Shown here: positions 1-64,000 of the stretch, piece by piece
Numbering within the stretch: the stretch's first letter is position 1
How the letters are laid out: every line of letters begins with the position of its first letter
Sequence record: PV636258.1
Length of the DNA stretch: 64,000 nucleotides
Origin: a phage
Strand: one strand, 5' to 3'
Notes under the pieces: model-generated
Told to the model about the DNA's origin: nothing
Database searches by the model: none
What the model saw: the letters and a program-made list of their open reading frames with translations, nothing else
Program-made: the position numbers and the translations under genes

Positions 1-209
1 CTTTTCATGCGCCACCGATATCTGGCGGGTTTCGTTCTGTAAAGGGTGATCCATGGGATACGCGTTCAGGTCAATCCTTGTTGTCTAAAGGTCTGATCGA
101 ACCTGCGTTTACAATGGTTCACGACAACTCTGAAGAGTATAAGCATTGGCCGAAGTCTGAAGTAACATTCTATAGGCTTACAGACCTCGGTAAAGCATGT
201 ACTGAATAA
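1..209 (+). CDS. 3' end of an upstream gene, product unknown (5'-truncated by window edge)
   Basis: Reading frame 3 is open from the window edge to TAA at 207-209; a hairpin terminator follows. Confidence 0.35.
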   Translation, partial: FHAPPISGGFRSVKGDPWDTRSGQSLLSKGLIEPAFTMVHDNSEEYKHWPKSEVTFYRLTDLGKACTE

Positions 210-230
210 TATTTTAGGTTATTGAAGAAA

Positions 231-249
231 GGGGAAGGTATACTTCCCC
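231..249 (+). terminator. Stem-loop (GGGGAAG-GTATA-CTTCCCC) followed by T-rich tract
   Basis: Perfect 7-bp inverted repeat read directly, then TTAATTTATT. Confidence 0.45.
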
Positions 250-272
250 TTAATTTATTGGGAGAGACAAAC

Positions 273-590
273 ATGATTTCATTAAAAGAAATGTACGAAC
301 GCCTCGAAGAACTGAAATCTAAAGAACGTCTGTATTCAGAAGAGAATGCAGAAATGTCAGATCTTATCGAAAAAATTGCGTTGCGTGAAAAGTATCTTCA
401 ACGTTATATCAATCATCCACCTCATATGGTTGAGCGCATGTCTACAATTCTCGAATTGGACAGCAGCGGTGTAACAGGCAAAGACCTGATTGTCAAAGAG
501 GTTCATTCCATGGTGTCACTCGGTCAGATCTTTGGCCGCGCCGACCAGGATGACATGATCTTTTTACTTGAAAAGGCTCTGGTAAAATAA
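273..590 (+). CDS. Hypothetical protein
   Basis: ATG at 273 preceded by GGGAGAG; the track ORF start at 222 is TTG and overlaps the hairpin; stop overlaps next start (TAATG). Confidence 0.5.
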   Translation: MISLKEMYERLEELKSKERLYSEENAEMSDLIEKIALREKYLQRYINHPPHMVERMSTILELDSSGVTGKDLIVKEVHSMVSLGQIFGRADQDDMIFLLEKALVK

Positions 591-1111
591 TGGCTATCAA
601 ACCACGAATGATGTTCGCCCATATGCGATCAGCTGCAGCATATGGTGTAACCAGTTATGCTCGGCGTCTGCAAGTCGGTTGTGTTATCGTAAACCCTGAA
701 ACTGATCAGCCTGTGGCTATCGGATGGAACGGAACGCCTCCTGGCATGCCGAATGTTTGTGAGATGGAACAACACGGGCAAATTGTTACAAACCCGCGTG
801 TCATTCATGCGGAGGAAAATGCTCTAATGCGTATCCCCGAAAATGCAGATGATTTCACAGGGTTGGTTATGTTTGTGACACATAGCCCATGCCCTGATTG
901 CACTCAGAAGATCATCGACAACGGCAAGATCGATAAAGTATATTATCAAGAGCCATATCGTATCATGGATGGAATCAAAATATTGATGAACTCCGGAATT
1001 GAAGTTTACCGGATGGTGGGCGATATGGCAATCCTTAAACACGTTTTCGACGATCAAGGCGAAGTCGGATACGAACAAATCTTATCCAACCCAGACAAAG
1101 TAAGGAATTAA
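590..1111 (+). CDS. cd: dCMP deaminase (deoxycytidylate deaminase)
   Basis: Cytidine/dCMP deaminase zinc motifs HAEENA and PCPDC in a 173-aa protein; ATG start. Confidence 0.85.
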   Translation: MAIKPRMMFAHMRSAAAYGVTSYARRLQVGCVIVNPETDQPVAIGWNGTPPGMPNVCEMEQHGQIVTNPRVIHAEENALMRIPENADDFTGLVMFVTHSPCPDCTQKIIDNGKIDKVYYQEPYRIMDGIKILMNSGIEVYRMVGDMAILKHVFDDQGEVGYEQILSNPDKVRN

Positions 1112-1112
1112 A

Positions 1113-1520
1113 ATGCGTTATGTAGACCGCATGCTCGGCGAAAATGAACATGTCATCGCTTTCACCCGCCCGACTTGGTGGAGCGGTTTTTGGATTTATG
1201 TTCTGGTTATTTTAACGATTATCCCAACATTTGGATTCAGCTTGTTATTTCTGATACCAACAATTTTAAATGTGTTGACAACTGAATTCGCAGTCACCAA
1301 CAAGCGTGTTATTGTCAAACGGGGATTTATTCGTCGTGATGCTGATGAACTCCGTCTTGGTAAAGTAGAAACCATTAAGGTGGACCAGTCTATTACAGGC
1401 CGTATCTTGAAGTTTTCGACCATCAGTGTTATTGGTACGGGCGGTACTCGCCTGTTGGCTACAGGTTGTGCTAAAGGGAACGAATTCCGTCAAAAAATTT
1501 ATGATCATCTGGGTGACTAA
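1113..1520 (+). CDS. Membrane protein, bacterial PH-like
   Basis: N-terminal hydrophobic hairpin (two predicted TM helices) then soluble domain; AAGGAA SD before ATG. Confidence 0.45.
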   Translation: MRYVDRMLGENEHVIAFTRPTWWSGFWIYVLVILTIIPTFGFSLLFLIPTILNVLTTEFAVTNKRVIVKRGFIRRDADELRLGKVETIKVDQSITGRILKFSTISVIGTGGTRLLATGCAKGNEFRQKIYDHLGD

Positions 1521-1739
1521 ATGATTACTGCAGGATACACCGTCGATTTGTATTGTGAGTGTGTTGAATGCAAATCTTGTAATTGGGCTTGGGAAGAACA
1601 TCACCCCAGATGTGGGATGAAGTCTTATGCTGGTGAATCTTGGGGAGACTGTGCTAGACAAGCCCGTGCTGATGGGTGGATGATATGCAGGGACAAACAA
1701 ACTTGCTTTGCCCCTGGACATCCAAGGAAATCAGGGTAA
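1521..1739 (+). CDS. Small Cys-rich protein (possible zinc-binding)
   Basis: 72 aa with several Cys including CECVECKSC; ATG start immediately after previous stop. Confidence 0.4.
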   Translation: MITAGYTVDLYCECVECKSCNWAWEEHHPRCGMKSYAGESWGDCARQARADGWMICRDKQTCFAPGHPRKSG

Positions 1740-2351
1740 TAACAAACCATCATCTTCCGATTGCGTTGGTTGTTTATTAGCAGTTTCCTTCTTCATTTGC
1801 TCTTTCAACGCATTAATCCTTTGAGCGCGGCGTCGATCTTCCATTTCGACTTCGCGCTTTTTCTTAGAACGAAGAGCAAATTGTTTTTTAACTTCTGGGT
1901 CTTCACCTGGCACCAAATGTTCTTCTGTCCAGATAATGAATTTCCAACCCACCTTTGCACAATGTTCTTTAGTTGCTGTCCACTTTGCCTGATTTACCAA
2001 CCAAGTGCGCATTGAATTATTGAATGTTGATTCCTTCATCGTTTTAGTTTTGCGAGGTTCTTTAATCTGGTCTTTGGGTTTTATTTCAATAAGAGTAATT
2101 TGTAATTCATCGGAATCCTGCCGACGAGTCCAAACCTTCAAATCCATGAAATAACGATGGGCGCGGCCATCAACCGGAGATATGTAAGGGATTACACAAG
2201 TTTCCGAACCCCACTTCACGATAGCAGGATTCATGTCACAGAATTTGAATGCAACCAATTCTAAAGAGGAACGAAACACGATATCTTTTACGTCTCCGAC
2301 ATATTTTTGAGGATTTACGGGGACATACTTCCCCTGCAAATACATAGCCAT
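1731..2351 (-). CDS. gp4-like head completion protein (PD-(D/E)xK-like N-terminal domain)
   Basis: Pattern FRSSLEL...VKW.SE...IPY...HRYF.D...IEIKPK resembles the T4 gp4/gp50/gp65 family as recalled; AGGA SD. Confidence 0.5.
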   Translation of the reverse strand: MAMYLQGKYVPVNPQKYVGDVKDIVFRSSLELVAFKFCDMNPAIVKWGSETCVIPYISPVDGRAHRYFMDLKVWTRRQDSDELQITLIEIKPKDQIKEPRKTKTMKESTFNNSMRTWLVNQAKWTATKEHCAKVGWKFIIWTEEHLVPGEDPEVKKQFALRSKKKREVEMEDRRRAQRINALKEQMKKETANKQPTQSEDDGLLLP

Positions 2352-2404
2352 ATTCTAGTCCTAAATAGTGTCATCACTCTATTCTAATTAAAGGGCTTCA
2401 GACC

Positions 2405-3373
2405 ATGGCGAATTTCAAGTCGACCATCGATAAGATCAAAGTTCTGAACACAAAAGGCTTGGCCAAGTCTCAGAAGCAATTGGTCTATCCATTAGACATA
2501 ACAGGGGGTAAAACCCTGGGCCATTATGTTCTATTCAACATCAACCGAATATCTGGTTCTTCATATGGGGACACCACAACCCAAACCGTCGAAAATCCGA
2601 TACAAAATCCATTGGGTAAGACTCCTGTGGTTTATGGTTCTAAATCGGGGTCTATTAGCAAATATGCTTGGGCGCGTCATGTCCGCTCTAACGAGTCAAT
2701 CGTGTTGTGTATGCCCGAATCCATTACAACCAACTATGGCGTTGGTTGGAACGGCTCCGAGTTGGGATTAGCAGGTATGGGTGCCCAATTCTTATCACGC
2801 GCCGCCCAAGATATGAGTCAATTCAAACTTGGGGATGCTTTGAATGTTGGGAAAGAAATGGGGAGATTTGCGGCAACAAAGGCCATTCAATCTGCTTCGG
2901 AAGCAATTCCTTTCTTGCCGACAATTAATGCTCATGATACATTAGAATTGTTTACAGGTACGATGACCAACCCGTATGTGGAAATGATTTTCCAAGGGGT
3001 GCGCAACCGAGAAATCCCGTTCACATTCAAATTCACTCCAAGATCGCAAAAAGAGGCGAAAATGGTGCGGGAGATTATCCGTTTATTCAAGATGCACATG
3101 TATCCAGAATACAAATACAACAAGAATTCCAGCGCATTCTATCTTCATCCATCCACGTTTGATATCACGTTCATGGTCCAGGGAGAACGCAACAAATGGT
3201 TGCATCGGATATCGACTTGCGTCCTATCAAATATGTTTGTCAACGAGACGCCTGACTCTTCATATGCTGTACACAAAGATGACAGCATCGTGTCGACACA
3301 AATCGACATGACGTTTATAGAACTAGAACCGTTGCACAAAGGCCGCTTTGATACCGAAGGCGACAGCTTCTAA
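2405..3373 (+). CDS. Hypothetical protein, possible virion/baseplate-tail junction component
   Basis: 322-aa ORF in a plus-strand block divergent from the gp4-like gene; beta-rich composition; function inferred from position only. Confidence 0.4.
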   Translation: MANFKSTIDKIKVLNTKGLAKSQKQLVYPLDITGGKTLGHYVLFNINRISGSSYGDTTTQTVENPIQNPLGKTPVVYGSKSGSISKYAWARHVRSNESIVLCMPESITTNYGVGWNGSELGLAGMGAQFLSRAAQDMSQFKLGDALNVGKEMGRFAATKAIQSASEAIPFLPTINAHDTLELFTGTMTNPYVEMIFQGVRNREIPFTFKFTPRSQKEAKMVREIIRLFKMHMYPEYKYNKNSSAFYLHPSTFDITFMVQGERNKWLHRISTCVLSNMFVNETPDSSYAVHKDDSIVSTQIDMTFIELEPLHKGRFDTEGDSF

Positions 3374-3386
3374 GGAGAAAGATGCC

Positions 3387-3944
3387 ATGAAATATTTTGA
3401 GAAATTTCCACTCGTGTGGCATCAACTAATTGGTGTCAAAGAGGATGACCAAGTCCTGTTGCAGAACTTAACACGACGGGTTATGGTTGTTAAGAAAATT
3501 AGGGACATAGAAGGGCTTCTCCTGCCGTATACTGTTTTTGATGGGGAAACCCCAAGGTCTTTTGCCGAACGCGTCTACGGTTCCTTCGAGCTGTTTTGGA
3601 TCCCATGTCTTATCAATGGTATCATGGACATCGCAGAGGACTGGCCAAAACCAGAGCGCCGTATCATTGAAGAACTGACGGCTCGATACGGCCTTGACGG
3701 AATGTGGGATGTGAAATACTATGTTGACGAATTCGGTCATGAAACAGATCCTAGAGCAATACGTTTAGCATATGGCCTTGGTTCTATGGATGATTCCACG
3801 ATTATCGCCAACTATGGTCTGACAGGTATTACATATCATGATGATGCTATAAACAAAAACGAAGCCAAACGGAATATTCAGGTTCTAGACCCAGATTATG
3901 TTTCTTCCTTTGTTAATCAGCTGGAACAGGAGCTGACCAAATGA
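3387..3944 (+). CDS. Hypothetical protein
   Basis: ATG at 3387 with AAGGAG SD 9 nt upstream; the track start at 3348 is TTG. Confidence 0.45.
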   Translation: MKYFEKFPLVWHQLIGVKEDDQVLLQNLTRRVMVVKKIRDIEGLLLPYTVFDGETPRSFAERVYGSFELFWIPCLINGIMDIAEDWPKPERRIIEELTARYGLDGMWDVKYYVDEFGHETDPRAIRLAYGLGSMDDSTIIANYGLTGITYHDDAINKNEAKRNIQVLDPDYVSSFVNQLEQELTK

Positions 3945-5329
3945 TCGAAAATAAAGAATCCCAGGACGGAATTTTAACTCCGTCCACAACATTTGATTTG
4001 AAATATATGGCGATATTACCACACACGCCTGAAGGCGGTACTCCCAAGCCTTATGACCTTTCATCGTTGTTTCAAGAATTCAACGTATATCAGGATCTTG
4101 GTCTGGAAGGGAATGCTTCACCGTCGCTGACAGCTAATATTCTGATCAAAGAAGGCTGGGATATATTGGATACAATGCCAATCCTCGGAGGTGAGGAAGT
4201 AGTGGTATCGTTCAAATCTCCTGCAGCTTCTGATTACACTACGCTTTCATTGCGAGTCAGTCGGGTAGGAAGAGTTGCTGATGAATCGAACTCTTCTTCG
4301 AAAAAGGCATTCTGGTTACACTTGGTAACAACAGACGCGTATCGAGATAGCATGTTGCGTAAATCTCTTGGATTAAGCGGTTCTTATTCTGAGATGGCAG
4401 CTAAGATCTTTGAGCAACTGAATTCACGCACCAAATTTGAAGACATAGATCCTTCATATGGGATACAAGAAAGGTTCGCTACCCCTCTTTGGCCTGTACT
4501 CCGCTCCATAGATTATATGGCCAGCCGTGCATATGACGAATTATTCATGCCGTTCGTTTTCTATGAAGACTTTACGGGTTATCACTTCAAAAGCATGACG
4601 ACGTTGTTCAACCAGGGCAACCAGTCTATGACTGCTGAAGAGAAGCAAGAGGCTTCTATTGAAAAGAAATTCTTCCGAGACCCTCAAGACGCGCCGTTGA
4701 TGCAGGATAACAATTTCAACTCAGAACGTTTCATGCGGACTATAATCAAGGCTGAAAAGAAACTGGCGCGTGATCAATACATGGCGAATTATCGGGATAT
4801 CTTGGCAGTGAACGAGCGCGTGTATGACTTTAGTACAAAATCCACGACAGCGACCCAACGCATTTATTCAGAATGGTTTGACAGCACTGCTCACCTTGAT
4901 CCTTTCCCTTTGTTCTCTGATCAATTCGACCGCGAGAACGTTAGGTACATTGAAGCGCAACCGGATGGTGCCGAACAAATAGATTACGCACGACGCGTTA
5001 TAGAATTCAGCCTCGCGTCAACGGTTATGCGTTTGCTGGTCGTGGGGGATAACCGTCTGAATGTTGGGCAGGTTTATTATATTGAAGATTTGTCGAACCG
5101 CCCGAAATCTAATGAAAACATTGCCGAGTTAAGTAAGTTATCAACAGGCCATTATATCGTCACAAAGATACGCCACAAGATTTCACGCCTGACAAATGAT
5201 TATCAATGCGTCGCTGAGATTGCCAAAGATAGTATGATCCAGAAGGTCTTACCGCCTCAGACTGGTCAAACTGTGGCTTCTACACCAACTCCGACGCCAA
5301 TAGAGAAAGGACAAGCCCAGAAGGTCTGA
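3941..5329 (+). CDS. Hypothetical protein (462 aa), possible structural
   Basis: ATG overlapping previous stop (ATGA); no motif recognised. Confidence 0.45.
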   Translation: MIENKESQDGILTPSTTFDLKYMAILPHTPEGGTPKPYDLSSLFQEFNVYQDLGLEGNASPSLTANILIKEGWDILDTMPILGGEEVVVSFKSPAASDYTTLSLRVSRVGRVADESNSSSKKAFWLHLVTTDAYRDSMLRKSLGLSGSYSEMAAKIFEQLNSRTKFEDIDPSYGIQERFATPLWPVLRSIDYMASRAYDELFMPFVFYEDFTGYHFKSMTTLFNQGNQSMTAEEKQEASIEKKFFRDPQDAPLMQDNNFNSERFMRTIIKAEKKLARDQYMANYRDILAVNERVYDFSTKSTTATQRIYSEWFDSTAHLDPFPLFSDQFDRENVRYIEAQPDGAEQIDYARRVIEFSLASTVMRLLVVGDNRLNVGQVYYIEDLSNRPKSNENIAELSKLSTGHYIVTKIRHKISRLTNDYQCVAEIAKDSMIQKVLPPQTGQTVASTPTPTPIEKGQAQKV

Positions 5330-5339
5330 GAGGTGACAA

Positions 5340-7280
5340 ATGGCAGATAACAATCAACCGACACCAGGGCAGCAAGACATCGTCAAGGTTTTGGATAAAA
5401 TCAAAAAAGAAATGATGGAGCGCAAGCAATTGCGCGCCCAATCCGAGACGAATAAACAGCTCGCAGATGTCAACAAACAACTGCAATCTCTGAAGACACG
5501 CCAGGCGTCTAATCAGGAGCAGAAAGTACCGCCAATTAAATTCCCATCGGTGAATGACATCGTCGGTGGGTTCGTTCGCGTTAGTCCTATTTTCACAAGG
5601 GACTATAGCACGTGGATGAAAGACACTGTCAGCCTTTCCAAGGACGGAAATGAAGAACTGATGCGAATCGCAACCAAAATAGAAAAATTTGGCGAAGCGG
5701 CGAATGGTCCTGTTGATGATATGTCTGTTGAATATCTTGACATGATATCAGATCAATTGGGCGCGGCCAACGAAGATAGTCTTGAACGCCTTGATGGATT
5801 AAAGGATAAGCTGGCGTTGGTCGGAGGGGAGATCGTAAACCTGACTGACATAATGCTTCAAACGCATAAGGACACGCTGGATTTCAATAAAGATGCCAGT
5901 AACGAAACTGTTACCCGCCTCGACAGCATTGATGACAAATTGGGATACATGAACGAAGATCTTAATGATACTCTGACACGTATCTATGAAAGTGATCAAA
6001 AATATAGAGAAGAAGAGAAATTCCGTCGTGGCGAAGAAGGTAAGGAAAACAAGAACAACCCAGAGGCTGGTTCTATCCCTCCGTCTGAGCCTAAACAAGA
6101 TGGTCAATCTTCTGGGTTAGGCGCGGCGCTGGGGGCACTCCTTGGACTGGGTGCGTTAAAACTCCTGATGTCCCCATTAAAACTTGTTGGTGGCTTCATT
6201 AAATTATTCATGGGGTTTGGTGCTGGGATCGGCGGGTTGCTTGCGCCTCTGAAAGCAGCAACCAAGATGCTTCGAGTTGGACCTCTGGCGTTAATAACAT
6301 CTGTATTTGAATTCGGTAAAGGTTTCTTTAATGCTAAAGAAATCCTTGGTAAAGCGCAAGTATCGATCGTTGATCGGGTTCAGGCAGGGATAACAGAGCT
6401 GGTCGGTAGTTTCGGGGATCTCGCTGATTGGGTTGCTGAAATATTCGGATGGAACAATGCTGGGTTTGGAAAGGCGTTCCGTGAACAAGTGCTGAAAATG
6501 ACCGAAGCGCCCGTGCGTTGGTTGAACTCGATTGTTGATTGGGTCACCAACGATTTGTTTGCGGGTATCGGGAAGAGTACATCACTGACCGAAATCCCTG
6601 GTAAACTTGCAGACAACTTACAAGGCCAATTGATAAAATTGGTTGATTGGGTAACGGGCGGAATATCAGGATTGATTGATGATGGCATGGCGGCTGCAAA
6701 TAAAGTCGTTGAAGATATGAAGAAAGGATTTGCGGAAAACGTGAAGAAACCATTCTTTAATATGTTGAATGCCATAACCAATGCCATGTTTGATATCGTG
6801 GATAAATTCGTGAGTATCATACCTGATGCTCTGGGTGGTGAAGCAGCCAGGAACAAAATGGCGGAAGCAAGACAGTCTATGCTAATCAGCCAAGACGATA
6901 AGGCTCCTGAGAATGCGTCTACGCCGCCAAGCAGTCAATCACCAGCACAACCCAATGCCAATATCAGCACGTTAACTCCGATGCCTTCTGGGGTGTCCTC
7001 AGACGCTGTCAACGTTACGGATAGAACTTCACAATTGAAAGACGCATACGCGGGAATTGGGGGAGGTACTCTGGGCGGGGCTTATCCGGTTCAAGGAAGA
7101 GCAGCCAATAACATCGAAGAAGTTAAATCCGCCTATGCTAACCCGCCAGCCAGTGTTGTGGTTCCAGTACAACAAAATGTGGACAACTCGAAGAAAGTCA
7201 GTACGACGAACAACTTCAATAGTTCACAGTTGGAGCCGTCCAACCGTACTGATACAGGGCGCATTCTCTGGGATTGGTAA
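5340..7280 (+). CDS. Large coiled-coil protein with central Gly-rich hydrophobic segments (tape-measure-like or membrane-active protein)
   Basis: 646 aa; N-terminal heptad-like repeats rich in D/E/L/K; central stretch GLGAALGALLGLGALKLL...GFGAGIGGLLAPL; GAGAGGTGA SD. Confidence 0.5.
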   Translation: MADNNQPTPGQQDIVKVLDKIKKEMMERKQLRAQSETNKQLADVNKQLQSLKTRQASNQEQKVPPIKFPSVNDIVGGFVRVSPIFTRDYSTWMKDTVSLSKDGNEELMRIATKIEKFGEAANGPVDDMSVEYLDMISDQLGAANEDSLERLDGLKDKLALVGGEIVNLTDIMLQTHKDTLDFNKDASNETVTRLDSIDDKLGYMNEDLNDTLTRIYESDQKYREEEKFRRGEEGKENKNNPEAGSIPPSEPKQDGQSSGLGAALGALLGLGALKLLMSPLKLVGGFIKLFMGFGAGIGGLLAPLKAATKMLRVGPLALITSVFEFGKGFFNAKEILGKAQVSIVDRVQAGITELVGSFGDLADWVAEIFGWNNAGFGKAFREQVLKMTEAPVRWLNSIVDWVTNDLFAGIGKSTSLTEIPGKLADNLQGQLIKLVDWVTGGISGLIDDGMAAANKVVEDMKKGFAENVKKPFFNMLNAITNAMFDIVDKFVSIIPDALGGEAARNKMAEARQSMLISQDDKAPENASTPPSSQSPAQPNANISTLTPMPSGVSSDAVNVTDRTSQLKDAYAGIGGGTLGGAYPVQGRAANNIEEVKSAYANPPASVVVPVQQNVDNSKKVSTTNNFNSSQLEPSNRTDTGRILWDW

Positions 7281-7943
7281 TTAAATTCCGTGGGCAAGGA
7301 TTAGCTCACGGAGTTTTCCTTTTGTGTATTCTGTGTTTTCATCAGGAACAACTGAATTGGTTTTCTTTAATAAAAAAGACTCAGAGTTCCAATAGATGTC
7401 ATCCTTGAGTATTGTATCATATAAATGGATGAAACCCACTACTTTATTCAATCCAACGAGAAACCAAATTGGATAGCGTTTAACAATAATATCTGTCAGT
7501 AAAGGTGGATGCCCATTACCATTTCCTTTGATATATTGGATAAAATTCACGCCTCTTTCTTTTATCTCAGGGATCATATATCTCTCAAAATGTTCAAGAA
7601 AATTATATGAGAAGTTGTCATACAGGCGGCGATATTCATTATAATTTTCTTGGGCCTGTCTTGTAAGTAATGTTGTCACCCACGTCTTTGGTGATTTAAC
7701 AAAGTTGGCAATAATATAATTTTCCACCACTTCACCTTGGGACGATTCGAACCGACGAGCAAGTTTAGCAAATTGTTTGGCCACGCCCTGTTTAGAATAG
7801 AACGTTTCAAACTTGTAATTGTTCATCGGTCCATACAGGCCATAATCAAAGTCTTTTGTGGTGAAATGCAATTTGATCGCCATATAGATGCAATAAACGT
7901 TGAATGCCCTTTCATATTGCATTTTCTCCCACTCAGTTATCAT
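7281..7943 (-). CDS. gp59-like helicase loading protein (tentative)
   Basis: 220 aa; N-terminal pattern Y.IYMAIKLH...Y resembles T4 gp59 as recalled, and size matches (T4 217 aa). Confidence 0.4.
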   Translation of the reverse strand: MITEWEKMQYERAFNVYCIYMAIKLHFTTKDFDYGLYGPMNNYKFETFYSKQGVAKQFAKLARRFESSQGEVVENYIIANFVKSPKTWVTTLLTRQAQENYNEYRRLYDNFSYNFLEHFERYMIPEIKERGVNFIQYIKGNGNGHPPLLTDIIVKRYPIWFLVGLNKVVGFIHLYDTILKDDIYWNSESFLLKKTNSVVPDENTEYTKGKLRELILAHGI

Positions 7944-8086
7944 GGAGTTTCTCCTTGCGTTTCTGTCTTTGAAGTCGGTGACGTTCTGAGCAAAACTGGT
8001 AGTACTCAGACAGCAATCCTTTCTCCTTTATAAAGAGAATGGCGTTTCGAAAAGCAATTCCAATCTTGGCATATGACGGCGGATTT

Positions 8087-8350
8087 TTACCAACCACGTG
8101 ATCTCTCCTCTGATTTAACGAAACGTTGAAACTCTTCTGTTTTTCCTTGGCGATGAATAAACACCAACGCCAAAATAAAACGACGGAATGATTTTGGGAT
8201 AAGACGATAGCCGTTGGTCCAATTATAAACGACATCAGAACAATTCATCATCTTCATCATTTGCAATTCAGAAACTCCCAACTCCCGCATAATGGTTAAG
8301 AGATGTAATGAGTCATTATTCTTTCTTGGTTGTTTGTCAACAAGTTTCAT
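8087..8350 (-). CDS. Hypothetical protein
   Basis: 87-aa ORF with ATG start; preferred over the overlapping W/C-rich 7933..8235 ORF. Confidence 0.35.
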   Translation of the reverse strand: MKLVDKQPRKNNDSLHLLTIMRELGVSELQMMKMMNCSDVVYNWTNGYRLIPKSFRRFILALVFIHRQGKTEEFQRFVKSEERSRGW

Positions 8351-8427
8351 AATAACACCTGGTAATGATTTCTTGGAATTATACTGCTACTGTCTTTATT
8401 GAATGGGGTTCCGAAGAACCCCAATTT

Positions 8428-9855
8428 TCATGCCGCTTCCAACAACACCAAAATATTTTCGATATATGCTTTCTGGATAGCATAGACTTCAGCCAGTGTA
8501 TTAGCGACTTTCTTGTCTGTGCGTACTTCAACGAGACGTGGAAGGAATAGAGACTTCATGGCGTCATCGGTTTTATCCTGTACGCCATTAGAGAGCACGG
8601 CGGCAATCTTACCAATGAAGTCCTCTTGGTTTTCCCACATTCGTAGTCTCAACTCATCTGAGATCCCCGATACGCCAACAACTAAGAGGCCATCAGAGGT
8701 CTTGCAGAGGAGAGATCCAAATGTCTTGGCGTGCTTCCCTTTCTTATCGGCCTCGTTGAAGCCAACGATTTCAAGGTCACATTCTACTTCCATTTTTAGC
8801 TTTAACCCTTCAGATGATGTTCCATCTTCCCAAGGCATATCTGCGGCCTTACAAATCGTGCCTTCTTCCCGACGAGCCAAAGCGTCTTTGAAGTGTTCGA
8901 CAGCTTCTTCAAATGAATGAACAACACGGGTTTCTTGAACCTGAACCAGTCCGTCATCCCCTTCGAACAACTGTTGTATGATATCAAAACGGCGCTCATA
9001 TGGGGTGTCCACACGCTGAGCATTGAACCAATTATCATACGGCACAACGTCCCATACCCGATAGATCACCTTGTAACGATCTTCCAGGGGTTCACCCGTT
9101 TGGATAACACTGTTGAGCTTACCATTGCCGATAGCCCGAGGCAACACTGTATTCGTTTTCAGATCAATGACGAGCAGTTCACCATGGAAGACGCTTTCAC
9201 CAATCCCCGCATCGTAGATCAGGTCTTTGAAAACCAATGATAGGTTATCAACGGAACCACCCGCAATAAGAGAACCGGAACGAGAACGAATCTCTGGGTC
9301 TCTTCCATAACGACAGATGATGTTGGCAAACATGCCATCTGACTTCAGCTGGCTGAAGACGCCGCGCTTGAAGTCCATCTTCTTCAGCAAGTCAATCGTC
9401 ATGTTATCATAACGGTGATATGGAAGGATATTAATCAGACGCCCTGTACCACCTGCTGCGTTGAATGCTGCGTTTATACCTTTCTCGGCAATTCCCGCTT
9501 TGATGTCTCTGTCGAGTATAATTTGTATCAGGGTACGGTAATCCGGATGGATGTTGGTTGCAGCCTTCGCAAGTTCTTGATCTGCCTTCATCCCACCGAT
9601 CTTGCGTTCGGCCATCATATCGAGAACATCATAAACCTGATCCCAGCTACCAACAACGCCGCGCGAGAGCATGCGAGGGAATGCGTTTAGATTGAATTGA
9701 GTGCGGTAATAAGAACGCATCGGGTCGTAGACGTATTGAAGGAAATCAACCAATTCTGGGTTGTTTCTGAACGCCTCGGTCAGCACAGCTTTCTTGGCGT
9801 TGGTGCCTTTGGTATCGCGAAGATTTTGAATTATTTCTAAAAGAGGAAGCATCAT
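8428..9855 (-). CDS. 30: ATP-dependent DNA ligase (T4 gp30-like)
   Basis: 475 aa; N-terminus MLPLLEIIQNL...TKGTNAKKAVL parallels the T4 ligase N-terminus; candidate adenylation lysine in KSDGM; GGAGAC SD. Confidence 0.8.
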   Translation of the reverse strand: MMLPLLEIIQNLRDTKGTNAKKAVLTEAFRNNPELVDFLQYVYDPMRSYYRTQFNLNAFPRMLSRGVVGSWDQVYDVLDMMAERKIGGMKADQELAKAATNIHPDYRTLIQIILDRDIKAGIAEKGINAAFNAAGGTGRLINILPYHRYDNMTIDLLKKMDFKRGVFSQLKSDGMFANIICRYGRDPEIRSRSGSLIAGGSVDNLSLVFKDLIYDAGIGESVFHGELLVIDLKTNTVLPRAIGNGKLNSVIQTGEPLEDRYKVIYRVWDVVPYDNWFNAQRVDTPYERRFDIIQQLFEGDDGLVQVQETRVVHSFEEAVEHFKDALARREEGTICKAADMPWEDGTSSEGLKLKMEVECDLEIVGFNEADKKGKHAKTFGSLLCKTSDGLLVVGVSGISDELRLRMWENQEDFIGKIAAVLSNGVQDKTDDAMKSLFLPRLVEVRTDKKVANTLAEVYAIQKAYIENILVLLEAA

Positions 9856-9913
9856 GTGTCTCCAGGGTTATTCGTCATGCTATTATAACCCTAGAGACTT
9901 CAATAGAATTATT

Positions 9914-10252
9914 CTAACTCCTTTCCTTGACAGAAGTGAAAGATTCTTTCCATCCTTTAAATTGTTCGGTCAGGGATTCTTTCCCCATTTCCCCATTGGA
10001 AACGCTATGGATATATGCAAATGCATCGTAACCATAACCAGGCATTGCTTCACAAATACGAAGAGAGACCAATGTTTCGCCAACAGAAACCAGATAATGA
10101 TCACGGCGATGGCTCAAAGGATAGTGATTGTCATGGAATTTGTCGATAACAACGCAGTTCTGGGGTTCGGCGTCAATTGCCAGCCCGTTGGCTTCGCTAC
10201 CGCCGCGCCCAAGGGTGCATCCTGGGAATAATGTTTCTACGAGTGTGGTCAT
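9914..10252 (-). CDS. Hypothetical protein
   Basis: 112-aa ORF on the strand of the flanking genes, ATG start. Confidence 0.35.
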   Translation of the reverse strand: MTTLVETLFPGCTLGRGGSEANGLAIDAEPQNCVVIDKFHDNHYPLSHRRDHYLVSVGETLVSLRICEAMPGYGYDAFAYIHSVSNGEMGKESLTEQFKGWKESFTSVKERS

Positions 10253-10253
10253 A

Positions 10254-10463
10254 TTACTTCCTCATCATATTCAATAAATTAATTTTACCCTTTGCTTCTG
10301 GGGCATACCAAACGTTCTGAGAGTGCCTCTTACAGCACGGACAATCCTTGGTGGCAATTACACAGGGAGCCTTGTCCACGGCATATCCAGCGTCTTCGGC
10401 TTCCTTGACGGTGTTAAATGGCAAGTATGCACTTGTGCCTTGCCCTCCGCATGAACATTCCAT
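10254..10463 (-). CDS. Small Cys-rich protein
   Basis: 69 aa with CSCGG and CPCC clusters. Confidence 0.4.
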   Translation of the reverse strand: MECSCGGQGTSAYLPFNTVKEAEDAGYAVDKAPCVIATKDCPCCKRHSQNVWYAPEAKGKINLLNMMRK

Positions 10464-10579
10464 CAGCGTTTCCTCTTAAAGGGGATGATCAGGGCTATGA
10501 TTAACAGCATAGCTGTGATCACTCCGCATGCGATAAGACCGAATGCAAATGATTTCAAAACAAATTGAAAAATAATCAT
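10463..10579 (-). CDS. Small hydrophobic membrane peptide (38 aa), absent from the ORF track
   Basis: ATG overlaps the TGA of the upstream 397-aa gene and its stop overlaps the next ATG; translation MIIFQFVLKSFAFGLIACGVITAMLLIIALIIPFKRKR. Confidence 0.35.
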   Translation of the reverse strand: MIIFQFVLKSFAFGLIACGVITAMLLIIALIIPFKRKR

Positions 10580-11769
10580 AATTTCCTCAGTTTTGCCCTT
10601 GTGATCTGAGTTTGTTTAACACCTTTGAATTCGGTCAATTCTTTGACGCGACCACGAATGATCATATCACCTTCCAGGAATTCAGTTTCCATATAAGAAG
10701 TCTTCCATGTAATGGTATTGCCTTCCTTGGTTTTGAAAGTATACAGATACGTGTCACCATAATCAGACGAATACAGGAAAATCCTTGCTTCAAATTTGAC
10801 CTGTGCTTCTAACATTTCACCAACTTCACCAACCCAATTTGATACAGTGCGCGTTTGGCGGGGGGTGTGGATATAATCATAATACTTTGCTGCTCCCCAA
10901 CGAACTGTCGTGGAGTCCTTAACGAGGTGATATCCAGGTTCGCACATACGTTTCAACCGGACGTTGAAATCGTTATTTTCAGACAACGATGCGATGAAAA
11001 GCATCATATGATACATCTCTGATTGGGCATCTTCGCGAGCTTTGATAGCCTTATTGTAAAACATTTCTACGTCGGAACCTTTCTCCGGACGAGTGCCGCT
11101 AGAGATATGACCAAGAACCCGACCAAAATCATCACTTTTAATGCTCAGGCCGGACAGCAAAACCTGAAAGCAATTCCGCAAATAACCTTCAGTGTCAACG
11201 TAATCAGGTTCGTTCACTCGATAGATGCCTTCAGGTTCATCTTCATCAGGTGAGAACATTTCATGTATCGACATATAATAAGACATCACGGCATCAAGCG
11301 ATTTCTGATGCGGAACATAATGATGCATGCAGCTGCTACCCACGAGCATCTGTGCGCCAGATTGTTCGTTACGAACGACATATGTGTTATGACGACGCAC
11401 AGATTTGTTGCAATGCTCGCACCAAGATACGTTTTCAGCTTCAAATCTTTGAACGAAATTTGGGTGGATGTCATCTGACAGTTTATTCAGAATGACTTTT
11501 GGATACTGGTGGTTGAATTGTCCAATGATACTCCACCCACCATAAGAAACGGGGCGGTCGATGCCTTCACCAGTTAGAGTACAATCTTGCCACCAACGAT
11601 AAAATTTTTCGCCAGTGATAGAATCGCGGTGTTGTGTTTTGTATGGTTCACTGAACTCAACAAGAGGGAACTCGAGATTCAGGCGCTTGGCCGTTCTTTC
11701 AAGTTTGGCCAGACGTTCCTTGACACGACCAATGTTATCAATTGGGATGCTGAAGGTCTTGGCTTTCAT
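10576..11769 (-). CDS. Hypothetical protein (397 aa) with Cys/His cluster
   Basis: Cluster WCEHCNKSVRRHN...SSCMHHY suggests metal binding; preceded by early promoter. Confidence 0.5.
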   Translation of the reverse strand: MKAKTFSIPIDNIGRVKERLAKLERTAKRLNLEFPLVEFSEPYKTQHRDSITGEKFYRWWQDCTLTGEGIDRPVSYGGWSIIGQFNHQYPKVILNKLSDDIHPNFVQRFEAENVSWCEHCNKSVRRHNTYVVRNEQSGAQMLVGSSCMHHYVPHQKSLDAVMSYYMSIHEMFSPDEDEPEGIYRVNEPDYVDTEGYLRNCFQVLLSGLSIKSDDFGRVLGHISSGTRPEKGSDVEMFYNKAIKAREDAQSEMYHMMLFIASLSENNDFNVRLKRMCEPGYHLVKDSTTVRWGAAKYYDYIHTPRQTRTVSNWVGEVGEMLEAQVKFEARIFLYSSDYGDTYLYTFKTKEGNTITWKTSYMETEFLEGDMIIRGRVKELTEFKGVKQTQITRAKLRKL

Positions 11770-11812
11770 TTTTGCCTCTCATGATGTAGTGAAACTTTTC
11801 AATGTAGGTTAA

Positions 11813-11841
11813 ATGATAGCCGCAAGTTTTATTGAAGTAAA
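11813..11841 (-). promoter_or_regulatory. Sigma70-like early promoter (minus strand: TTTACT-N17-TATCAT)
   Basis: Located right after the hairpin, about 40 nt upstream of the ATG at 11769. Confidence 0.4.
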
Positions 11842-11857
11842 GTTTTATTGAATTAAA

Positions 11858-11875
11858 GCCCAACAAATGTTGGGC
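11858..11875 (-). terminator. Stem-loop terminator (GCCCAAC/GTTGGGC)
   Basis: 7-bp inverted repeat followed by T-tract on the minus strand. Confidence 0.45.
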
Positions 11876-11886
11876 TTTTACCGATA

Positions 11887-12189
11887 TTATTCAGCAGTGC
11901 GATCAGGTGCTGCGTTAGGATACAGTGACTCATAAAGATCCTGGTATTTGGCGCTGGTCTCGATGGTCTTGGTATAAGTTCCACCAGCGCGATCGGTAAC
12001 GACTTTGCGCAGATCAACGGCTTTGATGCCTGTTTCTTTTGCCAATTCAGCCAGGGCTTCGGTAACAAAGGTCTGTTCAGACTTGATACGGATCTGGGCG
12101 GCACGACAATTTTCTAAAGTCTGCATCATCTTTTGACGCAGTTTTGGATCAGAAGGGAGTTGATAAAAACCAATTTGTTCAACTGACAT
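11887..12189 (-). CDS. Hypothetical protein
   Basis: 100-aa ORF, ATG start. Confidence 0.45.
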   Translation of the reverse strand: MSVEQIGFYQLPSDPKLRQKMMQTLENCRAAQIRIKSEQTFVTEALAELAKETGIKAVDLRKVVTDRAGGTYTKTIETSAKYQDLYESLYPNAAPDRTAE

Positions 12190-12201
12190 AATATATCCTC
12201 A

Positions 12202-12534
12202 TTAATGACGAGAACCGAGTGGACCGATACTAGTTCCCAAACGGCGCAGGAAGAAATAAACGATACTGTGAAAACCAAACTCAGGAATAATATCAACGCC
12301 TTCAACATTGTAATATTCCTGAGTGTTGGTCTGTACTGGCAATGGAAAAGACGGAAGATCAAGCTGAACCAATTCACCTGGTTCGCAATGTATCTTGACA
12401 TTCTTACCCCAATGCCGACGATTCTTATAAAATTCTAGAGTCTGCTCTGTAGTGAGTTTGAGACTGGTTTCTCCAGACTGGCACACCTGTTGTGCCGCCC
12501 GAATCAGGTCAGCTATAAATGCAACATCCGACAT
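12202..12534 (-). CDS. Hypothetical protein
   Basis: 110-aa ORF, ATG start verified at 12532-12534. Confidence 0.45.
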   Translation of the reverse strand: MSDVAFIADLIRAAQQVCQSGETSLKLTTEQTLEFYKNRRHWGKNVKIHCEPGELVQLDLPSFPLPVQTNTQEYYNVEGVDIIPEFGFHSIVYFFLRRLGTSIGPLGSRH

Positions 12535-12597
12535 GATGTGCTCCTGGGTTAATATTCAGATCATAGAGATTATACCCTATGATCACCATTATTGAAG

Positions 12598-14022
12598 TTA
12601 ACCGAAATTCCAATTGTTCACGGTCTCGGCTTTCTTGACATCATTTACGTCGCCTGTTTTGTTTAAGTCATGTTTGATATGAACATTCTCAACATAACGG
12701 GCTTCCTCTTCTGTCAGGTCTCGCTTGACTTCATTCCAATCCAAGTCAAACAATATCTGTTTATCTTGATCCATACCGAACAAGAACGATTTGAGTTTCT
12801 GTTTATTGGCATAACGGTTTTTCAAGATAGACGCTCGGGCTTTCTTAACAGCCGCCAGTTCATCAGGGGCATAGAACGCCATGATGAAGTCTGCAACCTT
12901 CGGAATACCGATAGCATCTGCCAGGTCGCTAATATCACCATCAGTCGCCGATTGTTTTTCACGGTTAAATTGCATACCTGTCCATACAGGGCAATCAAAT
13001 TCAAATCCAAGCGCACGGAATTCACGCGCCACCGACGTATAATACACGTTGGTGTTCTGCATTAAATGGGCAGGAAGGCGAGAAGACGCTGATTCACCCA
13101 AGTAGTCTATAATAATGACGTCCGGCGTAATTCCCGTGGATGTCGCATAATCAAGGATATCGCGGCGATATAGTCCTGTATGCCCAGCGCCTGAAGGATA
13201 TTCCTTGATAACAATATCACCCTTCATGGAACCGTCTTGACGAGTTCGCAACTTTTGTATCGTGGCGACATATTCATGTCGTGAGAGCTTCTCTAAGGAC
13301 TCGAAGTCCCTGCGCATCATACGGGCATCAAGGCGGTGACGCCAGACGTTCTCAGCCACTTCTAGGGTGAATACGAATACGTTCAACCCTTGCTCGGAGT
13401 AACCAGCAGCCAAATCAATCAGAGTTGTTGTCTTACCCGCATTAATTGCACCCGTCACGATGTTCAGCGTTTTCTTACCAACACCACCACGAGTCGCTTT
13501 GTTGAATATCTCTACAGCGAAAGGAATCTTCGCTTCATTAGAGTTCATGTGGTCGTATTGTTGTTCAGCCATTTCCCAATAGATATGGCCAAGATAAGAA
13601 TCAAAACTTATCGCCAACGCCTCTTGTAGGAGAGTTGGAATCGTGTTCATCTCATCTTTACGTTTCTCATCACCATAGATGTTGACGGCGTGTTTGATCG
13701 CATTATGAACAGCTTTCTGCCGCGCCCAACTTTCTGTTTCTTTTACAAGCCATTCCTGATGGAATGTGTTGTCATTGATATTCTCAAGAGCAGAAATAGC
13801 TTGTTCAAATACGTGTTCGTTGAGCGAAGTCTTTTCCAGCATAATAGACAACGCTTCAACCGAAGGACGAGCATTATATTCGCAAGTGTAATGGTCAATG
13901 AGACCGAATATAATTTTCTCGCCTTCGTTATCGAAATAATCGGCTTTCAAATACGGCTGGATCTTTCTTTGATATTCTTCGTTATAGATTAATTGGGAAA
14001 GCACGACAGATTCGAGTAACAT
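12598..14022 (-). CDS. 41: Replicative DNA helicase (DnaB-like, T4 gp41-like)
   Basis: Walker A GAINAGKTTTL and DnaB-family C-terminal ATPase architecture; ATG is the third codon of the track ORF (TTG at 14028). Confidence 0.8.
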   Translation of the reverse strand: MLLESVVLSQLIYNEEYQRKIQPYLKADYFDNEGEKIIFGLIDHYTCEYNARPSVEALSIMLEKTSLNEHVFEQAISALENINDNTFHQEWLVKETESWARQKAVHNAIKHAVNIYGDEKRKDEMNTIPTLLQEALAISFDSYLGHIYWEMAEQQYDHMNSNEAKIPFAVEIFNKATRGGVGKKTLNIVTGAINAGKTTTLIDLAAGYSEQGLNVFVFTLEVAENVWRHRLDARMMRRDFESLEKLSRHEYVATIQKLRTRQDGSMKGDIVIKEYPSGAGHTGLYRRDILDYATSTGITPDVIIIDYLGESASSRLPAHLMQNTNVYYTSVAREFRALGFEFDCPVWTGMQFNREKQSATDGDISDLADAIGIPKVADFIMAFYAPDELAAVKKARASILKNRYANKQKLKSFLFGMDQDKQILFDLDWNEVKRDLTEEEARYVENVHIKHDLNKTGDVNDVKKAETVNNWNFG

Positions 14023-14028
14023 TGGCAA

Positions 14029-14358
14029 CTACCCCACCAAAATTTTGTTGTAATCCTGAGCATTTTGCTGTATCAGATCAACTAAGATATCCCCAGACAC
14101 CACAGTGAACAAGTCATTTTCTTTCAAATTAACAAATAACAAACGCCATGGTTTCTTCAATATATCTGTTGTAAAGGATAACCGAGGCTCTCCATTATCT
14201 AAATGGACACCCACTTTCCCTATACGAAATTGAACGCCACGGAATTTGCCTTCCGTTATTTCGATTATTGCTAACTGATCAGAACCAGGGTCGATGATTT
14301 TGTAATTAACGGGGGAGTCTCCTCCCCCTGCAATATTACTCGGTTGTTTTGATGACAT
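14029..14358 (-). CDS. Hypothetical protein (occupies the gene-40 position between uvsX and 41)
   Basis: 109-aa ORF overlapping the uvsX stop; assignment by synteny only. Confidence 0.4.
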   Translation of the reverse strand: MSSKQPSNIAGGGDSPVNYKIIDPGSDQLAIIEITEGKFRGVQFRIGKVGVHLDNGEPRLSFTTDILKKPWRLLFVNLKENDLFTVVSGDILVDLIQQNAQDYNKILVG

Positions 14359-15421
14359 TATCGAGGCGCTCCAGCATATCTGCAGGCATAACCGAACTCT
14401 GAGAGATACCGAACATGTTGTTCACATCGTCAACAAAGTCTGGGTTTTCCAGCAGCGGATACCAGAAGTCATCCCCCAGCTCTGCCTTACGATATTTCTT
14501 TTCTTTTTCTGGATCAAACCCGCCTTTGGCAGTGCGTTGATACCAAGAACCACTCACCAAATCCACATACCCCAGCATGCGCGCAATTTCTAACATACCG
14601 GACCAACGGTCAATACCGCCTTCATACAACACAGTGACAGGGAACTTGGCTTTTTCACGGACAAAGCGGCCTTTCATAATGTTGACTGTAAACTGCCATC
14701 CCAAAAGGTCTTTGTCTTCTTTAACTTGAGAACGCGTGATGAACCACAATTGGTTAGAAGACAGGAACCCCTGTTTACCGCCTTTGATGTTCGGCTCGGC
14801 GTATTGGTTCCCGATTTCATCATAGTACGAGTTGATCCATACCAAAACGAATTTCTTTTCAGTGACCAACGGGGTGATAACACGCCAAAAACTATTGAGA
14901 GCGCGAGCGCGGGTCATATCTTGTGTGTCTTTGCCCGCGATGGCATCATCAACTTCTTTGGTAGACGGCAACTGGCTGATTGAGTCAATGAATACGATGA
15001 TCTTGTCACCTTTCTGTGCATCGTTCAGAAGCTGTGTCAGCTTGATCTTCGTCTTTTCAACGTTTTCAATCGGCAGATACAAGACACGGTCCATGTCAAT
15101 ACCCATAGATGTCCAGTAGTTTTCATTCGCACCGCCTTCTGAATCCGCGAAGATACAAATTGCATCAGGAAACTTATCCATGTAAGCCTTAACATCCACC
15201 AGCCCAAACATGGTTTTGAATGTACGAGAATCCCCTACCAACTGTTTGATGCCTGATATCAGACCACCATCAATACGACCGGACCAGGCCAAATTCAGAA
15301 TAGGAATACCCGTACTGCAAATAATGTCAGGCTTCAGCGCATCGGTCTTTGACAGCACTTCGGCATTCGGGTCCAGTTTCTTTGCTGTCTTGAGCATGCG
15401 AGCCATCAATGAATCGGCCAT
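14336..15421 (-). CDS. uvsX: RecA-like recombinase UvsX
   Basis: 361 aa; segments PILNLAWSG..GG, DAICIFADSEGG, VFIDSISQL, DMTRARALNSFWR, GGIDRWSGMLE parallel T4 UvsX. Confidence 0.85.
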   Translation of the reverse strand: MADSLMARMLKTAKKLDPNAEVLSKTDALKPDIICSTGIPILNLAWSGRIDGGLISGIKQLVGDSRTFKTMFGLVDVKAYMDKFPDAICIFADSEGGANENYWTSMGIDMDRVLYLPIENVEKTKIKLTQLLNDAQKGDKIIVFIDSISQLPSTKEVDDAIAGKDTQDMTRARALNSFWRVITPLVTEKKFVLVWINSYYDEIGNQYAEPNIKGGKQGFLSSNQLWFITRSQVKEDKDLLGWQFTVNIMKGRFVREKAKFPVTVLYEGGIDRWSGMLEIARMLGYVDLVSGSWYQRTAKGGFDPEKEKKYRKAELGDDFWYPLLENPDFVDDVNNMFGISQSSVMPADMLERLDNVIKTTE

Positions 15422-15936
15422 TTCGTTTCCTCTTGCTTGTTGATCGTAATTAATAAATCGGTGCCCAAGACTTTCTTGGACAATATATTGATTGCTTCGT
15501 GAATCGCCATTATTGACGGGAGTTTTTCATCGTTAATTTCGGAACCCCCGCGTTCTGTTAAATACATATTACGCAGACGATTGTGCTGTGCCCTGTTGAC
15601 ACAAGAAACATTCAATGCGATATTCAGGATATACATCATTTGTTCAGTTGTAACATCCTTTGGAATAGCATGAACATAATATATCGCATCTTCAAAATAG
15701 ATATGCTGTAATGACTCAGGAATTTCTTCTCCACCGAAAGCAAAATCTTCAATACGTTTGAAAAGGGTTTCCGGCTCTGGTGTTGTAATATGTTGCGTTA
15801 CAGTAGCCGCACCATCTGGTTCTTTGTTGAATTTGGTCGCGATAACGACATGACCGCCTGGTTTAATAAACTCAGCGAAGTTCTCTGCCATGTGCGGGGC
15901 ATATTCCGCATAATATGATACGACAACTGTAAACAT
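15406..15936 (-). CDS. Hypothetical protein
   Basis: 176-aa ORF between uvsX and the nucleotide-metabolism genes (the position occupied by beta-gt in T4); no glycosyltransferase motif recognised. Confidence 0.4.
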   Translation of the reverse strand: MFTVVVSYYAEYAPHMAENFAEFIKPGGHVVIATKFNKEPDGAATVTQHITTPEPETLFKRIEDFAFGGEEIPESLQHIYFEDAIYYVHAIPKDVTTEQMMYILNIALNVSCVNRAQHNRLRNMYLTERGGSEINDEKLPSIMAIHEAINILSKKVLGTDLLITINKQEETKWPIH

Positions 15937-16481
15937 TAGAACTCCAGAGTCAGAGGGGTTTCGGCAGACTTGTCATAGTTCGCACCGCCAGCAGCACGTA
16001 GACGATTGCGATCGTTTTTGCGCTTGTGTGCCAGCATGTAGGTCTCAGCATCCAGCCCCAAATATCCGCAAGCCGCTGCCAAGAAGGTAGCCAAAACATT
16101 CCGAAGAGGGTGTGACATGAAATACGTGAACAGTTCAGTCACTTTCCTGAGGTCGTTAGGGGTTTGAATTGGCTGCGCCTGAACGAATCTCACCATTTCT
16201 GGAATATCGTGTGGTTTGTCTTCCTCCTGCAGGACAGCACAGAGCATGAAGTGAACAACGTCCACCAACTCGTATATGGCATCCACTTGTCGCCAATGCT
16301 TACCACCCCCATAGATCTTCCAGTCTATGGTTGTTTCGTCTAGAAACTCTGCCCACTCACGATAGATGGAGTTTGCTATCGCCACTTCGGTCCAGCGCTT
16401 CTTCCACTCTTCCCCAAAATAGGCCACGTTGGTGGCCTTTTGAAGTTCGAGCAGACTTTTAATATGCTCTGCTGTGATCAT
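15936..16481 (-). CDS. MazG-like all-alpha NTP pyrophosphohydrolase (gp56 dCTPase/dUTPase-like)
   Basis: 181 aa; helix with ELVDVVHFML resembles the T4 gp56 family as recalled; translationally coupled to neighbours. Confidence 0.5.
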   Translation of the reverse strand: MITAEHIKSLLELQKATNVAYFGEEWKKRWTEVAIANSIYREWAEFLDETTIDWKIYGGGKHWRQVDAIYELVDVVHFMLCAVLQEEDKPHDIPEMVRFVQAQPIQTPNDLRKVTELFTYFMSHPLRNVLATFLAAACGYLGLDAETYMLAHKRKNDRNRLRAAGGANYDKSAETPLTLEF

Positions 16482-17047
16482 TTCCGATCCCTATAAAATT
16501 TGACGAACGGTTGCCAACCTTCAAACGGATTGACAAATTCATAATCAACTTCCATCTTATCAATGAAAGCCTCAATGTCATCCTCTATGATACCACCGCG
16601 ATCCGCCTTTGAAATGCGGGTGATGGGACATTTAGTGCTCAGCGCCCATTCATATTCCTGAGGGGTGCGCAAATCACTCACGATATAATGAACGTGTGGG
16701 TTCTGTTCCACCAAAGGAAGTTGATATCGTTTAAAGAATGACAGAAACAGGTCTGGTTGTACGTAACGCAAGCCCGTATCGCTGCCGAGATGAAGCCAGA
16801 TCTGCCGTGGAGTTAATCCCTTGGGGTTATCAGGGTGAACATATGGCAAGTCCTTGATGTCGTCCTCTACTTCCTCTGGCAACCAAGGATAGATGTAATG
16901 AGCCACCCGACGCAACTCGTCTGAGAAAGATAAGCGCTGGATGTCCATATCACCCTGTAAATGGTGAAAGCTGATGAGGGACTCCAAACAGAAGTCCTTG
17001 CCGGAGCGCTTGCGCCCCGTAAAGAATTCCAGATTAGGGTATTTCAT
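16478..17047 (-). CDS. 1: Deoxynucleoside monophosphate kinase (T4 gp1-like)
   Basis: From the ATG at 17047 the N-terminus MKYPNLEFFTGRKRSGKD matches the T4 gp1 P-loop GVKRSGKD; the track start at 17062 is GTG. Confidence 0.7.
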   Translation of the reverse strand: MKYPNLEFFTGRKRSGKDFCLESLISFHHLQGDMDIQRLSFSDELRRVAHYIYPWLPEEVEDDIKDLPYVHPDNPKGLTPRQIWLHLGSDTGLRYVQPDLFLSFFKRYQLPLVEQNPHVHYIVSDLRTPQEYEWALSTKCPITRISKADRGGIIEDDIEAFIDKMEVDYEFVNPFEGWQPFVKFYRDRK

Positions 17048-18084
17048 TCCCCATACCCCCACATGTGTTTACGGTCAACGGGTGATTGTAACAACGCATT
17101 ACGAAGACCATCATCAGCAATCCGACGTTTATCAATTTTAGTATCATTAAGGCGACACCACAGACAATATGACATATCCATCATCAAACCTGTATCTGCG
17201 TTATATTCCTTCAAATGCTCTCTGATTTTACCAAATTCACTGCCAATGTCACAGTGATGAAGTACACCGAGGAACAGATTTTGGATGTTTTCTTGACATT
17301 TCACCTTTTCCGAAGAGAATTCCAACAAAGAATTGTACATACCAGTAGAAGTTCGGGTCTTGTTGGTTATGTTCCCGAGTTGCTTCCGACTGACTTCGTT
17401 GTTGTAATAGTGAAGGTTATTCGAGAACAGTTTATAATTCCCGACTTCCACGTTCAACACCTTCGCCAATACTTCCTGCAAAATGGAGAATTCAATGAAG
17501 TTGATTGAACTCATACCCCAGAGGACATCCTGACTTCGATTGATGACCGTGATGTTCAACCGCCCTTCTGTTATACTGAACAATAAAGCCAGATTACAGA
17601 TCATGTCTTTAGTCTTGGCTTCTCCTGTTTCACTATGCGCGGCCAAACTTTCATCTGAGTCCAGAGCTGGATCATAGATGGTGAGATACGCCTGACGGGT
17701 GTTGGGGTTATTGCGCAAACGGTTGATGACACTATTCAGCTGGCCATAGTTGTACAGGCGTGGTCCGTAAGCACCACGCCACGTTACGCCATCATCCGAG
17801 AAGTTGACCGCACGAGGGAGGACTCGGGAAAGGAAACGGATGTCATTGCGGCCTGACAGAACCCAGAATGTTTCACCAATCGCAGCAAGCGCAGATGAAT
17901 TACGACCTTCAACAGATAACCAACGATCTCGAGGGTCAGCCACCGTAATCGTCACGCCATCAATAAAACGAGTGCCGTCAGTGTTAATCTCTGCGTTGCC
18001 AGGATCTGACTCAATCCCGTGTTCACGGATAGCCAACACAGCTTTCTTCAGCATATCATTATTGTTTAAAGCAAAAATCTCCAT
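17044..18084 (-). CDS. Thymidylate-synthase-fold pyrimidine deoxynucleotide hydroxymethylase/methylase homologue with about 110-aa C-terminal extension
   Basis: TS-family blocks: candidate catalytic Cys in DMICNLALLF (vs PCHAFFQF), NRSQDVLWG (vs QRSCDVFLG), NNLHYY (vs GDTHLY); 346 aa from the ATG. Confidence 0.7.
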   Translation of the reverse strand: MEIFALNNNDMLKKAVLAIREHGIESDPGNAEINTDGTRFIDGVTITVADPRDRWLSVEGRNSSALAAIGETFWVLSGRNDIRFLSRVLPRAVNFSDDGVTWRGAYGPRLYNYGQLNSVINRLRNNPNTRQAYLTIYDPALDSDESLAAHSETGEAKTKDMICNLALLFSITEGRLNITVINRSQDVLWGMSSINFIEFSILQEVLAKVLNVEVGNYKLFSNNLHYYNNEVSRKQLGNITNKTRTSTGMYNSLLEFSSEKVKCQENIQNLFLGVLHHCDIGSEFGKIREHLKEYNADTGLMMDMSYCLWCRLNDTKIDKRRIADDGLRNALLQSPVDRKHMWGYGE

Positions 18085-18746
18085 CAATCAATACTCCCAA
18101 AATCACGATTGAGAAACGCAAAAACAGCCTGCTCTACAGTCAGGCCATCGGACTTCATCATACCTGCAGCCACCGTAGGGAACAAGCCTTTATGCCGTTG
18201 ACGGTGATCATGAACTCTCTCCCACTTCTCGACCACCAGACTTTCATTGAAGTCTGCGCCACCGTTACGCGATTTAACACGGGCAATACAGGTTTCAAGA
18301 GGGGTATCCATAAAGAGGACGACCAATTCACGTGGTGGGCGTGTCAGGCGGGGAATCCAAGAACTCAATAATGTAGACGGAATGATGCCTTCGAAAATCA
18401 CATCATATTTCAGGTATTCTGGTTGGTCAGCAATAGACAACGCGAACAACATCTGCTCAGTATCCTTCAGAGAATCAACCCCTTTGGACTTAGACTTGTC
18501 ATATTTACCGACACAGACAATATTGTAAGATGGACAAACCGTGAGCATGATCTTACTGTTATGGGTTACGACATACGCCTGAGGATCATTCTCCGCCAAA
18601 TAAGAAGGCACAGTAGACTTACCACTACCATTGGAGCCTTTAATGTAATACAACTCTCCTCGTGCCGAATATTCCCCTTCTACAGCAGGTGGTTTGACAA
18701 ACAAATGAACAGGGCGCTTCAACAGCCCTTTGAGCGAATAAGACAT
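18084..18746 (-). CDS. P-loop kinase (nucleotide or DNA kinase, specificity unknown)
   Basis: Walker A GSNGSGKST; stop overlaps the ATG of the TS-fold gene; ATG at 18746 (track start is TTG). Confidence 0.5.
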   Translation of the reverse strand: MSYSLKGLLKRPVHLFVKPPAVEGEYSARGELYYIKGSNGSGKSTVPSYLAENDPQAYVVTHNSKIMLTVCPSYNIVCVGKYDKSKSKGVDSLKDTEQMLFALSIADQPEYLKYDVIFEGIIPSTLLSSWIPRLTRPPRELVVLFMDTPLETCIARVKSRNGGADFNESLVVEKWERVHDHRQRHKGLFPTVAAGMMKSDGLTVEQAVFAFLNRDFGSID

Positions 18747-18818
18747 GACATGCTCCAATAAACAAAAGGAGCTGCTATTATAGCAGCCCCTTTATCTATT
18801 GAACGCTTCTGAATTAAA

Positions 18819-19778
18819 TTACGCAGCAGCTTTCGCTTCGGCCAACGCCTGTGGTAACCATTCATTGATTGCTTTCACCAGAGATTCGGCATCAGTTTCT
18901 TTGATTTTCTGGCGTTTGGTGAATGATTTACCATTCACATACAGACTGAACCCCCAGCCGCCGGAAACGATCGGCGCCAGATCAACATAAGTATTGGTGC
19001 GGGCGTGTGGATTGGCTTCATCTGCCAATTCGGTAACAGGGAACTGGAACCAGCGCATATCCGGATTCACATAGCTCAAATAAACCCCAGGCACAACCCC
19101 CGATTCAACCGCAGCCAGGATAGGACCATAATTGGATGCGCGAGCCGCTTCAACCATTTCTTCACGCTTGTTATGACGACGCTTGCGTTCTTCGGTAGAA
19201 GATGCAGGGCGCATTTCAGAAGATTTCTTGGCCAGAACCGCCTTCGCGTTCGCTAAAGCCTGATCATCCTTCGGATTTTCAACGTCGGCGATTGCTTCAG
19301 CAACGGTTGTGCCCAGCATACGACGGCGAACTTCTTCAGCACGGGCTTGCGCTTCTTCGTCAAGAACTTCTTCGCCTTCAACTACCAGGGAAATGGAACC
19401 GTCTTTGTTGACTTCAAGAGAACCGTCTTCGACGGTCTGGGAATTTTGATCACCGACAGGTTGCCCAACCGTTTCTTCGGCGTCAATCACCGGATTTGAT
19501 TCACCGTCGCCCTGTTTAACCCCCGCATCTTCGGTCGGTTTAACTTTTTCGGCTTCAGCGCGGTCAAGAGCTTCGAGAGTCTCTTCTTTCTCTTCCTGGC
19601 TCAGACCTTCGATGAGTTCAAAGCCATTGGCTGACTGAAGGACGCCTTCCATCATGCGGCGTAATGTTACATTGCCAATGATAAGGTCTGCACCTTTAAT
19701 TTCTGCTTGAAGTTCAGCAGCGGTTTTACCATCAATTTCAAATTTCAGGCCGGACTCGATATGAAGAATATAGGACAT
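18819..19778 (-). CDS. Hypothetical protein with acidic central linker
   Basis: 319 aa; N-terminal domain, D/E-rich low-complexity middle, C-terminal domain; preceded by early promoter. Confidence 0.5.
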   Translation of the reverse strand: MSYILHIESGLKFEIDGKTAAELQAEIKGADLIIGNVTLRRMMEGVLQSANGFELIEGLSQEEKEETLEALDRAEAEKVKPTEDAGVKQGDGESNPVIDAEETVGQPVGDQNSQTVEDGSLEVNKDGSISLVVEGEEVLDEEAQARAEEVRRRMLGTTVAEAIADVENPKDDQALANAKAVLAKKSSEMRPASSTEERKRRHNKREEMVEAARASNYGPILAAVESGVVPGVYLSYVNPDMRWFQFPVTELADEANPHARTNTYVDLAPIVSGGWGFSLYVNGKSFTKRQKIKETDAESLVKAINEWLPQALAEAKAAA

Positions 19779-19845
19779 AATAAAAACCCTTTTGTGTAGT
19801 AACCTTCTTTGGCAGTCTAATGTTCAACTGTGCGTCTGGAACATT

Positions 19846-19874
19846 AATATACTGCCTTTTTAGAAGATGTAAAC
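19846..19874 (-). promoter_or_regulatory. Sigma70-like early promoter (minus: GTTTACA-N16-TATATT)
   Basis: Read directly upstream of the 18819..19778 gene. Confidence 0.35.
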
Positions 19875-19951
19875 CACTTTTTATTGAAAAGTTGGTTAAC
19901 ACTTCTGTGTTAGACAACGGAACGCTGGAACAGCGCGGACTGACGTGAATA

Positions 19952-20239
19952 TTAACTTTGTATATCAATATTGAAAACTGTTTCAGGTGGCCACATGGCA
20001 GATAACTCGATTTGTGTGAATTTGGGTTGAACATACTGGTCCAAGACTTCGTCCCAGAGAGCATGTTCTATGTTAGCAATCAACAATTCGTCGTCCACTA
20101 TTTCGACGGAATGAACCACTATCCGGTGGTCATAAGTCAAAGCATCGCTCACATGATCATTTTCTGCTCTCAGGTGCTGCATTATGAAATATTCGATTAC
20201 AGATTCCAGTACTGTGTTCAGGCGAACATATTTCTTCAT
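19952..20239 (-). CDS. Hypothetical acidic protein
   Basis: 95-aa ORF, ATG start. Confidence 0.4.
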   Translation of the reverse strand: MKKYVRLNTVLESVIEYFIMQHLRAENDHVSDALTYDHRIVVHSVEIVDDELLIANIEHALWDEVLDQYVQPKFTQIELSAMWPPETVFNIDIQS

Positions 20240-20256
20240 ACAGCCCCCTGCTTGTG

Positions 20257-21003
20257 CTACAGATAGAAATTAGGGATTTCGCCGGATTCACAACCAAACC
20301 CGTTAAAATTCTGCTCAACATGTAAGCGAATTTTGTTCACCACTACCTGACGATGCTCTTCTTCCATACAACGTTCAATCAAAGAATACGCTGTATATGA
20401 CAGACTGTTGAACAATCTGGAAATAACAAGGCAATTCTCTTCATTGTAAACGACTTCAGTATGGATTGCGAAAGCGTGGTCTTCGTCGGTAAGAATTTTA
20501 CAGCCTTTGACCACAAATGGTTTTTCAAAGAAATCACGAGCTGAATCAGTGCCAGATTCTGGCATTAAACGGAAATCACCTTCTTCGCCGAAAACTGCTT
20601 TCAGATTTTCTTTACTGAATTCCGCTTCCATCTGTATACGTTTGTCGGCAAGATATTTCGCCGCAAAGTAGAATTTACCCACTGCATCATTAGCAGCGCG
20701 GCGGTTCGTAGCGGCTTGGGTATAACCAGAAACGAAGTCTTCAATGAATTCCAATGCTTCTGGTTTGCCAAAACGAATTTCGTCGCCCAGATCCAAGCTG
20801 GCTTCGGAATCAAGTTCAATACCCATAACCTTAAGAAGATCCGTTTCATTCAGCCTGTGCTGATTAAACAATTGTTCCTTGGAATATCCCAACTGGCTAC
20901 CGAGTTCATATCCGGTTTTACCACCCGAATCTTTATGGGTGCGATCATAGCGAACGCAATTAGAACTGAATTCAATACCAAAAATACGATGTAGCTGTGA
21001 CAT
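20257..21003 (-). CDS. Hypothetical protein
   Basis: 248-aa ORF, ATG start; no motif recognised with confidence. Confidence 0.45.
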   Translation of the reverse strand: MSQLHRIFGIEFSSNCVRYDRTHKDSGGKTGYELGSQLGYSKEQLFNQHRLNETDLLKVMGIELDSEASLDLGDEIRFGKPEALEFIEDFVSGYTQAATNRRAANDAVGKFYFAAKYLADKRIQMEAEFSKENLKAVFGEEGDFRLMPESGTDSARDFFEKPFVVKGCKILTDEDHAFAIHTEVVYNEENCLVISRLFNSLSYTAYSLIERCMEEEHRQVVVNKIRLHVEQNFNGFGCESGEIPNFYL

Positions 21004-21064
21004 ATCATAACCTCATGTTTATAGAAAGCCGTTCGCGAATTATCACGTAGAACGGCTTTTAGAA

Positions 21065-21769
21065 CTAACCATTTTTGTGTTTACGACGTGCGTCCTTCCA
21101 AACAGACATCTGACTCTGTTTCTGGAATCGAGCAGTACGCATAAACAAAACGACCTCCCAATATTGCGGTTCAATTTCATAAAGTTGTGAACGAAATTGA
21201 TCTGCGCGGTATAATTTGACACAATGATTGTACAAAGGGTGATTCGCAAACCGCTTTAGCGCATCCCAGGTAAGTCTCAAACGTGTTTTAGAACGATATG
21301 CCCGTTCATTTCTCAATTTAATGAGATCTTCAAATACCAACAATCTGAGTTTAGGCGGTAAATAATGGAGGTTTAGGCCATAAAGATAGGTTACACCACG
21401 TTCACCGAATTTCACCCCATCCCCCTTCACAAAATTGAAGAAGAACACCAGAGGATACATATCCCAATACGGGAGTTCATCTTTAGTCAGCGCATCATAT
21501 TTGAAATAATACATGCGGCCAACAATATAACGCACACCCTGAACAGGACGTTTATTTTCAGCGAATGCTTTCATCATGTGATTCGGAGATAAGTTAGCAT
21601 CTTTCGATACGCGCTCCATAAACCACACATGAGAACGACGGATATTACGCTTCGCTTCCGGCCCAAAATGTTGACGATATTTGCGGATGTAACGCTTGAC
21701 CAGTTCTGGGGCGTCCATCTCGGCGGGAAGCAACAACGGGTCTTCTTCACCCATAGCGTTCTTAGCCAT
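21065..21769 (-). CDS. Hypothetical protein
   Basis: 234-aa basic, aromatic-rich ORF, ATG start. Confidence 0.45.
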   Translation of the reverse strand: MAKNAMGEEDPLLLPAEMDAPELVKRYIRKYRQHFGPEAKRNIRRSHVWFMERVSKDANLSPNHMMKAFAENKRPVQGVRYIVGRMYYFKYDALTKDELPYWDMYPLVFFFNFVKGDGVKFGERGVTYLYGLNLHYLPPKLRLLVFEDLIKLRNERAYRSKTRLRLTWDALKRFANHPLYNHCVKLYRADQFRSQLYEIEPQYWEVVLFMRTARFQKQSQMSVWKDARRKHKNG

Positions 21770-21781
21770 TTGTCAACTCCT

Positions 21782-21789
21782 TATAAATA
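21782..21789 (+). promoter_or_regulatory. T4-type late promoter core TATAAATA
   Basis: Exact TATAAATA 35 nt upstream of a GGAG-preceded GTG start at 21824. Confidence 0.35.
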
Positions 21790-21823
21790 TCAACAGATAT
21801 ATTATTTAAATGGAGTCCTCATC

Positions 21824-22765
21824 GTGGAAGACTATCGCAATTTTCTAACGCAACTGCTTCAACGGGGTATTTCCCGCAAGAACAGATTTCGTGTTACAAT
21901 TCCGTTGCCGCCTGGAATATTTGATTCCAATGCGACACTAGCAAATGATGGGAACGCATATCCTTCATCTTCATTCGGCGATTTATTCAAACAAAGCGCC
22001 CGTATTGTAAACGCATTCTTTGGAGGGACAAACCAAACATCTCGTTCCCTGCAAATGATGTGTATGGTCGCATCTTTACCTGGTACAGGGATTGACACTA
22101 CTCCCATGACCAACAACGGCAACCACATTAAAATGCCGAACAACAAGACGAACATTGATCTGGAGTTGTCGTTCCTCCTCGCCAACGATTATTATGAAAA
22201 GTCGGTCATGGACAAATGGAAGAATCTGATATTCGACCCATACACAACCAAGATGGGTTATTATGAAGACTTCGTGACCGATATTTGTATAGAGCAAATG
22301 GATACAGAAGATCAGGTTGTTCATCGCGTTTATGTGACTGAGGCTCACCCCATCAACTTCAGTTCTATAGATCTGGATAAAAGCGCCGCCGATCAATTTA
22401 ATCAGTACAACATTTCCTTTTCTTATAACAAAGTATTATCGGAGACTGAATATGAAACGCGCAGCCTCGCCAGCGATTTTCTTCCTTTGGGTATTACTGA
22501 TGCTCTTGCTTCCGGAGACTGGGAAACCGCTGCGTCAAAAGCCGGACAGCTATATAAAAAGATCAAAGAAGGAAACTTCACAGGTGAAGCCCTGCTGGCT
22601 TATAAGCAACTCGATCAGCTTGTAAACAATCTGGCTGGTATCAGCTTGGCTGATTTCGAAAGGATCTCTATCGGCATCCAGAGGGATATCTTAGGCAATG
22701 ATAACCTGACGGCGTCTGAGAAGAGTAGTTTACTCGGATTGTTACAGGATGTTGTCAAAAACTAA
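21824..22765 (+). CDS. Hypothetical late protein (possible virion component)
   Basis: In-frame GTG with GGAG SD; the longer track ORF from 21629 overlaps the divergent gene and has no ATG before 21824. Confidence 0.4.
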   Translation: MEDYRNFLTQLLQRGISRKNRFRVTIPLPPGIFDSNATLANDGNAYPSSSFGDLFKQSARIVNAFFGGTNQTSRSLQMMCMVASLPGTGIDTTPMTNNGNHIKMPNNKTNIDLELSFLLANDYYEKSVMDKWKNLIFDPYTTKMGYYEDFVTDICIEQMDTEDQVVHRVYVTEAHPINFSSIDLDKSAADQFNQYNISFSYNKVLSETEYETRSLASDFLPLGITDALASGDWETAASKAGQLYKKIKEGNFTGEALLAYKQLDQLVNNLAGISLADFERISIGIQRDILGNDNLTASEKSSLLGLLQDVVKN

Positions 22766-22767
22766 AA

Positions 22768-22783
22768 AGCCCCCGAAGGGGCT
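22768..22783. terminator. Bidirectional stem-loop (AGCCCC-CGAA-GGGGCT) between convergent genes
   Basis: Inverted repeat flanked by A-tract on one side and T-tract on the other. Confidence 0.5.
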
Positions 22784-22792
22784 TTAGCGAAA

Positions 22793-23824
22793 TTAGTCTT
22801 GCTTCAGGAACTGCTCGAACTCATCAATGGTAGCCGTCTGTTTCGCATCGGCACCACCATTATTGGCTGGAACAGATTGCTGTGCATTAGAAGGCTGAGA
22901 TTGTTGTTGGTTCAGACTTTCCTGCGCTGTTGGGCGCTGTGGTTCCTGAGACTGGGTAGGCGCATGTGCCATAGTAGAAGCACCACCTTCAACCAGAGGC
23001 TGATTGTCAGGGATGGCCAGAACTTTGCGCAAACGTTTTTCCAGATCTTCGTACGATTTGAAGTTGGCCGGATTAAAGAACTCAAACAGACTGTGTTCTT
23101 TTTCCCAGATCTCTTCAATGTATTCGTCTGTCCCCAAAGGTGCCGGAGTATCCCACTTCACATTGGTGAAGTTAGCCACCAGACCTTTCCAGTTTCCGAA
23201 CTCTTTCTCTTCACCAAAGAGGTTCAGAATCAGGTTCGCGCCTTCCCACATATCGAACGGGTCGAATTTAGGGTCAGTTGAGAACTTAGGATTCTGAGCC
23301 GAATCCAGGATTTTCTTGACGGCATTACCGAACTCAAGCAAGAAGACCTTGCCGTTGTTTTCCGGATTGTTACCATCTTTGATCACCAGGATGTTGGCGT
23401 AGTATTTGGTGTCCGGCAGACGTTTTTTGAGAACTGTTTTCAGCTTTTCATCATTCGTTTCTTTCTGTTGTGCCCACAGAGGACGGTCATGGTCGCGAAC
23501 AGGATCATCGTTACCGAAAGTCTGAGGAGAGTTTTCGATATACCAACCACCAGCGCCCTGGAATGCGTGTTTCATGATCATGGCACACGGAGTTAACACA
23601 GCATCTTCAGGGATGGTGCCTTCTTCTTGAGCCTTCATGTCCACCAAAGGGATCGGCAGGAAACGAATGATGTTTTCAGAAGTACCCTTGTCATTCCAGG
23701 TCCACTTCCAGATGCGCGGGTCACGACCGCCACCAACACGCTGGCCTTGCTGAGCGAGTCGCTGTTGCATAGCTTCGGCTTGTTGGCCACGAGATTGTTT
23801 AAGACGATCAAATAAATTACCCAT
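22793..23824 (-). CDS. 32: Single-stranded DNA-binding protein (T4 gp32-like)
   Basis: 343 aa; IRFLPIP, WYIE, YANILVIKD..PEN.GKVFLLEFG and WEGANLIL parallel T4 gp32 blocks; acidic C-terminus. Confidence 0.75.
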   Translation of the reverse strand: MGNLFDRLKQSRGQQAEAMQQRLAQQGQRVGGGRDPRIWKWTWNDKGTSENIIRFLPIPLVDMKAQEEGTIPEDAVLTPCAMIMKHAFQGAGGWYIENSPQTFGNDDPVRDHDRPLWAQQKETNDEKLKTVLKKRLPDTKYYANILVIKDGNNPENNGKVFLLEFGNAVKKILDSAQNPKFSTDPKFDPFDMWEGANLILNLFGEEKEFGNWKGLVANFTNVKWDTPAPLGTDEYIEEIWEKEHSLFEFFNPANFKSYEDLEKRLRKVLAIPDNQPLVEGGASTMAHAPTQSQEPQRPTAQESLNQQQSQPSNAQQSVPANNGGADAKQTATIDEFEQFLKQD

Positions 23825-23896
23825 TTTAATATTCCTCTATAATCCGCCCCTTCGGGCTATTCTGTAAATGTATTTGTCAATTATTCCGACGGTGTA

Positions 23897-23925
23897 ATTA
23901 TACTGCGTTTTGCTATTGAGTTAAC
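23897..23925 (-). promoter_or_regulatory. Sigma70-like promoter upstream of gene 32 (minus: GTTAAC-N17-TATAAT)
   Basis: Read directly; a weak hairpin and AT-rich leader lie between promoter and start. Confidence 0.3.
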
Positions 23926-24160
23926 CCGCAATCATTTGTTTTGCTGGGTCTATTTCAATAATGTCGTACACATCTGAGAAGGTTTTGTGTCCTTCCAAGA
24001 ATGTATGGTATTCGATGACATAGGATTTACCTTCCGGCGTCGTGTAACGTACACGATCCATATCATCAGCATGTTCATTGAGGCTACCGTGCCGCCAGCG
24101 GATAGAACCTGGCAGATACTCTTGCGCCTTCAACATTTTATAGATTTGCTCTTTGCTCAT
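23921..24160 (-). CDS. Hypothetical protein
   Basis: 79-aa ORF, ATG start. Confidence 0.4.
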   Translation of the reverse strand: MSKEQIYKMLKAQEYLPGSIRWRHGSLNEHADDMDRVRYTTPEGKSYVIEYHTFLEGHKTFSDVYDIIEIDPAKQMIAG

Positions 24161-24169
24161 GTTACAACC

Positions 24170-24412
24170 TTAAATGAGTTTTTTAGATTTCAATTCACCC
24201 TTCAACAACCGAGCATCAGAACATTCAGCTGTTAGCCTTGACAGAAGAGGAGGCGTGATCAATTTTTTGACCTTTGCTTCTTCGATGTCATACTCTTCAC
24301 AAACACTGGCCATCGTTTCAAGGATTGATTCCTTGCGTTGGCTTGCTCTCATCAACACCAATTCGGAAAAAGAATCTGGTGTGAGCACTTGTGCTATTTG
24401 TTGATCAGACAT
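24170..24412 (-). CDS. Hypothetical protein
   Basis: ATG at 24412 overlapping the stop of the upstream gene (ATGTCTGA); the longer track ORF has an implausible N-terminus. Confidence 0.4.
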   Translation of the reverse strand: MSDQQIAQVLTPDSFSELVLMRASQRKESILETMASVCEEYDIEEAKVKKLITPPLLSRLTAECSDARLLKGELKSKKLI

Positions 24413-24650
24413 CGATTGTATTCCCCTTCCCTGATTGCTTCTTAATATGACGCAAAACGTCTTTGAAGCCATCAGGCGCGGACTGAGGACCACGAACACC
24501 AGATACGATCTTTGGTGCTCCAATAATCATTTTTATTTCACCGCCACATTCAGAACATGGCTCTAATTCAGGTGTATGACGTTCAGCACAAGATTTTCGA
24601 GCACTAAACGAATTTCCACAACCTGTACAGGCATAATCATAAAACGGCAT
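24405..24650 (-). CDS. FmdB-family zinc-ribbon protein
   Basis: From the internal ATG the protein starts MPFYDYACTGCGNSF and has a second CxxC (CSECGG); the upstream part of the track ORF is implausible. Confidence 0.5.
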   Translation of the reverse strand: MPFYDYACTGCGNSFSARKSCAERHTPELEPCSECGGEIKMIIGAPKIVSGVRGPQSAPDGFKDVLRHIKKQSGKGNTIDV

Positions 24651-24933
24651 GAATCGCCTCCAATACGTGTCGCAGAAATATAATAACTGCTCCCACCAGC
24701 GTAGAAAACAGGACAATCCTGATTGCTTTGTCACGCAGCAAAACATATTCGGCCAACATATCAGATTGATTTGCAGCTCTTACATTGACGTCACTATGTG
24801 GCGAAACCGCATAGAAAGATACCATGGCACTTAATGAATGAAGGAATGTCAAGAATCCCTTAATCCAAACAAACGCCGTCATCAACAGCAAGGCGAAAAG
24901 CAGTATATCTGCCAGCAGCCAGTAGTTAATCAT
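24637..24933 (-). CDS. Small integral membrane protein
   Basis: 98 aa with about three hydrophobic helices; overlaps neighbours by a few codons. Confidence 0.4.
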   Translation of the reverse strand: MINYWLLADILLFALLLMTAFVWIKGFLTFLHSLSAMVSFYAVSPHSDVNVRAANQSDMLAEYVLLRDKAIRIVLFSTLVGAVIIFLRHVLEAIHAVL

Positions 24934-25537
24934 TTCTTACACCTCTATTGAAATCAGGATAATTTTCTATGAAGTAAGGACCAGAAACCATATTTGCGAA
25001 CGAATCCACGAGGTCATCGATTGGCTTTGGATCCTTCACGTCCAACATGTCCATTATACCGCGCATCTTAACGTTGAACAGCTTCTCAAAGTGATCTATC
25101 ATGACCAATTTGTCGGCATTTCCTTTACCACAAAAATGTTTCTTAACAAAAGACGGGGTAACAATCTGAAATTCCATATTGTTCCGGCGCATCGCTTGTT
25201 TCAATAGAGATGTGTTCTCGGCGGTTTGGCATATGTTGTTGGAGTTTTTTGAATTCCCCATAGCATAGCCTTCTAGGGTGATGAAATCCGGCTTCTCTGT
25301 AAGAAGTACGGCTTCAGCCCATTTGGAAATGTTATAAAACCGTTCTTCGGGGGATTCATATTTGGGTTGACGTAAAATAAGAATATTGTGTCGCACTTGA
25401 CGACAGTGCTTCTCAACGGTATGATGTGCATAGAAATGAAGATGATCAAAATCCAGAGGATCTTTGTCGTCCCAGAAGCACATGGCTGGACAGCCGTAAG
25501 AATAGTCGATTCCGCAAAATTTCATAAAAATACCCAT
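24926..25537 (-). CDS. RuvC-like (RNase H-fold) Holliday junction resolvase, tentative
   Basis: N-terminal FCGIDYS, ITLEGYA, C-terminal IDDLVDSFA consistent with RuvC-type acidic residues; 203 aa. Confidence 0.4.
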   Translation of the reverse strand: MGIFMKFCGIDYSYGCPAMCFWDDKDPLDFDHLHFYAHHTVEKHCRQVRHNILILRQPKYESPEERFYNISKWAEAVLLTEKPDFITLEGYAMGNSKNSNNICQTAENTSLLKQAMRRNNMEFQIVTPSFVKKHFCGKGNADKLVMIDHFEKLFNVKMRGIMDMLDVKDPKPIDDLVDSFANMVSGPYFIENYPDFNRGVRND

Positions 25538-25574
25538 AACGAAGTTTCATTGTGTTATGGGTATTTAGACCGGA

Positions 25575-26060
25575 TTATCTGGTGACGATTTTGCTTTCCG
25601 GTAAAATCAGGCGAGGTTTGGAGTCCATTTCTTCTTGCATCTGACGTATCTGTTGCAGTAATGCAGAAGTGTCCACATGACGTTTGATCCCCCGCGCTTC
25701 ATCACCATATGACACATGGCCGTTGGCGTCCACATAATGCGCGGTGCAAACCATCAAAACATAACCCAACTCACCAACGGCAACCGTTAAATCAACCACT
25801 TCGGAAGCCAAAGATTCTCCGTCAACACTGAGATTGGGCGAATAATGGATTTTACCATCAGCCATAAATTCGCTATTCAGCATAATCATGCCAGCGATCG
25901 TTTGTACAACGGGGTTCCCCTGATCATCAGCAACGAAACCGTCGAATGCGCCTTCAAACCCTGGCGCAATTTCTCCCTTTTCATTTGTGATCACAGCGCG
26001 AAGGCGTTGAAGGATGACGTCTTGTACCTGCTGAATATCAGCGCGTTCTACGTTTGGCAT
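25575..26060 (-). CDS. Hypothetical protein
   Basis: ATG at 26060 with GGAGAA SD; the longer track ORF would overlap the upstream gene by 92 nt. Confidence 0.4.
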   Translation of the reverse strand: MPNVERADIQQVQDVILQRLRAVITNEKGEIAPGFEGAFDGFVADDQGNPVVQTIAGMIMLNSEFMADGKIHYSPNLSVDGESLASEVVDLTVAVGELGYVLMVCTAHYVDANGHVSYGDEARGIKRHVDTSALLQQIRQMQEEMDSKPRLILPESKIVTR

Positions 26061-26562
26061 TATTGTTCTCCAGTTCATAATCCCGTTCTTTAACATATTC
26101 ATAAAGACGAGAAGTAATTCGGTCGGCATTGCCTGTGGTATTCTTCACAACCCAACCGCTCGTAAGGACATCCATTTTATATCCACAATCATTATCTTGA
26201 AAATAACTTTTAATTGTTTCAAGGCGACGACGTTTATGAAAATACGGTATTAATTCGCCAATGATGACACAATCGGGATAATGCTTATCCAGAGTGTTTA
26301 TGTCTCGTTGAACCCAAACTGGAATAACATCTTCCTCGTCAATTGGGCTGTACGTTGGATCAACGATAATCACATTGAATCCATAATTCAATAAATCTTT
26401 AACTCCCAGCCACCCGAATTTCATATCGGACACGGTCATGGCGACATTCTTTATCCCCAATTTATTTGCAAAATCTGTGAGTAATACAAAAAAGTCCGTG
26501 TTTGCATCCGGATAATTAATTGCGAGTTGCTCCCCCACTTTACTGAAACAGAACGCGTGCAT
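26038..26562 (-). CDS. Hypothetical protein
   Basis: 174-aa ORF, ATG start. Confidence 0.4.
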   Translation of the reverse strand: MHAFCFSKVGEQLAINYPDANTDFFVLLTDFANKLGIKNVAMTVSDMKFGWLGVKDLLNYGFNVIIVDPTYSPIDEEDVIPVWVQRDINTLDKHYPDCVIIGELIPYFHKRRRLETIKSYFQDNDCGYKMDVLTSGWVVKNTTGNADRITSRLYEYVKERDYELENNNAKRRTR

Positions 26563-26575
26563 TTTCAGTCCTCGT

Positions 26576-26583
26576 TATAAATA
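26576..26583 (+). promoter_or_regulatory. T4-type late promoter core TATAAATA
   Basis: Exact TATAAATA 28 nt upstream of the ATG at 26612. Confidence 0.4.
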
Positions 26584-26611
26584 CAATTACAATATACCGT
26601 GGAGATACATT

Positions 26612-27415
26612 ATGAATTTACCATCATTGCCCAAAACTGAGAGAACACATAAAAGTGATTTCTGGCCGACTGTGATCAAATACCGCGCCTTTACAGCAGG
26701 GCAACAGACCATGTTACTTCAGGTTGCTGATCCGAACACTCCTATGGGTGAGCGCGTGGCAACATTGGAGCAACTATTTGACAGTTGTGTTGATGCTGGC
26801 GTTCCCTTTAGTAAACTGCCAATCGGTGTTACTGAAGAAGTATTTTTAAAGATGCGCTGTATATCTATCGGCGAGGTCATGAAGATACGTTACAAATGTA
26901 ACAATAAAGTTCAAGCCGACACAAATGAAGGTGAAGAACCAGTTTCTGGTGTTAAAGATTGTGGCCAAGAGCTTGTGTTACCGATCCCGCTCAATCAGGT
27001 AAAATGCGTGTCCCCAGAAGGCTTCAGGGAGACGTTTGATCTACCAGGTGGTTATCATATAAAGATGCGCCAGCCGTCCTTCTCGGATGCCTCAGTGCTT
27101 AATGAAGCATCCTCTGTTGAACAAATGATTGCCACCTTTATCGATTGCCTGTATGACGACGATGGTCAGGTTTGGAAGGTGGAAAATCCGGCTGAACCTG
27201 GTATCAATCCAGAAGTTGCTAAAGAACGCCAACGCATTAAGGATGAATTTGTCAAATGGGTTGGGGACAATATCGAATCTGAGATTGTTCAGGACATTTC
27301 GAATGATTTCTTTAAAAAGATTCCGCGTATTCGTTACGCGACAAAAATTAAATGCCCTTCGTGTGGGAAAGAACACGAAGTCAAATTTAACAGTGTCACC
27401 GAGATTTTCATTTAA
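26612..27415 (+). CDS. Hypothetical late protein with C-terminal CxxC (possible baseplate/hub assembly component)
   Basis: 267 aa; GGAGA SD; late-promoter motif upstream; KCPSCGKEHE near C-terminus. Confidence 0.45.
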   Translation: MNLPSLPKTERTHKSDFWPTVIKYRAFTAGQQTMLLQVADPNTPMGERVATLEQLFDSCVDAGVPFSKLPIGVTEEVFLKMRCISIGEVMKIRYKCNNKVQADTNEGEEPVSGVKDCGQELVLPIPLNQVKCVSPEGFRETFDLPGGYHIKMRQPSFSDASVLNEASSVEQMIATFIDCLYDDDGQVWKVENPAEPGINPEVAKERQRIKDEFVKWVGDNIESEIVQDISNDFFKKIPRIRYATKIKCPSCGKEHEVKFNSVTEIFI

Positions 27416-27564
27416 TTTTTGAAATTGATTTACTCTCCTATTTTGTGATGTGTGACGAATTAAAGGCACACGGCTATAGCATATTTGAAATCAGTGAATC
27501 GATGCCGTGGCATCTTGATTTGCTTACCGAGACACTGAAAATTAGATTGTCTAAGAAATCTTCC

Positions 27565-27585
27565 AACCCCACGTAATGTGGGGTT
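27565..27585 (+). terminator. Stem-loop (AACCCCAC-GTAAT-GTGGGGTT) followed by T-tract
   Basis: 8-bp inverted repeat then TTCTT; the stop codon of a possible 42-aa ORF sits in the loop. Confidence 0.4.
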
Positions 27586-27921
27586 TTCTTCGCTTACCTG
27601 TATTACCGTTTAAGAAAGGATTGTTTAACCCGAAATTGCTATATCACCATTGTTCCTGATATGAATGTTGTGTAAATCTGGTTTGAATTTGTTTTGAAAC
27701 AAAAATAATGCTTTTCTACGCATGTTCTGAGGTGTACAGTATTTTCCTCGCCTTTATGCCTCCATGGCATTGGAATGGGACTGCCTGTCAAGGCGGTGTT
27801 ACGAGCTTCAGCGAGTAGGAACGAAAAGAACAAAGGTTGAACGGAAGCAGAGCTTCCTATAATATATTATTCGACAGATTTCAAATCCCCGCCATAAATA
27901 TCACATGATTCTAATTGACTA

Positions 27922-29547
27922 ATGGGTTTCAATATGTTAGACAACTTGCGTTGGTTTTACGGGCGCGTTGAAGACGTGAATGATCCCGATCAAAACGGGC
28001 GCGTCGCAGTACGCATCTATGGGGTGCACACGGAGGATACCACTCTCCTGCCTACAGAATTATTGCCTTGGGGTAAAATGCTTATGCCAGCATCTAACGC
28101 ATCCTCGGCAGGTTTAGGCTGGTCTCCGACGGGTATCACTGTCGGCTCTGACGTTATGGGGTTTGCTTTGGATGAAGCATATCAGAACATCCGTATTGCA
28201 TGGGTATGGCCAGCAGCAACACCAACAGATGGGTCAGATACAAACCCATTGGCGCTGGGCCAGGTCGTTCAATCTATAGAAAGGCAGAAGTATAATGCCG
28301 TCGAGAATGTTCCTGTTAAGATTGAGGATGAACCACAACCGGATCCACAACCACCAGTAGACGGTTATGATCCTGAGAAGTGGATGACCGTGGCTCGTGG
28401 GGAATTGGGCGTCAAAGAATATTCTGGTAAGTTCAATAACAACCCAAGGATATTGGAATATCATAAGACAACTTCCCTGGGGGCTTCAGAAGATGAAGTT
28501 AGTTGGTGTGCGTCGTTTGTTGGATGGGTTCTGATACAGGCCGGATATACATCAACACGTTCTGCTTTGGCTCGCTCATATCTACAATGGGGGTCTCCTC
28601 TGTCAGAACCACGTTACGGCGCTGTTGTAGTGTTCCGGCGCGGGAACAACCCGACATTCGGTCACGTTGCATTCGTTCAGAAATTTGACGCCAACTACGT
28701 TTGGTGTATCGGGGGAAACCAATCCGATTCTGTGAAGGTGAGCCGTTTTAGCCGCTCATCCGTGTTGGGTTATCGTTGGCCAGGTCCAGCAACTACAGCT
28801 TCAGCAGCTCCGGCACAACAAAACGGTAAATGGTCTGAACCTATTCCAGATCGTACCCCGAAAGTCCAAGAAACACCGCCTCCTTCTGGTCGTGTTCAGG
28901 ATATTGACAACACAGGAGAGGTATCGGTTCCTTCGGCTGGGGGGTCTCGTTATCCATACAACAATGTTATGGCTTCTCGCGCTGGGCATATTATGGAGGT
29001 CGATGACACTCCAGGCGGGGAACGTTTGCATTGGATGCACTCTTCTGGGTCTTATAAGCAAATGCTTCCTGACGGTGATGTTGTTAATAAATCAGTCAAA
29101 GATCATTATGACCTAACGATGTTCGACAAACGTTATTATGTGGGGCGCGATCATAACCTGACTATCGGCGGGACTGAAGTACAGCGTAAGACAGGAGAAG
29201 TTTACCACTTGCACTCTTCTAACTATTCCAATGTGGTCGCTGGAACAGCGTTGATGAAATTTTCCCAATTGGCTGAGATACAGGCACAGAACGTGTTGCG
29301 TCTCATCTGTGAAATGTTTGAAGTGTCTAACACTTTGAAGGTTCCTAAGATACTGGCAACTGAAATAATTTGCGATAAATTATCGGTCGCACAGACTATT
29401 GAAGGCAACATCAAATATGCTGAAGGCGCTGGTCGCGCCGCCTCACGTGCGGGGGCAACTCCTGTAACAACTACAGGCCCAGGTCCAATTGATATAAAAC
29501 CGGAGTTAGAGGATAACGGTGGCAATTTTGGTGGTAAAGGCGCATGA
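27922..29547 (+). CDS. 5: Baseplate central spike/hub protein, gp5-like, with CHAP/NlpC-P60-type cell-wall hydrolase domain
   Basis: N-terminus LRWFYGRVEDVNDP..GRVAVRIYGVHTEDTTLLPTELLPWG parallels the T4 gp5 OB domain; middle domain has Cys in SWCASFVGW and His in GHVAFV. Confidence 0.7.
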   Translation: MGFNMLDNLRWFYGRVEDVNDPDQNGRVAVRIYGVHTEDTTLLPTELLPWGKMLMPASNASSAGLGWSPTGITVGSDVMGFALDEAYQNIRIAWVWPAATPTDGSDTNPLALGQVVQSIERQKYNAVENVPVKIEDEPQPDPQPPVDGYDPEKWMTVARGELGVKEYSGKFNNNPRILEYHKTTSLGASEDEVSWCASFVGWVLIQAGYTSTRSALARSYLQWGSPLSEPRYGAVVVFRRGNNPTFGHVAFVQKFDANYVWCIGGNQSDSVKVSRFSRSSVLGYRWPGPATTASAAPAQQNGKWSEPIPDRTPKVQETPPPSGRVQDIDNTGEVSVPSAGGSRYPYNNVMASRAGHIMEVDDTPGGERLHWMHSSGSYKQMLPDGDVVNKSVKDHYDLTMFDKRYYVGRDHNLTIGGTEVQRKTGEVYHLHSSNYSNVVAGTALMKFSQLAEIQAQNVLRLICEMFEVSNTLKVPKILATEIICDKLSVAQTIEGNIKYAEGAGRAASRAGATPVTTTGPGPIDIKPELEDNGGNFGGKGA

Positions 29548-29611
29548 TTACACTGGTGAGGGCAGATAATGCCCTCTCGTGCTGGAGAGGCAATATCCAA
29601 AGGGGTTTAAC

Positions 29612-29992
29612 ATGAAAGAGTACAAGGACATTGACCTGAAGTTTGGCATGCATCCGGTCACCAAAGATGTCACTAAGAAAACAGGCATTTATGCTGTACT
29701 ACAATCTGTGCGAAATATCGTGATGTCGACGGTAGGTGATTGGCCGACATATCCGAGTATTGGGGCAGGGTTGTATACCATGTTGGGGGAAAACACAAAT
29801 CCCACGATACAGGTCGACGTGAAGAACAAAGTTGAAGATGCCATTGCTCTTTTTGAGCCAAGAGCTGAATTGCAATCTGTTGATGTATCATTGTCGGACG
29901 ATTATCATTCTCTGGGCGTAACCATCACGTTCTATGTGGTCAACAACCCAGAGCCGATAACAGACACCATATGGTTAAAACGCACAAACTGA
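29612..29992 (+). CDS. 25: Baseplate wedge protein, gp25-like (GPW/gp25 family)
   Basis: 126 aa from the ATG at 29612 (track start 29579 is GTG); size and position next to the gp5-like gene; AAAGGGG SD. Confidence 0.55.
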   Translation: MKEYKDIDLKFGMHPVTKDVTKKTGIYAVLQSVRNIVMSTVGDWPTYPSIGAGLYTMLGENTNPTIQVDVKNKVEDAIALFEPRAELQSVDVSLSDDYHSLGVTITFYVVNNPEPITDTIWLKRTN

Positions 29993-30331
29993 TTAAGGTG
30001 CGTTGGTATTGGAGCGGTTGGTAATTATTTCAAAATGCGTCAGTAAACGGTACAGTAATTTCCCACCTATTCTATGGACTATGGTGGTTGACTTTAGGTT
30101 AACCACCACACCATCTAGTCTCCCCGTCAACACAAATGTTAAACGAATGCGAAGGATATCACTGCCTTCAGAACGCATTATTTGACAGTCATGGATGTAC
30201 CCTATTTCTTTCCCTTTGAGGACAAGAGGAACATGTGCGCTTTCCTTTAACAGGGTATCTAAATTTTCAAATAAAGGTTCTTCTTTGTTATTGACGGAAT
30301 ACACCGTCTCTAATATCGGGAATTTATACAT
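29993..30331 (-). CDS. Hypothetical protein
   Basis: 112-aa ORF, ATG start. Confidence 0.4.
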   Translation of the reverse strand: MYKFPILETVYSVNNKEEPLFENLDTLLKESAHVPLVLKGKEIGYIHDCQIMRSEGSDILRIRLTFVLTGRLDGVVVNLKSTTIVHRIGGKLLYRLLTHFEIITNRSNTNAP

Positions 30332-30332
30332 A

Positions 30333-30794
30333 TCATGGCACCAACGTAATCACAATCATGTTGAGTACCGTATCAACCGCGACACCAGAATCTTCTTCAT
30401 GGATAGTTGATGCACGTAAATGAATGTCAGAAATATAATTGTCTATATGCATCGATGTCAAATAAGGGCGGTGCTGATACACAGGACGGTTGACCTGAAC
30501 ATATTCACGCAGAATGCTAAATGAAAAGTCTTCACATTGAGTGGTGTCAATGCGCAAAAATCTTTGAGCATGGCAGGTCTTTAACTCGGTCACTTTCCCC
30601 AAATAATGGAGGTCTCCGGATGAACCGATACGGAACATCACGTCTACTTCAGATTTGAAAATTTCGCGTTCAATAAGGGTCGCTGGTGCCCAACAAACTT
30701 CTTCCTTGTCTTCTGGGAATAACGTATCGATCACTTCAGGCAATTGGATGTAACCGAAGTTGTGACGAGGGTTGGTCAGTAATTTGTTAGACAT
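30333..30794 (-). CDS. Hypothetical protein
   Basis: 153-aa ORF, ATG start. Confidence 0.4.
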   Translation of the reverse strand: MSNKLLTNPRHNFGYIQLPEVIDTLFPEDKEEVCWAPATLIEREIFKSEVDVMFRIGSSGDLHYLGKVTELKTCHAQRFLRIDTTQCEDFSFSILREYVQVNRPVYQHRPYLTSMHIDNYISDIHLRASTIHEEDSGVAVDTVLNMIVITLVP

Positions 30795-31029
30795 TTTGTG
30801 CCCCTATTACGTGCTCCGAGGCTTGTTCATAAGCTGTACGGAGTTCAAGATAAGAATCGGCTAACAGAGGAGATTTTTCATTGCTTCGGTTCATGATTAT
30901 TTGGTGGTTAACGACAGCACGGCGTAATCTGAGTTCTGCCACCCAGAATGCTTTTTGTTTGGCGTGTCCTGGACGGGCGCGTAGGTCGTGATAATGCATA
31001 GAAGCATGATATATTTCAGAGTTGGTCAT
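30787..31029 (-). CDS. Hypothetical protein
   Basis: 80-aa ORF, ATG start, downstream of early promoter. Confidence 0.35.
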   Translation of the reverse strand: MTNSEIYHASMHYHDLRARPGHAKQKAFWVAELRLRRAVVNHQIIMNRSNEKSPLLADSYLELRTAYEQASEHVIGAQNV

Positions 31030-31079
31030 GATGTAGTACCCGCTTTCAATTTGTGGCGTTGGCCAATGAATTACTGGGA

Positions 31080-31108
31080 AGTATAAGCGCAGGATTTATA
31101 GAAGTAAA
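31080..31108 (-). promoter_or_regulatory. Sigma70-like early promoter (minus: TTTACT-N17-TATACT)
   Basis: -35 overlaps the 3' arm/T-tract of the preceding hairpin. Confidence 0.4.
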
Positions 31109-31125
31109 GCCCCTCGATGAGGGGC
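31109..31125 (-). terminator. Stem-loop (GCCCCTC/GAGGGGC)
   Basis: 7-bp inverted repeat read directly. Confidence 0.45.
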
Positions 31126-31133
31126 TGGTCGGG

Positions 31134-31520
31134 TTACTTGATGAAGAGTACCAGAGGCAGGTTTGTGCCCTTGTCTACCACGTACAGAGCGTCATCGCCC
31201 TTCTTGAACATCAGCTGGTCGTTCTCGTACATCAGCTGAGCTTTACGGGCGTCGTTTTGGAAATCTTGGTACAGTTCTGGTTCTTCAGATAACAGTTCCG
31301 GGTCGATCAGGTGCACTTCTTTAGATCGCAACTCTTCCTTGGTCAGCGCCGCCCCGTTACGCAGGGCATCACGCAGGGCACGCAGGATAGAGCGCGGGTA
31401 TCTCTCCCCGTGGACGTTAAACGCAAAGGGGACTTGTTTAAGGAACGCTCTGGACTTCGCCAGGCCTTGGATAGGGAAAGAGATGGTGGCTTCTAATACG
31501 GCTGGTGTGTTCAGATACAT
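31134..31520 (-). CDS. Hypothetical protein
   Basis: 128-aa ORF, ATG start. Confidence 0.4.
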   Translation of the reverse strand: MYLNTPAVLEATISFPIQGLAKSRAFLKQVPFAFNVHGERYPRSILRALRDALRNGAALTKEELRSKEVHLIDPELLSEEPELYQDFQNDARKAQLMYENDQLMFKKGDDALYVVDKGTNLPLVLFIK

Positions 31521-31568
31521 GATATAGTCCTTCTGGTCAAATGTGGCGTTGTTGCCGTGACCTAGAAT

Positions 31569-31596
31569 ACTATAAACCAGGTTTTTGAAAAGTAAA
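31569..31596 (-). promoter_or_regulatory. Sigma70-like early promoter (minus: TTTACT-N16-TATAGT)
   Basis: Immediately follows the hairpin. Confidence 0.4.
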
Positions 31597-31613
31597 GCCC
31601 CTGGGTTAGGGGC
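31595..31613 (-). terminator. Stem-loop (AGCCCCT/AGGGGCT)
   Basis: 7-bp inverted repeat read directly. Confidence 0.45.
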
Positions 31614-31622
31614 TTTGAAAGA

Positions 31623-31847
31623 TCAGCGTTTCAAACTTGCGGCGAGTCCAGTAACGTCGGTCACGGTTTGGTCAGCCAGAACAATCACGGGCATAGACAT
31701 GCGTTGCTTACCAGTGATTTTCTGTAATTCTTCCAGCTTGTAGTCTTTGTCTAGCTTCAGAATTTGGTGTTCAATACCGCGAATGCGACAGATGTTTTCA
31801 GCTTGTAAACATTGCGCACAACCTTGTTTGGAATAAATCGTAATCAT
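31623..31847 (-). CDS. nrdC: Glutaredoxin/thioredoxin-like protein (NrdC/NrdH-like)
   Basis: 74 aa; N-terminal MITIYSKQGCAQC with CxxC active-site motif; adjacent to nrdB. Confidence 0.6.
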   Translation of the reverse strand: MITIYSKQGCAQCLQAENICRIRGIEHQILKLDKDYKLEELQKITGKQRMSMPVIVLADQTVTDVTGLAASLKR

Positions 31848-31856
31848 TTCTCACCT

Positions 31857-32960
31857 TTAGGCAAATTTCAGACCGTCGGAGACTGATCCAGTAAGGACAC
31901 CAGTCAGATAATCAGGGGCTTCCGCTTCCTGTAATGCATATTGCATTGTTTTATTATCTAGCCACTCATTTATCCATGGCACCGGATTGTCTTTACGGGC
32001 TTGTCCTGGATATGGGTGGCCAATAGCTCCCATACGGTGTGTTGCCAACCAGTCCACCATTTGATGAAGGATATTTGCATTCAGTCCCAGCATTGAGCCG
32101 TCTTTGAACAGATAATTCGCCCATTCTTTTTCTTGGTTGACAACGTCGACATACACCTGGGTCATTTCGCCGCGCAGTTCTTCTCTAATAATGGCAAAAT
32201 CAGGGTCCATCAGTGGCAGACGGTTCAGGAAAGTCTGGGTCAGGATGAGGTGATCTTGCTCATCACGAGCAATCTGGCGGATGATTTTAGCGTTGCCTTC
32301 CATTTTGTTGAGGAATTGCATGAAAGCCCAAGAACACGCGAATGAAACATAGAAACGAACGCCTTCGAGGGAGTTAGCAGCAAACAGAGCACGCCAGAAT
32401 GCACGCTTGGCGTTCATGATGTCTTCACGGGTGAACGCGCGTCCAGCCATACGCATCCCGCTGTAACGCACCATGTCGTCGTAGTATACGCTGATCTGTC
32501 CGGCGCAATCGACGATCTCCTGAACGTCCAGAACATGGTCAAAAACGATACCAGGATCATTCACTGTGTTACGAAGGATATGCGTGTAAGATAGTGAGTG
32601 GATGGCTTCTTGGCGCGTCCACTCCAGAATAGCAAATTGCGCTTCTGGTGTTGATGCCCATGGGCCAAACGCTTCGAACGGAGCAGCGCCCTGAATAGAG
32701 TCCAGCATGGTTTGGCGTTTCAGGTTGCTGAAGTAGATGTGTTGTTCCGCAGCGGATAGAGTGGCAAAGTCCGCTTTGTCTTTGGTGACATCCACTTCTT
32801 CCGGACGCCAGAATTGGCTGAGGCCTTTTTCATACCATTTTTGAACAAAAGGCCAAGCCACTTTGTCATAACGCTGGATACTTACAGGGTCGCCAAAGAA
32901 CGGCAAACCTGTATTATCTGAAGATGGGTCAAATACTGAAAATTGCTTTTGTTCGTTCAT
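31857..32960 (-). CDS. nrdB: Ribonucleotide reductase class Ia small subunit NrdB
   Basis: 367 aa; iron-ligand E..H block (EAIHSLSYTH) and ferritin-like architecture. Confidence 0.85.
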   Translation of the reverse strand: MNEQKQFSVFDPSSDNTGLPFFGDPVSIQRYDKVAWPFVQKWYEKGLSQFWRPEEVDVTKDKADFATLSAAEQHIYFSNLKRQTMLDSIQGAAPFEAFGPWASTPEAQFAILEWTRQEAIHSLSYTHILRNTVNDPGIVFDHVLDVQEIVDCAGQISVYYDDMVRYSGMRMAGRAFTREDIMNAKRAFWRALFAANSLEGVRFYVSFACSWAFMQFLNKMEGNAKIIRQIARDEQDHLILTQTFLNRLPLMDPDFAIIREELRGEMTQVYVDVVNQEKEWANYLFKDGSMLGLNANILHQMVDWLATHRMGAIGHPYPGQARKDNPVPWINEWLDNKTMQYALQEAEAPDYLTGVLTGSVSDGLKFA

Positions 32961-32980
32961 GTTTATTTCCTGATGAATAA

Positions 32981-32998
32981 GGGGTGACGAATCACCCC
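32981..32998 (-). terminator. Intercistronic stem-loop between nrdA and nrdB (possible attenuator)
   Basis: GGGGTGA-CGAA-TCACCCC; 7-bp perfect stem, followed by AGGAAA SD for nrdB. Confidence 0.35.
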
Positions 32999-33030
32999 TG
33001 ATATTAAACGATTGTGTGGTATAGACCTAA

Positions 33031-35307
33031 TCAAACAACACAGGTGTCACAAATTTCTTCAACTTGTTTCAGCTCCTCGTCTTCCTTGGAGTCTTTGTTG
33101 GTGTTGTAATACAGAGTTTTACCACCCCACATGTAGAAAGACAGAATATCCTGCATCATAAGAGAGCGCGGGATCTTGCCTTCTGGATATTTCTCTGGGT
33201 CATACCATGTGTTGGTGCTGATGGATTGATCTACCCAACGTTGTATGACCGCCGCCGTCTTCAGGTATTCAATACAATCCAGATTCCATTTCAGGTCATA
33301 TAGAGGACCAAGGGTTTCTACATCCGGAACGATCTGTTTATAGACGCCGTCCTTGCTGCCTTTGATGCTGATGAGACCTTTTGGTGGCTCTATACCGTTC
33401 GTTGCGTTCAGCACCTGAGAGGAGCTTTCAGTTGGTGCTACGGCTAACAACGTGGCGTTACGGATCCCATACTCGGATAGGTTCTGCTTCAGACCTTCCC
33501 AGTCAAGACCATAGGCTTGCCCAACAGGCTTTTTGCCATTGGGTAGGATGTCCAGCGGGAGAGGCTGAAGGTCGGCTGTTACAAATCCGGAATCATGGAT
33601 AGTTGACTTCTTACAAGATCCGAAACGCATGGCCAGACGGTTGGACGCTTTGACCAAGTAGAAATGAAGATGCGCCATCCACTTGTCTAGAAGTTCTAAT
33701 CCGATAGGCGATCCATAACCCGTGAAATTCTTGGCCAGGAAATGTGCGACGTTGACGATACCGATACCCAGAGGACGATATTCTTCTACGGCCAAACGGG
33801 CTTGGCGAGCTGGATAGTCCTGATATTCCAACAACATATCCAAAGCTGAAACCAGAACGAAAGCAACATCTTCCATTTCTGTTGGATCTTCAAATGCCGT
33901 CAGGTTAAATGATGCGAGTGTACATAGGGCAATGCGACCATCTTCATCATCATACTGTTGGAACTCACGAGTCGGGAGCGCGATTTCTAAACATAGATTA
34001 GAGCTATAAATCGTGTCCAAATTGAACGGACTATACTCGTTCATGTGATCAACGAATGCGATGTAGATCCGGCCAGTGTCAGAACGCTGGTCTAGTAGCA
34101 TTTGGAACACTTCTTCAGCTTGCAGCTTTTTGGAACGACATAATCCGGCGTCGGCGGCCTTGATCATATTGTCGTACATTTCGCGGAATTTATTGACGTC
34201 TGCGAAAAATGCTTCATACATTTCGCGGTTGTCTTTTGGATCAAACAGGTATAGAGGCTGTTTGTTCACCAGGCGCTCGAACATGACGCGGTTAATCTGA
34301 ATCCCATAGTCGATACGGCGTTCACGGTTCTCTTCCAATCCACGGTTGTTTTTGAGAACAACGACATCATCAAATTGATAATGCCAGATGGGAACATAGC
34401 ATGTTGCCGATCCACCACGGATACCGCCTTGAGAGCAAGACTTCAGGGCACCAGTCAAATACTTGATGAATGGAACCAGACCTGTATGGACCATTTCCCC
34501 TTTACGGATAGGGCTACCGATGCCACGAATTGCCCCAACATCGAATCCGATGCCAGCACGTTTGGAAACATAATCCACGATGCTTTTCGCAGTGGCATTA
34601 ATTGAGTCCAATGTATCACCAGTTTTGATCAATACACAAGAGCTGAACTGTCGGGTCGGGGTGCGGACGCCGGACATAATAGGTGTTGGAAGACTGAATT
34701 TGCCTGTACTGGCGTATTCATAGAACTTCTTCACCATTGTCAGTCTGCTTTCTTTATCCCACGCTGAGAATAATGCCATAGCGATTGCCATGTACATGAC
34801 TTGAGGGGTTTCATAATACACTTTGCTGTCAGAAGAACGATCACGCAAAAGATATTTTTGAGTCAGCTGGCCCATTGCTGCCCAAGTGAAATTCTTGTCG
34901 CGTTTGTGGTTGATGACTGTGTTAAGTTCTTCGAATTCTTCTTTAGAGTAAAGTTCGAGGAATTCGCGGTCATAAACACCCAGCTTGGTGTTCTTTGCAA
35001 AGATATCCAGCAAATGAGGTGGCTTGTATTGACCATAGACAACCTTTCGCAGGTCATACGACTTCAGGCGGGCAGCAACATATTGATAATTGGGTTTATC
35101 AACAGAAATTAAGGTGGCCGCAGCTTGGATAATGATATCCTGAATGCGTTCGGTTTTCATGTTATCGGTGAATTGAATCTTCGATGCAGCTTCCACCTCA
35201 GACACCGATACTCCTTCAAGGCCGTCACATGCTCGTTCAATAACGGTATGGAGTTTTTCAATGTCAAAGGGGACAGAAGATCCGTCCCGCTTTATGATGT
35301 TAATCAT
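33031..35307 (-). CDS. nrdA: Ribonucleotide reductase class Ia large subunit NrdA
   Basis: From the ATG at 35307 (GAGGA SD) the N-terminus is MINIIKRDGSSVPFD (ATP-cone); NLCLEIALPT active-site block; C-terminal Cys pair. Confidence 0.85.
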   Translation of the reverse strand: MINIIKRDGSSVPFDIEKLHTVIERACDGLEGVSVSEVEAASKIQFTDNMKTERIQDIIIQAAATLISVDKPNYQYVAARLKSYDLRKVVYGQYKPPHLLDIFAKNTKLGVYDREFLELYSKEEFEELNTVINHKRDKNFTWAAMGQLTQKYLLRDRSSDSKVYYETPQVMYMAIAMALFSAWDKESRLTMVKKFYEYASTGKFSLPTPIMSGVRTPTRQFSSCVLIKTGDTLDSINATAKSIVDYVSKRAGIGFDVGAIRGIGSPIRKGEMVHTGLVPFIKYLTGALKSCSQGGIRGGSATCYVPIWHYQFDDVVVLKNNRGLEENRERRIDYGIQINRVMFERLVNKQPLYLFDPKDNREMYEAFFADVNKFREMYDNMIKAADAGLCRSKKLQAEEVFQMLLDQRSDTGRIYIAFVDHMNEYSPFNLDTIYSSNLCLEIALPTREFQQYDDEDGRIALCTLASFNLTAFEDPTEMEDVAFVLVSALDMLLEYQDYPARQARLAVEEYRPLGIGIVNVAHFLAKNFTGYGSPIGLELLDKWMAHLHFYLVKASNRLAMRFGSCKKSTIHDSGFVTADLQPLPLDILPNGKKPVGQAYGLDWEGLKQNLSEYGIRNATLLAVAPTESSSQVLNATNGIEPPKGLISIKGSKDGVYKQIVPDVETLGPLYDLKWNLDCIEYLKTAAVIQRWVDQSISTNTWYDPEKYPEGKIPRSLMMQDILSFYMWGGKTLYYNTNKDSKEDEELKQVEEICDTCVV

Positions 35308-35391
35308 AGCGATCCTCGGTTTGTGTTTATGCAGGCTGTTATTATACACCGCCTCCATGGATTGAAGGCGGCGGGGAAGTTCGTGTGGTAT

Positions 35392-36231
35392 TTAAATGTT
35401 GTACAGGTCGTTAATTTCTAACATCAGGCGGGTGAAGTTGCCGCGACCATTACGATCAGACTTATCGAATTCGATGATGCTGAATGGTTGAACCCACTCT
35501 GGATATTCATCTCCGATTTCTACACCGTCAATTTGCAAGGAACCTGTTTCCAGCTTATTGTTGAAGTCTTTAAAGGAATCCACATACGTCTGTAACGCAC
35601 TGTCACGCAGTCGCTTGTTAGACTGTTTGATATCTCCATTCACGAAGATGTACGAAGAATCTGAAGCACGAGTCAACAAGTTTTTCAGCTGCTCCATATC
35701 ACATTCCTGTGCTTCTTCAATAATCAGGAAACAATCATCGAAAGTCATCCCCTTTACAGTTTCAAGGTCTTGAATTTCTATGATGCGTTTCTCCCACAGA
35801 TAGTTGAAGAAACCGTCGGAACCCGTATCTGTTTTGAGAACCTTTTTAAATGTCTGTATGAGCGGCATCAAATAAGGCATCAGCTTTTCATATGTGTCAC
35901 CAGGCCGGAACCCTGCTGTGGTACCAGTTGGAAGGGGAGAACGTGTGATGATGATCTTGTTGATTGTTTTGTCTATCAGATGTTTTGCTGCAGCAGATGC
36001 ACCGCAATAGGATTTGCCTGTACCTGCCGGACCGATTGCGATAGTGAGGTGTTCGTTTAATGCGGATTGATATGCGAGGTTCTGATTTTCTGAGAGGCCA
36101 TTGAACGGAGCAATTTTGAAATCACCTTTAGAAAATTTCATCCAGTCTTCTTCTTTCTGGATGGTGTCTTTCTTACGAGCAGATTTTGTCTTCGCTGGCT
36201 TCATGGATACAACTTTAGACGCAGATTGCAT
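35392..36231 (-). CDS. phoH: PhoH-like ATPase
   Basis: Walker A GPAGTGKS in PhoH-like context; ATG at 36231 with GGAAGG SD (track start is GTG). Confidence 0.7.
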   Translation of the reverse strand: MQSASKVVSMKPAKTKSARKKDTIQKEEDWMKFSKGDFKIAPFNGLSENQNLAYQSALNEHLTIAIGPAGTGKSYCGASAAAKHLIDKTINKIIITRSPLPTGTTAGFRPGDTYEKLMPYLMPLIQTFKKVLKTDTGSDGFFNYLWEKRIIEIQDLETVKGMTFDDCFLIIEEAQECDMEQLKNLLTRASDSSYIFVNGDIKQSNKRLRDSALQTYVDSFKDFNNKLETGSLQIDGVEIGDEYPEWVQPFSIIEFDKSDRNGRGNFTRLMLEINDLYNI

Positions 36232-36338
36232 GTTGAACCTTCCTATATCTACAGGGGTTGTCGACACCTTTAATTAAGCGACACGCCCAGCATACCTGTA
36301 TATCAGATAAAGAAAAAGGCCGTTTCCGGCCTTGAGAA

Positions 36339-37133
36339 TTAGCAGAAACTCTTGTATGCTGCCGCCAGTTTAGTATCATACTGGTTTTTCGCATATGCCG
36401 GACCATTGTACCGACGAGCAAACTCGGCCCAATTCTTGTTCTTCAGGGCTTTCCACATATTGGCATCTGCCTTGATGAACTTGACAAATGCCAGAAGGTG
36501 AGCGCGTTCACCAGTCAGGAAATCAGTGAACATCTCTTTGGCATTTGAATAGCCACAGATTTGGCAGTTGAACCCCATGATCTGGAATAGGCCGTAGGAA
36601 GCACTCTCGTAAGCGCAGTCCTCGTCAAGGGCGATTGCACCCTGAAGGCGTTCCAACTCCGCGTCTCCGCCGATATACCCGCCAGAATTGGGGTTAACCA
36701 ATGTTGGATAGAGTTGGTACAGAGCATTGGCTCTTGCTTGCCCGAATTTGGCCGTCACCTTTTTGTACATGATGTGGCGCTCAAACAGAGTTTTGATCTT
36801 GCCAGTTTTGGTAAAACCCGTGCCACGGGATTCTACCTGATTCACAGCTTTCATACTGGCCAGCTCAACACCAAGTTCACGTGCTGCGTCAACCAAGTCC
36901 GCTTCGGTCAGATGTTCCTGGTGAGCGTCTCCAGCGTTTCGGATAGCATAGAAGGTCTTTGGCCCAGCAATACCATCAATAACCAATCCAGCACCTGCCT
37001 GAACGGATTTGACAGCATTCTCTGTTGCCTTACCAAATATGCCATCGGCTGTAAGAGAGAAACCGATTTTGTTGAGGCTTTGTTGAAGTGCTTTGACTTC
37101 AGAACCTCGGTTGCCAAGTTTTAGAATGGCCAT
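36339..37133 (-). CDS. Endolysin: N-terminal peptidoglycan-binding domain plus C-terminal muramidase-like domain
   Basis: N-terminus MAILKLGNRGSEVKALQQSLNKIGF (PG_binding_1-like repeat); C-terminal YGLFQIMGFN block; GGAGG SD before the ATG at 37133. Confidence 0.65.
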   Translation of the reverse strand: MAILKLGNRGSEVKALQQSLNKIGFSLTADGIFGKATENAVKSVQAGAGLVIDGIAGPKTFYAIRNAGDAHQEHLTEADLVDAARELGVELASMKAVNQVESRGTGFTKTGKIKTLFERHIMYKKVTAKFGQARANALYQLYPTLVNPNSGGYIGGDAELERLQGAIALDEDCAYESASYGLFQIMGFNCQICGYSNAKEMFTDFLTGERAHLLAFVKFIKADANMWKALKNKNWAEFARRYNGPAYAKNQYDTKLAAAYKSFC

Positions 37134-37200
37134 AAGAAAATACCTCCGCAATGTATGCGAAGGTATTTAAAGTGAAAGTCGAACTTGAGGAACTGCTGGG

Positions 37201-37536
37201 TCACATCTGAGGCAACAAGGCCGCTATTTTCTCGACCTTTTGGCGTAGATGGATATACGCTTCTGAAGCCGATATGCCACGTCCTTCTAATGAATCCCGC
37301 CCGATGATTTTCACCGACCAGAGTTTCTCATACTGGTGGTAAGTCATCAAAAAAGATCCACGACACATTTTGATGTCTGCGTCCTCTATGTTTCTGAGTA
37401 CTTTCCAGTCCGCCTGGCCCAAAGAAATTCTGAGTTCATACAGAGCGAGCCTTGACAATTCCAAGTTGCTCTTAGGACTTCCTTCTGGGAAGCCTGACTC
37501 GGTTATGACCAAAGCCTCTTGTTTTGTCGGTTTCAT
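37201..37536 (-). CDS. Hypothetical protein
   Basis: 111-aa ORF, ATG start. Confidence 0.4.
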   Translation of the reverse strand: MKPTKQEALVITESGFPEGSPKSNLELSRLALYELRISLGQADWKVLRNIEDADIKMCRGSFLMTYHQYEKLWSVKIIGRDSLEGRGISASEAYIHLRQKVEKIAALLPQM

Positions 37537-37721
37537 CTTGATACCACCACTGGCATGATTTCGCTGAAGGACGTACGAACTTCGGTGTCGTACCCGTATT
37601 TTTCAAATATTTTCAACATTGCTTGTTCCAGTTCCTCTTGGAACTGAGGAAAGTGCGCGTTGGGAATTCGGTCGGCAACCCATAGAGCGCCAGGAGAGGC
37701 TTGGATAATTGCTCTACTCAT
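37533..37721 (-). CDS. Hypothetical protein
   Basis: 62-aa ORF, translationally coupled. Confidence 0.35.
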   Translation of the reverse strand: MSRAIIQASPGALWVADRIPNAHFPQFQEELEQAMLKIFEKYGYDTEVRTSFSEIMPVVVSR

Positions 37722-37776
37722 GTCTCATTCTCCTACCAAAACTTTGAAAAAGAGGGGAGAAACCTCCCCCTTGCGG

Positions 37777-38265
37777 TTAAGCCAATTTGTTCACCAGAGT
37801 TTCTACTGCGTCGGCGCTCAGTTTACCCATTTTGACATACTGGGATTTCGCTTCACCGCCAGCGGCTTTCACGATATCACTGTTGTCATAACCCTTTTTC
37901 GGGAATACCATCACGGAGAATGTTCCGTTGTTCAGCGGGTTCAGCTGAATACGACCTTTACCGACTACGATGGTGCCGTAAGTTTCGGTATTCGCTTCAA
38001 CAACGTGGATGTCATGGCCCAGGTCTTTCAGCATGCCAACTTTGTCAGCAGTCTTGGCAACTACGGCTTTGTCTACGACAACCTGCTCTACCAGGGTGAA
38101 GCCGTTGGTTGCTTTCACTTTGCCGTTCAGCAGATTCATGAAGGAAGTTTTGCCACCAGTGAATCCAGCTGCCTGAGCGATGCGGAACATCTCAACTTTT
38201 GCAACTTCGGTGTTCAGCTCAAAAGAGATGGTGCCGTTGGTGATCAGAGTTTTGGTAGTAGCCAT
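37777..38265 (-). CDS. Hypothetical protein, likely abundant early product
   Basis: 163 aa from the ATG at 38265 with GAGGAA SD; strong promoter with AT-rich upstream element; the track start further upstream is implausible. Confidence 0.5.
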   Translation of the reverse strand: MATTKTLITNGTISFELNTEVAKVEMFRIAQAAGFTGGKTSFMNLLNGKVKATNGFTLVEQVVVDKAVVAKTADKVGMLKDLGHDIHVVEANTETYGTIVVGKGRIQLNPLNNGTFSVMVFPKKGYDNSDIVKAAGGEAKSQYVKMGKLSADAVETLVNKLA

Positions 38266-38342
38266 GATGTAATTCCTCATAATGTAGTTGGGTCGTTTCA
38301 CTTTTCATTCGGCGGTGTGTTGTGTACCGCCCTATGTGAACT

Positions 38343-38371
38343 ATAATAGTGCATCATTATTGAAGAGTAAA
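38343..38371 (-). promoter_or_regulatory. Sigma70-like early promoter (minus: TTTACT-N17-TATTAT) with AT-rich upstream element
   Basis: Read directly; about 40 nt of A/T-rich sequence upstream of -35. Confidence 0.45.
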
Positions 38372-38415
38372 GTCTTTTTCAATAAATTTTTAAATTATTT
38401 TTGAAGTATTTTAAA

Positions 38416-38436
38416 AGGCCTCATAGAACGAGGCCT
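38416..38436 (-). terminator. Stem-loop (AGGCCTC/GAGGCCT)
   Basis: 7-bp inverted repeat followed by T-tract on the minus strand. Confidence 0.45.
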
Positions 38437-38464
38437 GAAGGGAAATAATTTGAGTTAAAAAGTT

Positions 38465-38674
38465 TTAGGTCGGCTTCTTTTTCAAATACTGGCGAGCCAA
38501 ATCCATTTGTTCTTCAGTGATAGGACAACCGCCGAAGTCCACCATTCCATTCCTCCAACCATGGATGAAACTCTTAGATTCTAAGCCAGATAGGACATAT
38601 CCTTCACGGGCTTGCATATACCCGCGAAGAATCTCTTCATCGTCCATACTATTCAGTTCTTTCAAATCCATCAT
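38465..38674 (-). CDS. Hypothetical protein
   Basis: 69-aa ORF overlapping the primase stop. Confidence 0.4.
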   Translation of the reverse strand: MMDLKELNSMDDEEILRGYMQAREGYVLSGLESKSFIHGWRNGMVDFGGCPITEEQMDLARQYLKKKPT

Positions 38675-39735
38675 ATCTTCCTCAAGTCAGAAAATCGTAA
38701 GGACGCCGACAGTCCCTGATATACGTTCTTGGCCATGATCTGAAGCAGATCACGTATCGGGATATTTCCCTTGTCGGGGCGAACCATATCATTGATATCC
38801 TTCCACGGTATTTCCGGTGGAAACAGAACGACTTTGACTCCGCTGTCTATCATCTTCTGTATACCGTCACAAACTTGTTTGTTCCTGTATTGGTTATCGG
38901 GGATATAGATGTCCCCCTTAGCACTTAATAAGTCGGCATCGGCAGTCGCAAGACAATTAGGTAGAAACAAGCTATCAATTGGACCTTCTACTACCAACTT
39001 TGTTTTGTTCCAAATGATGCGCTCTTCCCCGTAAATCTTAGTGTCTTCGTTCTTAGGCTTGACAGTGGCATACCGTAATACCCCATCAGGAAGGTTATCG
39101 CCGAATGCGCGCCCCTGAACTATCTTCATGCGCCCGTCTTGGGTCCAGAATGGGATTACCAGCCGCTCATCTTCGGGTATCTTCTTCTGCTTCTCAACAT
39201 CCGTTTCGAAACTCAGAAGATCTTGACGAAAATTTCTGCTGTAATATAACAAAGATAACGTGCTCTCCGGCATTCCCCTGCCTTCAACATAACGACGGGC
39301 GATATGATCACGGTCAAGAAGATCAAGGCGTATCATATTCCCAAGGTGCTCTTCATCCCGTTTGGCGACCCGAGAACCGATACGTGCTGTCTGGGTCAGG
39401 CGCTGTAGTGGTTTGAGTTTTTGTAACGGGCGGGAACTGGTATCCCCCATGATTCTGAATTTTTCAAGGTTGTATTCATTATACAGACGCTCGTCAAACT
39501 TCTTCAACCAGAATTCAAACGCCCAACCGCTCATTTCATTACAGTTGTGGCACTTGAAACGAAACACATCGTCATCACGATCATAAAAGAAGTGACCACG
39601 ACGCTTGTTAGCACTCTTCTTAGAATCCCCACATAATGGGCAACGAAATTTGGCGACAGCGCCAACACGTTCCCAGCTGAATTTATCAAGTCGGGGGGCG
39701 AGAAAATTGATGTATTGTTCGTCAAGAAATTTCAT
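38671..39735 (-). CDS. 61: DNA primase (T4 gp61-like)
   Basis: 354 aa; zinc ribbon FRCPLCGDSK...KCHNCN as in T4 gp61 (FRCPVCGDSK...CYNCN); Toprim-type acidic blocks (VVEGPIDSLF). Confidence 0.75.
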   Translation of the reverse strand: MKFLDEQYINFLAPRLDKFSWERVGAVAKFRCPLCGDSKKSANKRRGHFFYDRDDDVFRFKCHNCNEMSGWAFEFWLKKFDERLYNEYNLEKFRIMGDTSSRPLQKLKPLQRLTQTARIGSRVAKRDEEHLGNMIRLDLLDRDHIARRYVEGRGMPESTLSLLYYSRNFRQDLLSFETDVEKQKKIPEDERLVIPFWTQDGRMKIVQGRAFGDNLPDGVLRYATVKPKNEDTKIYGEERIIWNKTKLVVEGPIDSLFLPNCLATADADLLSAKGDIYIPDNQYRNKQVCDGIQKMIDSGVKVVLFPPEIPWKDINDMVRPDKGNIPIRDLLQIMAKNVYQGLSASLRFSDLRKI

Positions 39736-40007
39736 TTACCCCACCCGGTCCGGAAAAGGATAGATTTATATTCTTCTACCATGTTCTGGTCATAATGCGT
39801 AAGACGAGAATATGCTTTGGCTTCATAACTGTCAGCCCCAAGTTCAGTCGCCGCCATGGCCGCTTTCATGTTCAATGTGTTTTCATATCTGGATTCCATA
39901 CCATGGGTTTCCAAATATTCTTTCGCCTGTACAAATCGGCGCTCACTCGCAAACAAGAAGTCATAATTTATTTCTGAAAATTCTTTGTTGTATGCTGCTA
40001 ATGACAT
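39732..40007 (-). CDS. Hypothetical protein
   Basis: ATG at 40007 with AGAGGTG SD; the longer track ORF overlaps the upstream gene. Confidence 0.4.
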   Translation of the reverse strand: MSLAAYNKEFSEINYDFLFASERRFVQAKEYLETHGMESRYENTLNMKAAMAATELGADSYEAKAYSRLTHYDQNMVEEYKSILFRTGWGK

Positions 40008-40017
40008 AGTACACCTC

Positions 40018-40635
40018 TTAAATCGCGGGCCTCTGGAACACTTCTGACACATTATAATCCACCCCGCGACTTTGAGCTATGCAAAGCTGTCTCCATGCAC
40101 CATATAGAATATTCTGCTCTGCGACTTGATTGCGTTCAAAGTGGGCGAATTCTTCCAGCATCTGTTTGTACCCCAATAGATAAGGAGGGATATCTGTAGG
40201 TCTTCTTTTGCCCAAAGATTTAGACAAATATGATGCATAATGTTCCGGTGAAGACAAAGATGAATATTGCATATTTGGAACGTGAACGGGCTTCAAAGAT
40301 TTTCTAGGGGTGAAGTACAACAAACCCCACTTGGGAGGGAGGTCTTCAATTTTAATAACATCTGCTGGGCAAACATAGAAACGATATGCTCCCATGCCTA
40401 TGGAAGGATTCATGCGATGAGGTTTCTTTTTGTCTGTCAGGAAGTCGGCGCGGGAGACTTTAACTTCCATTAATATAGAACAACCCCCAGGTCTGAACCC
40501 GATGGCGTCAGGGGATTCACGATTATCGAATGAATTTGGTTCTACGAACACAGCACCACAATTCATTTGTTTGTGTAGAAATTTTGCAGCGATTTGACAA
40601 CCTTCTGAGTGAGAAGGTATAAAGATTTTGCCCAT
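40018..40635 (-). CDS. Putative PD-(D/E)xK-fold nuclease
   Basis: 205 aa; candidate motif PDAIGF...ILMEVKV (D...E.K). Confidence 0.35.
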   Translation of the reverse strand: MGKIFIPSHSEGCQIAAKFLHKQMNCGAVFVEPNSFDNRESPDAIGFRPGGCSILMEVKVSRADFLTDKKKPHRMNPSIGMGAYRFYVCPADVIKIEDLPPKWGLLYFTPRKSLKPVHVPNMQYSSLSSPEHYASYLSKSLGKRRPTDIPPYLLGYKQMLEEFAHFERNQVAEQNILYGAWRQLCIAQSRGVDYNVSEVFQRPAI

Positions 40636-40698
40636 TGTTATCTGTATCCTATTGATGACGAATGGGCAAAATTATAACCTGACGATGATCCTATTGAG

Positions 40699-41052
40699 TT
40701 AGGACAGTTGCTTCAGTTTGTAAATCGTTTGATAGCACAGAGTCTTGATTTCGTCAAGCGTATTTTGTAAATGGCTATCACACTGATTGTAGATCCCATT
40801 AACGTCGATGATCACGCTGTTGATATACGATATCGGTTCAGGATTGTACAATTTGATGTTCTCGAATCCTGGAATGTATATACCTCCCGCACCAATATAC
40901 GCTTCCGTAAAGGTGTCCAGCAAGTCCTCCAGTTCCCCGTAGAACTCCCCGAGTGCCTTGTGCTTGGCATAGGACGTTGTAACGAAGTGGAGGGCATGAG
41001 AGTGGGCTATAGCAAGCAGTCCACGGTTGATGAATATACTCGCGTTAACCAT
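40699..41052 (-). CDS. Hypothetical protein
   Basis: 117-aa ORF, ATG start. Confidence 0.4.
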   Translation of the reverse strand: MVNASIFINRGLLAIAHSHALHFVTTSYAKHKALGEFYGELEDLLDTFTEAYIGAGGIYIPGFENIKLYNPEPISYINSVIIDVNGIYNQCDSHLQNTLDEIKTLCYQTIYKLKQLS

Positions 41053-41101
41053 GATTGTTTCCTCAGAAAAAGAAATCCCCCTGTATTTAGGGGGATTGTC
41101 A

Positions 41102-41344
41102 TCAAGGCTTGATCAAAGTCAGCTTGACGGTTTCACCCGTGCTGGTGTTCGTCAGGGTCATAATGTTCTGTGCGTTCACAGACTTCACTTTCCCCTGATG
41201 TTTATCCCCGTTGCGATCATAGTAATCAATCAAATCGCCTTTGTTAGGGCGGCCAACGTCGGTGATGTCATACATGCCCTGCTGTCCAAGACGGCGATGG
41301 TCAACCTTTGCTTCCTTCAAGAGGAAGTCCTGGAATCCTTTCAT
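41102..41344 (-). CDS. Hypothetical protein
   Basis: 80-aa ORF, ATG start. Confidence 0.4.
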   Translation of the reverse strand: MKGFQDFLLKEAKVDHRRLGQQGMYDITDVGRPNKGDLIDYYDRNGDKHQGKVKSVNAQNIMTLTNTSTGETVKLTLIKP

Positions 41345-41353
41345 ACAACCTCC

Positions 41354-41923
41354 TTAGACAGGTTTAACGCCGATATATTTGGCAATGTCCGCAGCTAGGG
41401 TTTTTCCCTTACTGATGTCATGCTGTTTGCCAGCGACTGTGACAATTACATATGGATCGTCTTCTCCGCCGAAGTCGATTGCGACAGGTTTTCCAATACC
41501 AGGAATACCGGAATATTCAAACTCTGTACGACCGCTTTTACGAGATTTGCCAACGCCCAGCGCTTTACCGATCATCTTATCCATGTTCGCCAATTCTTGG
41601 GCATAGGATTCTGTGACCTGACCTTTGCTGGCATCTTTCCCAAAGAAGAACTCAAAACCGTCATGAACGGCAACCACATCTTTACCGACAGAAACTGCAT
41701 GAACCTGGTCCGGTGTGAGTTTTACTTTGGTGGTGTTGCCGTTAGTCAATTCCAGATTATAGATGTCGGCCTGATTATCTGGAGTGATCTGGGTTACGGT
41801 GGCACCAGTACACCATTGGGTTCCGTCGGCCTGTTTGGTGATGGTTACACTTTTGCCTTGTATGCCGCCATGAGTTTGCGGTTGTTGAGCTTGTTCTTTA
41901 AAATATTCGATAAACGGTTTCAT
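41354..41923 (-). CDS. Hypothetical protein
   Basis: 189-aa ORF, ATG start. Confidence 0.45.
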   Translation of the reverse strand: MKPFIEYFKEQAQQPQTHGGIQGKSVTITKQADGTQWCTGATVTQITPDNQADIYNLELTNGNTTKVKLTPDQVHAVSVGKDVVAVHDGFEFFFGKDASKGQVTESYAQELANMDKMIGKALGVGKSRKSGRTEFEYSGIPGIGKPVAIDFGGEDDPYVIVTVAGKQHDISKGKTLAADIAKYIGVKPV

Positions 41924-41952
41924 CGTGGATCTCCTAAGGATTTTGATGTATT

Positions 41953-41970
41953 TAGCCCCCGAAGGGGCTA
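41953..41970 (-). terminator. Stem-loop (TAGCCCC-CGAA-GGGGCTA)
   Basis: 7-bp perfect inverted repeat downstream of the 909-aa gene. Confidence 0.45.
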
Positions 41971-41974
41971 TGAC

Positions 41975-44704
41975 TTATTTCAGACTAATCTGAAGATTAC
42001 CACCCAGCGATTGTTCATATTCACTGTATGCACTATCACCATTACTCATAGCCCATTCGTCGGATTGGCGAGCGCGTTCAAGGGTCATGAGATTTGGCTC
42101 GGTAGGATTATAGCCTTTAGATTTCGCGTCGTTGTATACCGTTTGCAGGTATTGGTTGGCACGGTTGATCTGATCCTTGAATTCACGATATGCTCCTTCG
42201 GTCGTATTGCGACGGAAAGTGATATCCCAAGCAACATTCAGAACTGTACCATTACTGGCTGTGTATACCTGCCAATCCAGATCTCGTCCATTAGGAGCGC
42301 TGTCACGAATGGATTCGGCATAGGTGGCCAGATCACCTGCATTCTTACCTCCAGCAGCCTGATCTTTAGCCCGAGCCAGAGCATCAATGACTGCTGTGCG
42401 GTTCCTGGACTGCGCCAAATCTTTGTCTTGGAACATAATCGCGCCAAATTTACTGACAGTGATGTCATTCAGGAACAGATTGTTAGGGTTATAGTTTGAT
42501 GAACTGAGGTGGCTCAGTTGCGACGCTGCGTCTTTCAGGCGTCGAGAAATCTCATCCAATGCATCTTGCACTGATTTGACAGACAACGAAATATCATATC
42601 CATTGCTGTCTACTACATTTCGACCATTTTCAGTCAACATGGTGGTGATGTTGGCTTTGTTTCGATCGAAGTCGTAAGTTACGTTGGTAACGAATCTTGC
42701 GGCTTGCAACTTGCTGCCAGCAGGGAACTGGAAATCCCACGCTACAGAGAAGCCATGAACGGTTTCACCAAAAAATTTAGCATTGCTTGGTACTTTGATG
42801 TTTGCAGTGATCACTGCATTTTCACTGGAATTGGTGTTGATTTCACCAAAGATAGTACGCTCGTCGGAAGATTGAACCAACAGAGTATCTTTTCCACGCC
42901 AATCATAGCGGACTTTGAATGTTGTACGAGGAAACTCTTTCATCAGATCAAGTTTGACCGCCTTGCCCAAGGTAAACCGATTCAGCAGAGCGTCAGCGAT
43001 CTTCAATGTGAAAGAACCGCAATCAACGTAAGAATATCCCTGAGAACGGGAAATTTTTTGAATCGGATATGGGGCACCGTTAATAGGAACAACACGGCAT
43101 TCTACTTCTCCTGCAAATTGAGAATCGGCTGCACGGGAGATTGCGCCCACTATTTCATAAGCGGCGTTTTTCACGTCTCCTTCCAGCATAAGTTGGTCAT
43201 GACCAGACAAATCTGATACTACTTCTACAGAAAGTTTTCCGTTGACAATTCCCCAGAAATAAACCTGAATGTCCAGACCACCCGAAGTACGATATTTGCC
43301 CGCACCGATTCGTGTTAGTTTCTCACCTGCATACATACCGACCTGTTGTGGAGCATATGTATCAACGATACCCAAGATGCGGGCGATATAACCCTGGTTG
43401 CGCAGATCATCCATAGAACCGGTTTTTGGAAGAGTTTTCATGTCGACGGGAGCAGTAGCCCCTATTCCAAATTCAACATATGCCACAATCTTGCCGCCGG
43501 ACTTCAGTTCCCACCCCATTCCCTGACGGTCAGAAGCTGCCATGATTTTGCGATCCACTTCACCGCGACCGACATATTCTTTGTTGAATACGGTCACCTG
43601 AGCGATAGATTGGGAGCGGGCAATCTTCGCCATTGCGCCATCTTTGACCATGATGGCCAGATCATTGGAACTCAGAGTCACATCGTTCGCACCGACTACC
43701 TTCACAACAGAACTGAAGATACCGTTGGACTTCGCCATGATTGAAATGTTCCAGTCAGGATTGGTAGAATCTGAATTGCTGGTGTCAACATCCACAACAA
43801 GTACAACCTGCCCGCCTTTCTTGAACGTGTACTGGTCATACAACCCTTTCTTCTGTTTAGACATGTCTGCGCCGATTAAGTCCTGGTTGGTGAAACCGCG
43901 CTTCATGCTCCAGGATACTTCTGTGCCATCCAGGTATTTATCAAAATTGTAGCCATAGAAGGTGGCAACTTCACGGGAACCGCTCACCAGTCGGACGTAG
44001 TTTCCGCGGATAGGGTCGCGACCATTCTTCAATTCAAGGCTAGTGTCGGAAGAGTTATACCAATCACGGTTGACTTCAACCTCTGAACTGTTGTAAGAAG
44101 ATGAAGTCCCCACATCCAGAGTATCGTTCTGAACCGGAACGTCACCGACTTTGTCCGGATCATCCCATGTGACACCTTTCATTTTCGGGCCATCAAATAC
44201 CTGAGCAGGATCCTTACCTTTACGCACAACCCATACAAATGCACGATCAGGGATAGGGGTATACGTCAGGTCCATGACATTGAGCTTCTGCTTCAGGCCG
44301 GACTGACGGATGATCTTCGGCAGGAGGGTAACACCACGTTCCAATGCTTTCTTGGAGAAGTTAATTGCAAAGCCGTCAATGGTTTTACCCAAAGGCGTCG
44401 CCATGAATTGCTTTGTTGCTTCAATCATGGATGCGATAACGCGCATCGGATTCTTGAAACGACCGATGGCATCGGGATATGTGGAACCACGCTTCTGACC
44501 GATAAAGACTTGGCGAACATTCTTGCCTAGACCTTGTGGGGTATAGAATTGAATACGGAATTCTTTTTCGTCTTCATCAACAAATGTGAAGAAAATGTCG
44601 CCAGCGTTCTTCTTGCCGAATGTCAATTCATACGGGGATGAGTTAAACGCTTCGTCTAATTGTTTAGACTCTTCAAGAAAGTTCAAGAAAGATGGGATGG
44701 CCAT
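41975..44704 (-). CDS. Large hypothetical protein (909 aa)
   Basis: Uninterrupted 2.7-kb ORF, ATG with AGGAG SD; S/T/N/G-rich, beta-rich composition; no polymerase or ATPase motifs seen. Confidence 0.6.
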   Translation of the reverse strand: MAIPSFLNFLEESKQLDEAFNSSPYELTFGKKNAGDIFFTFVDEDEKEFRIQFYTPQGLGKNVRQVFIGQKRGSTYPDAIGRFKNPMRVIASMIEATKQFMATPLGKTIDGFAINFSKKALERGVTLLPKIIRQSGLKQKLNVMDLTYTPIPDRAFVWVVRKGKDPAQVFDGPKMKGVTWDDPDKVGDVPVQNDTLDVGTSSSYNSSEVEVNRDWYNSSDTSLELKNGRDPIRGNYVRLVSGSREVATFYGYNFDKYLDGTEVSWSMKRGFTNQDLIGADMSKQKKGLYDQYTFKKGGQVVLVVDVDTSNSDSTNPDWNISIMAKSNGIFSSVVKVVGANDVTLSSNDLAIMVKDGAMAKIARSQSIAQVTVFNKEYVGRGEVDRKIMAASDRQGMGWELKSGGKIVAYVEFGIGATAPVDMKTLPKTGSMDDLRNQGYIARILGIVDTYAPQQVGMYAGEKLTRIGAGKYRTSGGLDIQVYFWGIVNGKLSVEVVSDLSGHDQLMLEGDVKNAAYEIVGAISRAADSQFAGEVECRVVPINGAPYPIQKISRSQGYSYVDCGSFTLKIADALLNRFTLGKAVKLDLMKEFPRTTFKVRYDWRGKDTLLVQSSDERTIFGEINTNSSENAVITANIKVPSNAKFFGETVHGFSVAWDFQFPAGSKLQAARFVTNVTYDFDRNKANITTMLTENGRNVVDSNGYDISLSVKSVQDALDEISRRLKDAASQLSHLSSSNYNPNNLFLNDITVSKFGAIMFQDKDLAQSRNRTAVIDALARAKDQAAGGKNAGDLATYAESIRDSAPNGRDLDWQVYTASNGTVLNVAWDITFRRNTTEGAYREFKDQINRANQYLQTVYNDAKSKGYNPTEPNLMTLERARQSDEWAMSNGDSAYSEYEQSLGGNLQISLK

Positions 44705-44772
44705 TGTAATTCTCCTGATTATAAAATCGGTGCGGTTTCCCTTAATTAGCGAAAAGAAAGGGGTGCTTCTTA

Positions 44773-45048
44773 TTAACGACGAAACGGGCGAGACGCGTTT
44801 TGGCGATTGTTGTAATTCTTATCAAATTGTGCCAACGCCGCCGGACTCCATTCGCGTTCCCATTCTTTGTCAACTTCGGTTTGGTTGGCAGGTTCAATCA
44901 TTTCAGCAGTAGGAAAATCGCGTTTCATAATTTCACGCAATTGTTCAGAAGGGGCGGTTTGGGCGTGGACTAATTCTTCACCGTCGTAAACTTTGGCCAT
45001 CAACCATTTGCTGCCGTAACGGATATATGCGTCGAGGATGATTTTCAT
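44773..45048 (-). CDS. Hypothetical protein
   Basis: ATG at 45048 with AGGAAC SD; the track start at 45069 is TTG. Confidence 0.4.
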   Translation of the reverse strand: MKIILDAYIRYGSKWLMAKVYDGEELVHAQTAPSEQLREIMKRDFPTAEMIEPANQTEVDKEWEREWSPAALAQFDKNYNNRQNASRPFRR

Positions 45049-45096
45049 AATGTAGTTCCTGCTTTTCAAGTTGGTGTCGTACTGCTTATGTTTAGA

Positions 45097-45124
45097 ATTA
45101 TACGTGGGTTATTGAAGAAGTAAA
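45097..45124 (-). promoter_or_regulatory. Sigma70-like early promoter (minus: TTTACT-N16-TATAAT)
   Basis: Consensus -10 TATAAT; -35 abuts the hairpin. Confidence 0.45.
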
Positions 45125-45140
45125 GGGGCTTTTGCCCCTT
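45123..45140 (-). terminator. Stem-loop (AAGGGGC-TTTT-GCCCCTT)
   Basis: 7-bp inverted repeat with flanking T-tract. Confidence 0.45.
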
Positions 45141-45152
45141 TTATTGAATAAT

Positions 45153-45791
45153 TTAAGGTGTTGGGTTGACAACGGGAATATGGAACCTGATCCCAGAGAC
45201 AATGTCCTTCAACTGTGGCTGCCAACCCGTGACCAAACGGGGTAGCGCATTAGAACCAGGATAGACAATAATGATATCGCTTCCGGTTACATTATGTTGA
45301 GGGAATTGTGACATGTATTGCTCCATCGTCACCCCTGGGTCTATCAACACAGGACCGACATCCGAAGATGCATATGTTGCCCCCAAACCGTCGACGCCCC
45401 ATGCTAATATTCCATAATCAGGAATATTGGCTTCAGAAGTTATGGTGAATCCGAAGATACGATTCAGCGCAGAAAAATCATACACGCCGTGAGCACTGTC
45501 ATATGTCAGATAACCCTTTGCCAGCATATCGGCGAATATCGCGTCTGTGTCACCAGTTGCCGGAGTCGGTATGGTAAACAATAACTCACCAGCAGGAGGT
45601 GATGGATACGTGCCGAGCGCATAAAGGCACCAAGCGTCAATGCATTTCTTGATGAATGCTTCAGGCGCGACATAATCCGCAAGGCGCATTGTACCGGAAT
45701 ATTCTGAAGTAATGATCCCTTCCTTCGCGCCCTGAATAGCCAGAAACACCATTATGTGTTCATATCCGGTCTGAGATGGAGTGATATTCAT
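45153..45791 (-). CDS. Hypothetical protein
   Basis: 212-aa ORF, stop overlapping the next start. Confidence 0.45.
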   Translation of the reverse strand: MNITPSQTGYEHIMVFLAIQGAKEGIITSEYSGTMRLADYVAPEAFIKKCIDAWCLYALGTYPSPPAGELLFTIPTPATGDTDAIFADMLAKGYLTYDSAHGVYDFSALNRIFGFTITSEANIPDYGILAWGVDGLGATYASSDVGPVLIDPGVTMEQYMSQFPQHNVTGSDIIIVYPGSNALPRLVTGWQPQLKDIVSGIRFHIPVVNPTP

Positions 45792-46408
45792 TATCTGGTC
45801 CTCTTGAGTTTCTCAATCGTGCGCTTATTCATGGCGATCACTCCTGGGTCGACCTTTGGGTTTATTGCCATGCCTTTGAAAGACACACATCGTTGAAGAT
45901 ATTTAGCCTTCTTCACGACGTCGGCTGCATAAGAATTGGATTTCTGGTTACGATTGAACCCAGCATTGTAAGAGGAAAGGGATTTGCGGATGTTTTGGTT
46001 ATGATATTCTAGCCAGAAATTCATTTCATCAAGGGCAGCATTGGCAGCATATTCTTGATTGACCAGTAATTTGATCGCGACATTGGCGTAACACTTCTGC
46101 GTTTTGCATCCCTCCCGTTTCCCGACGGTTTGGACGCGATTTTGAAATGCCCCCATATTAGCCGATTTGAGGTTATTCCGCATGGATACAACATCTTCTC
46201 CGGCGCGGCTTTCCCTCCATGATATTGCGGCGAGAGTGAAACCAAGGTCTTGTTGTTTTCCCACGTGATAGGCTGTGGCCATGGTTGAAAGTTGTTGATC
46301 AGAAAACTCATAATCACATTGGGTGGTACTTTGGGAAGCGTGCACACTCCCGCTGGCAATGGTAAAGGTCACGGACAAGGCCATGGCCTTCAACGTTGTC
46401 ATCGTCAT
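45791..46408 (-). CDS. Secreted protein with lytic-transglycosylase-like (SLT) motif
   Basis: N-terminal signal peptide (MTMTTLKAMALSVTFTIASGSVHA); block AISWRESRAG...NMGAFQ resembles the SLT catalytic E-S...G.FQ region. Confidence 0.4.
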   Translation of the reverse strand: MTMTTLKAMALSVTFTIASGSVHASQSTTQCDYEFSDQQLSTMATAYHVGKQQDLGFTLAAISWRESRAGEDVVSMRNNLKSANMGAFQNRVQTVGKREGCKTQKCYANVAIKLLVNQEYAANAALDEMNFWLEYHNQNIRKSLSSYNAGFNRNQKSNSYAADVVKKAKYLQRCVSFKGMAINPKVDPGVIAMNKRTIEKLKRTR

Positions 46409-46474
46409 GATGGCGTTCCTTATGTGTTTGTCGACTTGCAGCTCGCTGGAGCCTCCTGACAGGGTTAAAAGATA

Positions 46475-46500
46475 AAGGGCACGTGATATTTAGTGCCCTT
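46475..46500 (-). terminator. Stem-loop (AAGGGCAC/GTGCCCTT)
   Basis: 8-bp inverted repeat with 10-nt loop. Confidence 0.4.
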
Positions 46501-46504
46501 CACC

Positions 46505-46789
46505 TTATTCGTAGATCAGATGGTATGATTCCTCGATGCATTCCAACCAACCGTAGACAAATTCCATAGGATCATCCCAAGCTGTATGGGAAGCAATAGT
46601 GAAATCCCCGTCCAAGATTTGCATATCAGTATATTTGTTGAAACCTAACACGGCATCAACGACTATTAAGCCACCTTGCTCTAGATAACGCTTTGGGGTC
46701 AACGTTACCTGATAATGTTTGTTTCGCTGATTCCATAACTCGACAGCGATATCACAAGCAATCTGAATTTCATCTTTCTCTTCTGACAT
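46505..46789 (-). CDS. Hypothetical protein
   Basis: 94-aa acidic ORF. Confidence 0.4.
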   Translation of the reverse strand: MSEEKDEIQIACDIAVELWNQRNKHYQVTLTPKRYLEQGGLIVVDAVLGFNKYTDMQILDGDFTIASHTAWDDPMEFVYGWLECIEESYHLIYE

Positions 46790-47099
46790 ATGTTTGTCTC
46801 AAATATTCAGTAAAAGATTTACCCAACTTGCGGAATAGTTTAATACGACCGATCACTTTGACATAAACATCTCCATGACATGGGCGCGGCTTACACCAGC
46901 ATCCCAAGGTCTTTCCATCTAATTCAAGGAGTTCATCCTCGGTGATATCCCCTTCAATCAGGCGCACATACAAATCGTCTTCAAACAACTCAATACAGTT
47001 TCCCCGCCCGTGGTCTCTGACCTCGAACGGGTTTCCCCATTTACCAGGGCGACCAATGTAGACGTCGTATGGCTCCTTCTTGAAGTGGACGACTTTCAT
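46770..47099 (-). CDS. Conserved phage protein with GKWGNPF and CWC..PCHG motifs (DUF4326-like, tentative)
   Basis: 109 aa; motifs read directly; family name from memory. Confidence 0.4.
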   Translation of the reverse strand: MKVVHFKKEPYDVYIGRPGKWGNPFEVRDHGRGNCIELFEDDLYVRLIEGDITEDELLELDGKTLGCWCKPRPCHGDVYVKVIGRIKLFRKLGKSFTEYLRQTYVRRER

Positions 47100-47404
47100 T
47101 CCAGTTCTTCATTGTCAGAGATTCTTACCAGAAACGCCTGGTCTCTGTTTGCTTCAAGATCAACGAATCTTCGACTTCCGATAGCTTCAATTTTCCACCA
47201 ATCGAAAGAACACCAATTCTTGATGATACATTTGATAGCTTTTTGCTGCATACTACAATGAGCGCGGCGATAGCGTTCCTTGTATTTCTTTGTCCAACCG
47301 TGGTTGTCCGCCTTGTGATCATAAATAAACATCAGGCGAATAGCTTTGTACAGGCGCTTTTCAGCGCCCTTAGATTTCTTCGATACCCTGATCATGATAT
47401 GCAT
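47096..47404 (-). CDS. Hypothetical basic protein
   Basis: 102-aa ORF, K/R-rich. Confidence 0.4.
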   Translation of the reverse strand: MHIMIRVSKKSKGAEKRLYKAIRLMFIYDHKADNHGWTKKYKERYRRAHCSMQQKAIKCIIKNWCSFDWWKIEAIGSRRFVDLEANRDQAFLVRISDNEELE

Positions 47405-47407
47405 GCG

Positions 47408-49741
47408 TTAATCCTTCTTAATCACTTCGGTCATGCCATTACGCAGACCATAACGAATGTTGTGCTGGAAATATTCTTGGAACTCCTGTTCACGCTGACT
47501 GATGACAAACAGATTGTTCCCACCAAATTTATGTTTCAACATCTCGACGGATTCTTGAACCCCTCGCTCACTCATGTTTTCGAGTATCTCATCCAACACG
47601 AAGAGGTTACATTGTACAGACGCCTTCAGGTTAGCGACGTCCCGCAGGGCTAATGTCACCGCCAGATTGAGTCGGCTGCGTTGTCCCGTAGACAGGGAGA
47701 ATATGCTTTGCCCTTTACGACCTGCAGCGCTCATGGTGATTTCAAATGTATCATCAACCGCAATATCCAAGAACATATTGAGTGCTTCAAGATACTCGTT
47801 TATTTTACTATTGAGGAAAGGCAAATACAGGCTGATAATTCGAGCCTTGGTCTGATCATCTTTTAGGAAGAACAGAAGATGGTTCAGGTCTTGCAATTTC
47901 TCATCCAACTCTACGCGCCGCGCATTCAGATCTTCCATTAATGCCGTGATGCGAGCGATCTCTCCTTCCAGGGCGTCAGTTGGTGTCGGCTTAACCGCCA
48001 ATTTACGCTCTAAATCGGCAATGGATGCCTCCAGAGGGGCACGGCGTGATTTCAGGCTGGTGAGTTTATCAGCCGTGTCGTTGATACTCTTAGAGAGCTG
48101 CTCACGGGCTTGGCGAATAGAAGTTGTGATATCTTCATAACGGGTGTCTACGGCCTTGAGGACGTCGTTAATTTTGGACTGTTGTTCCCGCTGTAAAGAT
48201 GTTTTCTCAACAGCAGCGACATCATAGAATCCTTGGATGTCGCGTTTTAATGTAGTGATCGCTGATTCCGCTTCTCGGATTTCATTGCGCAAAGCATCCA
48301 GTTCTTTGTCAATAACCGAAATTTGAGAAGATAATTCTGAATCTCTGACATTGTAATTCTCAATCAGGGAATTCACTTCTTCTAGGGCTGTATCAACCTG
48401 AAGAATCTTGTCAGTCAGTTCACTGATTTGTGGATAATATTGACTTTCAATGCGTGATTTGGTATCGTCCGACACTAATTGCGTACACGTAGGGCAAGTG
48501 CCCATATCGTGGAAACGTTTGATGGCAGATTCATGTCCTTCCATTTCTGTTACGAATTTGATACGGAAGTTCTCACCCTGCTGACGCCGCGCTAATGCTT
48601 TGTTCAGTTCATCCAGGTTAGCATTCCGTTGGCTGACCAGATCATTTTTACGTTCCGCGACTACCGCCATTCTCTCCCGAATTTCTTGTAATGAACGTTC
48701 TCCATCAGACACCTCGATACGCTCATAGTCTTCAGCCTTGGTATCAGCCTCATCCTGAACCGCTTGGATTTTGGCCGCATACTCTTCATTGATGGCATCG
48801 ATATCCCCTTTCATTTCGGCATTCAGTCTATTTCGAACATCTGATAATTCTGATTCCAATTTAGAGTCTTGAGCACGGGACTCTGTCAGTTGTTCCTGCA
48901 CTGCGCCGATATCTGAATTCAGGCTATTCAGACGTTCCTTCTCTTGGACAAGAATATCCGCAGATTGTTGCTGGATCATCGCATTGGAATTATTGATCTG
49001 TTCCAACTGCGCTTGCTGGCCTTTTAGATTCACATCATGAAAGGCGTAATCATTGGTGACCGTCGTGAGTTCATTCGTTACTGTCTTGATAGATGCTTTT
49101 ACATCTTCATTCATCAGACTGAAGAACCCCAAATCCCAGATTGTCTCTACCATAGCGCGACGGTCGGCAGTGTACATTTCCGTGAATGGGATGAACTTCT
49201 CTTTGCCTAGAACCAGGGAGTTCTCAAACATCTTCTGGTCTACGCCAATCAGGTTCACGATATATTTGTTCATGTCGGCTTTGGCCGCATCATTCACGAC
49301 CTGCTTCCACTGACCGTCTACCATCTGATAGACTTCTACGAAATCAGGTTTGATACCACGACGGACTTTCCATTCACTTCCTCGAGTGGAGAACTCAACT
49401 TCACCCACGCATTCCTTTTTGTTTTGAGAGTTAACCAATCCGGCTTTCTTTTCTTTCTTACTGTATGTGTCGTTGTACAGAACGAAGAATAACAACCAAA
49501 CAAGCATGGTAGATTTACCAGCGCCATTGTCATCGGATGTAACCAAGGTTGCCGAATTGCGTTGGTAATCAATTTCCATGAATTCATTACCGATGGAACG
49601 GAAGTTTTTAGCGCGACCGCGATGGAAAGTCAGTTTGTGGGTAATTTCCCCACGGATTTCAAATGGTGCTTCAACAGAAACAGGAGTGTCCGCTTCTTTC
49701 AACAGCGAACCAAATTTTGATAATAGGTCTACATTGCTCAT
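47408..49741 (-). CDS. 46: Recombination endonuclease subunit gp46 (Rad50/SbcC-like ABC ATPase)
   Basis: N-terminal Walker A DDNGAGKST, long coiled coil with zinc-hook CPTC, C-terminal signature LSTGQRSRL and Walker B LFVLDE. Confidence 0.8.
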   Translation of the reverse strand: MSNVDLLSKFGSLLKEADTPVSVEAPFEIRGEITHKLTFHRGRAKNFRSIGNEFMEIDYQRNSATLVTSDDNGAGKSTMLVWLLFFVLYNDTYSKKEKKAGLVNSQNKKECVGEVEFSTRGSEWKVRRGIKPDFVEVYQMVDGQWKQVVNDAAKADMNKYIVNLIGVDQKMFENSLVLGKEKFIPFTEMYTADRRAMVETIWDLGFFSLMNEDVKASIKTVTNELTTVTNDYAFHDVNLKGQQAQLEQINNSNAMIQQQSADILVQEKERLNSLNSDIGAVQEQLTESRAQDSKLESELSDVRNRLNAEMKGDIDAINEEYAAKIQAVQDEADTKAEDYERIEVSDGERSLQEIRERMAVVAERKNDLVSQRNANLDELNKALARRQQGENFRIKFVTEMEGHESAIKRFHDMGTCPTCTQLVSDDTKSRIESQYYPQISELTDKILQVDTALEEVNSLIENYNVRDSELSSQISVIDKELDALRNEIREAESAITTLKRDIQGFYDVAAVEKTSLQREQQSKINDVLKAVDTRYEDITTSIRQAREQLSKSINDTADKLTSLKSRRAPLEASIADLERKLAVKPTPTDALEGEIARITALMEDLNARRVELDEKLQDLNHLLFFLKDDQTKARIISLYLPFLNSKINEYLEALNMFLDIAVDDTFEITMSAAGRKGQSIFSLSTGQRSRLNLAVTLALRDVANLKASVQCNLFVLDEILENMSERGVQESVEMLKHKFGGNNLFVISQREQEFQEYFQHNIRYGLRNGMTEVIKKD

Positions 49742-49743
49742 TA

Positions 49744-50859
49744 TTATGCATCCAATGTGTTCAGGCGTTGTTGGGCAGCATTATAAAATTGTTCTGCAAG
49801 TTTGCAAACATTTTCAGGGCGCTGGATATTGTTGGCTGCGCGGATATCATTTTTCAAGACTTCCACCGCATCAGTAGCCACCATCTCTTCAGTGACTTCT
49901 ACCTTCTCGGAAGCAACAGTAATCGTCCGATCGATGAAGTTGTAATCGATGCATTTACAGCGCTTCAATGCGTCACAGAACTTTTCATAATGCTTGGCAT
50001 TGTCACGGTTCTGTACAATCACCTTAACGATTTGCCCTTCAATACCCAAAACATTGTTTAACCAATCGGGGTCGATCCAATTACCTTCAGTATCAGAAGA
50101 CATTTGTGTGTAGTCGTATTCCACGAACCGGAACAACGTTTGTTGTTCGTTGTTGGGGATAAACAATTCCCCGCCATTCATGTCGTCTACATAGAATCCT
50201 CGGTTCGTCCCGTCTTTGTGGTCTTCCCAGGTAAGGTGATAAGGAGTCCCAATATACTGAATGTTACCTTCCATCGAACGGGTATGGAAATGTCCGGTAT
50301 CCACGCGCTCGAATTTCGAAAGGAGCGCCAAGTCGATCTGACCTTTATCACATACAGAGGACTGGTACATTTTGAACCCTGCCAACTCCAGATGCGCAAA
50401 ACAGTACTTGGCGTCTGTATCTTGTATCGCTTTAATGGACGCATCATAGTTCTCTTTGTTAATCCACGGCAGTAGGAGGGTCTTGACACCTTCAATCATT
50501 ACTTCAGTTGGTTCACTGTAATAATGATAAACATCTGGTGCCAATTCATTAAGATAAGAAGGCCAGTTAATGCGATTGGACTCTTCTAACGTGATATCAT
50601 GGTTGCCGACGATGCCATTCCATTTAATACCTGCTTTGCGCAGCGCTGGCGTCAATTCATCTTTCAACCAATCTTTATCGCGACCATACATGAATTTGCG
50701 AACATCAAACGTATCACCAAATTGCCACACTTCTTTAATATCGGCGTCAACCAATTCTGGAATAAAATAATTGATGAGATAATTCTTTATGAATTCTCGA
50801 ACGTAACGGGAACCATTACGGCTCCCGATATGTAAATCACCAATTTTAGCAATCGCCAT
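49744..50859 (-). CDS. 47: Recombination nuclease subunit gp47 (Mre11/SbcD-like phosphoesterase)
   Basis: Calcineurin-like motifs IGDLHIG, GDTFD, GNHD; directly downstream of the gp46 gene. Confidence 0.8.
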   Translation of the reverse strand: MAIAKIGDLHIGSRNGSRYVREFIKNYLINYFIPELVDADIKEVWQFGDTFDVRKFMYGRDKDWLKDELTPALRKAGIKWNGIVGNHDITLEESNRINWPSYLNELAPDVYHYYSEPTEVMIEGVKTLLLPWINKENYDASIKAIQDTDAKYCFAHLELAGFKMYQSSVCDKGQIDLALLSKFERVDTGHFHTRSMEGNIQYIGTPYHLTWEDHKDGTNRGFYVDDMNGGELFIPNNEQQTLFRFVEYDYTQMSSDTEGNWIDPDWLNNVLGIEGQIVKVIVQNRDNAKHYEKFCDALKRCKCIDYNFIDRTITVASEKVEVTEEMVATDAVEVLKNDIRAANNIQRPENVCKLAEQFYNAAQQRLNTLDA

Positions 50860-51637
50860 TATTTTGTTGCTCCCGTTCTAATGCTCGTTTCTTTGCTTCT
50901 TCCCAATCTGGTTCCATAGAACATATTTCGTCTTCCAGATTGAATTGAGTAGAGCCGAAGTCATAGTCTGAATTATCTTCGGCGTCGGCGGTAATGGTAT
51001 TTTCACTCTTTGTGAGACATTGAAGTATACCGCGTGGAATTTTCTTATTCTTTTCCTCTTCTTTGATGGCGATTTGCTTTTGGCGTTCCTTTTCGCGCTG
51101 GGCTTCTTTCTTAGTTTCAAAATTTCCGATACGCTCACGAAAGTCCATTGTTATACCAGTGCTGTCTACGAACGTCTGTTGCTGGAAGTCTGGGTCATCT
51201 GATAATGCAGCGAAACCACCTGCTTCTTCAAATGAACGCAACTTGATATAATTGTGTTCTTCTTCACTGGTGAGTTTCTTGGCGAATGAACGGTCGGCGC
51301 ACATCGTTACCCAAGAGAAGAAATTGATTTTTCCTTTCTTGCCGATATGACTGACGTCAAATGTATGGAGGTAACGAAGAATGTTAACAACGGCCTCACT
51401 GACCATGTCTTCGCGGTATGGATAATCACGATAGTTGTAGCGCATACTCATGTTCTTAATAATCATCTGAACATTCATGGCCACATAATTGGGGATTCTT
51501 GGTAGGGGTGTTCCTTCGGCCAAAGCCTTTTTGCGAGCCGGAATCCAATCTCTCAATATTCCAACAACACGGTCATTATCTTCGTCTGTGAAATATTTGG
51601 TGACGTTATCACCCCTGTCTACAAAATTCATACCCAT
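50846..51637 (-). CDS. 55: gp55-like late-transcription sigma factor with C-terminal extension (tentative)
   Basis: Blocks ILRDW and EDMVSEAVVNILRYLHTFD...FFSWVTMCADRSFAKK parallel T4 gp55 as recalled; position after 46/47 as in T4; GAGGA SD before the ATG at 51637. Confidence 0.5.
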   Translation of the reverse strand: MGMNFVDRGDNVTKYFTDEDNDRVVGILRDWIPARKKALAEGTPLPRIPNYVAMNVQMIIKNMSMRYNYRDYPYREDMVSEAVVNILRYLHTFDVSHIGKKGKINFFSWVTMCADRSFAKKLTSEEEHNYIKLRSFEEAGGFAALSDDPDFQQQTFVDSTGITMDFRERIGNFETKKEAQREKERQKQIAIKEEEKNKKIPRGILQCLTKSENTITADAEDNSDYDFGSTQFNLEDEICSMEPDWEEAKKRALEREQQNNGDC

Positions 51638-51648
51638 CGTGATAATCC

Positions 51649-52176
51649 TCAAATACCAATGAATTCATTGAAAGAACCAACGACTTTCTTGACCGAGAAA
51701 CGGTTATTTTCAAGAACCATTGAACTATCTTCTTTGGCTCTAACGCTCCACTGATCCGCAATTTCGTTGCCCATCGTTCCTGCATGACCTTTCACCCATT
51801 TTAATTCAAGTTCACAAATTGAACAAACTTTGTCATAATAATCGAACAACTCGAGCAGAAGTTCTGTGTTCTTAGGCGGCATTCCTTCATATTCCCATTT
51901 ACGACGCCACTCCAAAACGCTATTGATAACATATTGGCTGTCGGATATGATGCGGGCTGGGGGAATGCAGCGTTTACCGCAATTAGAGAATTTCCATAGG
52001 ATCTTCATTGCGTTTATAACCCCGAGTAACTCAGCTATATTGTTCGTTGACGGCGGGGGTAAATACCCATAAAACACTTTCCATTGCTCTCCAGTGATTG
52101 GACTGATGGCAAATGCCCAACCAGCGGCTCGTGTCTTCTGAGGGGACGATGCCCCGTCAGTGTATATTTCAATCAT
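51649..52176 (-). CDS. Ribonuclease HI
   Basis: From the ATG at 52176: MIEIYTDGAS, NNIAEL, SDSQYVIN, WVKGHAG..GNE.AD, the RNase HI catalytic blocks. Confidence 0.8.
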   Translation of the reverse strand: MIEIYTDGASSPQKTRAAGWAFAISPITGEQWKVFYGYLPPPSTNNIAELLGVINAMKILWKFSNCGKRCIPPARIISDSQYVINSVLEWRRKWEYEGMPPKNTELLLELFDYYDKVCSICELELKWVKGHAGTMGNEIADQWSVRAKEDSSMVLENNRFSVKKVVGSFNEFIGI

Positions 52177-52218
52177 GTATAAGTATCCCAAACTGGTTTT
52201 ATCGATGAGGAACGAATC

Positions 52219-52986
52219 ATGTCAGAACGCGCATATCGTTTCAGTCTGACCGCCCCAGAAATTGAGCGTTTGCTCTTGTCTATAAATGATTCCATACAAA
52301 AGCTGGACATCATTTATGACTACACGGCGGGTGGGACTGAAGGTCAAGTCGCAGCTGCGTCAGCTGTCAAAAACATGTGGCTAAAACTTAATGAGATGGT
52401 CACAGGTGAAGGTCTTAAAGACGCAATCAATGCAGCTAACGACAGCAACGTATTCACCGATTATTATAAGTCTATTTTAGATCGCGAAACCTGGAAATTT
52501 ATTGGTTCTCCGGCAGATTTATTAGCAAGGGACGATATAGACACTTCCAATTTTGAAGGCGGTGAAGTAATCCTCCTACAAAAGAACGCTTCGGGCAACC
52601 CAGAATTCCAATACTGGAAAAGAACTCCTGTGGCAGGAGGTGATCCAATATTTGGTTGGGGATCTGTTTATGAAGGAAACTCCAACGACTCTTCTATTGA
52701 TATTCCGGTTGTTGGGACCAGCATACTGAAGACCATCCCAAAAGCATTGTTTCATATGGTCGAATTCCGAGTACATGCTCGAGAGTCTACCCTCGGTCAT
52801 TGGCAGGACACTGATGGCAAAATCGGTTATCGTGGTGAAGATCTGATTTATAGCCTGTATAATCATGTTCAAACCAAACCGATCGCAAATATATCTTTCA
52901 GCCAAGATGTGGACAATATGATTATCACGATAACGACACTTGAACCAAATATCAAGTGCCATTTATCGTTTATTGCGGGTTATTAA
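52219..52986 (+). CDS. Hypothetical protein (possibly late/structural)
   Basis: 255-aa plus-strand ORF with GAGGAA SD inside a minus-strand region; TATAAGTA (late-promoter-like) 34 nt upstream. Confidence 0.45.
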   Translation: MSERAYRFSLTAPEIERLLLSINDSIQKLDIIYDYTAGGTEGQVAAASAVKNMWLKLNEMVTGEGLKDAINAANDSNVFTDYYKSILDRETWKFIGSPADLLARDDIDTSNFEGGEVILLQKNASGNPEFQYWKRTPVAGGDPIFGWGSVYEGNSNDSSIDIPVVGTSILKTIPKALFHMVEFRVHARESTLGHWQDTDGKIGYRGEDLIYSLYNHVQTKPIANISFSQDVDNMIITITTLEPNIKCHLSFIAGY

Positions 52987-54704
52987 ACCTCAAACACTGC
53001 ATCGGTGAACCAGGTTGGGAAGAATTCTGGGTTGCGCATCATAAGAGATTCAAAGGATGAATCAATGATGTATGTCGCAGCCCAGTCATCAACACCCCTG
53101 ACCGAACGCCCACACATTTGAACAATGCGCAGTACTGCATTGCGGAAATATGCCGACGGATCCACTGAATTGATATGTGCTATCAGTGGATCGCCCAGAT
53201 AATCATAAGGGACTTTGATCAGTATTTGGAAACGGCTGTAATCCCCTTTGAAATCATAACCTTCTTCCATAGCCGGACTGGCAATGACGCATGGGGACTT
53301 TGTTCTAAAAGCATTTTCCATAATATCCATCAACGCCTTTCGGGTGCGCGGAACATGGATAAAATTCTGATATTTACTGAATTTTTGTATTGCCAAGGCG
53401 CGATCATAACTCACTGTATGGATAATGCCGGACTGACCTGGGTGGAACGCGATTATTTCATCAATATATTCCGTCAACCTTTTCATTTCATAGTCGCCCA
53501 TATTGTTAGTCATCTTCACTATGGGCATATAGTTGACTTTTCTGTTTTCAATTGGGATAGGGTTGCCGATCTGAATGGAATGATAATCCCCCTGTCGAAT
53601 ACCCAATGAACGAGCATAAGAATCTATGCCGCAGATCGTTGCTGACATATGAACGTGATAATCGGCTTTTCGGAATAACCCGAATTCACTTACATCAGAA
53701 GGCATAACAGGTTTAAACCGAATAAAATCTTCCCCCTTTTCTTGCACAATAAATGTACTTGCTTGGGTTTGTGACATAATACCGCAATAATCACTCAAGT
53801 TGTGCAAGACATCTATAATGTCTGCGAGTTTCATCACTTGGCTTTCACTCAAGCGATCATCTTCGACCAATTCTTCAAGGACTTCCAACAAATTTTCTAC
53901 TTTGAGATGGAGGTCTTCAAACATTGAATGTAGTTCACCAGACAAAGAATATAACTTGCCCAGGACATAGTCCTTGGTACGTTCTACGATATCACCAATG
54001 GTAGAGACGATCTCCTTGCCCTCAGGGATAGAACGCAGCCCCTCCACGGCCTTTGTATTGTATTCCATGATCGTGTGCTCTAGGAGCGTAGAGGGCATTT
54101 TATGGCACTCGTCAAGAATCAGCATATCGGAACGGTTTTCGGGCTTCATGCAGATGGTTGTACACATTTCGATCATCATGGCAGCATTAGTACAACGCAA
54201 TGATGAAATATCCGTCCACAAATTACGCGCCTGTACATAAGGACAGCGGCGTTTGCTACAATGCCCGTCACGGCATGCTATACGGCATTGGACAGCATTG
54301 TAATACACATCTGGATGTACGTGGCAACGATAATTCTTCTTGCCTTTTAGGATATCGATTGATACTGCTTTTTCAGCAGCATACTGATCTTGCAGACCTT
54401 TGGTCGGGGTGCTGATAGAAGTGCGAAATTGCCCATAAGGATCAGCCTGTAAAACTAGATGGCGAATCACTTTATGAATGGTAGTTCCAATCAAAGATTT
54501 ACCGACGCCTGTCGGAGCTTCAATGATGACATGTTTAACCTTTTTGTTGATAAGCGCATCTATGGCTTCGATGATGCATTCCATCTGGCCTGGGTTCGCT
54601 TTGTCATATGGGAATTCATCTTTGGCAAGGCGTTGTATTTCTTCCATAGGAACCTTACGGCCTATGGCGTCAATCGCCTTTCGGTGTTGATTAAATGCTG
54701 TCAC
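52983..54704 (-). CDS. Superfamily 2 DEAH-box helicase with internal Cys cluster (DinG/Rad3-like, tentative)
   Basis: Walker A APTGVGKS, Walker B/DEAH LILDECH, Cys-rich insert RCHVH...CRIACRDGHCSKRRC; GTG start with AAAGGAGG SD. Confidence 0.65.
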   Translation of the reverse strand: MTAFNQHRKAIDAIGRKVPMEEIQRLAKDEFPYDKANPGQMECIIEAIDALINKKVKHVIIEAPTGVGKSLIGTTIHKVIRHLVLQADPYGQFRTSISTPTKGLQDQYAAEKAVSIDILKGKKNYRCHVHPDVYYNAVQCRIACRDGHCSKRRCPYVQARNLWTDISSLRCTNAAMMIEMCTTICMKPENRSDMLILDECHKMPSTLLEHTIMEYNTKAVEGLRSIPEGKEIVSTIGDIVERTKDYVLGKLYSLSGELHSMFEDLHLKVENLLEVLEELVEDDRLSESQVMKLADIIDVLHNLSDYCGIMSQTQASTFIVQEKGEDFIRFKPVMPSDVSEFGLFRKADYHVHMSATICGIDSYARSLGIRQGDYHSIQIGNPIPIENRKVNYMPIVKMTNNMGDYEMKRLTEYIDEIIAFHPGQSGIIHTVSYDRALAIQKFSKYQNFIHVPRTRKALMDIMENAFRTKSPCVIASPAMEEGYDFKGDYSRFQILIKVPYDYLGDPLIAHINSVDPSAYFRNAVLRIVQMCGRSVRGVDDWAATYIIDSSFESLMMRNPEFFPTWFTDAVFEV

Positions 54705-54756
54705 GTTGTTCCTCCTTTGGATTCTGTTATAGTTTACCCGAATCCCAACAACGAAA

Positions 54757-54780
54757 AAGCCGAGGCATTAACCTCGGCTT
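54757..54780 (-). terminator. Stem-loop (AAGCCGAGG/CCTCGGCTT)
   Basis: 9-bp perfect inverted repeat with T-tracts on both strands. Confidence 0.5.
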
Positions 54781-54839
54781 TCTCTTTTAGCCTTGCGCCG
54801 CTGCACTGCAGACATGCGCTGGGCCGACGCCTGGTGTGA

Positions 54840-55118
54840 TTACTGGCCGTTGGCAGCAGCTTTCAGACCTTCACCGACTTTGAATTTAACTACATTTTTC
54901 GCTTCGATCTGGATCTGTTGTCCGTTCAGCGGGTTGCGGCCAGTGCGCGCTTCCTGATGTTTAACTTCGAACGCGCCGAAGCCTACGAATTGGACAGATT
55001 GGCCAGCCGCGACTGCAGTTTTCACGCCATTGATAAAAGATGCAACGATTTTCTCAGCTTCGCCTTTGGTCATACCCTGAGTCTGGGCGATGTGAGCGAT
55101 AAAATCAGTACGGTTCAT
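54840..55118 (-). CDS. HU/IHF-family histone-like DNA-binding protein
   Basis: From the ATG at 55118 (GGAG SD): MNRTDFIAHIAQ..., GFGAFEVKHQEARTGRNPLNGQQI, the hallmark HU arm motif; 92 aa. Confidence 0.8.
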   Translation of the reverse strand: MNRTDFIAHIAQTQGMTKGEAEKIVASFINGVKTAVAAGQSVQFVGFGAFEVKHQEARTGRNPLNGQQIQIEAKNVVKFKVGEGLKAAANGQ

Positions 55119-55201
55119 TCGGATTACTCCAGTTGGTTGTTTACGATGTTTCACTACAAGAGGACTACAGCTTACCTAACAAATATTATTGAATAAAGCG
55201 T

Positions 55202-55993
55202 TTATTTGCCGACGTTCAGAATTTTACCTGAGCCGGATCCGTCAACGATCAGAGTACATTTCCCGCTGTTGGCGCAAGATTGCAACACCATGTTATATTC
55301 GTGTTGTAAATATTCAGATGTCAGAGATGTCGTCAGTTTCTGATTCGCCTTGGCTTCTTGGTCGCGAATTTCAACGTTCTTTCTTGCTGTATCCAAACGT
55401 TTGTCAGCCATGACATTATCACGGATAGATTGCTCAATCGAAGGATCTGTCAGCGCCTTTTTCACCAACACGCGTGTGATTGTGAACATGCCAGGCGCAG
55501 CAGTTTCCAATTGCTGCTGGGTGCGTTCCTTGATCATCTTTTCTAACTCAGCCCGTTGGGTGTGAATTGTCATAGAATCCAAAGAAGAAACGGCGTCCAT
55601 CGTTGAGGATGCTGCGGCGGTTTTAACCAGGTTGAATCCCACCGCTATCGTGCCGTCACCGAGTTCAGCGCTCTGACCTGCAAATTTGGTATGGAACCAA
55701 GGAACCTTCGCGACGTTCGGTGTGTAATAAACGTCCACATCCAGATCTTCCAAGGTCAGGTTGTCTTTGGCCTTTGGCGTCATTTTCGTCAGACTCACGA
55801 CGGCTTCTTTAGTCGTATAGACATCTACACTTGAAACGAAACTGGTGTAGATACCTGCGGTTACAGGGTTCATGTCCACTTCACCCCATTGGGTTCGAAC
55901 ACCGACGTTTCCTTCATCGATAACACCGCCGCAGCCTGAAAGAAGGCTTGTTGCTAGGACCATAATTGCGCCAAATACCAGTTTCTTGAACAT
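55202..55993 (-). CDS. Lipoprotein with SPFH/band-7-like domain (tentative)
   Basis: Signal peptide with lipobox LLSGC; following domain GNVGVRTQWGEV...DNLTLEDLDVDVYY is compatible with an SPFH fold; coiled-coil C-terminal half. Confidence 0.45.
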   Translation of the reverse strand: MFKKLVFGAIMVLATSLLSGCGGVIDEGNVGVRTQWGEVDMNPVTAGIYTSFVSSVDVYTTKEAVVSLTKMTPKAKDNLTLEDLDVDVYYTPNVAKVPWFHTKFAGQSAELGDGTIAVGFNLVKTAAASSTMDAVSSLDSMTIHTQRAELEKMIKERTQQQLETAAPGMFTITRVLVKKALTDPSIEQSIRDNVMADKRLDTARKNVEIRDQEAKANQKLTTSLTSEYLQHEYNMVLQSCANSGKCTLIVDGSGSGKILNVGK

Positions 55994-56202
55994 CAATGTA
56001 CTCCTTCAAAAATGTAAATATAAGCACCCAATGTGAGTGCAGTTATTGTAACCGAAGAAATCAGCAGTAGGAAAGTTACTCTCACCCGTTTGCGCCAACG
56101 TTTACTTCGGTAGATTTTAGTCTCTTTCAAGTATTTGAAAAAGAAAAATAAAATGAATGTTGAAATTACGAATATGAACAGATAACGGATTAACCCGATC
56201 AT
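55993..56202 (-). CDS. Small two-TM membrane protein coupled to the lipoprotein gene
   Basis: 69 aa from the ATG at 56202; two hydrophobic helices separated by a K/R-rich loop; stop overlaps the next start. Confidence 0.45.
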   Translation of the reverse strand: MIGLIRYLFIFVISTFILFFFFKYLKETKIYRSKRWRKRVRVTFLLLISSVTITALTLGAYIYIFEGVH

Positions 56203-56519
56203 ATTTCCCACCCTGTGCTACGCAGATGATCAAAATAATCGTTGAGTTCGTCAATATCTTCGATATCAACCCAACGATCATCCAGTCCCATATCATTTAG
56301 ATCTTCTTCAGTCAGATCATGTTGATAAATCTGAATGCCCGAAGCATTACAATAATCCGGCTTGATATTGTTGTTGAACTGGAACAAATCATAATCAGCC
56401 AGAGTATTCTTCAGGCGCTGCGCTTCTTCAAATGTTGGAACCTCAACATGAAAAGCGATCCCAGGAACCTGGGGAATATGCCAAACACGAAATTTAAGTT
56501 CAAATGGTTTATTCGACAT
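56199..56519 (-). CDS. Hypothetical acidic protein
   Basis: 106-aa ORF, ATG start. Confidence 0.4.
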   Translation of the reverse strand: MSNKPFELKFRVWHIPQVPGIAFHVEVPTFEEAQRLKNTLADYDLFQFNNNIKPDYCNASGIQIYQHDLTEEDLNDMGLDDRWVDIEDIDELNDYFDHLRSTGWEI

Positions 56520-56796
56520 GTTGTTCTTCCTGCGCCAATATTACTTTCATTTGCTCACGAGTAATGATGGTTTCAACAAGATTCTCGTCAATCATCATTT
56601 CGTTTAACAGTTCACAACCCAGCACGTGTGGTCGCGCCATATACGGTATGGCGTTGAGTTTTTCTTCTATGTCAAGAACGCGCTTGACAGTCAGACCCAT
56701 AGAAGAAAAGGGAACAGGATAAAAGAATGAAATGATCTGATTATCCATCCCGTTTGAAAATCTTACCAACAATACATCACACCATACGCCGGACAT
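56509..56796 (-). CDS. Hypothetical protein
   Basis: ATG at 56796 with GGAGGTG SD; the track N-terminus upstream is implausible. Confidence 0.35.
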   Translation of the reverse strand: MSGVWCDVLLVRFSNGMDNQIISFFYPVPFSSMGLTVKRVLDIEEKLNAIPYMARPHVLGCELLNEMMIDENLVETIITREQMKVILAQEEQHVE

Positions 56797-56797
56797 A

Positions 56798-57466
56798 TTA
56801 CACCTCCAGACGGTTACAATGAGAAAGCGCGTTATCAATCTGTTCCCGAGACAGATATTCCAACGGGTTGCGAGAATACGCGTCTAACAGCAGCAGTTGG
56901 AGCACAGCGCGATTACGAGTTTCACTCTCCATCATGATACCGTTCATATGTGGTGAACGGGCTGTCCATACAACATACTGACCTAAATCGTCGTTGGCAG
57001 TCAGGCTAATGCGAAACTGATTACACAATTTGTCGATTAACGCATAATCATATGTGAACGTCCCTTCAGTTTTCCAGCTTGATTTCTTCACCTGAAGAGC
57101 TTCACCACGAGTTCTGAATTCTAACGTCACTCCATGAGTTTCATTGTCGAAATGAACAACTCTCTGAGTTTCATTTTTCAGAGTCCGGTTCATATTATAT
57201 GCGAAGAAACGGGCGTCGATCTCCCTATTGCTCATGGAATTAAAATCGATCGGCCAAAAACGAGCGCGCATAATCGCGCCTTCTGGCAATACAATTAGTC
57301 CATTTTCACGGGAGACATAGCAAAGACGTTTAACTGCAGGGTCAGGATGTTCCACACAATAAACGGAAATTCCAGTGGGAAGGATAGCGTGGGCGACAAC
57401 ACCAGATCTTTCAAAATATAAATTACCCTGGTCAGCCCCGATGATAATACGGCTCTTGTTGTTCAT
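56798..57466 (-). CDS. Hypothetical protein
   Basis: 222-aa ORF, ATG start. Confidence 0.45.
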   Translation of the reverse strand: MNNKSRIIIGADQGNLYFERSGVVAHAILPTGISVYCVEHPDPAVKRLCYVSRENGLIVLPEGAIMRARFWPIDFNSMSNREIDARFFAYNMNRTLKNETQRVVHFDNETHGVTLEFRTRGEALQVKKSSWKTEGTFTYDYALIDKLCNQFRISLTANDDLGQYVVWTARSPHMNGIMMESETRNRAVLQLLLLDAYSRNPLEYLSREQIDNALSHCNRLEV

Positions 57467-57487
57467 AATATAGATCTCTCAAATAAA

Positions 57488-57508
57488 GGCGGTTTAATAA
57501 TAACCGCC
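57488..57508 (-). terminator. Stem-loop (GGCGGTT/AACCGCC)
   Basis: 7-bp inverted repeat with AT-rich loop. Confidence 0.4.
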
Positions 57509-57522
57509 CTTGTATTATAGAA

Positions 57523-58314
57523 TTATTTTATATCACCGACATACATGTTCAAACTTTCATCCCATTCTAAACGAACGCGGATGGTTCCGGAATCGTTAGG
57601 GAAAGACAACTTACTAGACATATGTTTGTTGGCATACGTTCCGCTCTTGTTTACAGGATAATCTTTACCTTCACCGATTGCGAATCGTTTGAAGTTCCGA
57701 CTCACCATCATATTAATGTTAGGCCACTGCAATTGTTCCCGTAGGGTTTTGCACAATATAATCTTCCCATTAGACCGGAAAGACACGAATAAATCATTTG
57801 GTGAAGAAAATCGCCTTTCTTGCGGGCATAATTGCCTGATTGAAATAAACTCAGATTCTTCTTTATTCTCAACTGGAGACTTCACGGGTTCTTCTTTTCG
57901 TTTTTCTGCATATTGCTCAACAGCCTTTTGGCTGATAGGCGGCAGATCAATAGAAGGGGAGATGACTGCGGGCTTAACGACTGGTGAAGTACGAGCGACT
58001 CGAAGTTTTTCCTGAGCCTCTAAAATCCTTTCTTGGCGGGTTTTGGGTTTAGTTTCAACCTTAGAGCTGAAATCGCAGACTGTAACCCAATCACCCTGAT
58101 CATTGCGCTTGGCAACCAGAGTCAATTTATAGATGATGCCCTGCAGCTTGCTTTCGCGCATAGTATCTGCGAACCAGAAAGCGCAACCCTGCTCGAACTT
58201 TTCAGCGAAGATGACGCGCCCATCTTCGTGAATCAGAATGACCTTTGCTTTGTTGGGTGCGAACATCTTATTCTTTTCAATGATCGATTCGGCGATCTTT
58301 TTGGTAATAATCAT
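57523..58314 (-). CDS. Hypothetical protein
   Basis: 263 aa from the ATG at 58314 with AAAGGAAA SD. Confidence 0.45.
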   Translation of the reverse strand: MIITKKIAESIIEKNKMFAPNKAKVILIHEDGRVIFAEKFEQGCAFWFADTMRESKLQGIIYKLTLVAKRNDQGDWVTVCDFSSKVETKPKTRQERILEAQEKLRVARTSPVVKPAVISPSIDLPPISQKAVEQYAEKRKEEPVKSPVENKEESEFISIRQLCPQERRFSSPNDLFVSFRSNGKIILCKTLREQLQWPNINMMVSRNFKRFAIGEGKDYPVNKSGTYANKHMSSKLSFPNDSGTIRVRLEWDESLNMYVGDIK

Positions 58315-58364
58315 CACGAAGTATTTCCTTTCAGTTCAATGGAAGTTAAATTTTAACCTGAAAA

Positions 58365-58685
58365 TTATCTTTGATTTCCAACGAAATTAGTTGCAATTTC
58401 ACGGCACATAGTCAGATCTTTAATAGTCTGTTTGCTGTTGTCTGCGGCAGATTCCATCATAGATAAATCAAGCGCATTCTCTATCTGGTCCACACTATAG
58501 AGATCAAGGCGTTTCAATTCACCTTCATAATCAGATAAAAGAATTGATGTATCCTTATCATCCGGATGGAATTGTTGATATGTAGACAACCAAGCAGCAC
58601 AAATATTCAACTTACTGGCCGGAGCTGCCAATACTTGGGAAGACATGAAAGTGCACAGGAATAACAATAAGATTTTGATTTTCAT
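58365..58685 (-). CDS. Small secreted/periplasmic protein
   Basis: 106 aa with N-terminal signal peptide (MKIKILLLFLCTFMSSQVLA); start overlaps the upstream stop. Confidence 0.45.
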   Translation of the reverse strand: MKIKILLLFLCTFMSSQVLAAPASKLNICAAWLSTYQQFHPDDKDTSILLSDYEGELKRLDLYSVDQIENALDLSMMESAADNSKQTIKDLTMCREIATNFVGNQR

Positions 58686-59371
58686 CTTTCGTTCTCCTTC
58701 ATCATATTATCACAGTCAATTCTTGTTTGCTTGAGTTCACGGGAAAGCCTTGGATCATCAAGATTGACAGACAAATTAGTGGAAAGATCTTTCAAACCAT
58801 TCTGAACACGGTCTTCATAATAATGATCATTTTCCACCAGCCATGCTCTCAGGCCAAGGGCGCGAGTCCGCCATTCCTTTTTCAAACGTCGATCAGATTC
58901 TTGATCAGCACTGTATTCAAATACTCGGATACATTGGTTGCCATCATTGATGAGATCCAGCTGACGTCGGCCAACCTGCACACCTTTTTGTAATGCTGGA
59001 GAAGGAAGAGAACGGCACTGTCTTACGGTCATTCGTCCTTGTGTGACCATACGACCAGTCATGATGAGATCGCCAGCCTCCATGCCTCCTCGGTTAAATT
59101 CTTCGTCGTTCATATATCCTTTCAGGTTGAATGCGCCTTGCTTATATCGATTAAACTCGATACCAGCATTTACAACGGCATCTGTGACATTACCTGTGGC
59201 CCAGAGTTCAGCAAAGTTCTCTATGGAACCAGTTTTGTCTATAGCCACGGCTTGGGAGAACCCAGCACAGTAGGAAAGATCAGACCACAGTTTTTCACCT
59301 GTGGAATTCAGCTTGGCTGTGGCAGGAAGTGCCAGACCAGCCAGCACAACCGCGATGATTAAACGTTTCAT
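58682..59371 (-). CDS. Secreted/periplasmic protein
   Basis: From the ATG at 59371 with AAGGAG SD: signal peptide MKRLIIAVVLAGLALPATA; 229 aa. Confidence 0.5.
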   Translation of the reverse strand: MKRLIIAVVLAGLALPATAKLNSTGEKLWSDLSYCAGFSQAVAIDKTGSIENFAELWATGNVTDAVVNAGIEFNRYKQGAFNLKGYMNDEEFNRGGMEAGDLIMTGRMVTQGRMTVRQCRSLPSPALQKGVQVGRRQLDLINDGNQCIRVFEYSADQESDRRLKKEWRTRALGLRAWLVENDHYYEDRVQNGLKDLSTNLSVNLDDPRLSRELKQTRIDCDNMMKENER

Positions 59372-59399
59372 GGTGATTCTCCTTATTTCATTGGATAAA

Positions 59400-59429
59400 A
59401 TGATAGGGCTGTCACCATGTTGAGTAAAG
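59400..59429 (-). promoter_or_regulatory. Sigma70-like early promoter (minus: TTTACT-N18-TATCAT)
   Basis: Read directly upstream of the secreted-protein gene. Confidence 0.35.
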
Positions 59430-59455
59430 GGTTTCAATAAACTATCGTATTCAGA

Positions 59456-59905
59456 TCAGTATCGACTATCACTGACCGTTCTGTATCGCACACCCTGAAA
59501 CTGTTTAGCGAGTTTAACAAATTCCATCGCTGGCAAATCAACTTTGTAGACCTTCATGCGCTGTTTGCCGTCCATGTTCAACGCAGCGACAAATCGGTGA
59601 GAACCGTCAACAACGTAATTGTCAGAAGACACCCAAACTCGACCCATGGGCTTCTTATTTCTGATCTGCTTCATAATCTTCCAGACCTTCATTTTATTGA
59701 TTTCGTTCTGGGTAAGACGAAGCATTTTGATAGGCACTTGCGCAGCATCTATAGACACGCCGTTGTCTTCAAGATATTTGTGAAAATCTTCTTGTTTGTC
59801 GGCATCGATTTGCGGCATCGAAGAACGAGAAAGCCCGAGGTTCCCAACAGGAATCCTCAGGCCATTTATGATATTCATCCAGTCAATAAAGGATGTAAGG
59901 AACAT
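59456..59905 (-). CDS. ParB-like nuclease domain protein (tentative)
   Basis: 149 aa; block VVDGSHRFVAAL resembles the ParB/Srx DG.HR..A motif. Confidence 0.45.
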   Translation of the reverse strand: MFLTSFIDWMNIINGLRIPVGNLGLSRSSMPQIDADKQEDFHKYLEDNGVSIDAAQVPIKMLRLTQNEINKMKVWKIMKQIRNKKPMGRVWVSSDNYVVDGSHRFVAALNMDGKQRMKVYKVDLPAMEFVKLAKQFQGVRYRTVSDSRY

Positions 59906-59942
59906 GACACACCTCGGGATATAGGGTTATCCCTTAGTTAGT

Positions 59943-60221
59943 TCATTCGGACTTAAACAGCAATTCGCGAACAGAAGTCCCAACGATATTCTGGGTGTTC
60001 AACAAACGAGTTAAATCATCCATGTCATATGCTGAATTGGTGATATGACGCAAGATAATCGCCAACATTCCCTCCAGCGCTCTCCGATTGTTATTCTCTT
60101 CAATGTCAAACTTAATTTCAACAAATCGAGATAGCATTCTGGATTGAGCATTTGTTTCGTTGGTTTTGCTCTGTATAATATCTTTGATTTCCGAACGAGC
60201 AATACTTCTTTGATCTGTCAT
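59943..60221 (-). CDS. Hypothetical protein
   Basis: 92-aa ORF, GAAGGAAC SD. Confidence 0.4.
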   Translation of the reverse strand: MTDQRSIARSEIKDIIQSKTNETNAQSRMLSRFVEIKFDIEENNNRRALEGMLAIILRHITNSAYDMDDLTRLLNTQNIVGTSVRELLFKSE

Positions 60222-60245
60222 GATATAGTTCCTTCATTTCAAATG

Positions 60246-60267
60246 GGCGGGGCAAAGATACCCCGCC
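60246..60267 (-). terminator. GC-rich stem-loop (GGCGGGG/CCCCGCC)
   Basis: 7-bp inverted repeat between two minus-strand genes. Confidence 0.4.
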
Positions 60268-60273
60268 GTGGGT

Positions 60274-60780
60274 TTATAGGGTAATAAGTGATACGGTAAA
60301 AACCATCGTCCCATCTGTTGCCATTTTTCTTGAAACTGGGAAGACGCGAGGCTGGCAGAATATCCATTCTTTCTCCATGGACGCCAAGTCCAGCATATCC
60401 ATTTCTGATTCATCGTCTTTGTTCACAAATTTTTCTAGAGAACCAAAGACATTAAGCCCCTCTGGGAGTCCGTTTCGATGTTTGTAACAAATGCGAGCAA
60501 CAGCTCTGGTTCCATACGATTTAGAAAATTGTTTGGCCACATGCTTCAATTCACTGAAGCTGAGACAAGAATCCCATGTCTGGAACATGTCGCCTCGTTC
60601 AAACATCATCTCTAAACGCACAACGTCCTCTTTAGGCAACCCACGATAAAGTGTGGTCATCTGCGGTTCGCGAAATTCTTGCACCAGATCACGGACGACA
60701 GGAGAAACAGTGCCAGGGCGCATAATATGGGACTTATCATGGACGAGGTAAAATAAATCTTGAATTTGTTGATCGGTCAT
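60274..60780 (-). CDS. Possible mono-ADP-ribosyltransferase (R-S-E type, ModA/ModB-like), tentative
   Basis: From the ATG at 60780 (168 aa): ordered candidate triad TLYRGL (Arg), CLSFSEL (S.S), MEKEW (E.E) with ART-like spacing. Confidence 0.35.
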   Translation of the reverse strand: MTDQQIQDLFYLVHDKSHIMRPGTVSPVVRDLVQEFREPQMTTLYRGLPKEDVVRLEMMFERGDMFQTWDSCLSFSELKHVAKQFSKSYGTRAVARICYKHRNGLPEGLNVFGSLEKFVNKDDESEMDMLDLASMEKEWIFCQPRVFPVSRKMATDGTMVFTVSLITL

Positions 60781-60806
60781 GGTGTAGTTCCTGCATTTCA
60801 AATCGA

Positions 60807-60824
60807 CGGGGTAATCATACCCCG
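60807..60824 (-). terminator. GC-rich stem-loop (CGGGGTA/TACCCCG)
   Basis: 7-bp inverted repeat; overlaps the implausible 5' extension of the track ORF. Confidence 0.4.
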
Positions 60825-60839
60825 CCCTAAGTTATAGAA

Positions 60840-61079
60840 TTAACTGACGTGCTTCAGAAGAGCGAAGAGGATCACGGCCTTGGCTTTCACCTTGCCGACG
60901 ATGCCTGTCTCAACATCGACTTCTTCCGCAACCCACTCTTTACCCTTCTTGCTAATGATGACGTCGCGGCGCTGGACGTATACCTCTTTCGTCGCATACA
61001 CACGACGGAACCCTTTAGCGCGGAGCAAGCCCCAATTACGGTCAATCTCCACTGAAGTTTCTACCATTTTGTTCTTCAT
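60840..61079 (-). CDS. Hypothetical protein
   Basis: 79-aa ORF, ATG start, own promoter. Confidence 0.4.
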   Translation of the reverse strand: MKNKMVETSVEIDRNWGLLRAKGFRRVYATKEVYVQRRDVIISKKGKEWVAEEVDVETGIVGKVKAKAVILFALLKHVS

Positions 61080-61130
61080 GATATAATCTTACCTTTCAAC
61101 CTGGTGAACCCATCGTTCGCCAGTTATTGA

Positions 61131-61159
61131 ATAATACGCATTTGCCTTATAGAAGTAAA
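61131..61159 (-). promoter_or_regulatory. Sigma70-like early promoter (minus: GTTTAC-N17-TATTAT)
   Basis: Read directly. Confidence 0.4.
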
Positions 61160-61174
61160 CCCCTAAAAGTAAAA

Positions 61175-61196
61175 ATCCCCAACGTTTGTTGGGGAT
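61175..61196 (-). terminator. Stem-loop (ATCCCCAAC/GTTGGGGAT)
   Basis: 9-bp perfect inverted repeat followed by T-tract on the minus strand. Confidence 0.5.
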
Positions 61197-61202
61197 CTTC
61201 AG

Positions 61203-61520
61203 TTACTTGCGCAGGGCAACGACGAGTTCAGCTAACTCTCCGAGGGTAGGATCATCTCCATGTTTACCCACCCACTCGTCACTAATTTCTACATCGTACT
61301 CTTCTTCGATTTCCATGACCAGCTCAATCATGTCAAGATCGTCACCGCCGAGATCATTCTTAACCCGTAACGGCGCTAAAGCATCGATATTATCATCAAT
61401 GTTATCAAACTTGTCCTTGTGATCCCCGTTGCGCCAAGTTTCCATGTTCAGGTTGTCACAAGCGTACTGAGCCAGAACACGCATTACTTCAACATAAGTT
61501 GGTTTGTTTGACATAAGCAT
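61203..61520 (-). CDS. Acyl-carrier-protein-like protein with Asp at the phosphopantetheine-attachment position
   Basis: LGGDDLDMIELVMEIEEEYDVEISDE aligns with ACP helix II (GADSLDTVELVMALEEEFD); codons GAC GAT CTT GAC confirm D-D-L-D. Confidence 0.5.
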   Translation of the reverse strand: MLMSNKPTYVEVMRVLAQYACDNLNMETWRNGDHKDKFDNIDDNIDALAPLRVKNDLGGDDLDMIELVMEIEEEYDVEISDEWVGKHGDDPTLGELAELVVALRK

Positions 61521-61533
61521 ATCTCAAAATGAA

Positions 61534-61549
61534 GGCGGGTTTCCCCGCC
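61534..61549 (-). terminator. GC-rich stem-loop (GGCGGG/CCCGCC)
   Basis: 6-bp inverted repeat between the vWA gene stop and the ACP-like gene start. Confidence 0.35.
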
Positions 61550-61557
61550 AGTTGAAT

Positions 61558-63774
61558 TTAGATTTTGACTTCTTTTTCAGCCAGTTCGGCAGTGACGGTG
61601 TATTTCACCCCATCAACTTCCACATCCATAGTGGATTCTTCCAAATCCAGGTCGGTAAACCAACCATGGCCTGCAACAATCCCATAAACTACCTTGGACA
61701 GCGTTTTGTTCAGGGCGCGGACTTCGTTGATAGCTGCTTTTGCTGCGTCTCCGATCCAACTTTCGATCAGCTTTTTCTGAGTCTCTTCCGGTACGCTGGT
61801 GATCATCGGTGATTTAACGAATGCATTGTATTCAGCCAGGGCATTAGCGATCAGCTGATCAGCGACATTCAGTTTTTTACCGTCCGTCTGTTTTTTGATA
61901 ACAGACGCGATGCTCGGCAGTGAAGATGCGCCTTTGATTTTCACATTCAATTCACGACTCATATAGACATCGGTTGATTCTACAGAAGAAGTCTTCGGTG
62001 AAAATCCATAGTCGCGAATGCCGTTTGCTGACAGGAAATCAGCCGCTTCTTTGCCATATTTTGAAGCCAGACCAGTAGCGTTGCCTTTGCCAACCAGTTC
62101 ATCACGGTAGAATTTCAGAACTTTCTGTTTTGCCTTCAATGCTTCACGGCGCACATTGTCTGCAAAGAATTCAGCAGCACTGATATTCTTTGTCATGGCG
62201 CGGTTAACCATTGGGACACTTTCCAGATTTACAATGAAGACTTCCGGCCCACCAAACACATGAACACCCATGGCAGTCAAATCCTGTGCCACCTTAGCCC
62301 GAACAATCGGAGAATCTGCAGTGATAGGCATTGTTTTCAGGTTGATGATACCATCCTTGACAATAGTGTAATTACGATAACGCCAGGTTCCCAGCTCTTC
62401 AGGAAGTTCATATTTCTTCTGTACAAACTCAGGCACAACAACCGTTCCGTGTTGAACTGTCTGCACACTGATGTTAGGACGTTCTGAATTATAGACCAAA
62501 TTGCTGATCGGGACAATCCCTTTATCATCTGCTGGATTGAATTCGGGGGTCCAATCTTCGTGCTCGGCCAGTTTGAGCGCCAGGGCTTTACGCTCTTCTT
62601 TAGAAGTCGCATTCGCAATCTCTTCGGCCAACTTGTCTTCGGTGTCATCAACTTTCTGTACAGTACCGCGCCCAATGCTCTTGTAAGAGAATAGCGGATG
62701 CTTGGTGACGATAGAGACATCTGCTTCAGCCAGATACGTCAGAACATCAACAATGGTGGTGGCGTCTTCAGCCGGAACCATATTATAATCGATGCCATCA
62801 ACTCCTCGCAGAGATTCGTCTACGATAGCCTGAGTCAGATCGACTTTGATGTTGGAATAGTCCTGCTTGGTGAAACAGTTGCTGTATTGTTTGATGAAGC
62901 GGACGTCACCCGTCTTCTTCAGCGCGGCCCAGACCAAATCGGCGTCCATGGTGTACACGCCATAGAATGCCAGCACGTATGCCGCCTGGGTGTCTGCCAG
63001 ATTATCCAGCTGGTCGATCATGTTGGGGTTTACAACCCACAGCTGAGAAACGCTTTCAGGGATGCTGACGTGGCCAATAGGGTGCTCTTCATCAGGATGC
63101 ACGGCTAAAACAGTCGCCACACCATTTTCAACATAAATGGCATGGGTGTAAACCAGGGGAACATCGACCACCACTTTCGGTGAAGAAGTTTTCAGCACGT
63201 TTTCCAATTCGGTCTGATATTCATTCTGGCCTTCGGCGAATACGTGGGTCGCACCAGAACGTTCTGCCATTAGCCCCAGCAGTTCGCGATTACAATACCA
63301 ACCGTATTCGATGAAGGTAATGTTATCAAACGCTTTGGGCAGTACTTCAGCGGCATCCAGGATTTCATTAGAACGCCAGCAGTTGTCATATCCGTCGGTC
63401 ATGAATGCCAGGTTATTAACATAACCAGGTTTATTCAGGCTAATGGCAGTTTCCGCAGCCAATTTCAGCGGCTCAACAAAACCAGTACAACCAGAAGGCT
63501 TCAGGAAACGGTCAATTAGATTATTGATCTCACTGAGATCAGTTGCACTGTTAATCTGACGTCCGGCAAATACCGTTCCGAAATCACCGCGAGATGAAAA
63601 GTAAAGGATGCTCACAGTATCTTCCGGTTTCACCAGGGAAGGCAGGTTCTCCTTCAGATGCTTACGGACTTCTGGAAGTGAACGATACATGGAACCGGAG
63701 ATATCCACAACGATTACATGGTTAGACGGCGCGACGGTCGCAACCGCATTCTTAAATGTTAATGATTCAATCAT
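61558..63774 (-). CDS. Large von Willebrand factor A (vWA) domain protein
   Basis: From the ATG at 63774 (738 aa): N-terminal MIDAS-type motif VIVVDISGSM; the track 5' extension is implausible. Confidence 0.55.
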   Translation of the reverse strand: MIESLTFKNAVATVAPSNHVIVVDISGSMYRSLPEVRKHLKENLPSLVKPEDTVSILYFSSRGDFGTVFAGRQINSATDLSEINNLIDRFLKPSGCTGFVEPLKLAAETAISLNKPGYVNNLAFMTDGYDNCWRSNEILDAAEVLPKAFDNITFIEYGWYCNRELLGLMAERSGATHVFAEGQNEYQTELENVLKTSSPKVVVDVPLVYTHAIYVENGVATVLAVHPDEEHPIGHVSIPESVSQLWVVNPNMIDQLDNLADTQAAYVLAFYGVYTMDADLVWAALKKTGDVRFIKQYSNCFTKQDYSNIKVDLTQAIVDESLRGVDGIDYNMVPAEDATTIVDVLTYLAEADVSIVTKHPLFSYKSIGRGTVQKVDDTEDKLAEEIANATSKEERKALALKLAEHEDWTPEFNPADDKGIVPISNLVYNSERPNISVQTVQHGTVVVPEFVQKKYELPEELGTWRYRNYTIVKDGIINLKTMPITADSPIVRAKVAQDLTAMGVHVFGGPEVFIVNLESVPMVNRAMTKNISAAEFFADNVRREALKAKQKVLKFYRDELVGKGNATGLASKYGKEAADFLSANGIRDYGFSPKTSSVESTDVYMSRELNVKIKGASSLPSIASVIKKQTDGKKLNVADQLIANALAEYNAFVKSPMITSVPEETQKKLIESWIGDAAKAAINEVRALNKTLSKVVYGIVAGHGWFTDLDLEESTMDVEVDGVKYTVTAELAEKEVKI

Positions 63775-63943
63775 CGTTTTGACCTTTTTGGGCTTTGGAG
63801 TGTTTGGAGTTCGCGTCGGCGTTCTCCAGCATAGTTTCAATGAAATCCCGGTTGTTTTCCATTTGGGCGACCAGAACATCACTGGGACGGAATGAATTGT
63901 CAAGACAATCAAGTCCGGCGCGTTTTAATTTGTTGTCGGTCAT
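63767..63943 (-). CDS. Small hypothetical protein
   Basis: 58 aa from the ATG at 63943 (track start is TTG); stop overlaps the vWA start. Confidence 0.25.
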   Translation of the reverse strand: MTDNKLKRAGLDCLDNSFRPSDVLVAQMENNRDFIETMLENADANSKHSKAQKGQNDD

Positions 63944-64000
63944 CAGGCTCTCGTGAGTTATATTTCCCAACTATTTCAACATGGGACTATTATATTACGA

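Follow-up and report, generated by a model that had tools for sequence, protein, structure and literature searches.

Intercistronic hairpins of T4 early transcripts and the REP-type hairpins of enterobacteria protect the mRNA upstream of them. A hairpin is also part of the integron gene cassette, which consists of a promoterless ORF and a hairpin-forming attC site and is inserted downstream of a resident promoter. The closest described counterparts of the elements analyzed here are the promoter-early stem-loops (PeSLs), 'mobile regulatory cassettes' of the T4-type phages RB49/phi1, PST/T4 and nt-1/KVP40 (Arbiol et al. 2010, PMC2839356; Comeau et al. 2014, PMC4122927). A promoter of the TTTACT type is the consensus published for the PeSLs of PST/T4 (PMC4122927). 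For the ViI-like phages, the founding paper on CBA120 was unable to identify early regulatory signals (PMC3184105).

The window, i.e. the whole stretch of 64,000 nucleotides under analysis (PV636258.1), belongs to a Kuttervirus (Ackermannviridae) and is 99.6% identical to Salmonella phage Chennai. We found no report of PeSLs in Ackermannviridae in the literature; an earlier description of some motifs is possible in the 2012 'Viunalikevirus' paper, which reportedly mentions conserved regulatory sequences. The genes of the locus around 60222-60839 all lie on the minus strand, and the cassette is read on this (coding) strand. By a repeat search of the window, a direct repeat of 65 nt was detected (60210-60274 and 60769-60833), the ungapped copies of which are 82% identical and spaced by 559 bp. 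Copy A (60210..60274, minus strand), taken as the reference, comprises a 6-nt 5' flank, a hairpin, the ATTTGAAATGAAGGAACTATATC leader, the ATG and the first four codons of a 92-aa gene. The same layout was found in copy B (60769..60833, minus strand), upstream of a 168-aa ADP-ribosylase-like gene. Each copy has a stop-codon flank (…CTATAA…) and a 9-bp G+C hairpin, then ATTTGAAATG(A/C)AGGAACTAYAYC, followed by the ATG and four opening codons (MTDQ); loop bases, spacer bases and these codons are among the identical positions. All four elements of the original prediction, the near-identical arrangement upstream of 59943..60221 and 60274..60780 among them, were recovered in their places. Rather than being confined to the Shine-Dalgarno-like core, the outcome against which this prediction was to be judged, the similarity spans the hairpin on one side and 12 nt of coding sequence (ATGACNGATCAA = MTDQ) on the other.

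The gene behind cassette A (59943..60221, minus strand) encodes 92 aa (phrog_4458), and the cargo gene lying between the cassette copies (60274..60780, minus strand) encodes 168 aa similar to an RNA polymerase ADP-ribosylase (phrog_832, E 8.6e-16). Since the two proteins are unrelated apart from MTDQ, showing no BLASTP similarity and belonging to different PHROGs, the cassette was duplicated and not the gene. Gene duplication as the source of the repeat was therefore rejected, and the suggested duplicated regulatory modules are supported; this type of module recurs elsewhere in the genome. Upstream of B resides a 79-aa gene (60840..61079, minus strand; phrog_804), whose 3' end is always followed by a B-type cassette; copy B is kept at this position in Kuttervirus, Limestonevirus, Taipeivirus and Aglimvirinae. 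A promoter-like site, TTTACT-N17-TATTAT (61131..61159, minus strand), preceded by a terminator-like hairpin (61175-61196), is the probable promoter of the 79-aa gene and, with transcription reading through, also of the genes downstream of B and A. The full-length ADP-ribosylase gene was found in 56 phage records, denV in 100, the 92-aa gene in 121 and the whole neighbourhood in 272. In phage L111 the leaders of A and B are identical, whereas they differ in the window, and copy B of CBA120 has a GAAGGAA leader like that of A and the C187 locus; both point to exchange between copies.

Hairpin A (60246..60267, minus strand; GGCGGGGTA-tctt-TGCCCCGCC; -19.2 kcal/mol, z -4.45) begins 6 nt past the stop codon of the upstream gene. 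Hairpin B (60805..60826, minus strand; GGCGGGGTA-tgat-TACCCCGTC; -17.0 kcal/mol, z -4.52) contains one G.U pair, and its loop together with the adjoining stem bases reads TATGAT. The proposed family of CCCCGCC-containing hairpins holds in that both hairpins exist, but since hairpin B closes with the G.U wobble (…CCCCGTC on the sense strand), the CCCCGCC/GGCGGGG word is found in just one of its arms. The stem consensus GGCGGGGTA…TRCCCCGYC represents a G-run…C-run stem-loop as in PeSLs. Across 20 distinct aligned cassettes 99.4% of the stem cells were paired, stem pair 2-21 occurred as GC, GU and AU, and one-sided stem changes all yielded G.U. Five of the nine stem pairs never varied and the covariation score was reached by 101 of 500 shuffles; variation was too low for a strong proof by covariation, and the hairpin is instead supported by how stable and conserved it is and by stem changes of the wobble type only. 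In the B-type cassette of 3HA11 and in three A-type cassettes the loop is inverted (TAATCATA), the cassette itself being retained. Rfam 15 covariance models gave no match at E up to 1 on either strand of 59000-62000.

A terminator scan called neither hairpin at A and B, the tails of which (CAUUUGAA and GAUUUGAA) are free of a U-tract; the U-rich tract that directly follows the G+C hairpin of intrinsic terminators is missing here (tails CATTTGAA and GATTTGAA). Likewise, no promoter was called at A and B by a sigma-70 scan, the best -35 candidates matching in 2-3 of 6 positions. A canonical sigma-70 promoter or intrinsic terminator was not recognised at these sites by the scans. Two further candidates were dismissed: a late promoter in the …CTATAA… flank, since the matches to TATAAATA ranged inconsistently from 5 to 7 of 8 between relatives, and RegB-directed cleavage, since the leader contains no GGAG and the gene labelled RegB in relatives matches an SLT transglycosylase domain (Pfam) and a PHROG of unknown function.

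The 22-nt leader TTTGAAATGMAGGAACTAYAYC is present without change at 60222-60243 and 60781-60802 and recurs at two further Chennai loci besides A and B. The leaders and translation initiation regions extend over 60219..60244 in A (ATTTGAAATGAAGGAACTATATC-ATG) and 60778..60803 in B (ATTTGAAATGCAGGAACTACACC-ATG), both on the minus strand, with a moderate Shine-Dalgarno sequence AGGA separated from the ATG by an 8-nt spacer (ACTAYAYC). The AU-rich stretch ATTTGAAA was invariant in 20/20 aligned cassettes. Upstream of the gene 44773..45048 the leader is found with three mismatches (45049-70), as expected from the similar ribosome-binding context that had been noticed there; in this search of the window, none of 100 shuffles gave any match. 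CTAYAYYATG occurs eight times in the window, always on the minus strand, at an expectation of 0.82. A genome-wide consensus for ribosome binding was excluded as explanation, since CTAYAYY-ATG is confined to 13 of the 223 Chennai genes and the mean upstream profile of all 223 discloses only a weak GGGA…TATATC tendency. Of the window's eight leader sites of the type CTAYAYY-ATG, five have a T4-early-type promoter (TTTACT-N16-18-TAnnnT) in place of or beside the hairpin, and at 45046-45070 and the C187 locus, where the leader is the same, the hairpin is absent. Between moki and the Taipeivirus KWBSE43-6, 47 of 49 positions from hairpin to ATG (96%) are identical compared to 79% in the adjacent denV gene, a conservation that could reflect recent exchange and not selection.

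Other cassettes of the window were also inspected. The one at 45046..45141 (minus strand), upstream of the gene 44773..45048, is a full cassette composed of a terminator hairpin, TTTACT-N16-TATAAT, a leader of ~45 nt and CTTGAAAAGCAGGAACTACATT-ATG; moki has retained it, and the ORF past the ATG is a different gene. A second one (57464..57509, minus strand) has hairpin and leader, TAATTCTATAAT-acaa-GGGCGGTT-attatta-AACCGCC-tttATTTGAGAGATCTATATT-ATG, and lacks a TTTACT promoter. Pattern scans and the comparison with moki revealed tandem terminator-promoter-leader cassettes around a 128-aa gene (31027..31613, minus strand); in the moki counterpart this gene is missing and the tandem pair is collapsed to one hybrid cassette. 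TTTACT-N16-18-TAnnnT gave eight matches in the window, representing seven distinct sites, all on the minus strand, where 1.1 were expected, and was found at the neighbouring cassettes 61131-61159, 45097-45124, 31080-31108 and 31567-31596. The third GGCGGG hairpin of the original prediction is indeed present between the vWA gene and the acyl-carrier-protein gene (61534..61549, minus strand; GGCGGG-gaaa-CCCGCC, tail TTCATTTT), but it is different in kind, being called terminator-like with a T-run and sharing with A and B only the GGCGGG word and a loosely similar tail. Its Taipeivirus counterpart, GCCGGG…CCCGGC, shows a compensatory change and is annotated as a terminator.

To what extent genes have been exchanged at the cassettes became apparent from the relatives. 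In SilasIsHot and one selz record, the 1200 nt of the query corresponded to only 641-642 bp (shorter by 559/558 bp), and in 3HA11 1186 nt of it corresponded to 628 bp (shorter by 558 bp). All three are devoid of the ADP-ribosylase-like gene, the difference in length of 559/558 bp matching the repeat period. SilasIsHot and 3HA11 each contain a single hybrid cassette that links the 5' flank of B to the 92-aa gene. The B-type cassette of moki, Ds9CZ and KWBSE43-6 is followed by denV in place of the ADP-ribosylase-like gene, homology ending after ATGACC. Altogether, B-type cassettes of relatives precede five ORF starts (MTDQQ, MTRIN, MTDQR, MKKLI and a truncated MISVEG), and the A-type cassette that comes after the ADP-ribosylase gene in ZQ1, L008 and L113 leads into another gene (MKKLI…). 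Depending on the phage, different small genes (ADP-ribosylase-like, denV, unknowns) occupy the slot between the 79-aa gene and a 149-aa gene, and like PeSLs, A and B lie beside small accessory genes in a variable region.

Chennai/moki homology ends at the ATG at three cassette loci. In this comparison, 4/4 genes with the 22-nt leader had an alignment breakpoint at most 8 nt from the ATG or inside the leader, a post hoc count in which two genes share one event. A breakpoint within 30 nt of the ATG was found at 4/12 CTAYAYY-ATG genes and at 12/175 others (Fisher one-sided p = 0.012); the gene calls behind these genome-wide Chennai statistics stem from a simple ORF heuristic. Protein-anchored retrieval from IMG/VR yielded three loci only. 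DNA-pattern scans yielded more, with true cassettes only in contigs of Ackermannviridae size (152-162 kb where listed) and mostly chance matches elsewhere. Not every indel of the region is mediated by cassettes, as the orf136 insertion of CBA120 adjoining the locus (window ~59438-59455) is without flanking cassette repeats. As these alignments show, and this main point goes beyond the original prediction, related phages differ in their genes at boundaries marked by the cassettes, which are portable patches of homology at which whole ORFs are inserted, deleted or replaced; the tandem pair A/B is evidently the footprint of such an event.

We conclude, with a probability of roughly 0.7, that A and B are two copies of a PeSL-type intergenic regulatory cassette of ~60 bp, which provides portable homology for the exchange of ORFs and has a proposed role at the RNA level. 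Homologous crossover within the cassette would have added or removed a unit of 559 bp, made up of one cassette and the ADP-ribosylase-like gene; alternatively, this unit would have integrated as a circular intermediate. Lacking any recognisable sigma-70 promoter or a terminator with a U-tract, A and B resemble promoter-poor 'half' cassettes that lie within an operon. In the polycistronic RNA the hairpin would fold just past each stop codon and probably act as a pause site or weak attenuator, as a barrier to 3' exonucleases and as a structural insulator. Attenuation is an assumption, because neither hairpin is followed by a U-tract or called by the terminator scan. The single-stranded AU-rich leader may offer each incoming ORF a ready-made, context-independent ribosome-binding site. 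An attenuator or stabiliser would be expected to leave RNA 3' ends at the base of the hairpin, or 5' ends produced by processing in AUUUGAAA; no data on transcript starts, transcript ends, stability or expression were located in the literature for any Ackermannviridae phage.

Another, rather unlikely explanation is that A and B are full PeSLs with an embedded promoter, whose -10 region (TATGAT in B, TATCTT in A) resides in the loop of the hairpin and whose -35 region, TTC(A/T)ATAA/TAATTC, is weak or factor-dependent. Read-through RNA would then fold the hairpin and be attenuated, and transcripts begun inside the 3' arm would lack the hairpin and have a leader of ~30 nt. Among 104 hairpins upstream of Chennai genes, 11 had a TAnnnT hexamer of at least 5/6 matches centred on the loop in sense (four of them perfect TATAAT) versus two in antisense, and the hexamer-aligned hairpins, which have a 17-nt spacer, mostly share TTCwATAA at about -33 to -25. 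TATGAT is retained in 13 of 14 distinct aligned B-type cassettes from three genera, but TATCTT of A is just a 4/6 match, and the inverted loop of the 3HA11 B-type and the three A-type cassettes destroys the hexamer without the cassette being lost. B and the cassette 57464-57509 both contain TAATTC-N17-TATGAT/TATTAT; the sigma-70 scan nevertheless remained empty, because the -35 candidates are poor (TAATTC 2/6; TACCCT) and an extended -10 is lacking. In RB49/phi1 the PeSL stem-loop most often lies between -35 and -10 or overlaps -10 (PMC2839356), and no activator of the MotA/AsiA type is known in the phage family studied here (PMC3184105).

It is improbable that the unit of hairpin, ATTTGAAA, Shine-Dalgarno sequence and AUG is a shared translational operator, at which a phage RNA-binding protein, with the RegA homologue and a gp43-type hairpin binder as candidates, would co-repress early accessory genes. 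A RegA homologue is encoded by Chennai outside the window (PF01818, E 4e-35), annotated in moki as translational repressor, and resides just distal to the gp62 homologue, as does regA in all T4 relatives (PMC3014915). The T4 RegA sites, however, lack structure, are rich in A+U and include a 5' poly(A) tract and the AUG (AAAAUUAUGUAC, AAAUUAUGAUU; PMC3014915), whereas the leader described here (…GGAACUAUAUCAUGAC) has a C at -1 and no poly(A)/AAUUAUG character; this leader is absent from the homologues of clamp loader and sliding clamp, both classical targets of RegA. The operator of T4 gene 43 is also a hairpin next to the initiation region (PMC3014915). In the cassettes the hairpin is missing at 45046-45070 and the C187 locus despite the same leader. 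The invariant ATTTGAAA and the identity of 96% from hairpin to ATG, against 79% in the neighbouring CDS, would suit an operator.

Very doubtful, too, is a more far-reaching proposal, by which the unit of hairpin, ATTTGAAA and leader would be a dedicated recognition site for a phage factor (structure-specific nuclease, recombination mediator or RegA-like repressor) that mobilises and/or co-regulates promoterless ORF cassettes in operons. Such a system would be integron-like without an integrase, in a virulent phage, and the loop inversions would be a by-product of hairpin extrusion.

Finally, plain intrinsic terminators combined with independently optimised ribosome-binding sites, the resemblance of A and B being due to convergence and not to common descent or mobility, are hardly credible: the A/B hairpins are G+C-rich, lie just past stop codons and have terminator-like stability, the orthologous B hairpin of KWBSE43-6 was annotated as a terminator by ARNOLD and the hairpin at 61534-61549 is truly terminator-like, but A and B have no U-tract, complete termination would silence the downstream genes of the unit, which are without a promoter of their own, and this reading is largely refuted by the repeat (82% over 65 ungapped nt including loop, spacer and four codons; no chance matches in shuffles), by the indel that equals the repeat period exactly and by the hybrid cassettes of relatives.

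A PeSL-type cassette would account for the sites at which Ackermannviridae acquire and lose accessory genes and for the way in which this happens, here an RNA-polymerase ADP-ribosylase-like gene alternating with the UV-repair glycosylase DenV. The PeSL concept would be carried over from T4-like phages to a second family of myoviruses that is only distantly related, which suggests that large virulent phages with T4-type recombination generally shuffle genes by means of regulatory cassettes. Kuttervirus and other ViI-like phages have been widely isolated for the biocontrol of Salmonella, E. coli O157, Dickeya and Klebsiella. The motif may help annotators to locate true start codons, as at least one record begins a gene inside the hairpin, and for phage engineering the cassettes may serve as natural 'landing pads' that already contain an insulated ribosome-binding site.

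How do A and B compare with known systems? Like the intercistronic hairpins of T4 and those of the REP type, the hairpins are very stable, G+C-rich, lie directly after stop codons in polycistronic units and are without an efficient U-tract. To our knowledge, those hairpins are neither fused to a conserved leader and start codon nor boundaries of gene swaps in such a manner. As in integrons, a promoterless ORF moves together with one hairpin-forming repeat, and a circular intermediate would leave flanking direct repeats; in contrast to integrons, no integrase or other site-specific recombinase is evident here, and the repeat is ordinary homology (about 60 bp) usable by general phage recombination and additionally carries the ribosome-binding site. 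With the T4 translational operators (RegA sites, hairpin operator of gene 43; PMC3014915) the cassettes share a conserved element over the initiation region of several early genes, an adjacent hairpin in some copies and a RegA homologue encoded by the phage family, but the sequence is unlike the described RegA sites and the hairpin is dispensable in some copies. Differences to the PeSLs consist in the host family, Ackermannviridae (Kuttervirus), which is outside the coverage of the PeSL papers, in the position of A and B inside an operon without a recognisable -35/-10 pair, in the conserved part, which spans a long leader (ATTTGAAA…ACTAYAYC) and the first codons, and in the hairpin loop, which occurs in both orientations; promoter, terminator and mini-circle activities of the cassettes are putative. 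Like PeSLs, the cassettes are short repeated intergenic units that reach from the stop codon of one gene to the Shine-Dalgarno sequence and ATG of the following one and include a G-run/C-run stem-loop; they are clustered beside small accessory genes or ORFans and mark the limits of indels or replacements between close relatives, the crossovers falling within the element. In the full cassettes nearby the promoter is TTTACT-N17-TAYWAT, as in the published consensus of the PST/T4 PeSLs, and 'half' or degraded PeSLs near indels have been described as well (PMC2839356, PMC4122927).

The regions in front of the 92-aa gene (59943..60221) and the 168-aa gene (60274..60780), both on the minus strand, proved to be copies of one module. 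They form an ungapped direct repeat of 65 nt with 82% identity (cassette A, 60210-60274; cassette B, 60769-60833), 559 bp apart. On the sense strand, both copies comprise a stop-codon flank (…CTATAA…), the hairpin GGCGGGGTA-NNNN-TRCCCCGYC, one variable base, the stretch ATTTGAAATG(A/C)AGGAACTA(T/C)A(T/C)C and the start ATG-AC(A/C)-GAT-CAA. The 22-nt leader TTTGAAATGMAGGAACTAYAYC is matched exactly at 60222-60243 and 60781-60802 and, with three mismatches, at 45049-45070 upstream of the gene 44773..45048, for which a similar ribosome-binding context had been proposed; it had no match in any shuffled sequence. RNA structure prediction gave -19.2 and -17.0 kcal/mol for hairpins A (60246-60267) and B (60805-60826), with z about -4.5 and the Shine-Dalgarno sequence unpaired. 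A third hairpin was confirmed at 61534-61549, followed by TTCATTTT. Thus, the original prediction of duplicated regulatory modules was corroborated: since the repeat takes in flank, hairpin, leader and first codons, the likeness is not confined to the Shine-Dalgarno core. It was the cassette that was copied, not the gene, the 168-aa and 92-aa proteins having only MTDQ in common.

A 2.8-kb stretch around the cassettes shares 99.6% identity with Salmonella phage Chennai and 95-98% with CBA120, PM10 and further members of Kuttervirus (Ackermannviridae). The complete Chennai genome was used as a proxy for the full genome of the window phage. The minus-strand genes encode, in order, a vWA protein, an acyl carrier protein and proteins of 79, 168, 92 and 149 aa. 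The 168-aa protein (60274-60780) matches the PHROG for RNA-polymerase ADP-ribosylases (phrog_832), and a pattern R…S-x-S…E-x-E (LYRG, LSFSE, EKEW) was discerned by eye; ViI-like phages lack Alt/ModA homologues according to the CBA120 paper (PMC3184105). For the 92-aa protein, the matching PHROG has no assigned function. Elsewhere, a minus-strand gene at ~45800-46420 (Chennai 101119..101736) is labelled 'RegB endoribonuclease' in Chennai and moki. Its matches are to an SLT transglycosylase domain in Pfam (E 1.6e-4) and to a PHROG without assigned function rather than to RegB, which makes the label look unreliable.

Locus architectures taken from a spread of BLAST hits showed that the cassettes are repeated homology patches bounding the insertion, deletion and replacement of ORFs. 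The window's own arrangement was present in about 47 records. The 1200-nt query aligns to 641-642 bp in SilasIsHot and one selz record, and 1186 nt of it to 628 bp in 3HA11; these loci are thus shorter by one repeat period (559 or 558 bp). SilasIsHot and 3HA11 have one cassette, in which the 5′ flank of B (TAATTCTATAA…) is joined to the 92-aa gene. Moki and many others carry DenV (pyrimidine-dimer glycosylase; Pfam Pyr_excise) behind a B-type cassette, and in such phages homology to the window stops just past ATGACC. In ZQ1 and two further relatives (L008, L113), an A-type cassette behind the ADP-ribosylase gene serves another gene (MKKLI…). The B-type cassette invariably lies 3′ of the 79-aa gene in Kuttervirus, Limestonevirus, Taipeivirus and Aglimvirinae, and the ORF starts downstream of it are of at least five kinds. 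Among 272 neighbourhood matches, 56 records contained the ADP-ribosylase gene, 100 denV and 121 the 92-aa gene, counts that include GenBank/RefSeq duplicates and do not represent independent lineages.

The ADP-ribosylase-like gene and denV alternate in one slot. In PMBT18 (L014, 1203..1763) and PhiSH19, no more than the initial ~70 bp of the ADP-ribosylase gene are left, joined to the body of another gene; the annotated start of the PMBT18 gene sits inside hairpin B (ATGGCGGGGTATGAT) and is probably wrong. In STML-13-1 (L015, ~1186-1270), the ATG of the B cassette is joined in frame to seven codons that seem to be the end of another gene (ATGATCTCTGTCGAGGGTATAAT), after which the next ATG follows, so that a deletion appears to end exactly at the cassette start codon. 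In CBA120 (L001, 1473-1843) and several relatives, the 149-aa gene is separated from the next gene by an additional one of 54 aa, orf136 (~290-350 bp), corresponding to window 59438-59455; no cassette repeats flank this insertion.

In an alignment of 20 distinct A/B-type cassettes, stem positions were paired in 99.4% of cells and ATTTGAAA was unchanged throughout. Pair 2-21 occurred as G-C, G.U and A-U, and every one-sided change led to G.U, a pattern that fits a structure at the RNA level; covariation statistics (101 of 500 shuffles as good) gave no support, the variation among the 20 cassettes being too low. Between moki and the Taipeivirus phage KWBSE43-6, only 2 of 49 positions differ from hairpin to ATG, and the adjoining denV genes are 79% identical, a sign of strong constraint or else of recent exchange. 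The tetraloop and its closing pairs were found both ways round, as TATGATTA and TAATCATA. GGGG-TATGATTA-CCCC and GGGG-TAATCATA-CCCC are exact reverse complements, a minute inversion of a palindrome, as a comparison of the cassettes of L012 (3HA11), L013 (ZQ1), L008 and L111 with window 60805-60826 revealed. Such an inversion implies a DNA-level event: flipping mediated by a hairpin or cruciform, or crossing-over inside the stem. Leader variants are common to A and B within a genome (identical in L111; CBA120 B with the A-like GAAGGAA), suggesting exchange between the copies.

Similar modules were found elsewhere. In Chennai, the leader also precedes gene 135750..136214 (one mismatch) and the counterpart of 44773..45048, and CTAYAYY-ATG stands upstream of 13 of 223 heuristically called genes. 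The window contains eight CTAYAYY-ATG sites, all on the minus strand (0.82 expected), five of them 24-56 nt downstream of TTTACT-N16-18-TAnnnT. Pattern matching yielded eight matches to the latter at seven distinct sites, again all on the minus strand (1.1 expected): 11813-11841, 31080-31108, 31567-31596, 38343-38371, 45097-45124, 59400-59428 and, as TTTACT-N17-TATTAT, 61131-61159. Most of them have, on their 5′ side, a terminator-like GGGGC…GCCCC hairpin with a T-run that continues into TTTACT, and TTCAATAA/TTCTATAA lies 3′ of them. The seven sites resemble T4-early-type promoters (PST/T4 PeSL consensus TTTACW-N17-TAYWAT; PMC4122927) and are candidates for the family's early promoters, none of which could be identified in the CBA120 paper (PMC3184105). 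At the 44773..45048 and 135750..136214 loci, moki keeps the terminator-promoter-leader cassette with a different gene past the ATG; at 31027-31613, it lacks the gene between two tandem cassettes and retains one hybrid cassette. Alignment breakpoints between Chennai and moki lay within 30 nt of the ATG for 4 of 12 CTAYAYY-ATG genes versus 12 of 175 others (one-sided Fisher p = 0.012). For all four strict 22-nt leader genes, a breakpoint fell in the leader itself or no more than 8 nt from the ATG, an association seen post hoc in which two genes share one event. In IMG/VR pattern scans, true cassettes occurred only in Ackermannviridae-sized contigs (152-162 kb where length was listed), and the promoter-leader cassette of the 135750 locus preceded at least seven different N-termini.

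Cassettes A, B and 57464-57509 have the hairpin without the TTTACT promoter. The 79-aa, 168-aa and 92-aa genes would be transcribed from 61131-61159, and hairpins B and A would fold in this polycistronic RNA 13 and 6 nt past the respective stop codons. Because both lack a U-tract, any attenuation by them would be weak at best. More plausible roles are those of pause sites, of barriers to 3′ exonucleases and of insulators keeping the AU-rich leader single-stranded regardless of the upstream ORF, which would suit a portable ribosome-binding module. A serious alternative is a promoter embedded in cassette B. Its TAATTC-N17-TATGAT geometry recurs in cassette 57464-57509, a -10-like hexamer occupies the loop of 11 of 104 upstream hairpins in Chennai in the sense orientation, against 2 in antisense, and stem-loops of RB49 PeSLs, mobile regulatory cassettes of T4-like phages, often lie over the -10 region (PMC2839356). 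However, the -35 region is a poor one, cassette A offers no better than TATCTT, and the hexamer is destroyed in relatives whose loop is inverted. A RegA-type operator at the leader, a form of the proposed shared translational operator, is possible in principle given a RegA homologue in Chennai (PF01818, E 4e-35), but the leader is unlike described RegA sites (PMC3014915). This homologue (Chennai 126653..127117; L003:26653-27117), annotated as hypothetical, lies outside the window, next to the gp62 clamp-loader gene on its distal side; the CBA120 paper (2011; PMC3184105) identified RNase H as the sole RNA-level regulator.

Long hairpins of a separate class, (T)AAATACC…GGTATTT, which end 0-5 nt before the ATG, were noticed upstream of an endolysin-like gene (37138-37168, minus strand) and at Chennai genes 4156..6282, 6386..9889, 21907.., 32776.. 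and 133971... Their 5′ arm begins in a late-promoter-like TAAATA/TATAAATA, and the Shine-Dalgarno sequence is within the 3′ arm. In T4 e, soc and I-TevI, the ribosome site is hidden in read-through RNA and the late transcript begins inside the hairpin; by analogy, this class looks like the same arrangement.

The cassettes as patches bounding ORF replacement are a sound and useful finding, not a surprising one. Among described systems, PeSLs, the 'mobile regulatory cassettes' of T4-type phages, come closest; the papers on them do not mention ViI-like phages (PMC2839356, PMC4122927). Every sequence-level feature of PeSLs was found here apart from a clear promoter, which A and B lack, and the two cassettes therefore resemble the 'half' PeSLs described near indels.

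Follow-up and report, generated by a model that had tools for sequence, protein, structure and literature searches.

A predicted Mod-family R-S-ExE mono-ADP-ribosyltransferase encoded at a variable locus of a Kuttervirus

Introduction

In mono-ADP-ribosyltransferases (ARTs) of the R-S-E (cholera-toxin-like) clade the motif ExE directs transfer of ADP-ribose to arginine, and enzymes with QxE have other acceptors, which for C3 is an asparagine of Rho. The closest described relatives of the protein reported here are ModA (NP_049635) and ModB (NP_049636) of T4, a phage of the Straboviridae in which the two genes lie in tandem. The acceptor of ModA is Arg265 of the RNA polymerase α subunit, and the T4 annotation names S1, EF-Tu and trigger factor as acceptors of ModB. 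Alt of T4 (NP_049811) likewise belongs to the phage R-S-E ARTs and has host proteins as its substrates, but it is a protein of 682 residues that is packaged in the virion. ModB has also been found to RNAylate rS1 and rL2, and the mutation R73A inactivates it (PMC10468400). In a survey of viral NAD+ and ADP-ribose systems, the ‘Mod family of the RSE clade’ was among the commonest viral ARTs (PMC9503650).

Here we describe an open reading frame in a 64-kb stretch of phage DNA (the whole of the DNA analysed, referred to as the window) that, judged from its sequence and from structural models, very probably encodes a stand-alone, single-domain R-S-ExE mono-ART of the phage Mod family to which T4 ModA and ModB belong. 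The protein is referred to below as the ART. The source phage is a Kuttervirus, neither T4 nor T4-like; at this locus it shares 99.5% identity with Salmonella phage Chennai and approximately 97% with Escherichia coli phage CBA120, both of the genus Kuttervirus (Ackermannviridae, Cvivirinae). CBA120, Det7 and their relatives are widely considered for biocontrol of Salmonella and E. coli O157. Literature searches for studies of an ART of Kuttervirus, CBA120 or Ackermannviridae returned nothing relevant.

Results

The open reading frame and its existing annotation

The features of the locus are collected in Table 1. The coding sequence runs on the minus strand from an ATG whose first base is position 60780 to a stop codon at 60274-60276, and the start codon is preceded by an AGGA Shine-Dalgarno sequence 8 nt upstream. 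The CDS of the CBA120 orthologue is annotated at 507 nt, that is 168 codons plus stop, which fits this start. A TTG codon at 60801 would give a protein of 175 residues; it lies inside the upstream hairpin, and both the Shine-Dalgarno sequence and the length of the CBA120 CDS speak for the ATG, so we rejected it.

Table 1. Coordinates of the ART gene, its conserved motifs and the flanking repeat (positions in the window).
Feature	Position	Strand	Description
Predicted Mod-family R-S-ExE ART, CDS	60274..60780	minus	168 aa, stop codon counted in; orthologue of CBA120 orf140
H14-D15-K16-S17-H18 codons	60727..60741	minus	Family-specific N-terminal HDKxH motif
Y45-R46-G47 codons	60640..60648	minus	‘R’ of R-S-E, putative NAD phosphate-binding Arg, predicted strand β-1; R46 at 60643-60645
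S74-F-S76 codons	60553..60561	minus	S-x-S/T motif (predicted β-2), extended by E77 and A82/F85: SFSExxxxAxxF
E136-K-E138 codons	60367..60375	minus	Putative catalytic ExE motif, ARTT loop / β-5; conserved W139 next
Upstream copy of 65-nt direct repeat	60769..60833	minus	GC hairpin GGCGGGGTATGATTACCCCG, leader ATTTGAAATGCAGGAACTACACC with Shine-Dalgarno, ART codons ATG ACC GAT CAA
Downstream copy of 65-nt direct repeat	60210..60274	minus	Leader of the next gene, 59943-60221 (92 aa)

The 95%-identical orthologue in CBA120 carries the RefSeq product name ‘RNA polymerase ADP-ribosylase’; in the original GenBank records it is a ‘hypothetical protein’. The target in the RefSeq name is a transferred family label, not an experimental result. 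A scan of the 721 stop-to-stop open reading frames of the window with an HMM picked out this one and no second ART. No promoter could be assigned, since a search of 59300-61700 for the σ70 consensus found four sites against 4.2 expected, which is the chance level. GC hairpins flank the gene on both sides, with no T-run at either in a terminator scan that was at the chance level for the locus. A literature search found no Kuttervirus transcriptome.

Family membership

Residues 2-159 of the ART match phrog_832, ‘RNA polymerase ADP-ribosylase’, with an E-value of 8.6e-16, and the same region of that profile is also matched by T4 ModA (1.7e-33) and ModB (1.1e-41). When a profile of 10 close homologues was aligned with the T4 proteins by hhalign, E-values of 9.5e-5 (ModA) and 1.3e-4 (ModB) were obtained with all three catalytic motifs in register. 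The motifs of the ART thereby fall on LWRG, SAS and EQE of ModA and on LYRG, SFT and EQEW of ModB, and R46 aligns with R73 of ModB. An HMM built from 48 family members scores 82.8 bits against ModB and 60.2 bits against ModA, in both cases over almost the full length. Within the Mod family the ART thus appears somewhat nearer to ModB than to ModA, and it has E-x-E-W in common with ModB; at an identity of approximately 23-24% to either protein over aligned columns, this nearness cannot assign a target.

Beyond phages, the family profile finds Vis, an NAD+-arginine ART (1.6e-5), and ExoT (1.2e-3) among the PDB sequences. The R, S-x-S and ExE motifs of the ART align with YRG, STS and EAE of Vis, and ExoT has STS as well. 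Searched one by one against Pfam, the 48 members gave five matches to ADPrib_exo_Tox, five to DRAT and one to NAD:arginine ART, and otherwise just DUF6853 (one member). The entry PF26816, ‘Mod_ADP_RT’, is recorded among precomputed matches for the homologues P0003 (79% identical), P0006 and P0011. As a single sequence, the ART matched nothing in NCBIfam, PADLOC or the PDB sequences; it had no match in Pfam either, which is uninformative because the copy used misses T4 ModA and ModB too.

Catalytic motifs and their conservation

A first-pass annotation of this DNA, made from its letters, had proposed an R-S-E mono-ADP-ribosyltransferase in a 168-aa open reading frame at 60274-60780, leaving the strand unstated. 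It pointed to three motifs, TLYRGL, LSFSEL and EKEW, cautioned that the call was based on short motifs only, and named lack of a predicted ART fold and variation of the motif residues among homologues as findings that would speak against it. The motifs are where it placed them, at residues 43-48, 73-78 and 136-139, and its caution was apt. A loose pattern, R...SxS...ExE at distances like those in ARTs, turns up in 12% of shuffled versions of the ART protein and in 12 of the 143 long open reading frames of the window; because it is so common, the motifs by themselves are weak, suggestive evidence, and the decisive support is conservation together with fold. The strict pattern [YFW]RG...Sx[ST]...ExE is found in 0.17% of shuffles and, among the open reading frames of the window, in the ART alone.

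Conservation was assessed in an alignment of 48 homologues (19-96% identity), drawn from 58 relatives that were recovered at E < 1e-3 when 1.84 billion representatives were searched exhaustively with an HMM. G47 and E138 are invariant in all 48, and L9, H14, K16, L44, R46, S74, E77, A82, F85, E136 and W139 are conserved in at least 90%. Position 76 is S or T in the 10 close homologues (55-96% identity). Instead of the variation that would have counted against the first proposal, the motif residues thus show conservation, at least 90% at R46, S74 and E136 and complete at G47 and E138.

A further stretch of the family, L-x4-HDKxH (residues 9-18, 60727-60756 in the window), shows conservation similar in strength to that of the catalytic residues. 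Within it, the 10 close homologues all have D15 and H18, which are also the consensus residues among the 48. HDKxH is not among the ART motifs known to us, and comparison with the sequences of T4 ModA and ModB shows that both proteins lack it.

Predicted fold

The AlphaFold2 model obtained from a shallow alignment of 10 sequences had a pLDDT of 82.5; with the 48-sequence alignment the pLDDT was 92.9 and the pTM 0.87, and the five models were concordant. In Foldseek searches of the PDB with both models, the top 50 matches were all R-S-E ARTs (best E 1.6e-7 to 2.9e-7, TM approximately 0.5-0.6), among them HopU1, C3bot/C3lim/C3cer, ExoS/ExoT, Tre1, Plx2a, XopAI, Vis and CDTa. Among the predicted viral structures of BFVD, the best matches outside the protein's own family were ADP-ribosylases annotated as such and homologues of ModA/ModB from T4-like phages (E 1e-10 to 1e-11, TM 0.65-0.70). 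The ART fold, a split β-sandwich with N-terminal helices whose absence had been the other finding named against the proposal, is therefore predicted; together with the arginine in an aromatic-R-G context, S-x-S/T and [QE]-x-E, the protein has the sequence marks and the predicted fold of the R-S-E clade. Conservation, predicted fold and homology to ModA and ModB all support the class originally proposed. The analogy drawn at that stage with the Mod enzymes of T4 is apt too, even though the phage is a Kuttervirus; PHROG 832 is common to the ART, ModA and ModB.

Comparison with described ARTs

ModA and ModB resemble the ART in being small, stand-alone, single-domain phage proteins of the same PHROG, and outside its own family they are its nearest neighbours among predicted viral structures. 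They differ from it in length (200 and 207 residues as against 168, a difference of 30-40 residues, with a shorter N-terminus in the ART), in lacking the N-terminal L-x4-HDKxH and in genomic setting, the modA-modB tandem of T4 contrasting with a single copy in the window of this Kuttervirus. Because the ART is shorter and carries HDKxH, its target may differ from those of ModA and ModB.

The bacterial arginine-specific ARTs HopU1 (3u0j), Vis (4xzj), ExoS/ExoT (6gn*), Tre1 (6dre) and the CDTa/iota-like enzymes have the same fold as that predicted for the ART (Foldseek E 3e-7 to 5e-4). Identity to these R-S-ExE toxins is 10-18%; the ART is without secretion, translocation or 14-3-3-binding modules and, unlike the toxins, is predicted to act within the bacterium that the phage has infected. 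Clostridial C3 exoenzymes (1g24, 1r45, 2c8*), which are similar in size and also single-domain, account for more of the structural matches than any other group. The likeness is one of fold only: C3 enzymes have QxE, whereas at least 90% of the homologues of the ART have E at position 136, and a C3-type QxE enzyme is thereby ruled out. A relationship to T4 Alt was likewise rejected (hhalign probability 0.2%, E 0.31); Alt belongs to PHROG 802, not 832. The locus was also considered as a toxin-immunity pair of the Tre1-Tri1 type, with an immunity or ADP-ribosylhydrolase gene next to the ART, which we rejected; neither neighbouring gene (59943-60221, 60840-61079) matches Pfam, and both belong to PHROGs of unassigned function. 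A fixed partner gene was rejected too, as the content of the neighbourhood varies between phages.

A variable slot bracketed by a direct repeat

The 2.2-kb surroundings of the gene match 224 phage records and the ART is present in only 78, so the gene is accessory. In ST-W77, and in several other phages, the slot is taken by denV, which encodes endonuclease V, a pyrimidine-dimer glycosylase (2330-2785 of the ST-W77 locus, L005, opposite 60237-60775 of the window). Phage Guerrero (L006) has small genes of unassigned function there. The ART allele of phage ‘barely’ is 56% identical to the one described here, although the DNA on either side of it is 91-94% identical.

The ART open reading frame is bracketed exactly by the two copies of a 65-nt direct repeat, which are 82% identical. 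Each copy consists of a GC hairpin (GGCGGGGTAT...CCCCGCC) and a leader (ATTTGAAATGNAGGAACTAYAYC) that includes the Shine-Dalgarno sequence, followed by the codons ATG ACN GAT CAA, and both the ART and the next gene (59943-60221) begin with MTDQ. The window has no more such hairpins than these two. The breakpoints of the cassette relative to ST-W77 and Guerrero lie at 60236 and 60776/60777, inside the repeat leader. As the breakpoints in the sister phages fall in the repeated leader, the arrangement suggests that cassettes are exchanged at a regulatory element present in two copies.

The immediate neighbours of the ART encode proteins belonging to PHROGs of unassigned function, an acyl carrier protein and a VWA protein. 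The acyl carrier protein gene (61203-61520, minus strand; PP-binding, phrog_4154) is directly downstream of the gene for the 738-aa protein with a von Willebrand factor A domain (61558-63774, minus strand), and a GC hairpin lies between the two at 61534-61549. On the other side, a 149-aa protein (59456-59905, minus strand; phrog_2859, no Pfam match) has a motif, DGSHR, that recalls domains of the ParB/sulfiredoxin type. The protein is called a ‘ParB N-terminal domain-containing protein’ in Guerrero and a ‘putative structural protein’ in barely, the latter by reference to the virion of Dickeya phage Limestone. Just downstream of this neighbourhood are two overlapping genes, 58365-58685 and 58682-59371 (both minus strand), whose counterparts in sister phages bear the annotations Rz-like spanin and i-spanin. 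Going by these annotations, a lysis function is interleaved with small accessory genes.

Discussion

Proposed mechanism

The ART is predicted to be arginine-specific, because the first residue of its ExE motif is Glu, and to modify proteins of the host during infection. Its activity as an enzyme, its specificity for arginine, the time at which it is expressed and the identity of its target are what we infer here. Going by the chemistry of the clade, the 19-kDa enzyme would bind NAD+ after the Kuttervirus has infected Salmonella or E. coli. R46 would contact the phosphates of NAD+ and S74-x-S76 would hold the nicotinamide-ribose side, and E138 would act in catalysis by stabilising the oxocarbenium intermediate. 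The other glutamate of ExE, E136, would orient the guanidinium of the acceptor arginine, and ADP-ribose would thus be moved onto arginines of host proteins. If ModA and ModB are a guide, the likeliest acceptors would be host proteins of transcription or translation, modified in the course of host takeover.

Alternative explanations

It is possible, though rather unlikely in our estimation, that an active Mod-family ART modifies a defence or stress protein of the host, as a means of counter-defence, and not RNA polymerase or the translation apparatus. Such a role concerns the target and is compatible with the enzymatic class assigned above. It would suit an accessory gene whose slot is held by denV in ST-W77 and by small genes in Guerrero, and the divergent allele between well-conserved flanks in barely points to the fast turnover that conflict genes typically show. 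A different docking surface is hinted at by HDKxH, which ModA and ModB lack, and there is a precedent in AcrIF11, a phage ART reported to inactivate CRISPR (PMC12421852). However, the locus has neither a defence-related neighbour nor a known anti-defence signature, and T4 modA and modB are non-essential accessory genes as well, so that variability does not discriminate between targets. Less probable again is that the ART, like ModB, mainly uses NAD-capped RNA as its donor and attaches RNA chains, in place of plain ADP-ribose, to host proteins. The RNAylation of rS1 and rL2 by ModB (PMC10468400), the higher score of the family profile against ModB and the E-x-E-W common to the two proteins are in its favour; against it, identity to ModB is low and no sequence feature is known to predict acceptance of NAD-RNA.

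Very much harder to sustain is the view that the motifs are a chance resemblance, or that the protein has the ART fold but is catalytically dead and serves a structural or binding role. The frequency of the loose motif pattern in shuffles and in other open reading frames of the window would allow it, as would the lack of a curated-family match for the query alone, although the Pfam copy used misses ModA and ModB too. The catalytic positions are, however, kept across the 48 homologues, where loss would be expected in a dead enzyme, and the evidence for fold and homology (Foldseek, BFVD, family HMM, AlphaFold2) is strong. An active Mod-family mono-ART is accordingly the reading that we prefer.

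More speculatively, the branch of the Mod family that carries HDKxH might be a functionally distinct subfamily, with another acceptor or donor, that serves as an exchangeable cassette in Kutterviruses; we hold this to be doubtful. HDKxH might then dock a different partner, either an acceptor such as a defence or stress protein of the host or a donor such as NAD-capped RNA. The cassette may alternate with denV, and the repeated hairpin-plus-leader element could be the recombination joint.

Significance and distant homologues

The ART call is correct but already known at the annotation level, because RefSeq already gives this function to orthologues that are 95% identical and Pfam has an entry for the family. 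Kutterviruses are thereby predicted to carry a host-modifying enzyme of the T4 Mod type as an optional gene, and identification of its target would add to a theme already familiar. The case also illustrates that a real R-S-ExE ART can be recognised from three short motifs by a reader of the sequence.

Distant homologues of the ART domain are embedded in proteins of 260-980 aa overall, and five of them (P0013, P0023, P0031, P0056 and P0059) lie inside multidomain proteins of 420-980 aa. The multidomain homologues keep HDKxH, YRG, SFSE and EKEW, and P0059 seems to contain two ART-like modules. They resemble the polyvalent proteins that phages inject together with their DNA (PMC5512222).

Follow-up and report, generated by a model that had tools for sequence, protein, structure and literature searches.

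An acyl carrier protein-like protein of Salmonella phage Chennai with an acidic residue in place of the phosphopantetheine-accepting serine

A small protein encoded by Salmonella phage Chennai has the fold and the recognition helix of an acyl carrier protein (ACP), but an acidic residue occupies the position at which ACPs carry their cofactor, and this replacement is common to the whole family to which the protein belongs. We call the protein pseudo-ACP because the serine has been lost family-wide and because the residues that it has in common with real ACPs sit in helices II and III. The window analyzed here is a stretch of 64,000 nucleotides (PV636258.1) that matches phage Chennai (Kuttervirus, Ackermannviridae) at 100% identity, and the T4-type context in which the initial annotation had placed it was therefore wrong and was rejected. 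Phages of this family are widely used for the biocontrol of Salmonella and E. coli O157. A conserved copy of an ACP that is unable to carry anything suggests an uncomplicated way of manipulating the host, one that was not described in the literature searched.

Both open reading frames that the initial annotation paired are present on the minus strand, as are all other features given below in window coordinates. The pseudo-ACP gene (chennai_163, 61203..61520) is an ORF of 105 aa, although translation probably begins at the second ATG, at 61514, which gives 103 aa and is the start used by the GenBank CDS and by the homologues, which begin MS.KPTY. Upstream lies the gene for a 738-aa vWA/MIDAS protein (chennai_164, PHROG 2426, 61558..63774) whose N-terminus contains ...VVVDISGSM. 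The two genes are already labeled 'acyl carrier protein' and 'putative vWa containing protein' in GenBank. The short hairpin noted earlier between them was found again by a terminator-like scan at 61534..61549, where a GC-rich 6-bp stem (GGCGGGGAAACCCGCC then UUCAUUUU) folds as RNA at -15.6 kcal/mol (z -2.9); it is graded as a weak element of terminator-like or RNA-stabilizing type. Directly after the pseudo-ACP stop codon, at 61170..61201, a 14-bp stem with a U-tract folds at -22.5 kcal/mol (z -4.8), a value equaled in 0 of 200 shuffles, and this element is graded as a strong intrinsic terminator.

The homology of pseudo-ACP to ACPs is well beyond chance. The Pfam PP-binding model (PF00550) scored 30.7 bits, above its gathering score of 20.8 (E 3.7e-7), PHROG 4154 'acyl carrier protein' matched with an E value of 1e-56, and a PDB search returned B. 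subtilis ACP chains as the best matches (E 4.6e-8). Since the best PDB match was to the ACP of B. subtilis and not to an enterobacterial ACP, there is no sign of a recent capture of the host gene. The close likeness in helix II on which the initial annotation relied was borne out by a manual alignment count, in which 19 of 27 positions of helix II and the following loop were identical to B. subtilis ACP. The AF2 model (pLDDT 88.8) has helices at residues 9-23, 61-75, 81-86 and 93-103, and when it was compared with the PDB by Foldseek all 50 of the best matches were ACPs, with target-normalized TM-scores of up to 0.82, so that the protein has the four-helix-bundle fold of carrier proteins. Like AcpP (PF00550), this bundle is very acidic (pI 4.16, with 26 of 105 residues acidic; pI 4.05 for E. 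coli AcpP) and contains the motif D-x-L-D-x-x-E-L-V-M-x-x-E-E-x-[FY]...I..D. It differs from AcpP in that about 22 residues are inserted between helices I and II and a W-x-G-x-x-G-D-D-P-T stretch is added ahead of helix IV, and its scores reach about half of the NCBIfam AcpP cutoffs. The AcpP equivalog TIGR00517 gave 37.5 bits where 70.45 are needed, and the best NCBIfam ACP subfamily model gave 40.5 bits against a cutoff of 71, with matches to residues 52-83 only.

A further difference from AcpP concerns cofactor attachment. According to the alignments and to direct reading of the codon, the equivalent of the phosphopantetheine-accepting Ser36 of ACP is Asp61 (GAT, 61338..61340), as had been claimed earlier. 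Among the 32 family sequences examined, which take in distant copies from Serratia phage 3M and Erwinia phage Bue1, this position is Asp in 9 and Glu in 23, and the alignment of the 32 has no conserved Ser column anywhere. Because all 32 carry one or the other acidic residue, Asp61 is not a sequencing error, a doubt that the initial annotation had itself raised. The D-S-L serine that receives 4'-phosphopantetheine is thus missing from the family, and the view that the canonical site of the protein is closed to phosphopantetheinylation is upheld. With the serine replaced for good, pseudo-ACP should be incapable of shuttling acyl groups, and carriage of an acyl thioester is very unlikely. The database label 'acyl carrier protein', under which the gene is filed as auxiliary metabolic, gives a misleading idea of function in this Ackermannviridae family.

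Other phages encode ACPs of the ordinary kind. ICP1 gp97, phiRSL1 ORF083, the P-HM1 ACP and pf16 gp58, from phages of Vibrio, Ralstonia, Prochlorococcus and Pseudomonas, respectively, are likewise small ACP-fold proteins located among early or accessory genes; they keep D-S-L-D and are therefore convertible to holo-ACP, whereas the serine is missing from every member of the Ackermannviridae family examined. On the sequences compared, the Asp/Glu state at the Ser36 position is a derived one that is specific to the Ackermannviridae ACP-like family, and a conserved acidic residue at this point is compatible with phospho-mimicry. ICP1 gp97, considered as a well-studied homologue of the same kind, was rejected because it keeps D-S-L-D, and P0291, an apparent relative of pseudo-ACP, retains the serine and was set aside as a normal ACP.

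Helix II of the AF2 model (residues 61-75, 61296..61340), which corresponds to the ACP recognition helix, has the family consensus D-[DE]-L-D-x-I-E-x-x-M-x-x-E-E. Columns D56, L57, G58, D60, L62, D63, E66, M69, E72, I79 and D81 are invariant between the family and the ACP of E. coli or B. subtilis, and in helices II and III the residues D60, L62, D63, E66, M69, E72, E73, I79 and D81 are nearly unchanged. Outside of helices II and III the protein diverges fast, with drift of the 'DLG' motif and of helix I; weak constraint could be the whole cause of the divergence outside helix II. In complexes of real ACPs with their enzymes, the helix II/III surface is where the ACP docks onto its partner. 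Since the shared residues of pseudo-ACP lie in these same helices, which we take to be its docking surface, binding of pseudo-ACP to ACP partner proteins is plausible.

An ACP fold that has outlived its cofactor is not without precedent. The serine of Plasmodium mACP has been replaced by a hydrophobic residue, not by Asp or Glu as in the phage family. This apicomplexan protein kept the ACP fold after cofactor loss and acts purely as a binding subunit, still binding Isd11-Nfs1 without the cofactor (PMC8547962); it differs from pseudo-ACP in being eukaryotic and organellar and in having a LYR protein as its partner. For AcpP itself, the apo and holo forms are equally good stimulators of the MukB ATPase (PMC8602292).

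The neighboring 738-aa protein begins with a vWA domain of Rossmann-like alpha/beta fold (approximately residues 17-195, 63190..63726, from the secondary structure; Pfam stretch 20-182), and the MIDAS motif (DISGSM) reported in the initial annotation is intact. The complete D-x-S-x-S...T...D set is present, consisting of D24, S26 and S28 (63691..63705) together with T97 and D127 (T-D-G) in the same domain, and each of these residues is invariant or at least 90% conserved across 59 homologues, from which we consider the protein to be MIDAS-competent. A beta-sandwich follows (approximately residues 196-250, 63025..63189), and the two domains together are similar to the Sec23/Sec24 trunk plus barrel and to archaeal ArnB (8s05_B, 5a8j); ITIH1 (6fpy) and a Catenulispora vWA protein (4fx5) share the same combination. 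Unlike these comparators, the vWA protein is phage-encoded and cytoplasmic, has no zinc finger, gelsolin or FHA-partner context, and continues into a C-terminal region of about 490 residues (61561..63024). This region is modeled with confidence as a mixed alpha/beta fold (pLDDT mostly 80-95) and has many invariant motifs; it had no Pfam match in any of the 59 members and no PDB sequence or profile match beyond chance.

The suggestion in the initial annotation that the two genes form a module found no positive evidence. The vWA family occurs in 505 phage records and the ACP-like gene in 271, and each gene is found without the other close by. In the T4-like Straboviridae, KP15 and Morganella phage Mm5 have the vWA gene with no ACP-like ORF within about 5 kb, as does an Alishewanella phage, and none was found within about 10 kb of the vWA gene in Shewanella phage Thanatos-1, in an Aeromonas-associated contig (L012) or in contig L013. 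Conversely, three non-Ackermann sequences with phage-like packing (P0155, P0158 and P0188), on contigs of only 0.9-2.7 kb, have Asp/Glu-type ACP-like genes without a vWA gene immediately upstream. Among very divergent Ackermannviridae, namely Kuttervirus, two metagenomic contigs (L009 and L016) and Bue1, the ACP-like gene is directly downstream of the vWA gene, while in Serratia phage 3M three ORFs (0.9 kb) lie between them. The ACP-like gene is at times missed by gene calling, Bue1 being an example. The vWA protein also evolves far more slowly than its neighbor, with identities of 77, 71, 56 and 51% in genome pairs for which the ACP-like protein gave 34, 40, 41 and 33%, respectively. Because the whole region is syntenic in Ackermannviridae, adjacency carries little information; since it holds even in very divergent members, some link of pseudo-ACP to the vWA protein may nevertheless exist. 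The vWA gene is best read as a separate gene and its adjacency as Ackermannviridae synteny, not as an obligate module. An all-against-all BLAST of the vWA flanks of Ackermannviridae and T4-like phages found the vWA gene alone in common, and a shared set of conserved vWA neighbors was thus rejected.

Several functional contexts were considered for the two genes. Mass spectrometry of virions of the Vi01-like phage Sajous1 detected a single peptide of gp185, the vWA protein, and a single peptide of gp186, the ACP-like protein, compared with hundreds for structural proteins (PMC10892097); both were therefore rejected as virion components. The Vi01-like phage paper that was searched does not mention fatty-acid, lipid, phosphopantetheinyl or MoxR functions. 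Virus-encoded vWA proteins, possibly acting as adaptors, are also found in the MoxR AAA+/vWA pairs of Acidianus two-tailed virus and the group 2.2 jumbo phages (PMC7824862), from which the Chennai vWA protein differs in having no peptidase fusion. A MoxR-vWA chaperone pair was rejected, as Pfam found no MoxR-type AAA+ among the ten flanking ORFs and the annotation contains none within 12 kb. Neither protein matched the PADLOC-DB models at E values up to 0.1, and membership in a known defense or anti-defense family was rejected on that basis. A link to thymidine (5-hmdU) hypermodification was considered because the gene for a 5-hmdU DNA kinase is found some 5 kb upstream, and was rejected as unsupported, since the ViI 5-NeOmdU pathway was reconstituted with gp67, gp160, gp226, gp243 and gp247 only, and the paper describing it (PMC8989533) makes no mention of a vWA protein or a carrier protein. 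Literature searches returned nothing published about the loss of the serine or about what either gene does.

In enterobacteria, AcpP is among the most highly connected hubs; its clients include the synthesis of fatty acids, lipid A, biotin and lipoate, and also MukBEF, SpoT and IscS. We tentatively propose, with rather less than even confidence, that pseudo-ACP stands in for host AcpP, or competes with it, on an ACP-binding protein. A highly acidic four-helix ACP fold, conserved in Ackermannviridae and with acyl shuttling apparently abolished by the change from Ser to Asp or Glu, would fill an ACP-binding site by protein-protein docking during infection. The most plausible site would be on a host AcpP client that has no need of the pantetheine arm, where pseudo-ACP would be a non-acylatable stand-in or competitor whose acidic side chain replaces the phosphoserine or a helix cap. 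The stronger proposal, that pseudo-ACP is a dedicated decoy of host AcpP, is possible but doubtful. In such a decoy the Asp or Glu would mimic the holo-ACP phosphoserine, and the preserved helices II and III would allow it to fill the ACP site of a host hub protein for which the pantetheine arm is dispensable. MukB, AcpS, PlsB, SpoT and IscS are candidate targets, and binding would rewire or shut down the function concerned. If this is true, no ACP mimic encoded by a phage would have preceded it, and the decoy would represent a new class of host-takeover protein, built by disabling a cofactor-carrier fold. One of these hubs is a known phage target, as T7 gp5.9 inhibits the AcpP-containing MukBEF (PMC7617805). 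Pseudo-ACP is, like gp5.9 and Ocr, a small acidic phage protein and is proposed here to imitate a host macromolecule at its binding site; gp5.9 and Ocr mimic DNA, whereas pseudo-ACP would mimic the protein cofactor ACP.

Other explanations of the acidic residue were weighed against a stand-in for AcpP. The residue may be purely structural, acting as a helix N-cap or as a stabilizer of the helix dipole in an ACP-derived scaffold that now serves some phage protein as a general acidic adaptor or chaperone and has nothing to do with ACP client enzymes. A helix-capping role at the N-terminus of helix II could by itself account for the residue, the protein diverges rapidly elsewhere, and ACP-like domains with Asp or Glu for the Ser are common outside this family: the best 150 matches gave 186 aligned domains, of which 51 were of this type, although this search was biased by a query profile that itself has Asp/Glu at that column. 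Many of these domains belong to bacterial proteins that have signal-peptide or lipobox N-termini and presumably cannot meet cytoplasmic ACP enzymes. We nevertheless judge this explanation unlikely, as it leaves unexplained why nearly every charged residue that helices II and III have in common with real ACPs is invariant while 'DLG' and helix I drift. In integrin and anthrax-receptor ligands, an Asp or Glu coordinates the MIDAS Mg2+, and pseudo-ACP might in the same way form a complex with the vWA protein, as its subunit or regulator, with the Asp or Glu at the tip of helix II completing the Mg2+ coordination of the MIDAS. The conserved MIDAS, the tolerance of only those two residues that MIDAS ligands use, and the proximity of the genes in Kuttervirus, L009, L016, Bue1 and, 0.9 kb apart, Serratia 3M would all fit such a complex. 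Against it, vWA orthologues of phages that have no ACP-like gene in the vicinity conserve the MIDAS just as well, ACP-like genes of the Asp/Glu type are also found where no vWA gene precedes them, a terminator-like hairpin and very different evolutionary rates separate the two, and the synteny of the whole region makes the adjacency uninformative; we consider the complex quite improbable.

The remaining explanations fit the data poorly. A small acidic DNA mimic of the Ocr/gp5.9 type, blocking host DNA-binding defense proteins, would agree with the low pI and with a small, fast-evolving gene among accessory genes. However, the charge of pseudo-ACP is inherited from the fold, since E. coli AcpP is just as acidic; it appears from the sequence to lie on one helix and not in a DNA-like array, and the Pfam, PHROG and PADLOC searches gave no likeness to known DNA mimics, so that we hold this role to be very improbable. 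The labels in GenBank and PHROG would favor a working carrier that is modified elsewhere, or else the decaying remnant of a captured ACP gene. The family has no conserved serine and falls far short of the NCBIfam cutoff (37.5 of 70.45 bits), and an intact ORF with a helix II that is invariant down to about 33% identity is unexpected for a pseudogene; we give this last explanation almost no credence.

The value of the vWA protein to the present question is mainly negative, but as a widespread phage protein with a conserved MIDAS it merits study on its own. ACP-like domains with Asp or Glu in place of the serine are common and include apparently exported bacterial lipoproteins, which suggests a broader, unrecognized class of non-carrier binding modules built on the ACP fold.

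The 3.2-kb region that holds the two genes was 100% identical to Salmonella phage Chennai (MN953776; Kuttervirus, Ackermannviridae) and 95-99% identical to >100 further Vi01-like phages; the genome is therefore not T4-type, and the T4 context assumed in the initial annotation was wrong. On the minus strand, the gene for the 738-aa vWA protein (63774..61558) is followed by a 6-bp GC hairpin (61549..61534) with UUCAUUUU after it, and then by the ACP-like gene (61520..61203), whose product we call pseudo-ACP. Directly 3' of its stop codon, RNA folding identified a strong intrinsic terminator (~61201..61170, minus strand) with a 14-bp stem and a U-tract (-22.5 kcal/mol, z -4.8). This terminator escaped a consensus terminator scan, and the gene is flanked by two stem-loops, the weaker hairpin at 61534..61549 and the stronger terminator at 61170..61201. 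Some GenBank records already label the two genes, as 'acyl carrier protein' and 'putative vWa containing protein'. Two in-frame ATGs open the ACP-like ORF (MLM..., 61514..61520 of the window), and the spacing of the second to an upstream GAG is the better fit. Since GenBank and all homologues start at this second ATG (61514, MS.KPTY), the real product probably has 103 aa, not 105; residues are numbered here on the 105-aa ORF, as in the initial annotation (hence Asp61).

The resemblance of the small protein to ACP proved significant in Pfam, PHROG, PDB and NCBIfam searches. It scored 30.7 bits against Pfam PP-binding (gathering score 20.8) and matched PHROG 4154, 'acyl carrier protein', at E 1e-56 and B. 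subtilis ACP structures at E 4.6e-8. The NCBIfam ACP models gave E values down to 1.8e-10, at about half of their curated cutoffs and over residues 52-83 only. An AlphaFold2 model made from 21 homologues (pLDDT 88.8) predicted the fold, with helices I (9-23), II (61-75), III (81-86) and IV (93-103) and a long, partly helical insertion between helices I and II, and ACPs made up all 50 of the 50 best Foldseek matches of this model in the PDB. The pI is 4.16, against 4.05 for AcpP.

Asp61 (codon GAT, 61338..61340) aligns with Ser36 of E. coli and B. subtilis ACP and, like that serine, opens helix II. We aligned 32 family sequences, namely the window copy, 20 cluster representatives (90% identity), nine representatives from a library of 1.84 billion proteins and two distant copies from Serratia phage 3M and Erwinia phage Bue1. 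The serine position was Glu in 23 of the 32, Asp in nine and no other residue in any, so that the reported Asp at the phosphopantetheine site is confirmed and reflects neither sequencing error nor decay. No serine-rich column was present anywhere in this alignment. Across the family, D-[DE]-L-D-x-I-E-x-x-M-x-x-E forms an unchanging core; helix I, the insertion and the 'DLG' motif upstream of the core all vary. Residues D56, L57, G58, D60, L62, D63, E66, M69, E72, I79 and D81 are invariant in the phage family and shared with E. coli or B. subtilis ACP, and E73 is nearly so. The shared columns correspond to ACP D35, D38, E41, M44, E47, E48, I54 and D56, which we take to be the helix II/III partner-docking surface of ACPs. 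In contrast to the Ackermannviridae family, the serine-type phage ACPs (ICP1 gp97, phiRSL1 ORF083, P-HM1 ACP and pf16 gp58) keep D-S-L-D, which on sequence comparison indicates that the acidic residue is a derived state of this phage lineage. The family is also under-annotated: in Bue1 (MG973030) the ORF directly 3' of the vWA gene (L010:12316-12612), which codes for a divergent pseudo-ACP (..AMDELDYIEFIMELED..; HMM E 5e-8), had not been called.

The family profile was also searched against the 1.84 billion representative proteins. Among the best 150 matches, an acidic residue (Asp or Glu) took the place of the serine in 51 of 186 aligned ACP-like domains, a fraction biased upward because the profile itself favours such sequences. 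Several of these domains share the C-terminal G-D-D-P-T-like motif of the phage family. Many others, from soil and other metagenomes, have a signal-peptide or lipobox-like N-terminus (P0213, P0216, P0223, P0236, P0262, P0263, P0274 and P0278), and the contigs around such exported-looking proteins (L018-L021) were bacterial-looking and from soil, with one gene, for example, beside a glyoxalase gene. Acidic-for-serine, non-carrier ACP-fold domains may thus form a broader unrecognised class, and those with a signal peptide or lipobox may represent exported proteins of a class not yet described.

Because phosphopantetheine has no attachment point when Asp or Glu replaces the serine, pseudo-ACP is very probably not a carrier. 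The preserved helix II/III residues and AcpP-like acidity favour a docking role, and we consider it about as likely as not that pseudo-ACP works by binding a partner of ACP, at whose ACP-binding site it would be a non-acylatable stand-in or competitor. Docking without the cofactor appears feasible from several precedents: the MukB ATPase is stimulated equally well by apo- and holo-AcpP (PMC8602292), the Plasmodium mitochondrial ACP is a functional Isd11-Nfs1 subunit without cofactor (PMC8547962), and MukBEF, an AcpP-binding complex, is the target of phage protein T7 gp5.9 (PMC7617805). A cofactor-less ACP-fold protein like pseudo-ACP therefore has a precedent in apicomplexan mitochondria; in the literature searched we found no description of one in phages. 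That the partner is a host protein is a tentative proposal, though likelier than a phage metabolic partner, because functions in fatty-acid, lipid or phosphopantetheinyl metabolism went unmentioned in the one Vi01-like phage paper searched. Asp or Glu may be strictly required because it mimics phosphoserine, ligates a metal or simply caps the helix. The docking hypothesis is clear, cheaply testable and concerns a major host hub.

In the 738-aa protein, Pfam identified only the vWA domain (residues 20-182). The MIDAS motif first reported there is intact, with D24, S26, S28, T97 and D127 invariant or nearly so across 59 homologues of identity down to 34%; such conservation favours a protein that binds an acidic ligand through a metal ion. 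The remaining ~490 residues contain many motifs invariant in these homologues and had no match in Pfam, PDB sequences or PDB profiles and no informative match in a viral structure library. MoxR-type AAA+ proteins were absent from ten Pfam-scanned flanking ORFs and from the annotation within 12 kb, PADLOC gave no match to the vWA protein, and virion proteomics yielded a single peptide of it.

The initial annotation had proposed that the two genes form a module. Kuttervirus, Bue1 and the divergent metagenomic Ackermannviridae contigs L009 and L016 do have the ACP-like gene directly 3' of vWA, and in Serratia phage 3M the two are separated by 0.9 kb and three ORFs. However, synteny extends over the whole region in Ackermannviridae, which leaves adjacency with little weight. 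vWA is by far the more widespread family (505 phage records versus 271), reaching Straboviridae (KP15, RB43, Morganella Mm5) and Alishewanella and Rhizobium phages, and no ACP-like ORF was detectable within ~5 kb of vWA in KP15, Mm5 and the Alishewanella phage, or within ~10 kb in Shewanella phage Thanatos-1, contig L013 and an Aeromonas-associated contig (vWA identity 65%). Conversely, Asp/Glu-type ACP-like genes in other phage-like contigs stand behind small ORFs, not behind vWA. Rates also differ sharply: identities to the same four genomes were 77, 71, 56 and 51% for vWA, compared with 34, 40, 41 and 33% for the ACP-like protein. The pseudo-ACP reading was thus supported, whereas the module and the T4 context were not. 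That Asp/Glu61 is a ligand of the vWA MIDAS is an attractive but improbable idea.

Small ORFs of 58-70 aa overlap the vWA start by a few bases in Chennai (63767..63943, minus strand), L009 (2732-2944) and L016 (5541-5747). This overlap suggests translational coupling, and such an ORF may be a more natural candidate partner of vWA than the ACP-like gene.

Upstream in the same gene string, ~5 kb past the window end, Chennai encodes a 5-hmdU DNA kinase of the thymidine-hypermodification pathway (PF18723, E 3e-80; L001:20368-21570), beside a 672-aa DUF8224-type protein, a DUF3268 zinc-finger protein and a gp49/66-RyR protein. Two relatives carry inserted genes of the NAD-salvage type immediately 5' of vWA (L016:2987-5502 and L012:4489-6288); one insert has PRPP-synthetase-like and NAPRTase-family genes, the other NadR-like CTP-transferase/AAA_28 and PnuC-type NMN transporter genes. 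The stretch resembles a hotspot of accessory genes, perhaps with counter-defence functions. A DNA methyltransferase gene lies no more than 1-2 kb from vWA in T4-like and other phages without the ACP-like gene, cytosine-type in KP15 (L003:2391-3317) and Mm5 (L005:8257-9138) and D12-class (MethyltransfD12) in Thanatos-1 (L011:12800-13621), which could be coincidence within early-gene clusters. Some phage database records (MN871475, OR844942, CAKLQH020000007) have host or phage labels that seem unreliable. Kuttervirus sequence stands under the names 'Pseudomonas phage Pa-sanjiao' (96% DNA identity to the region studied here) and 'Enterococcus phage Efm 3-10' (90.5% protein identity to it), and contig 7 of 'Acinetobacter phage MD-2021a' carries a bacterial rpmF-fabD-fabG-acpP operon.
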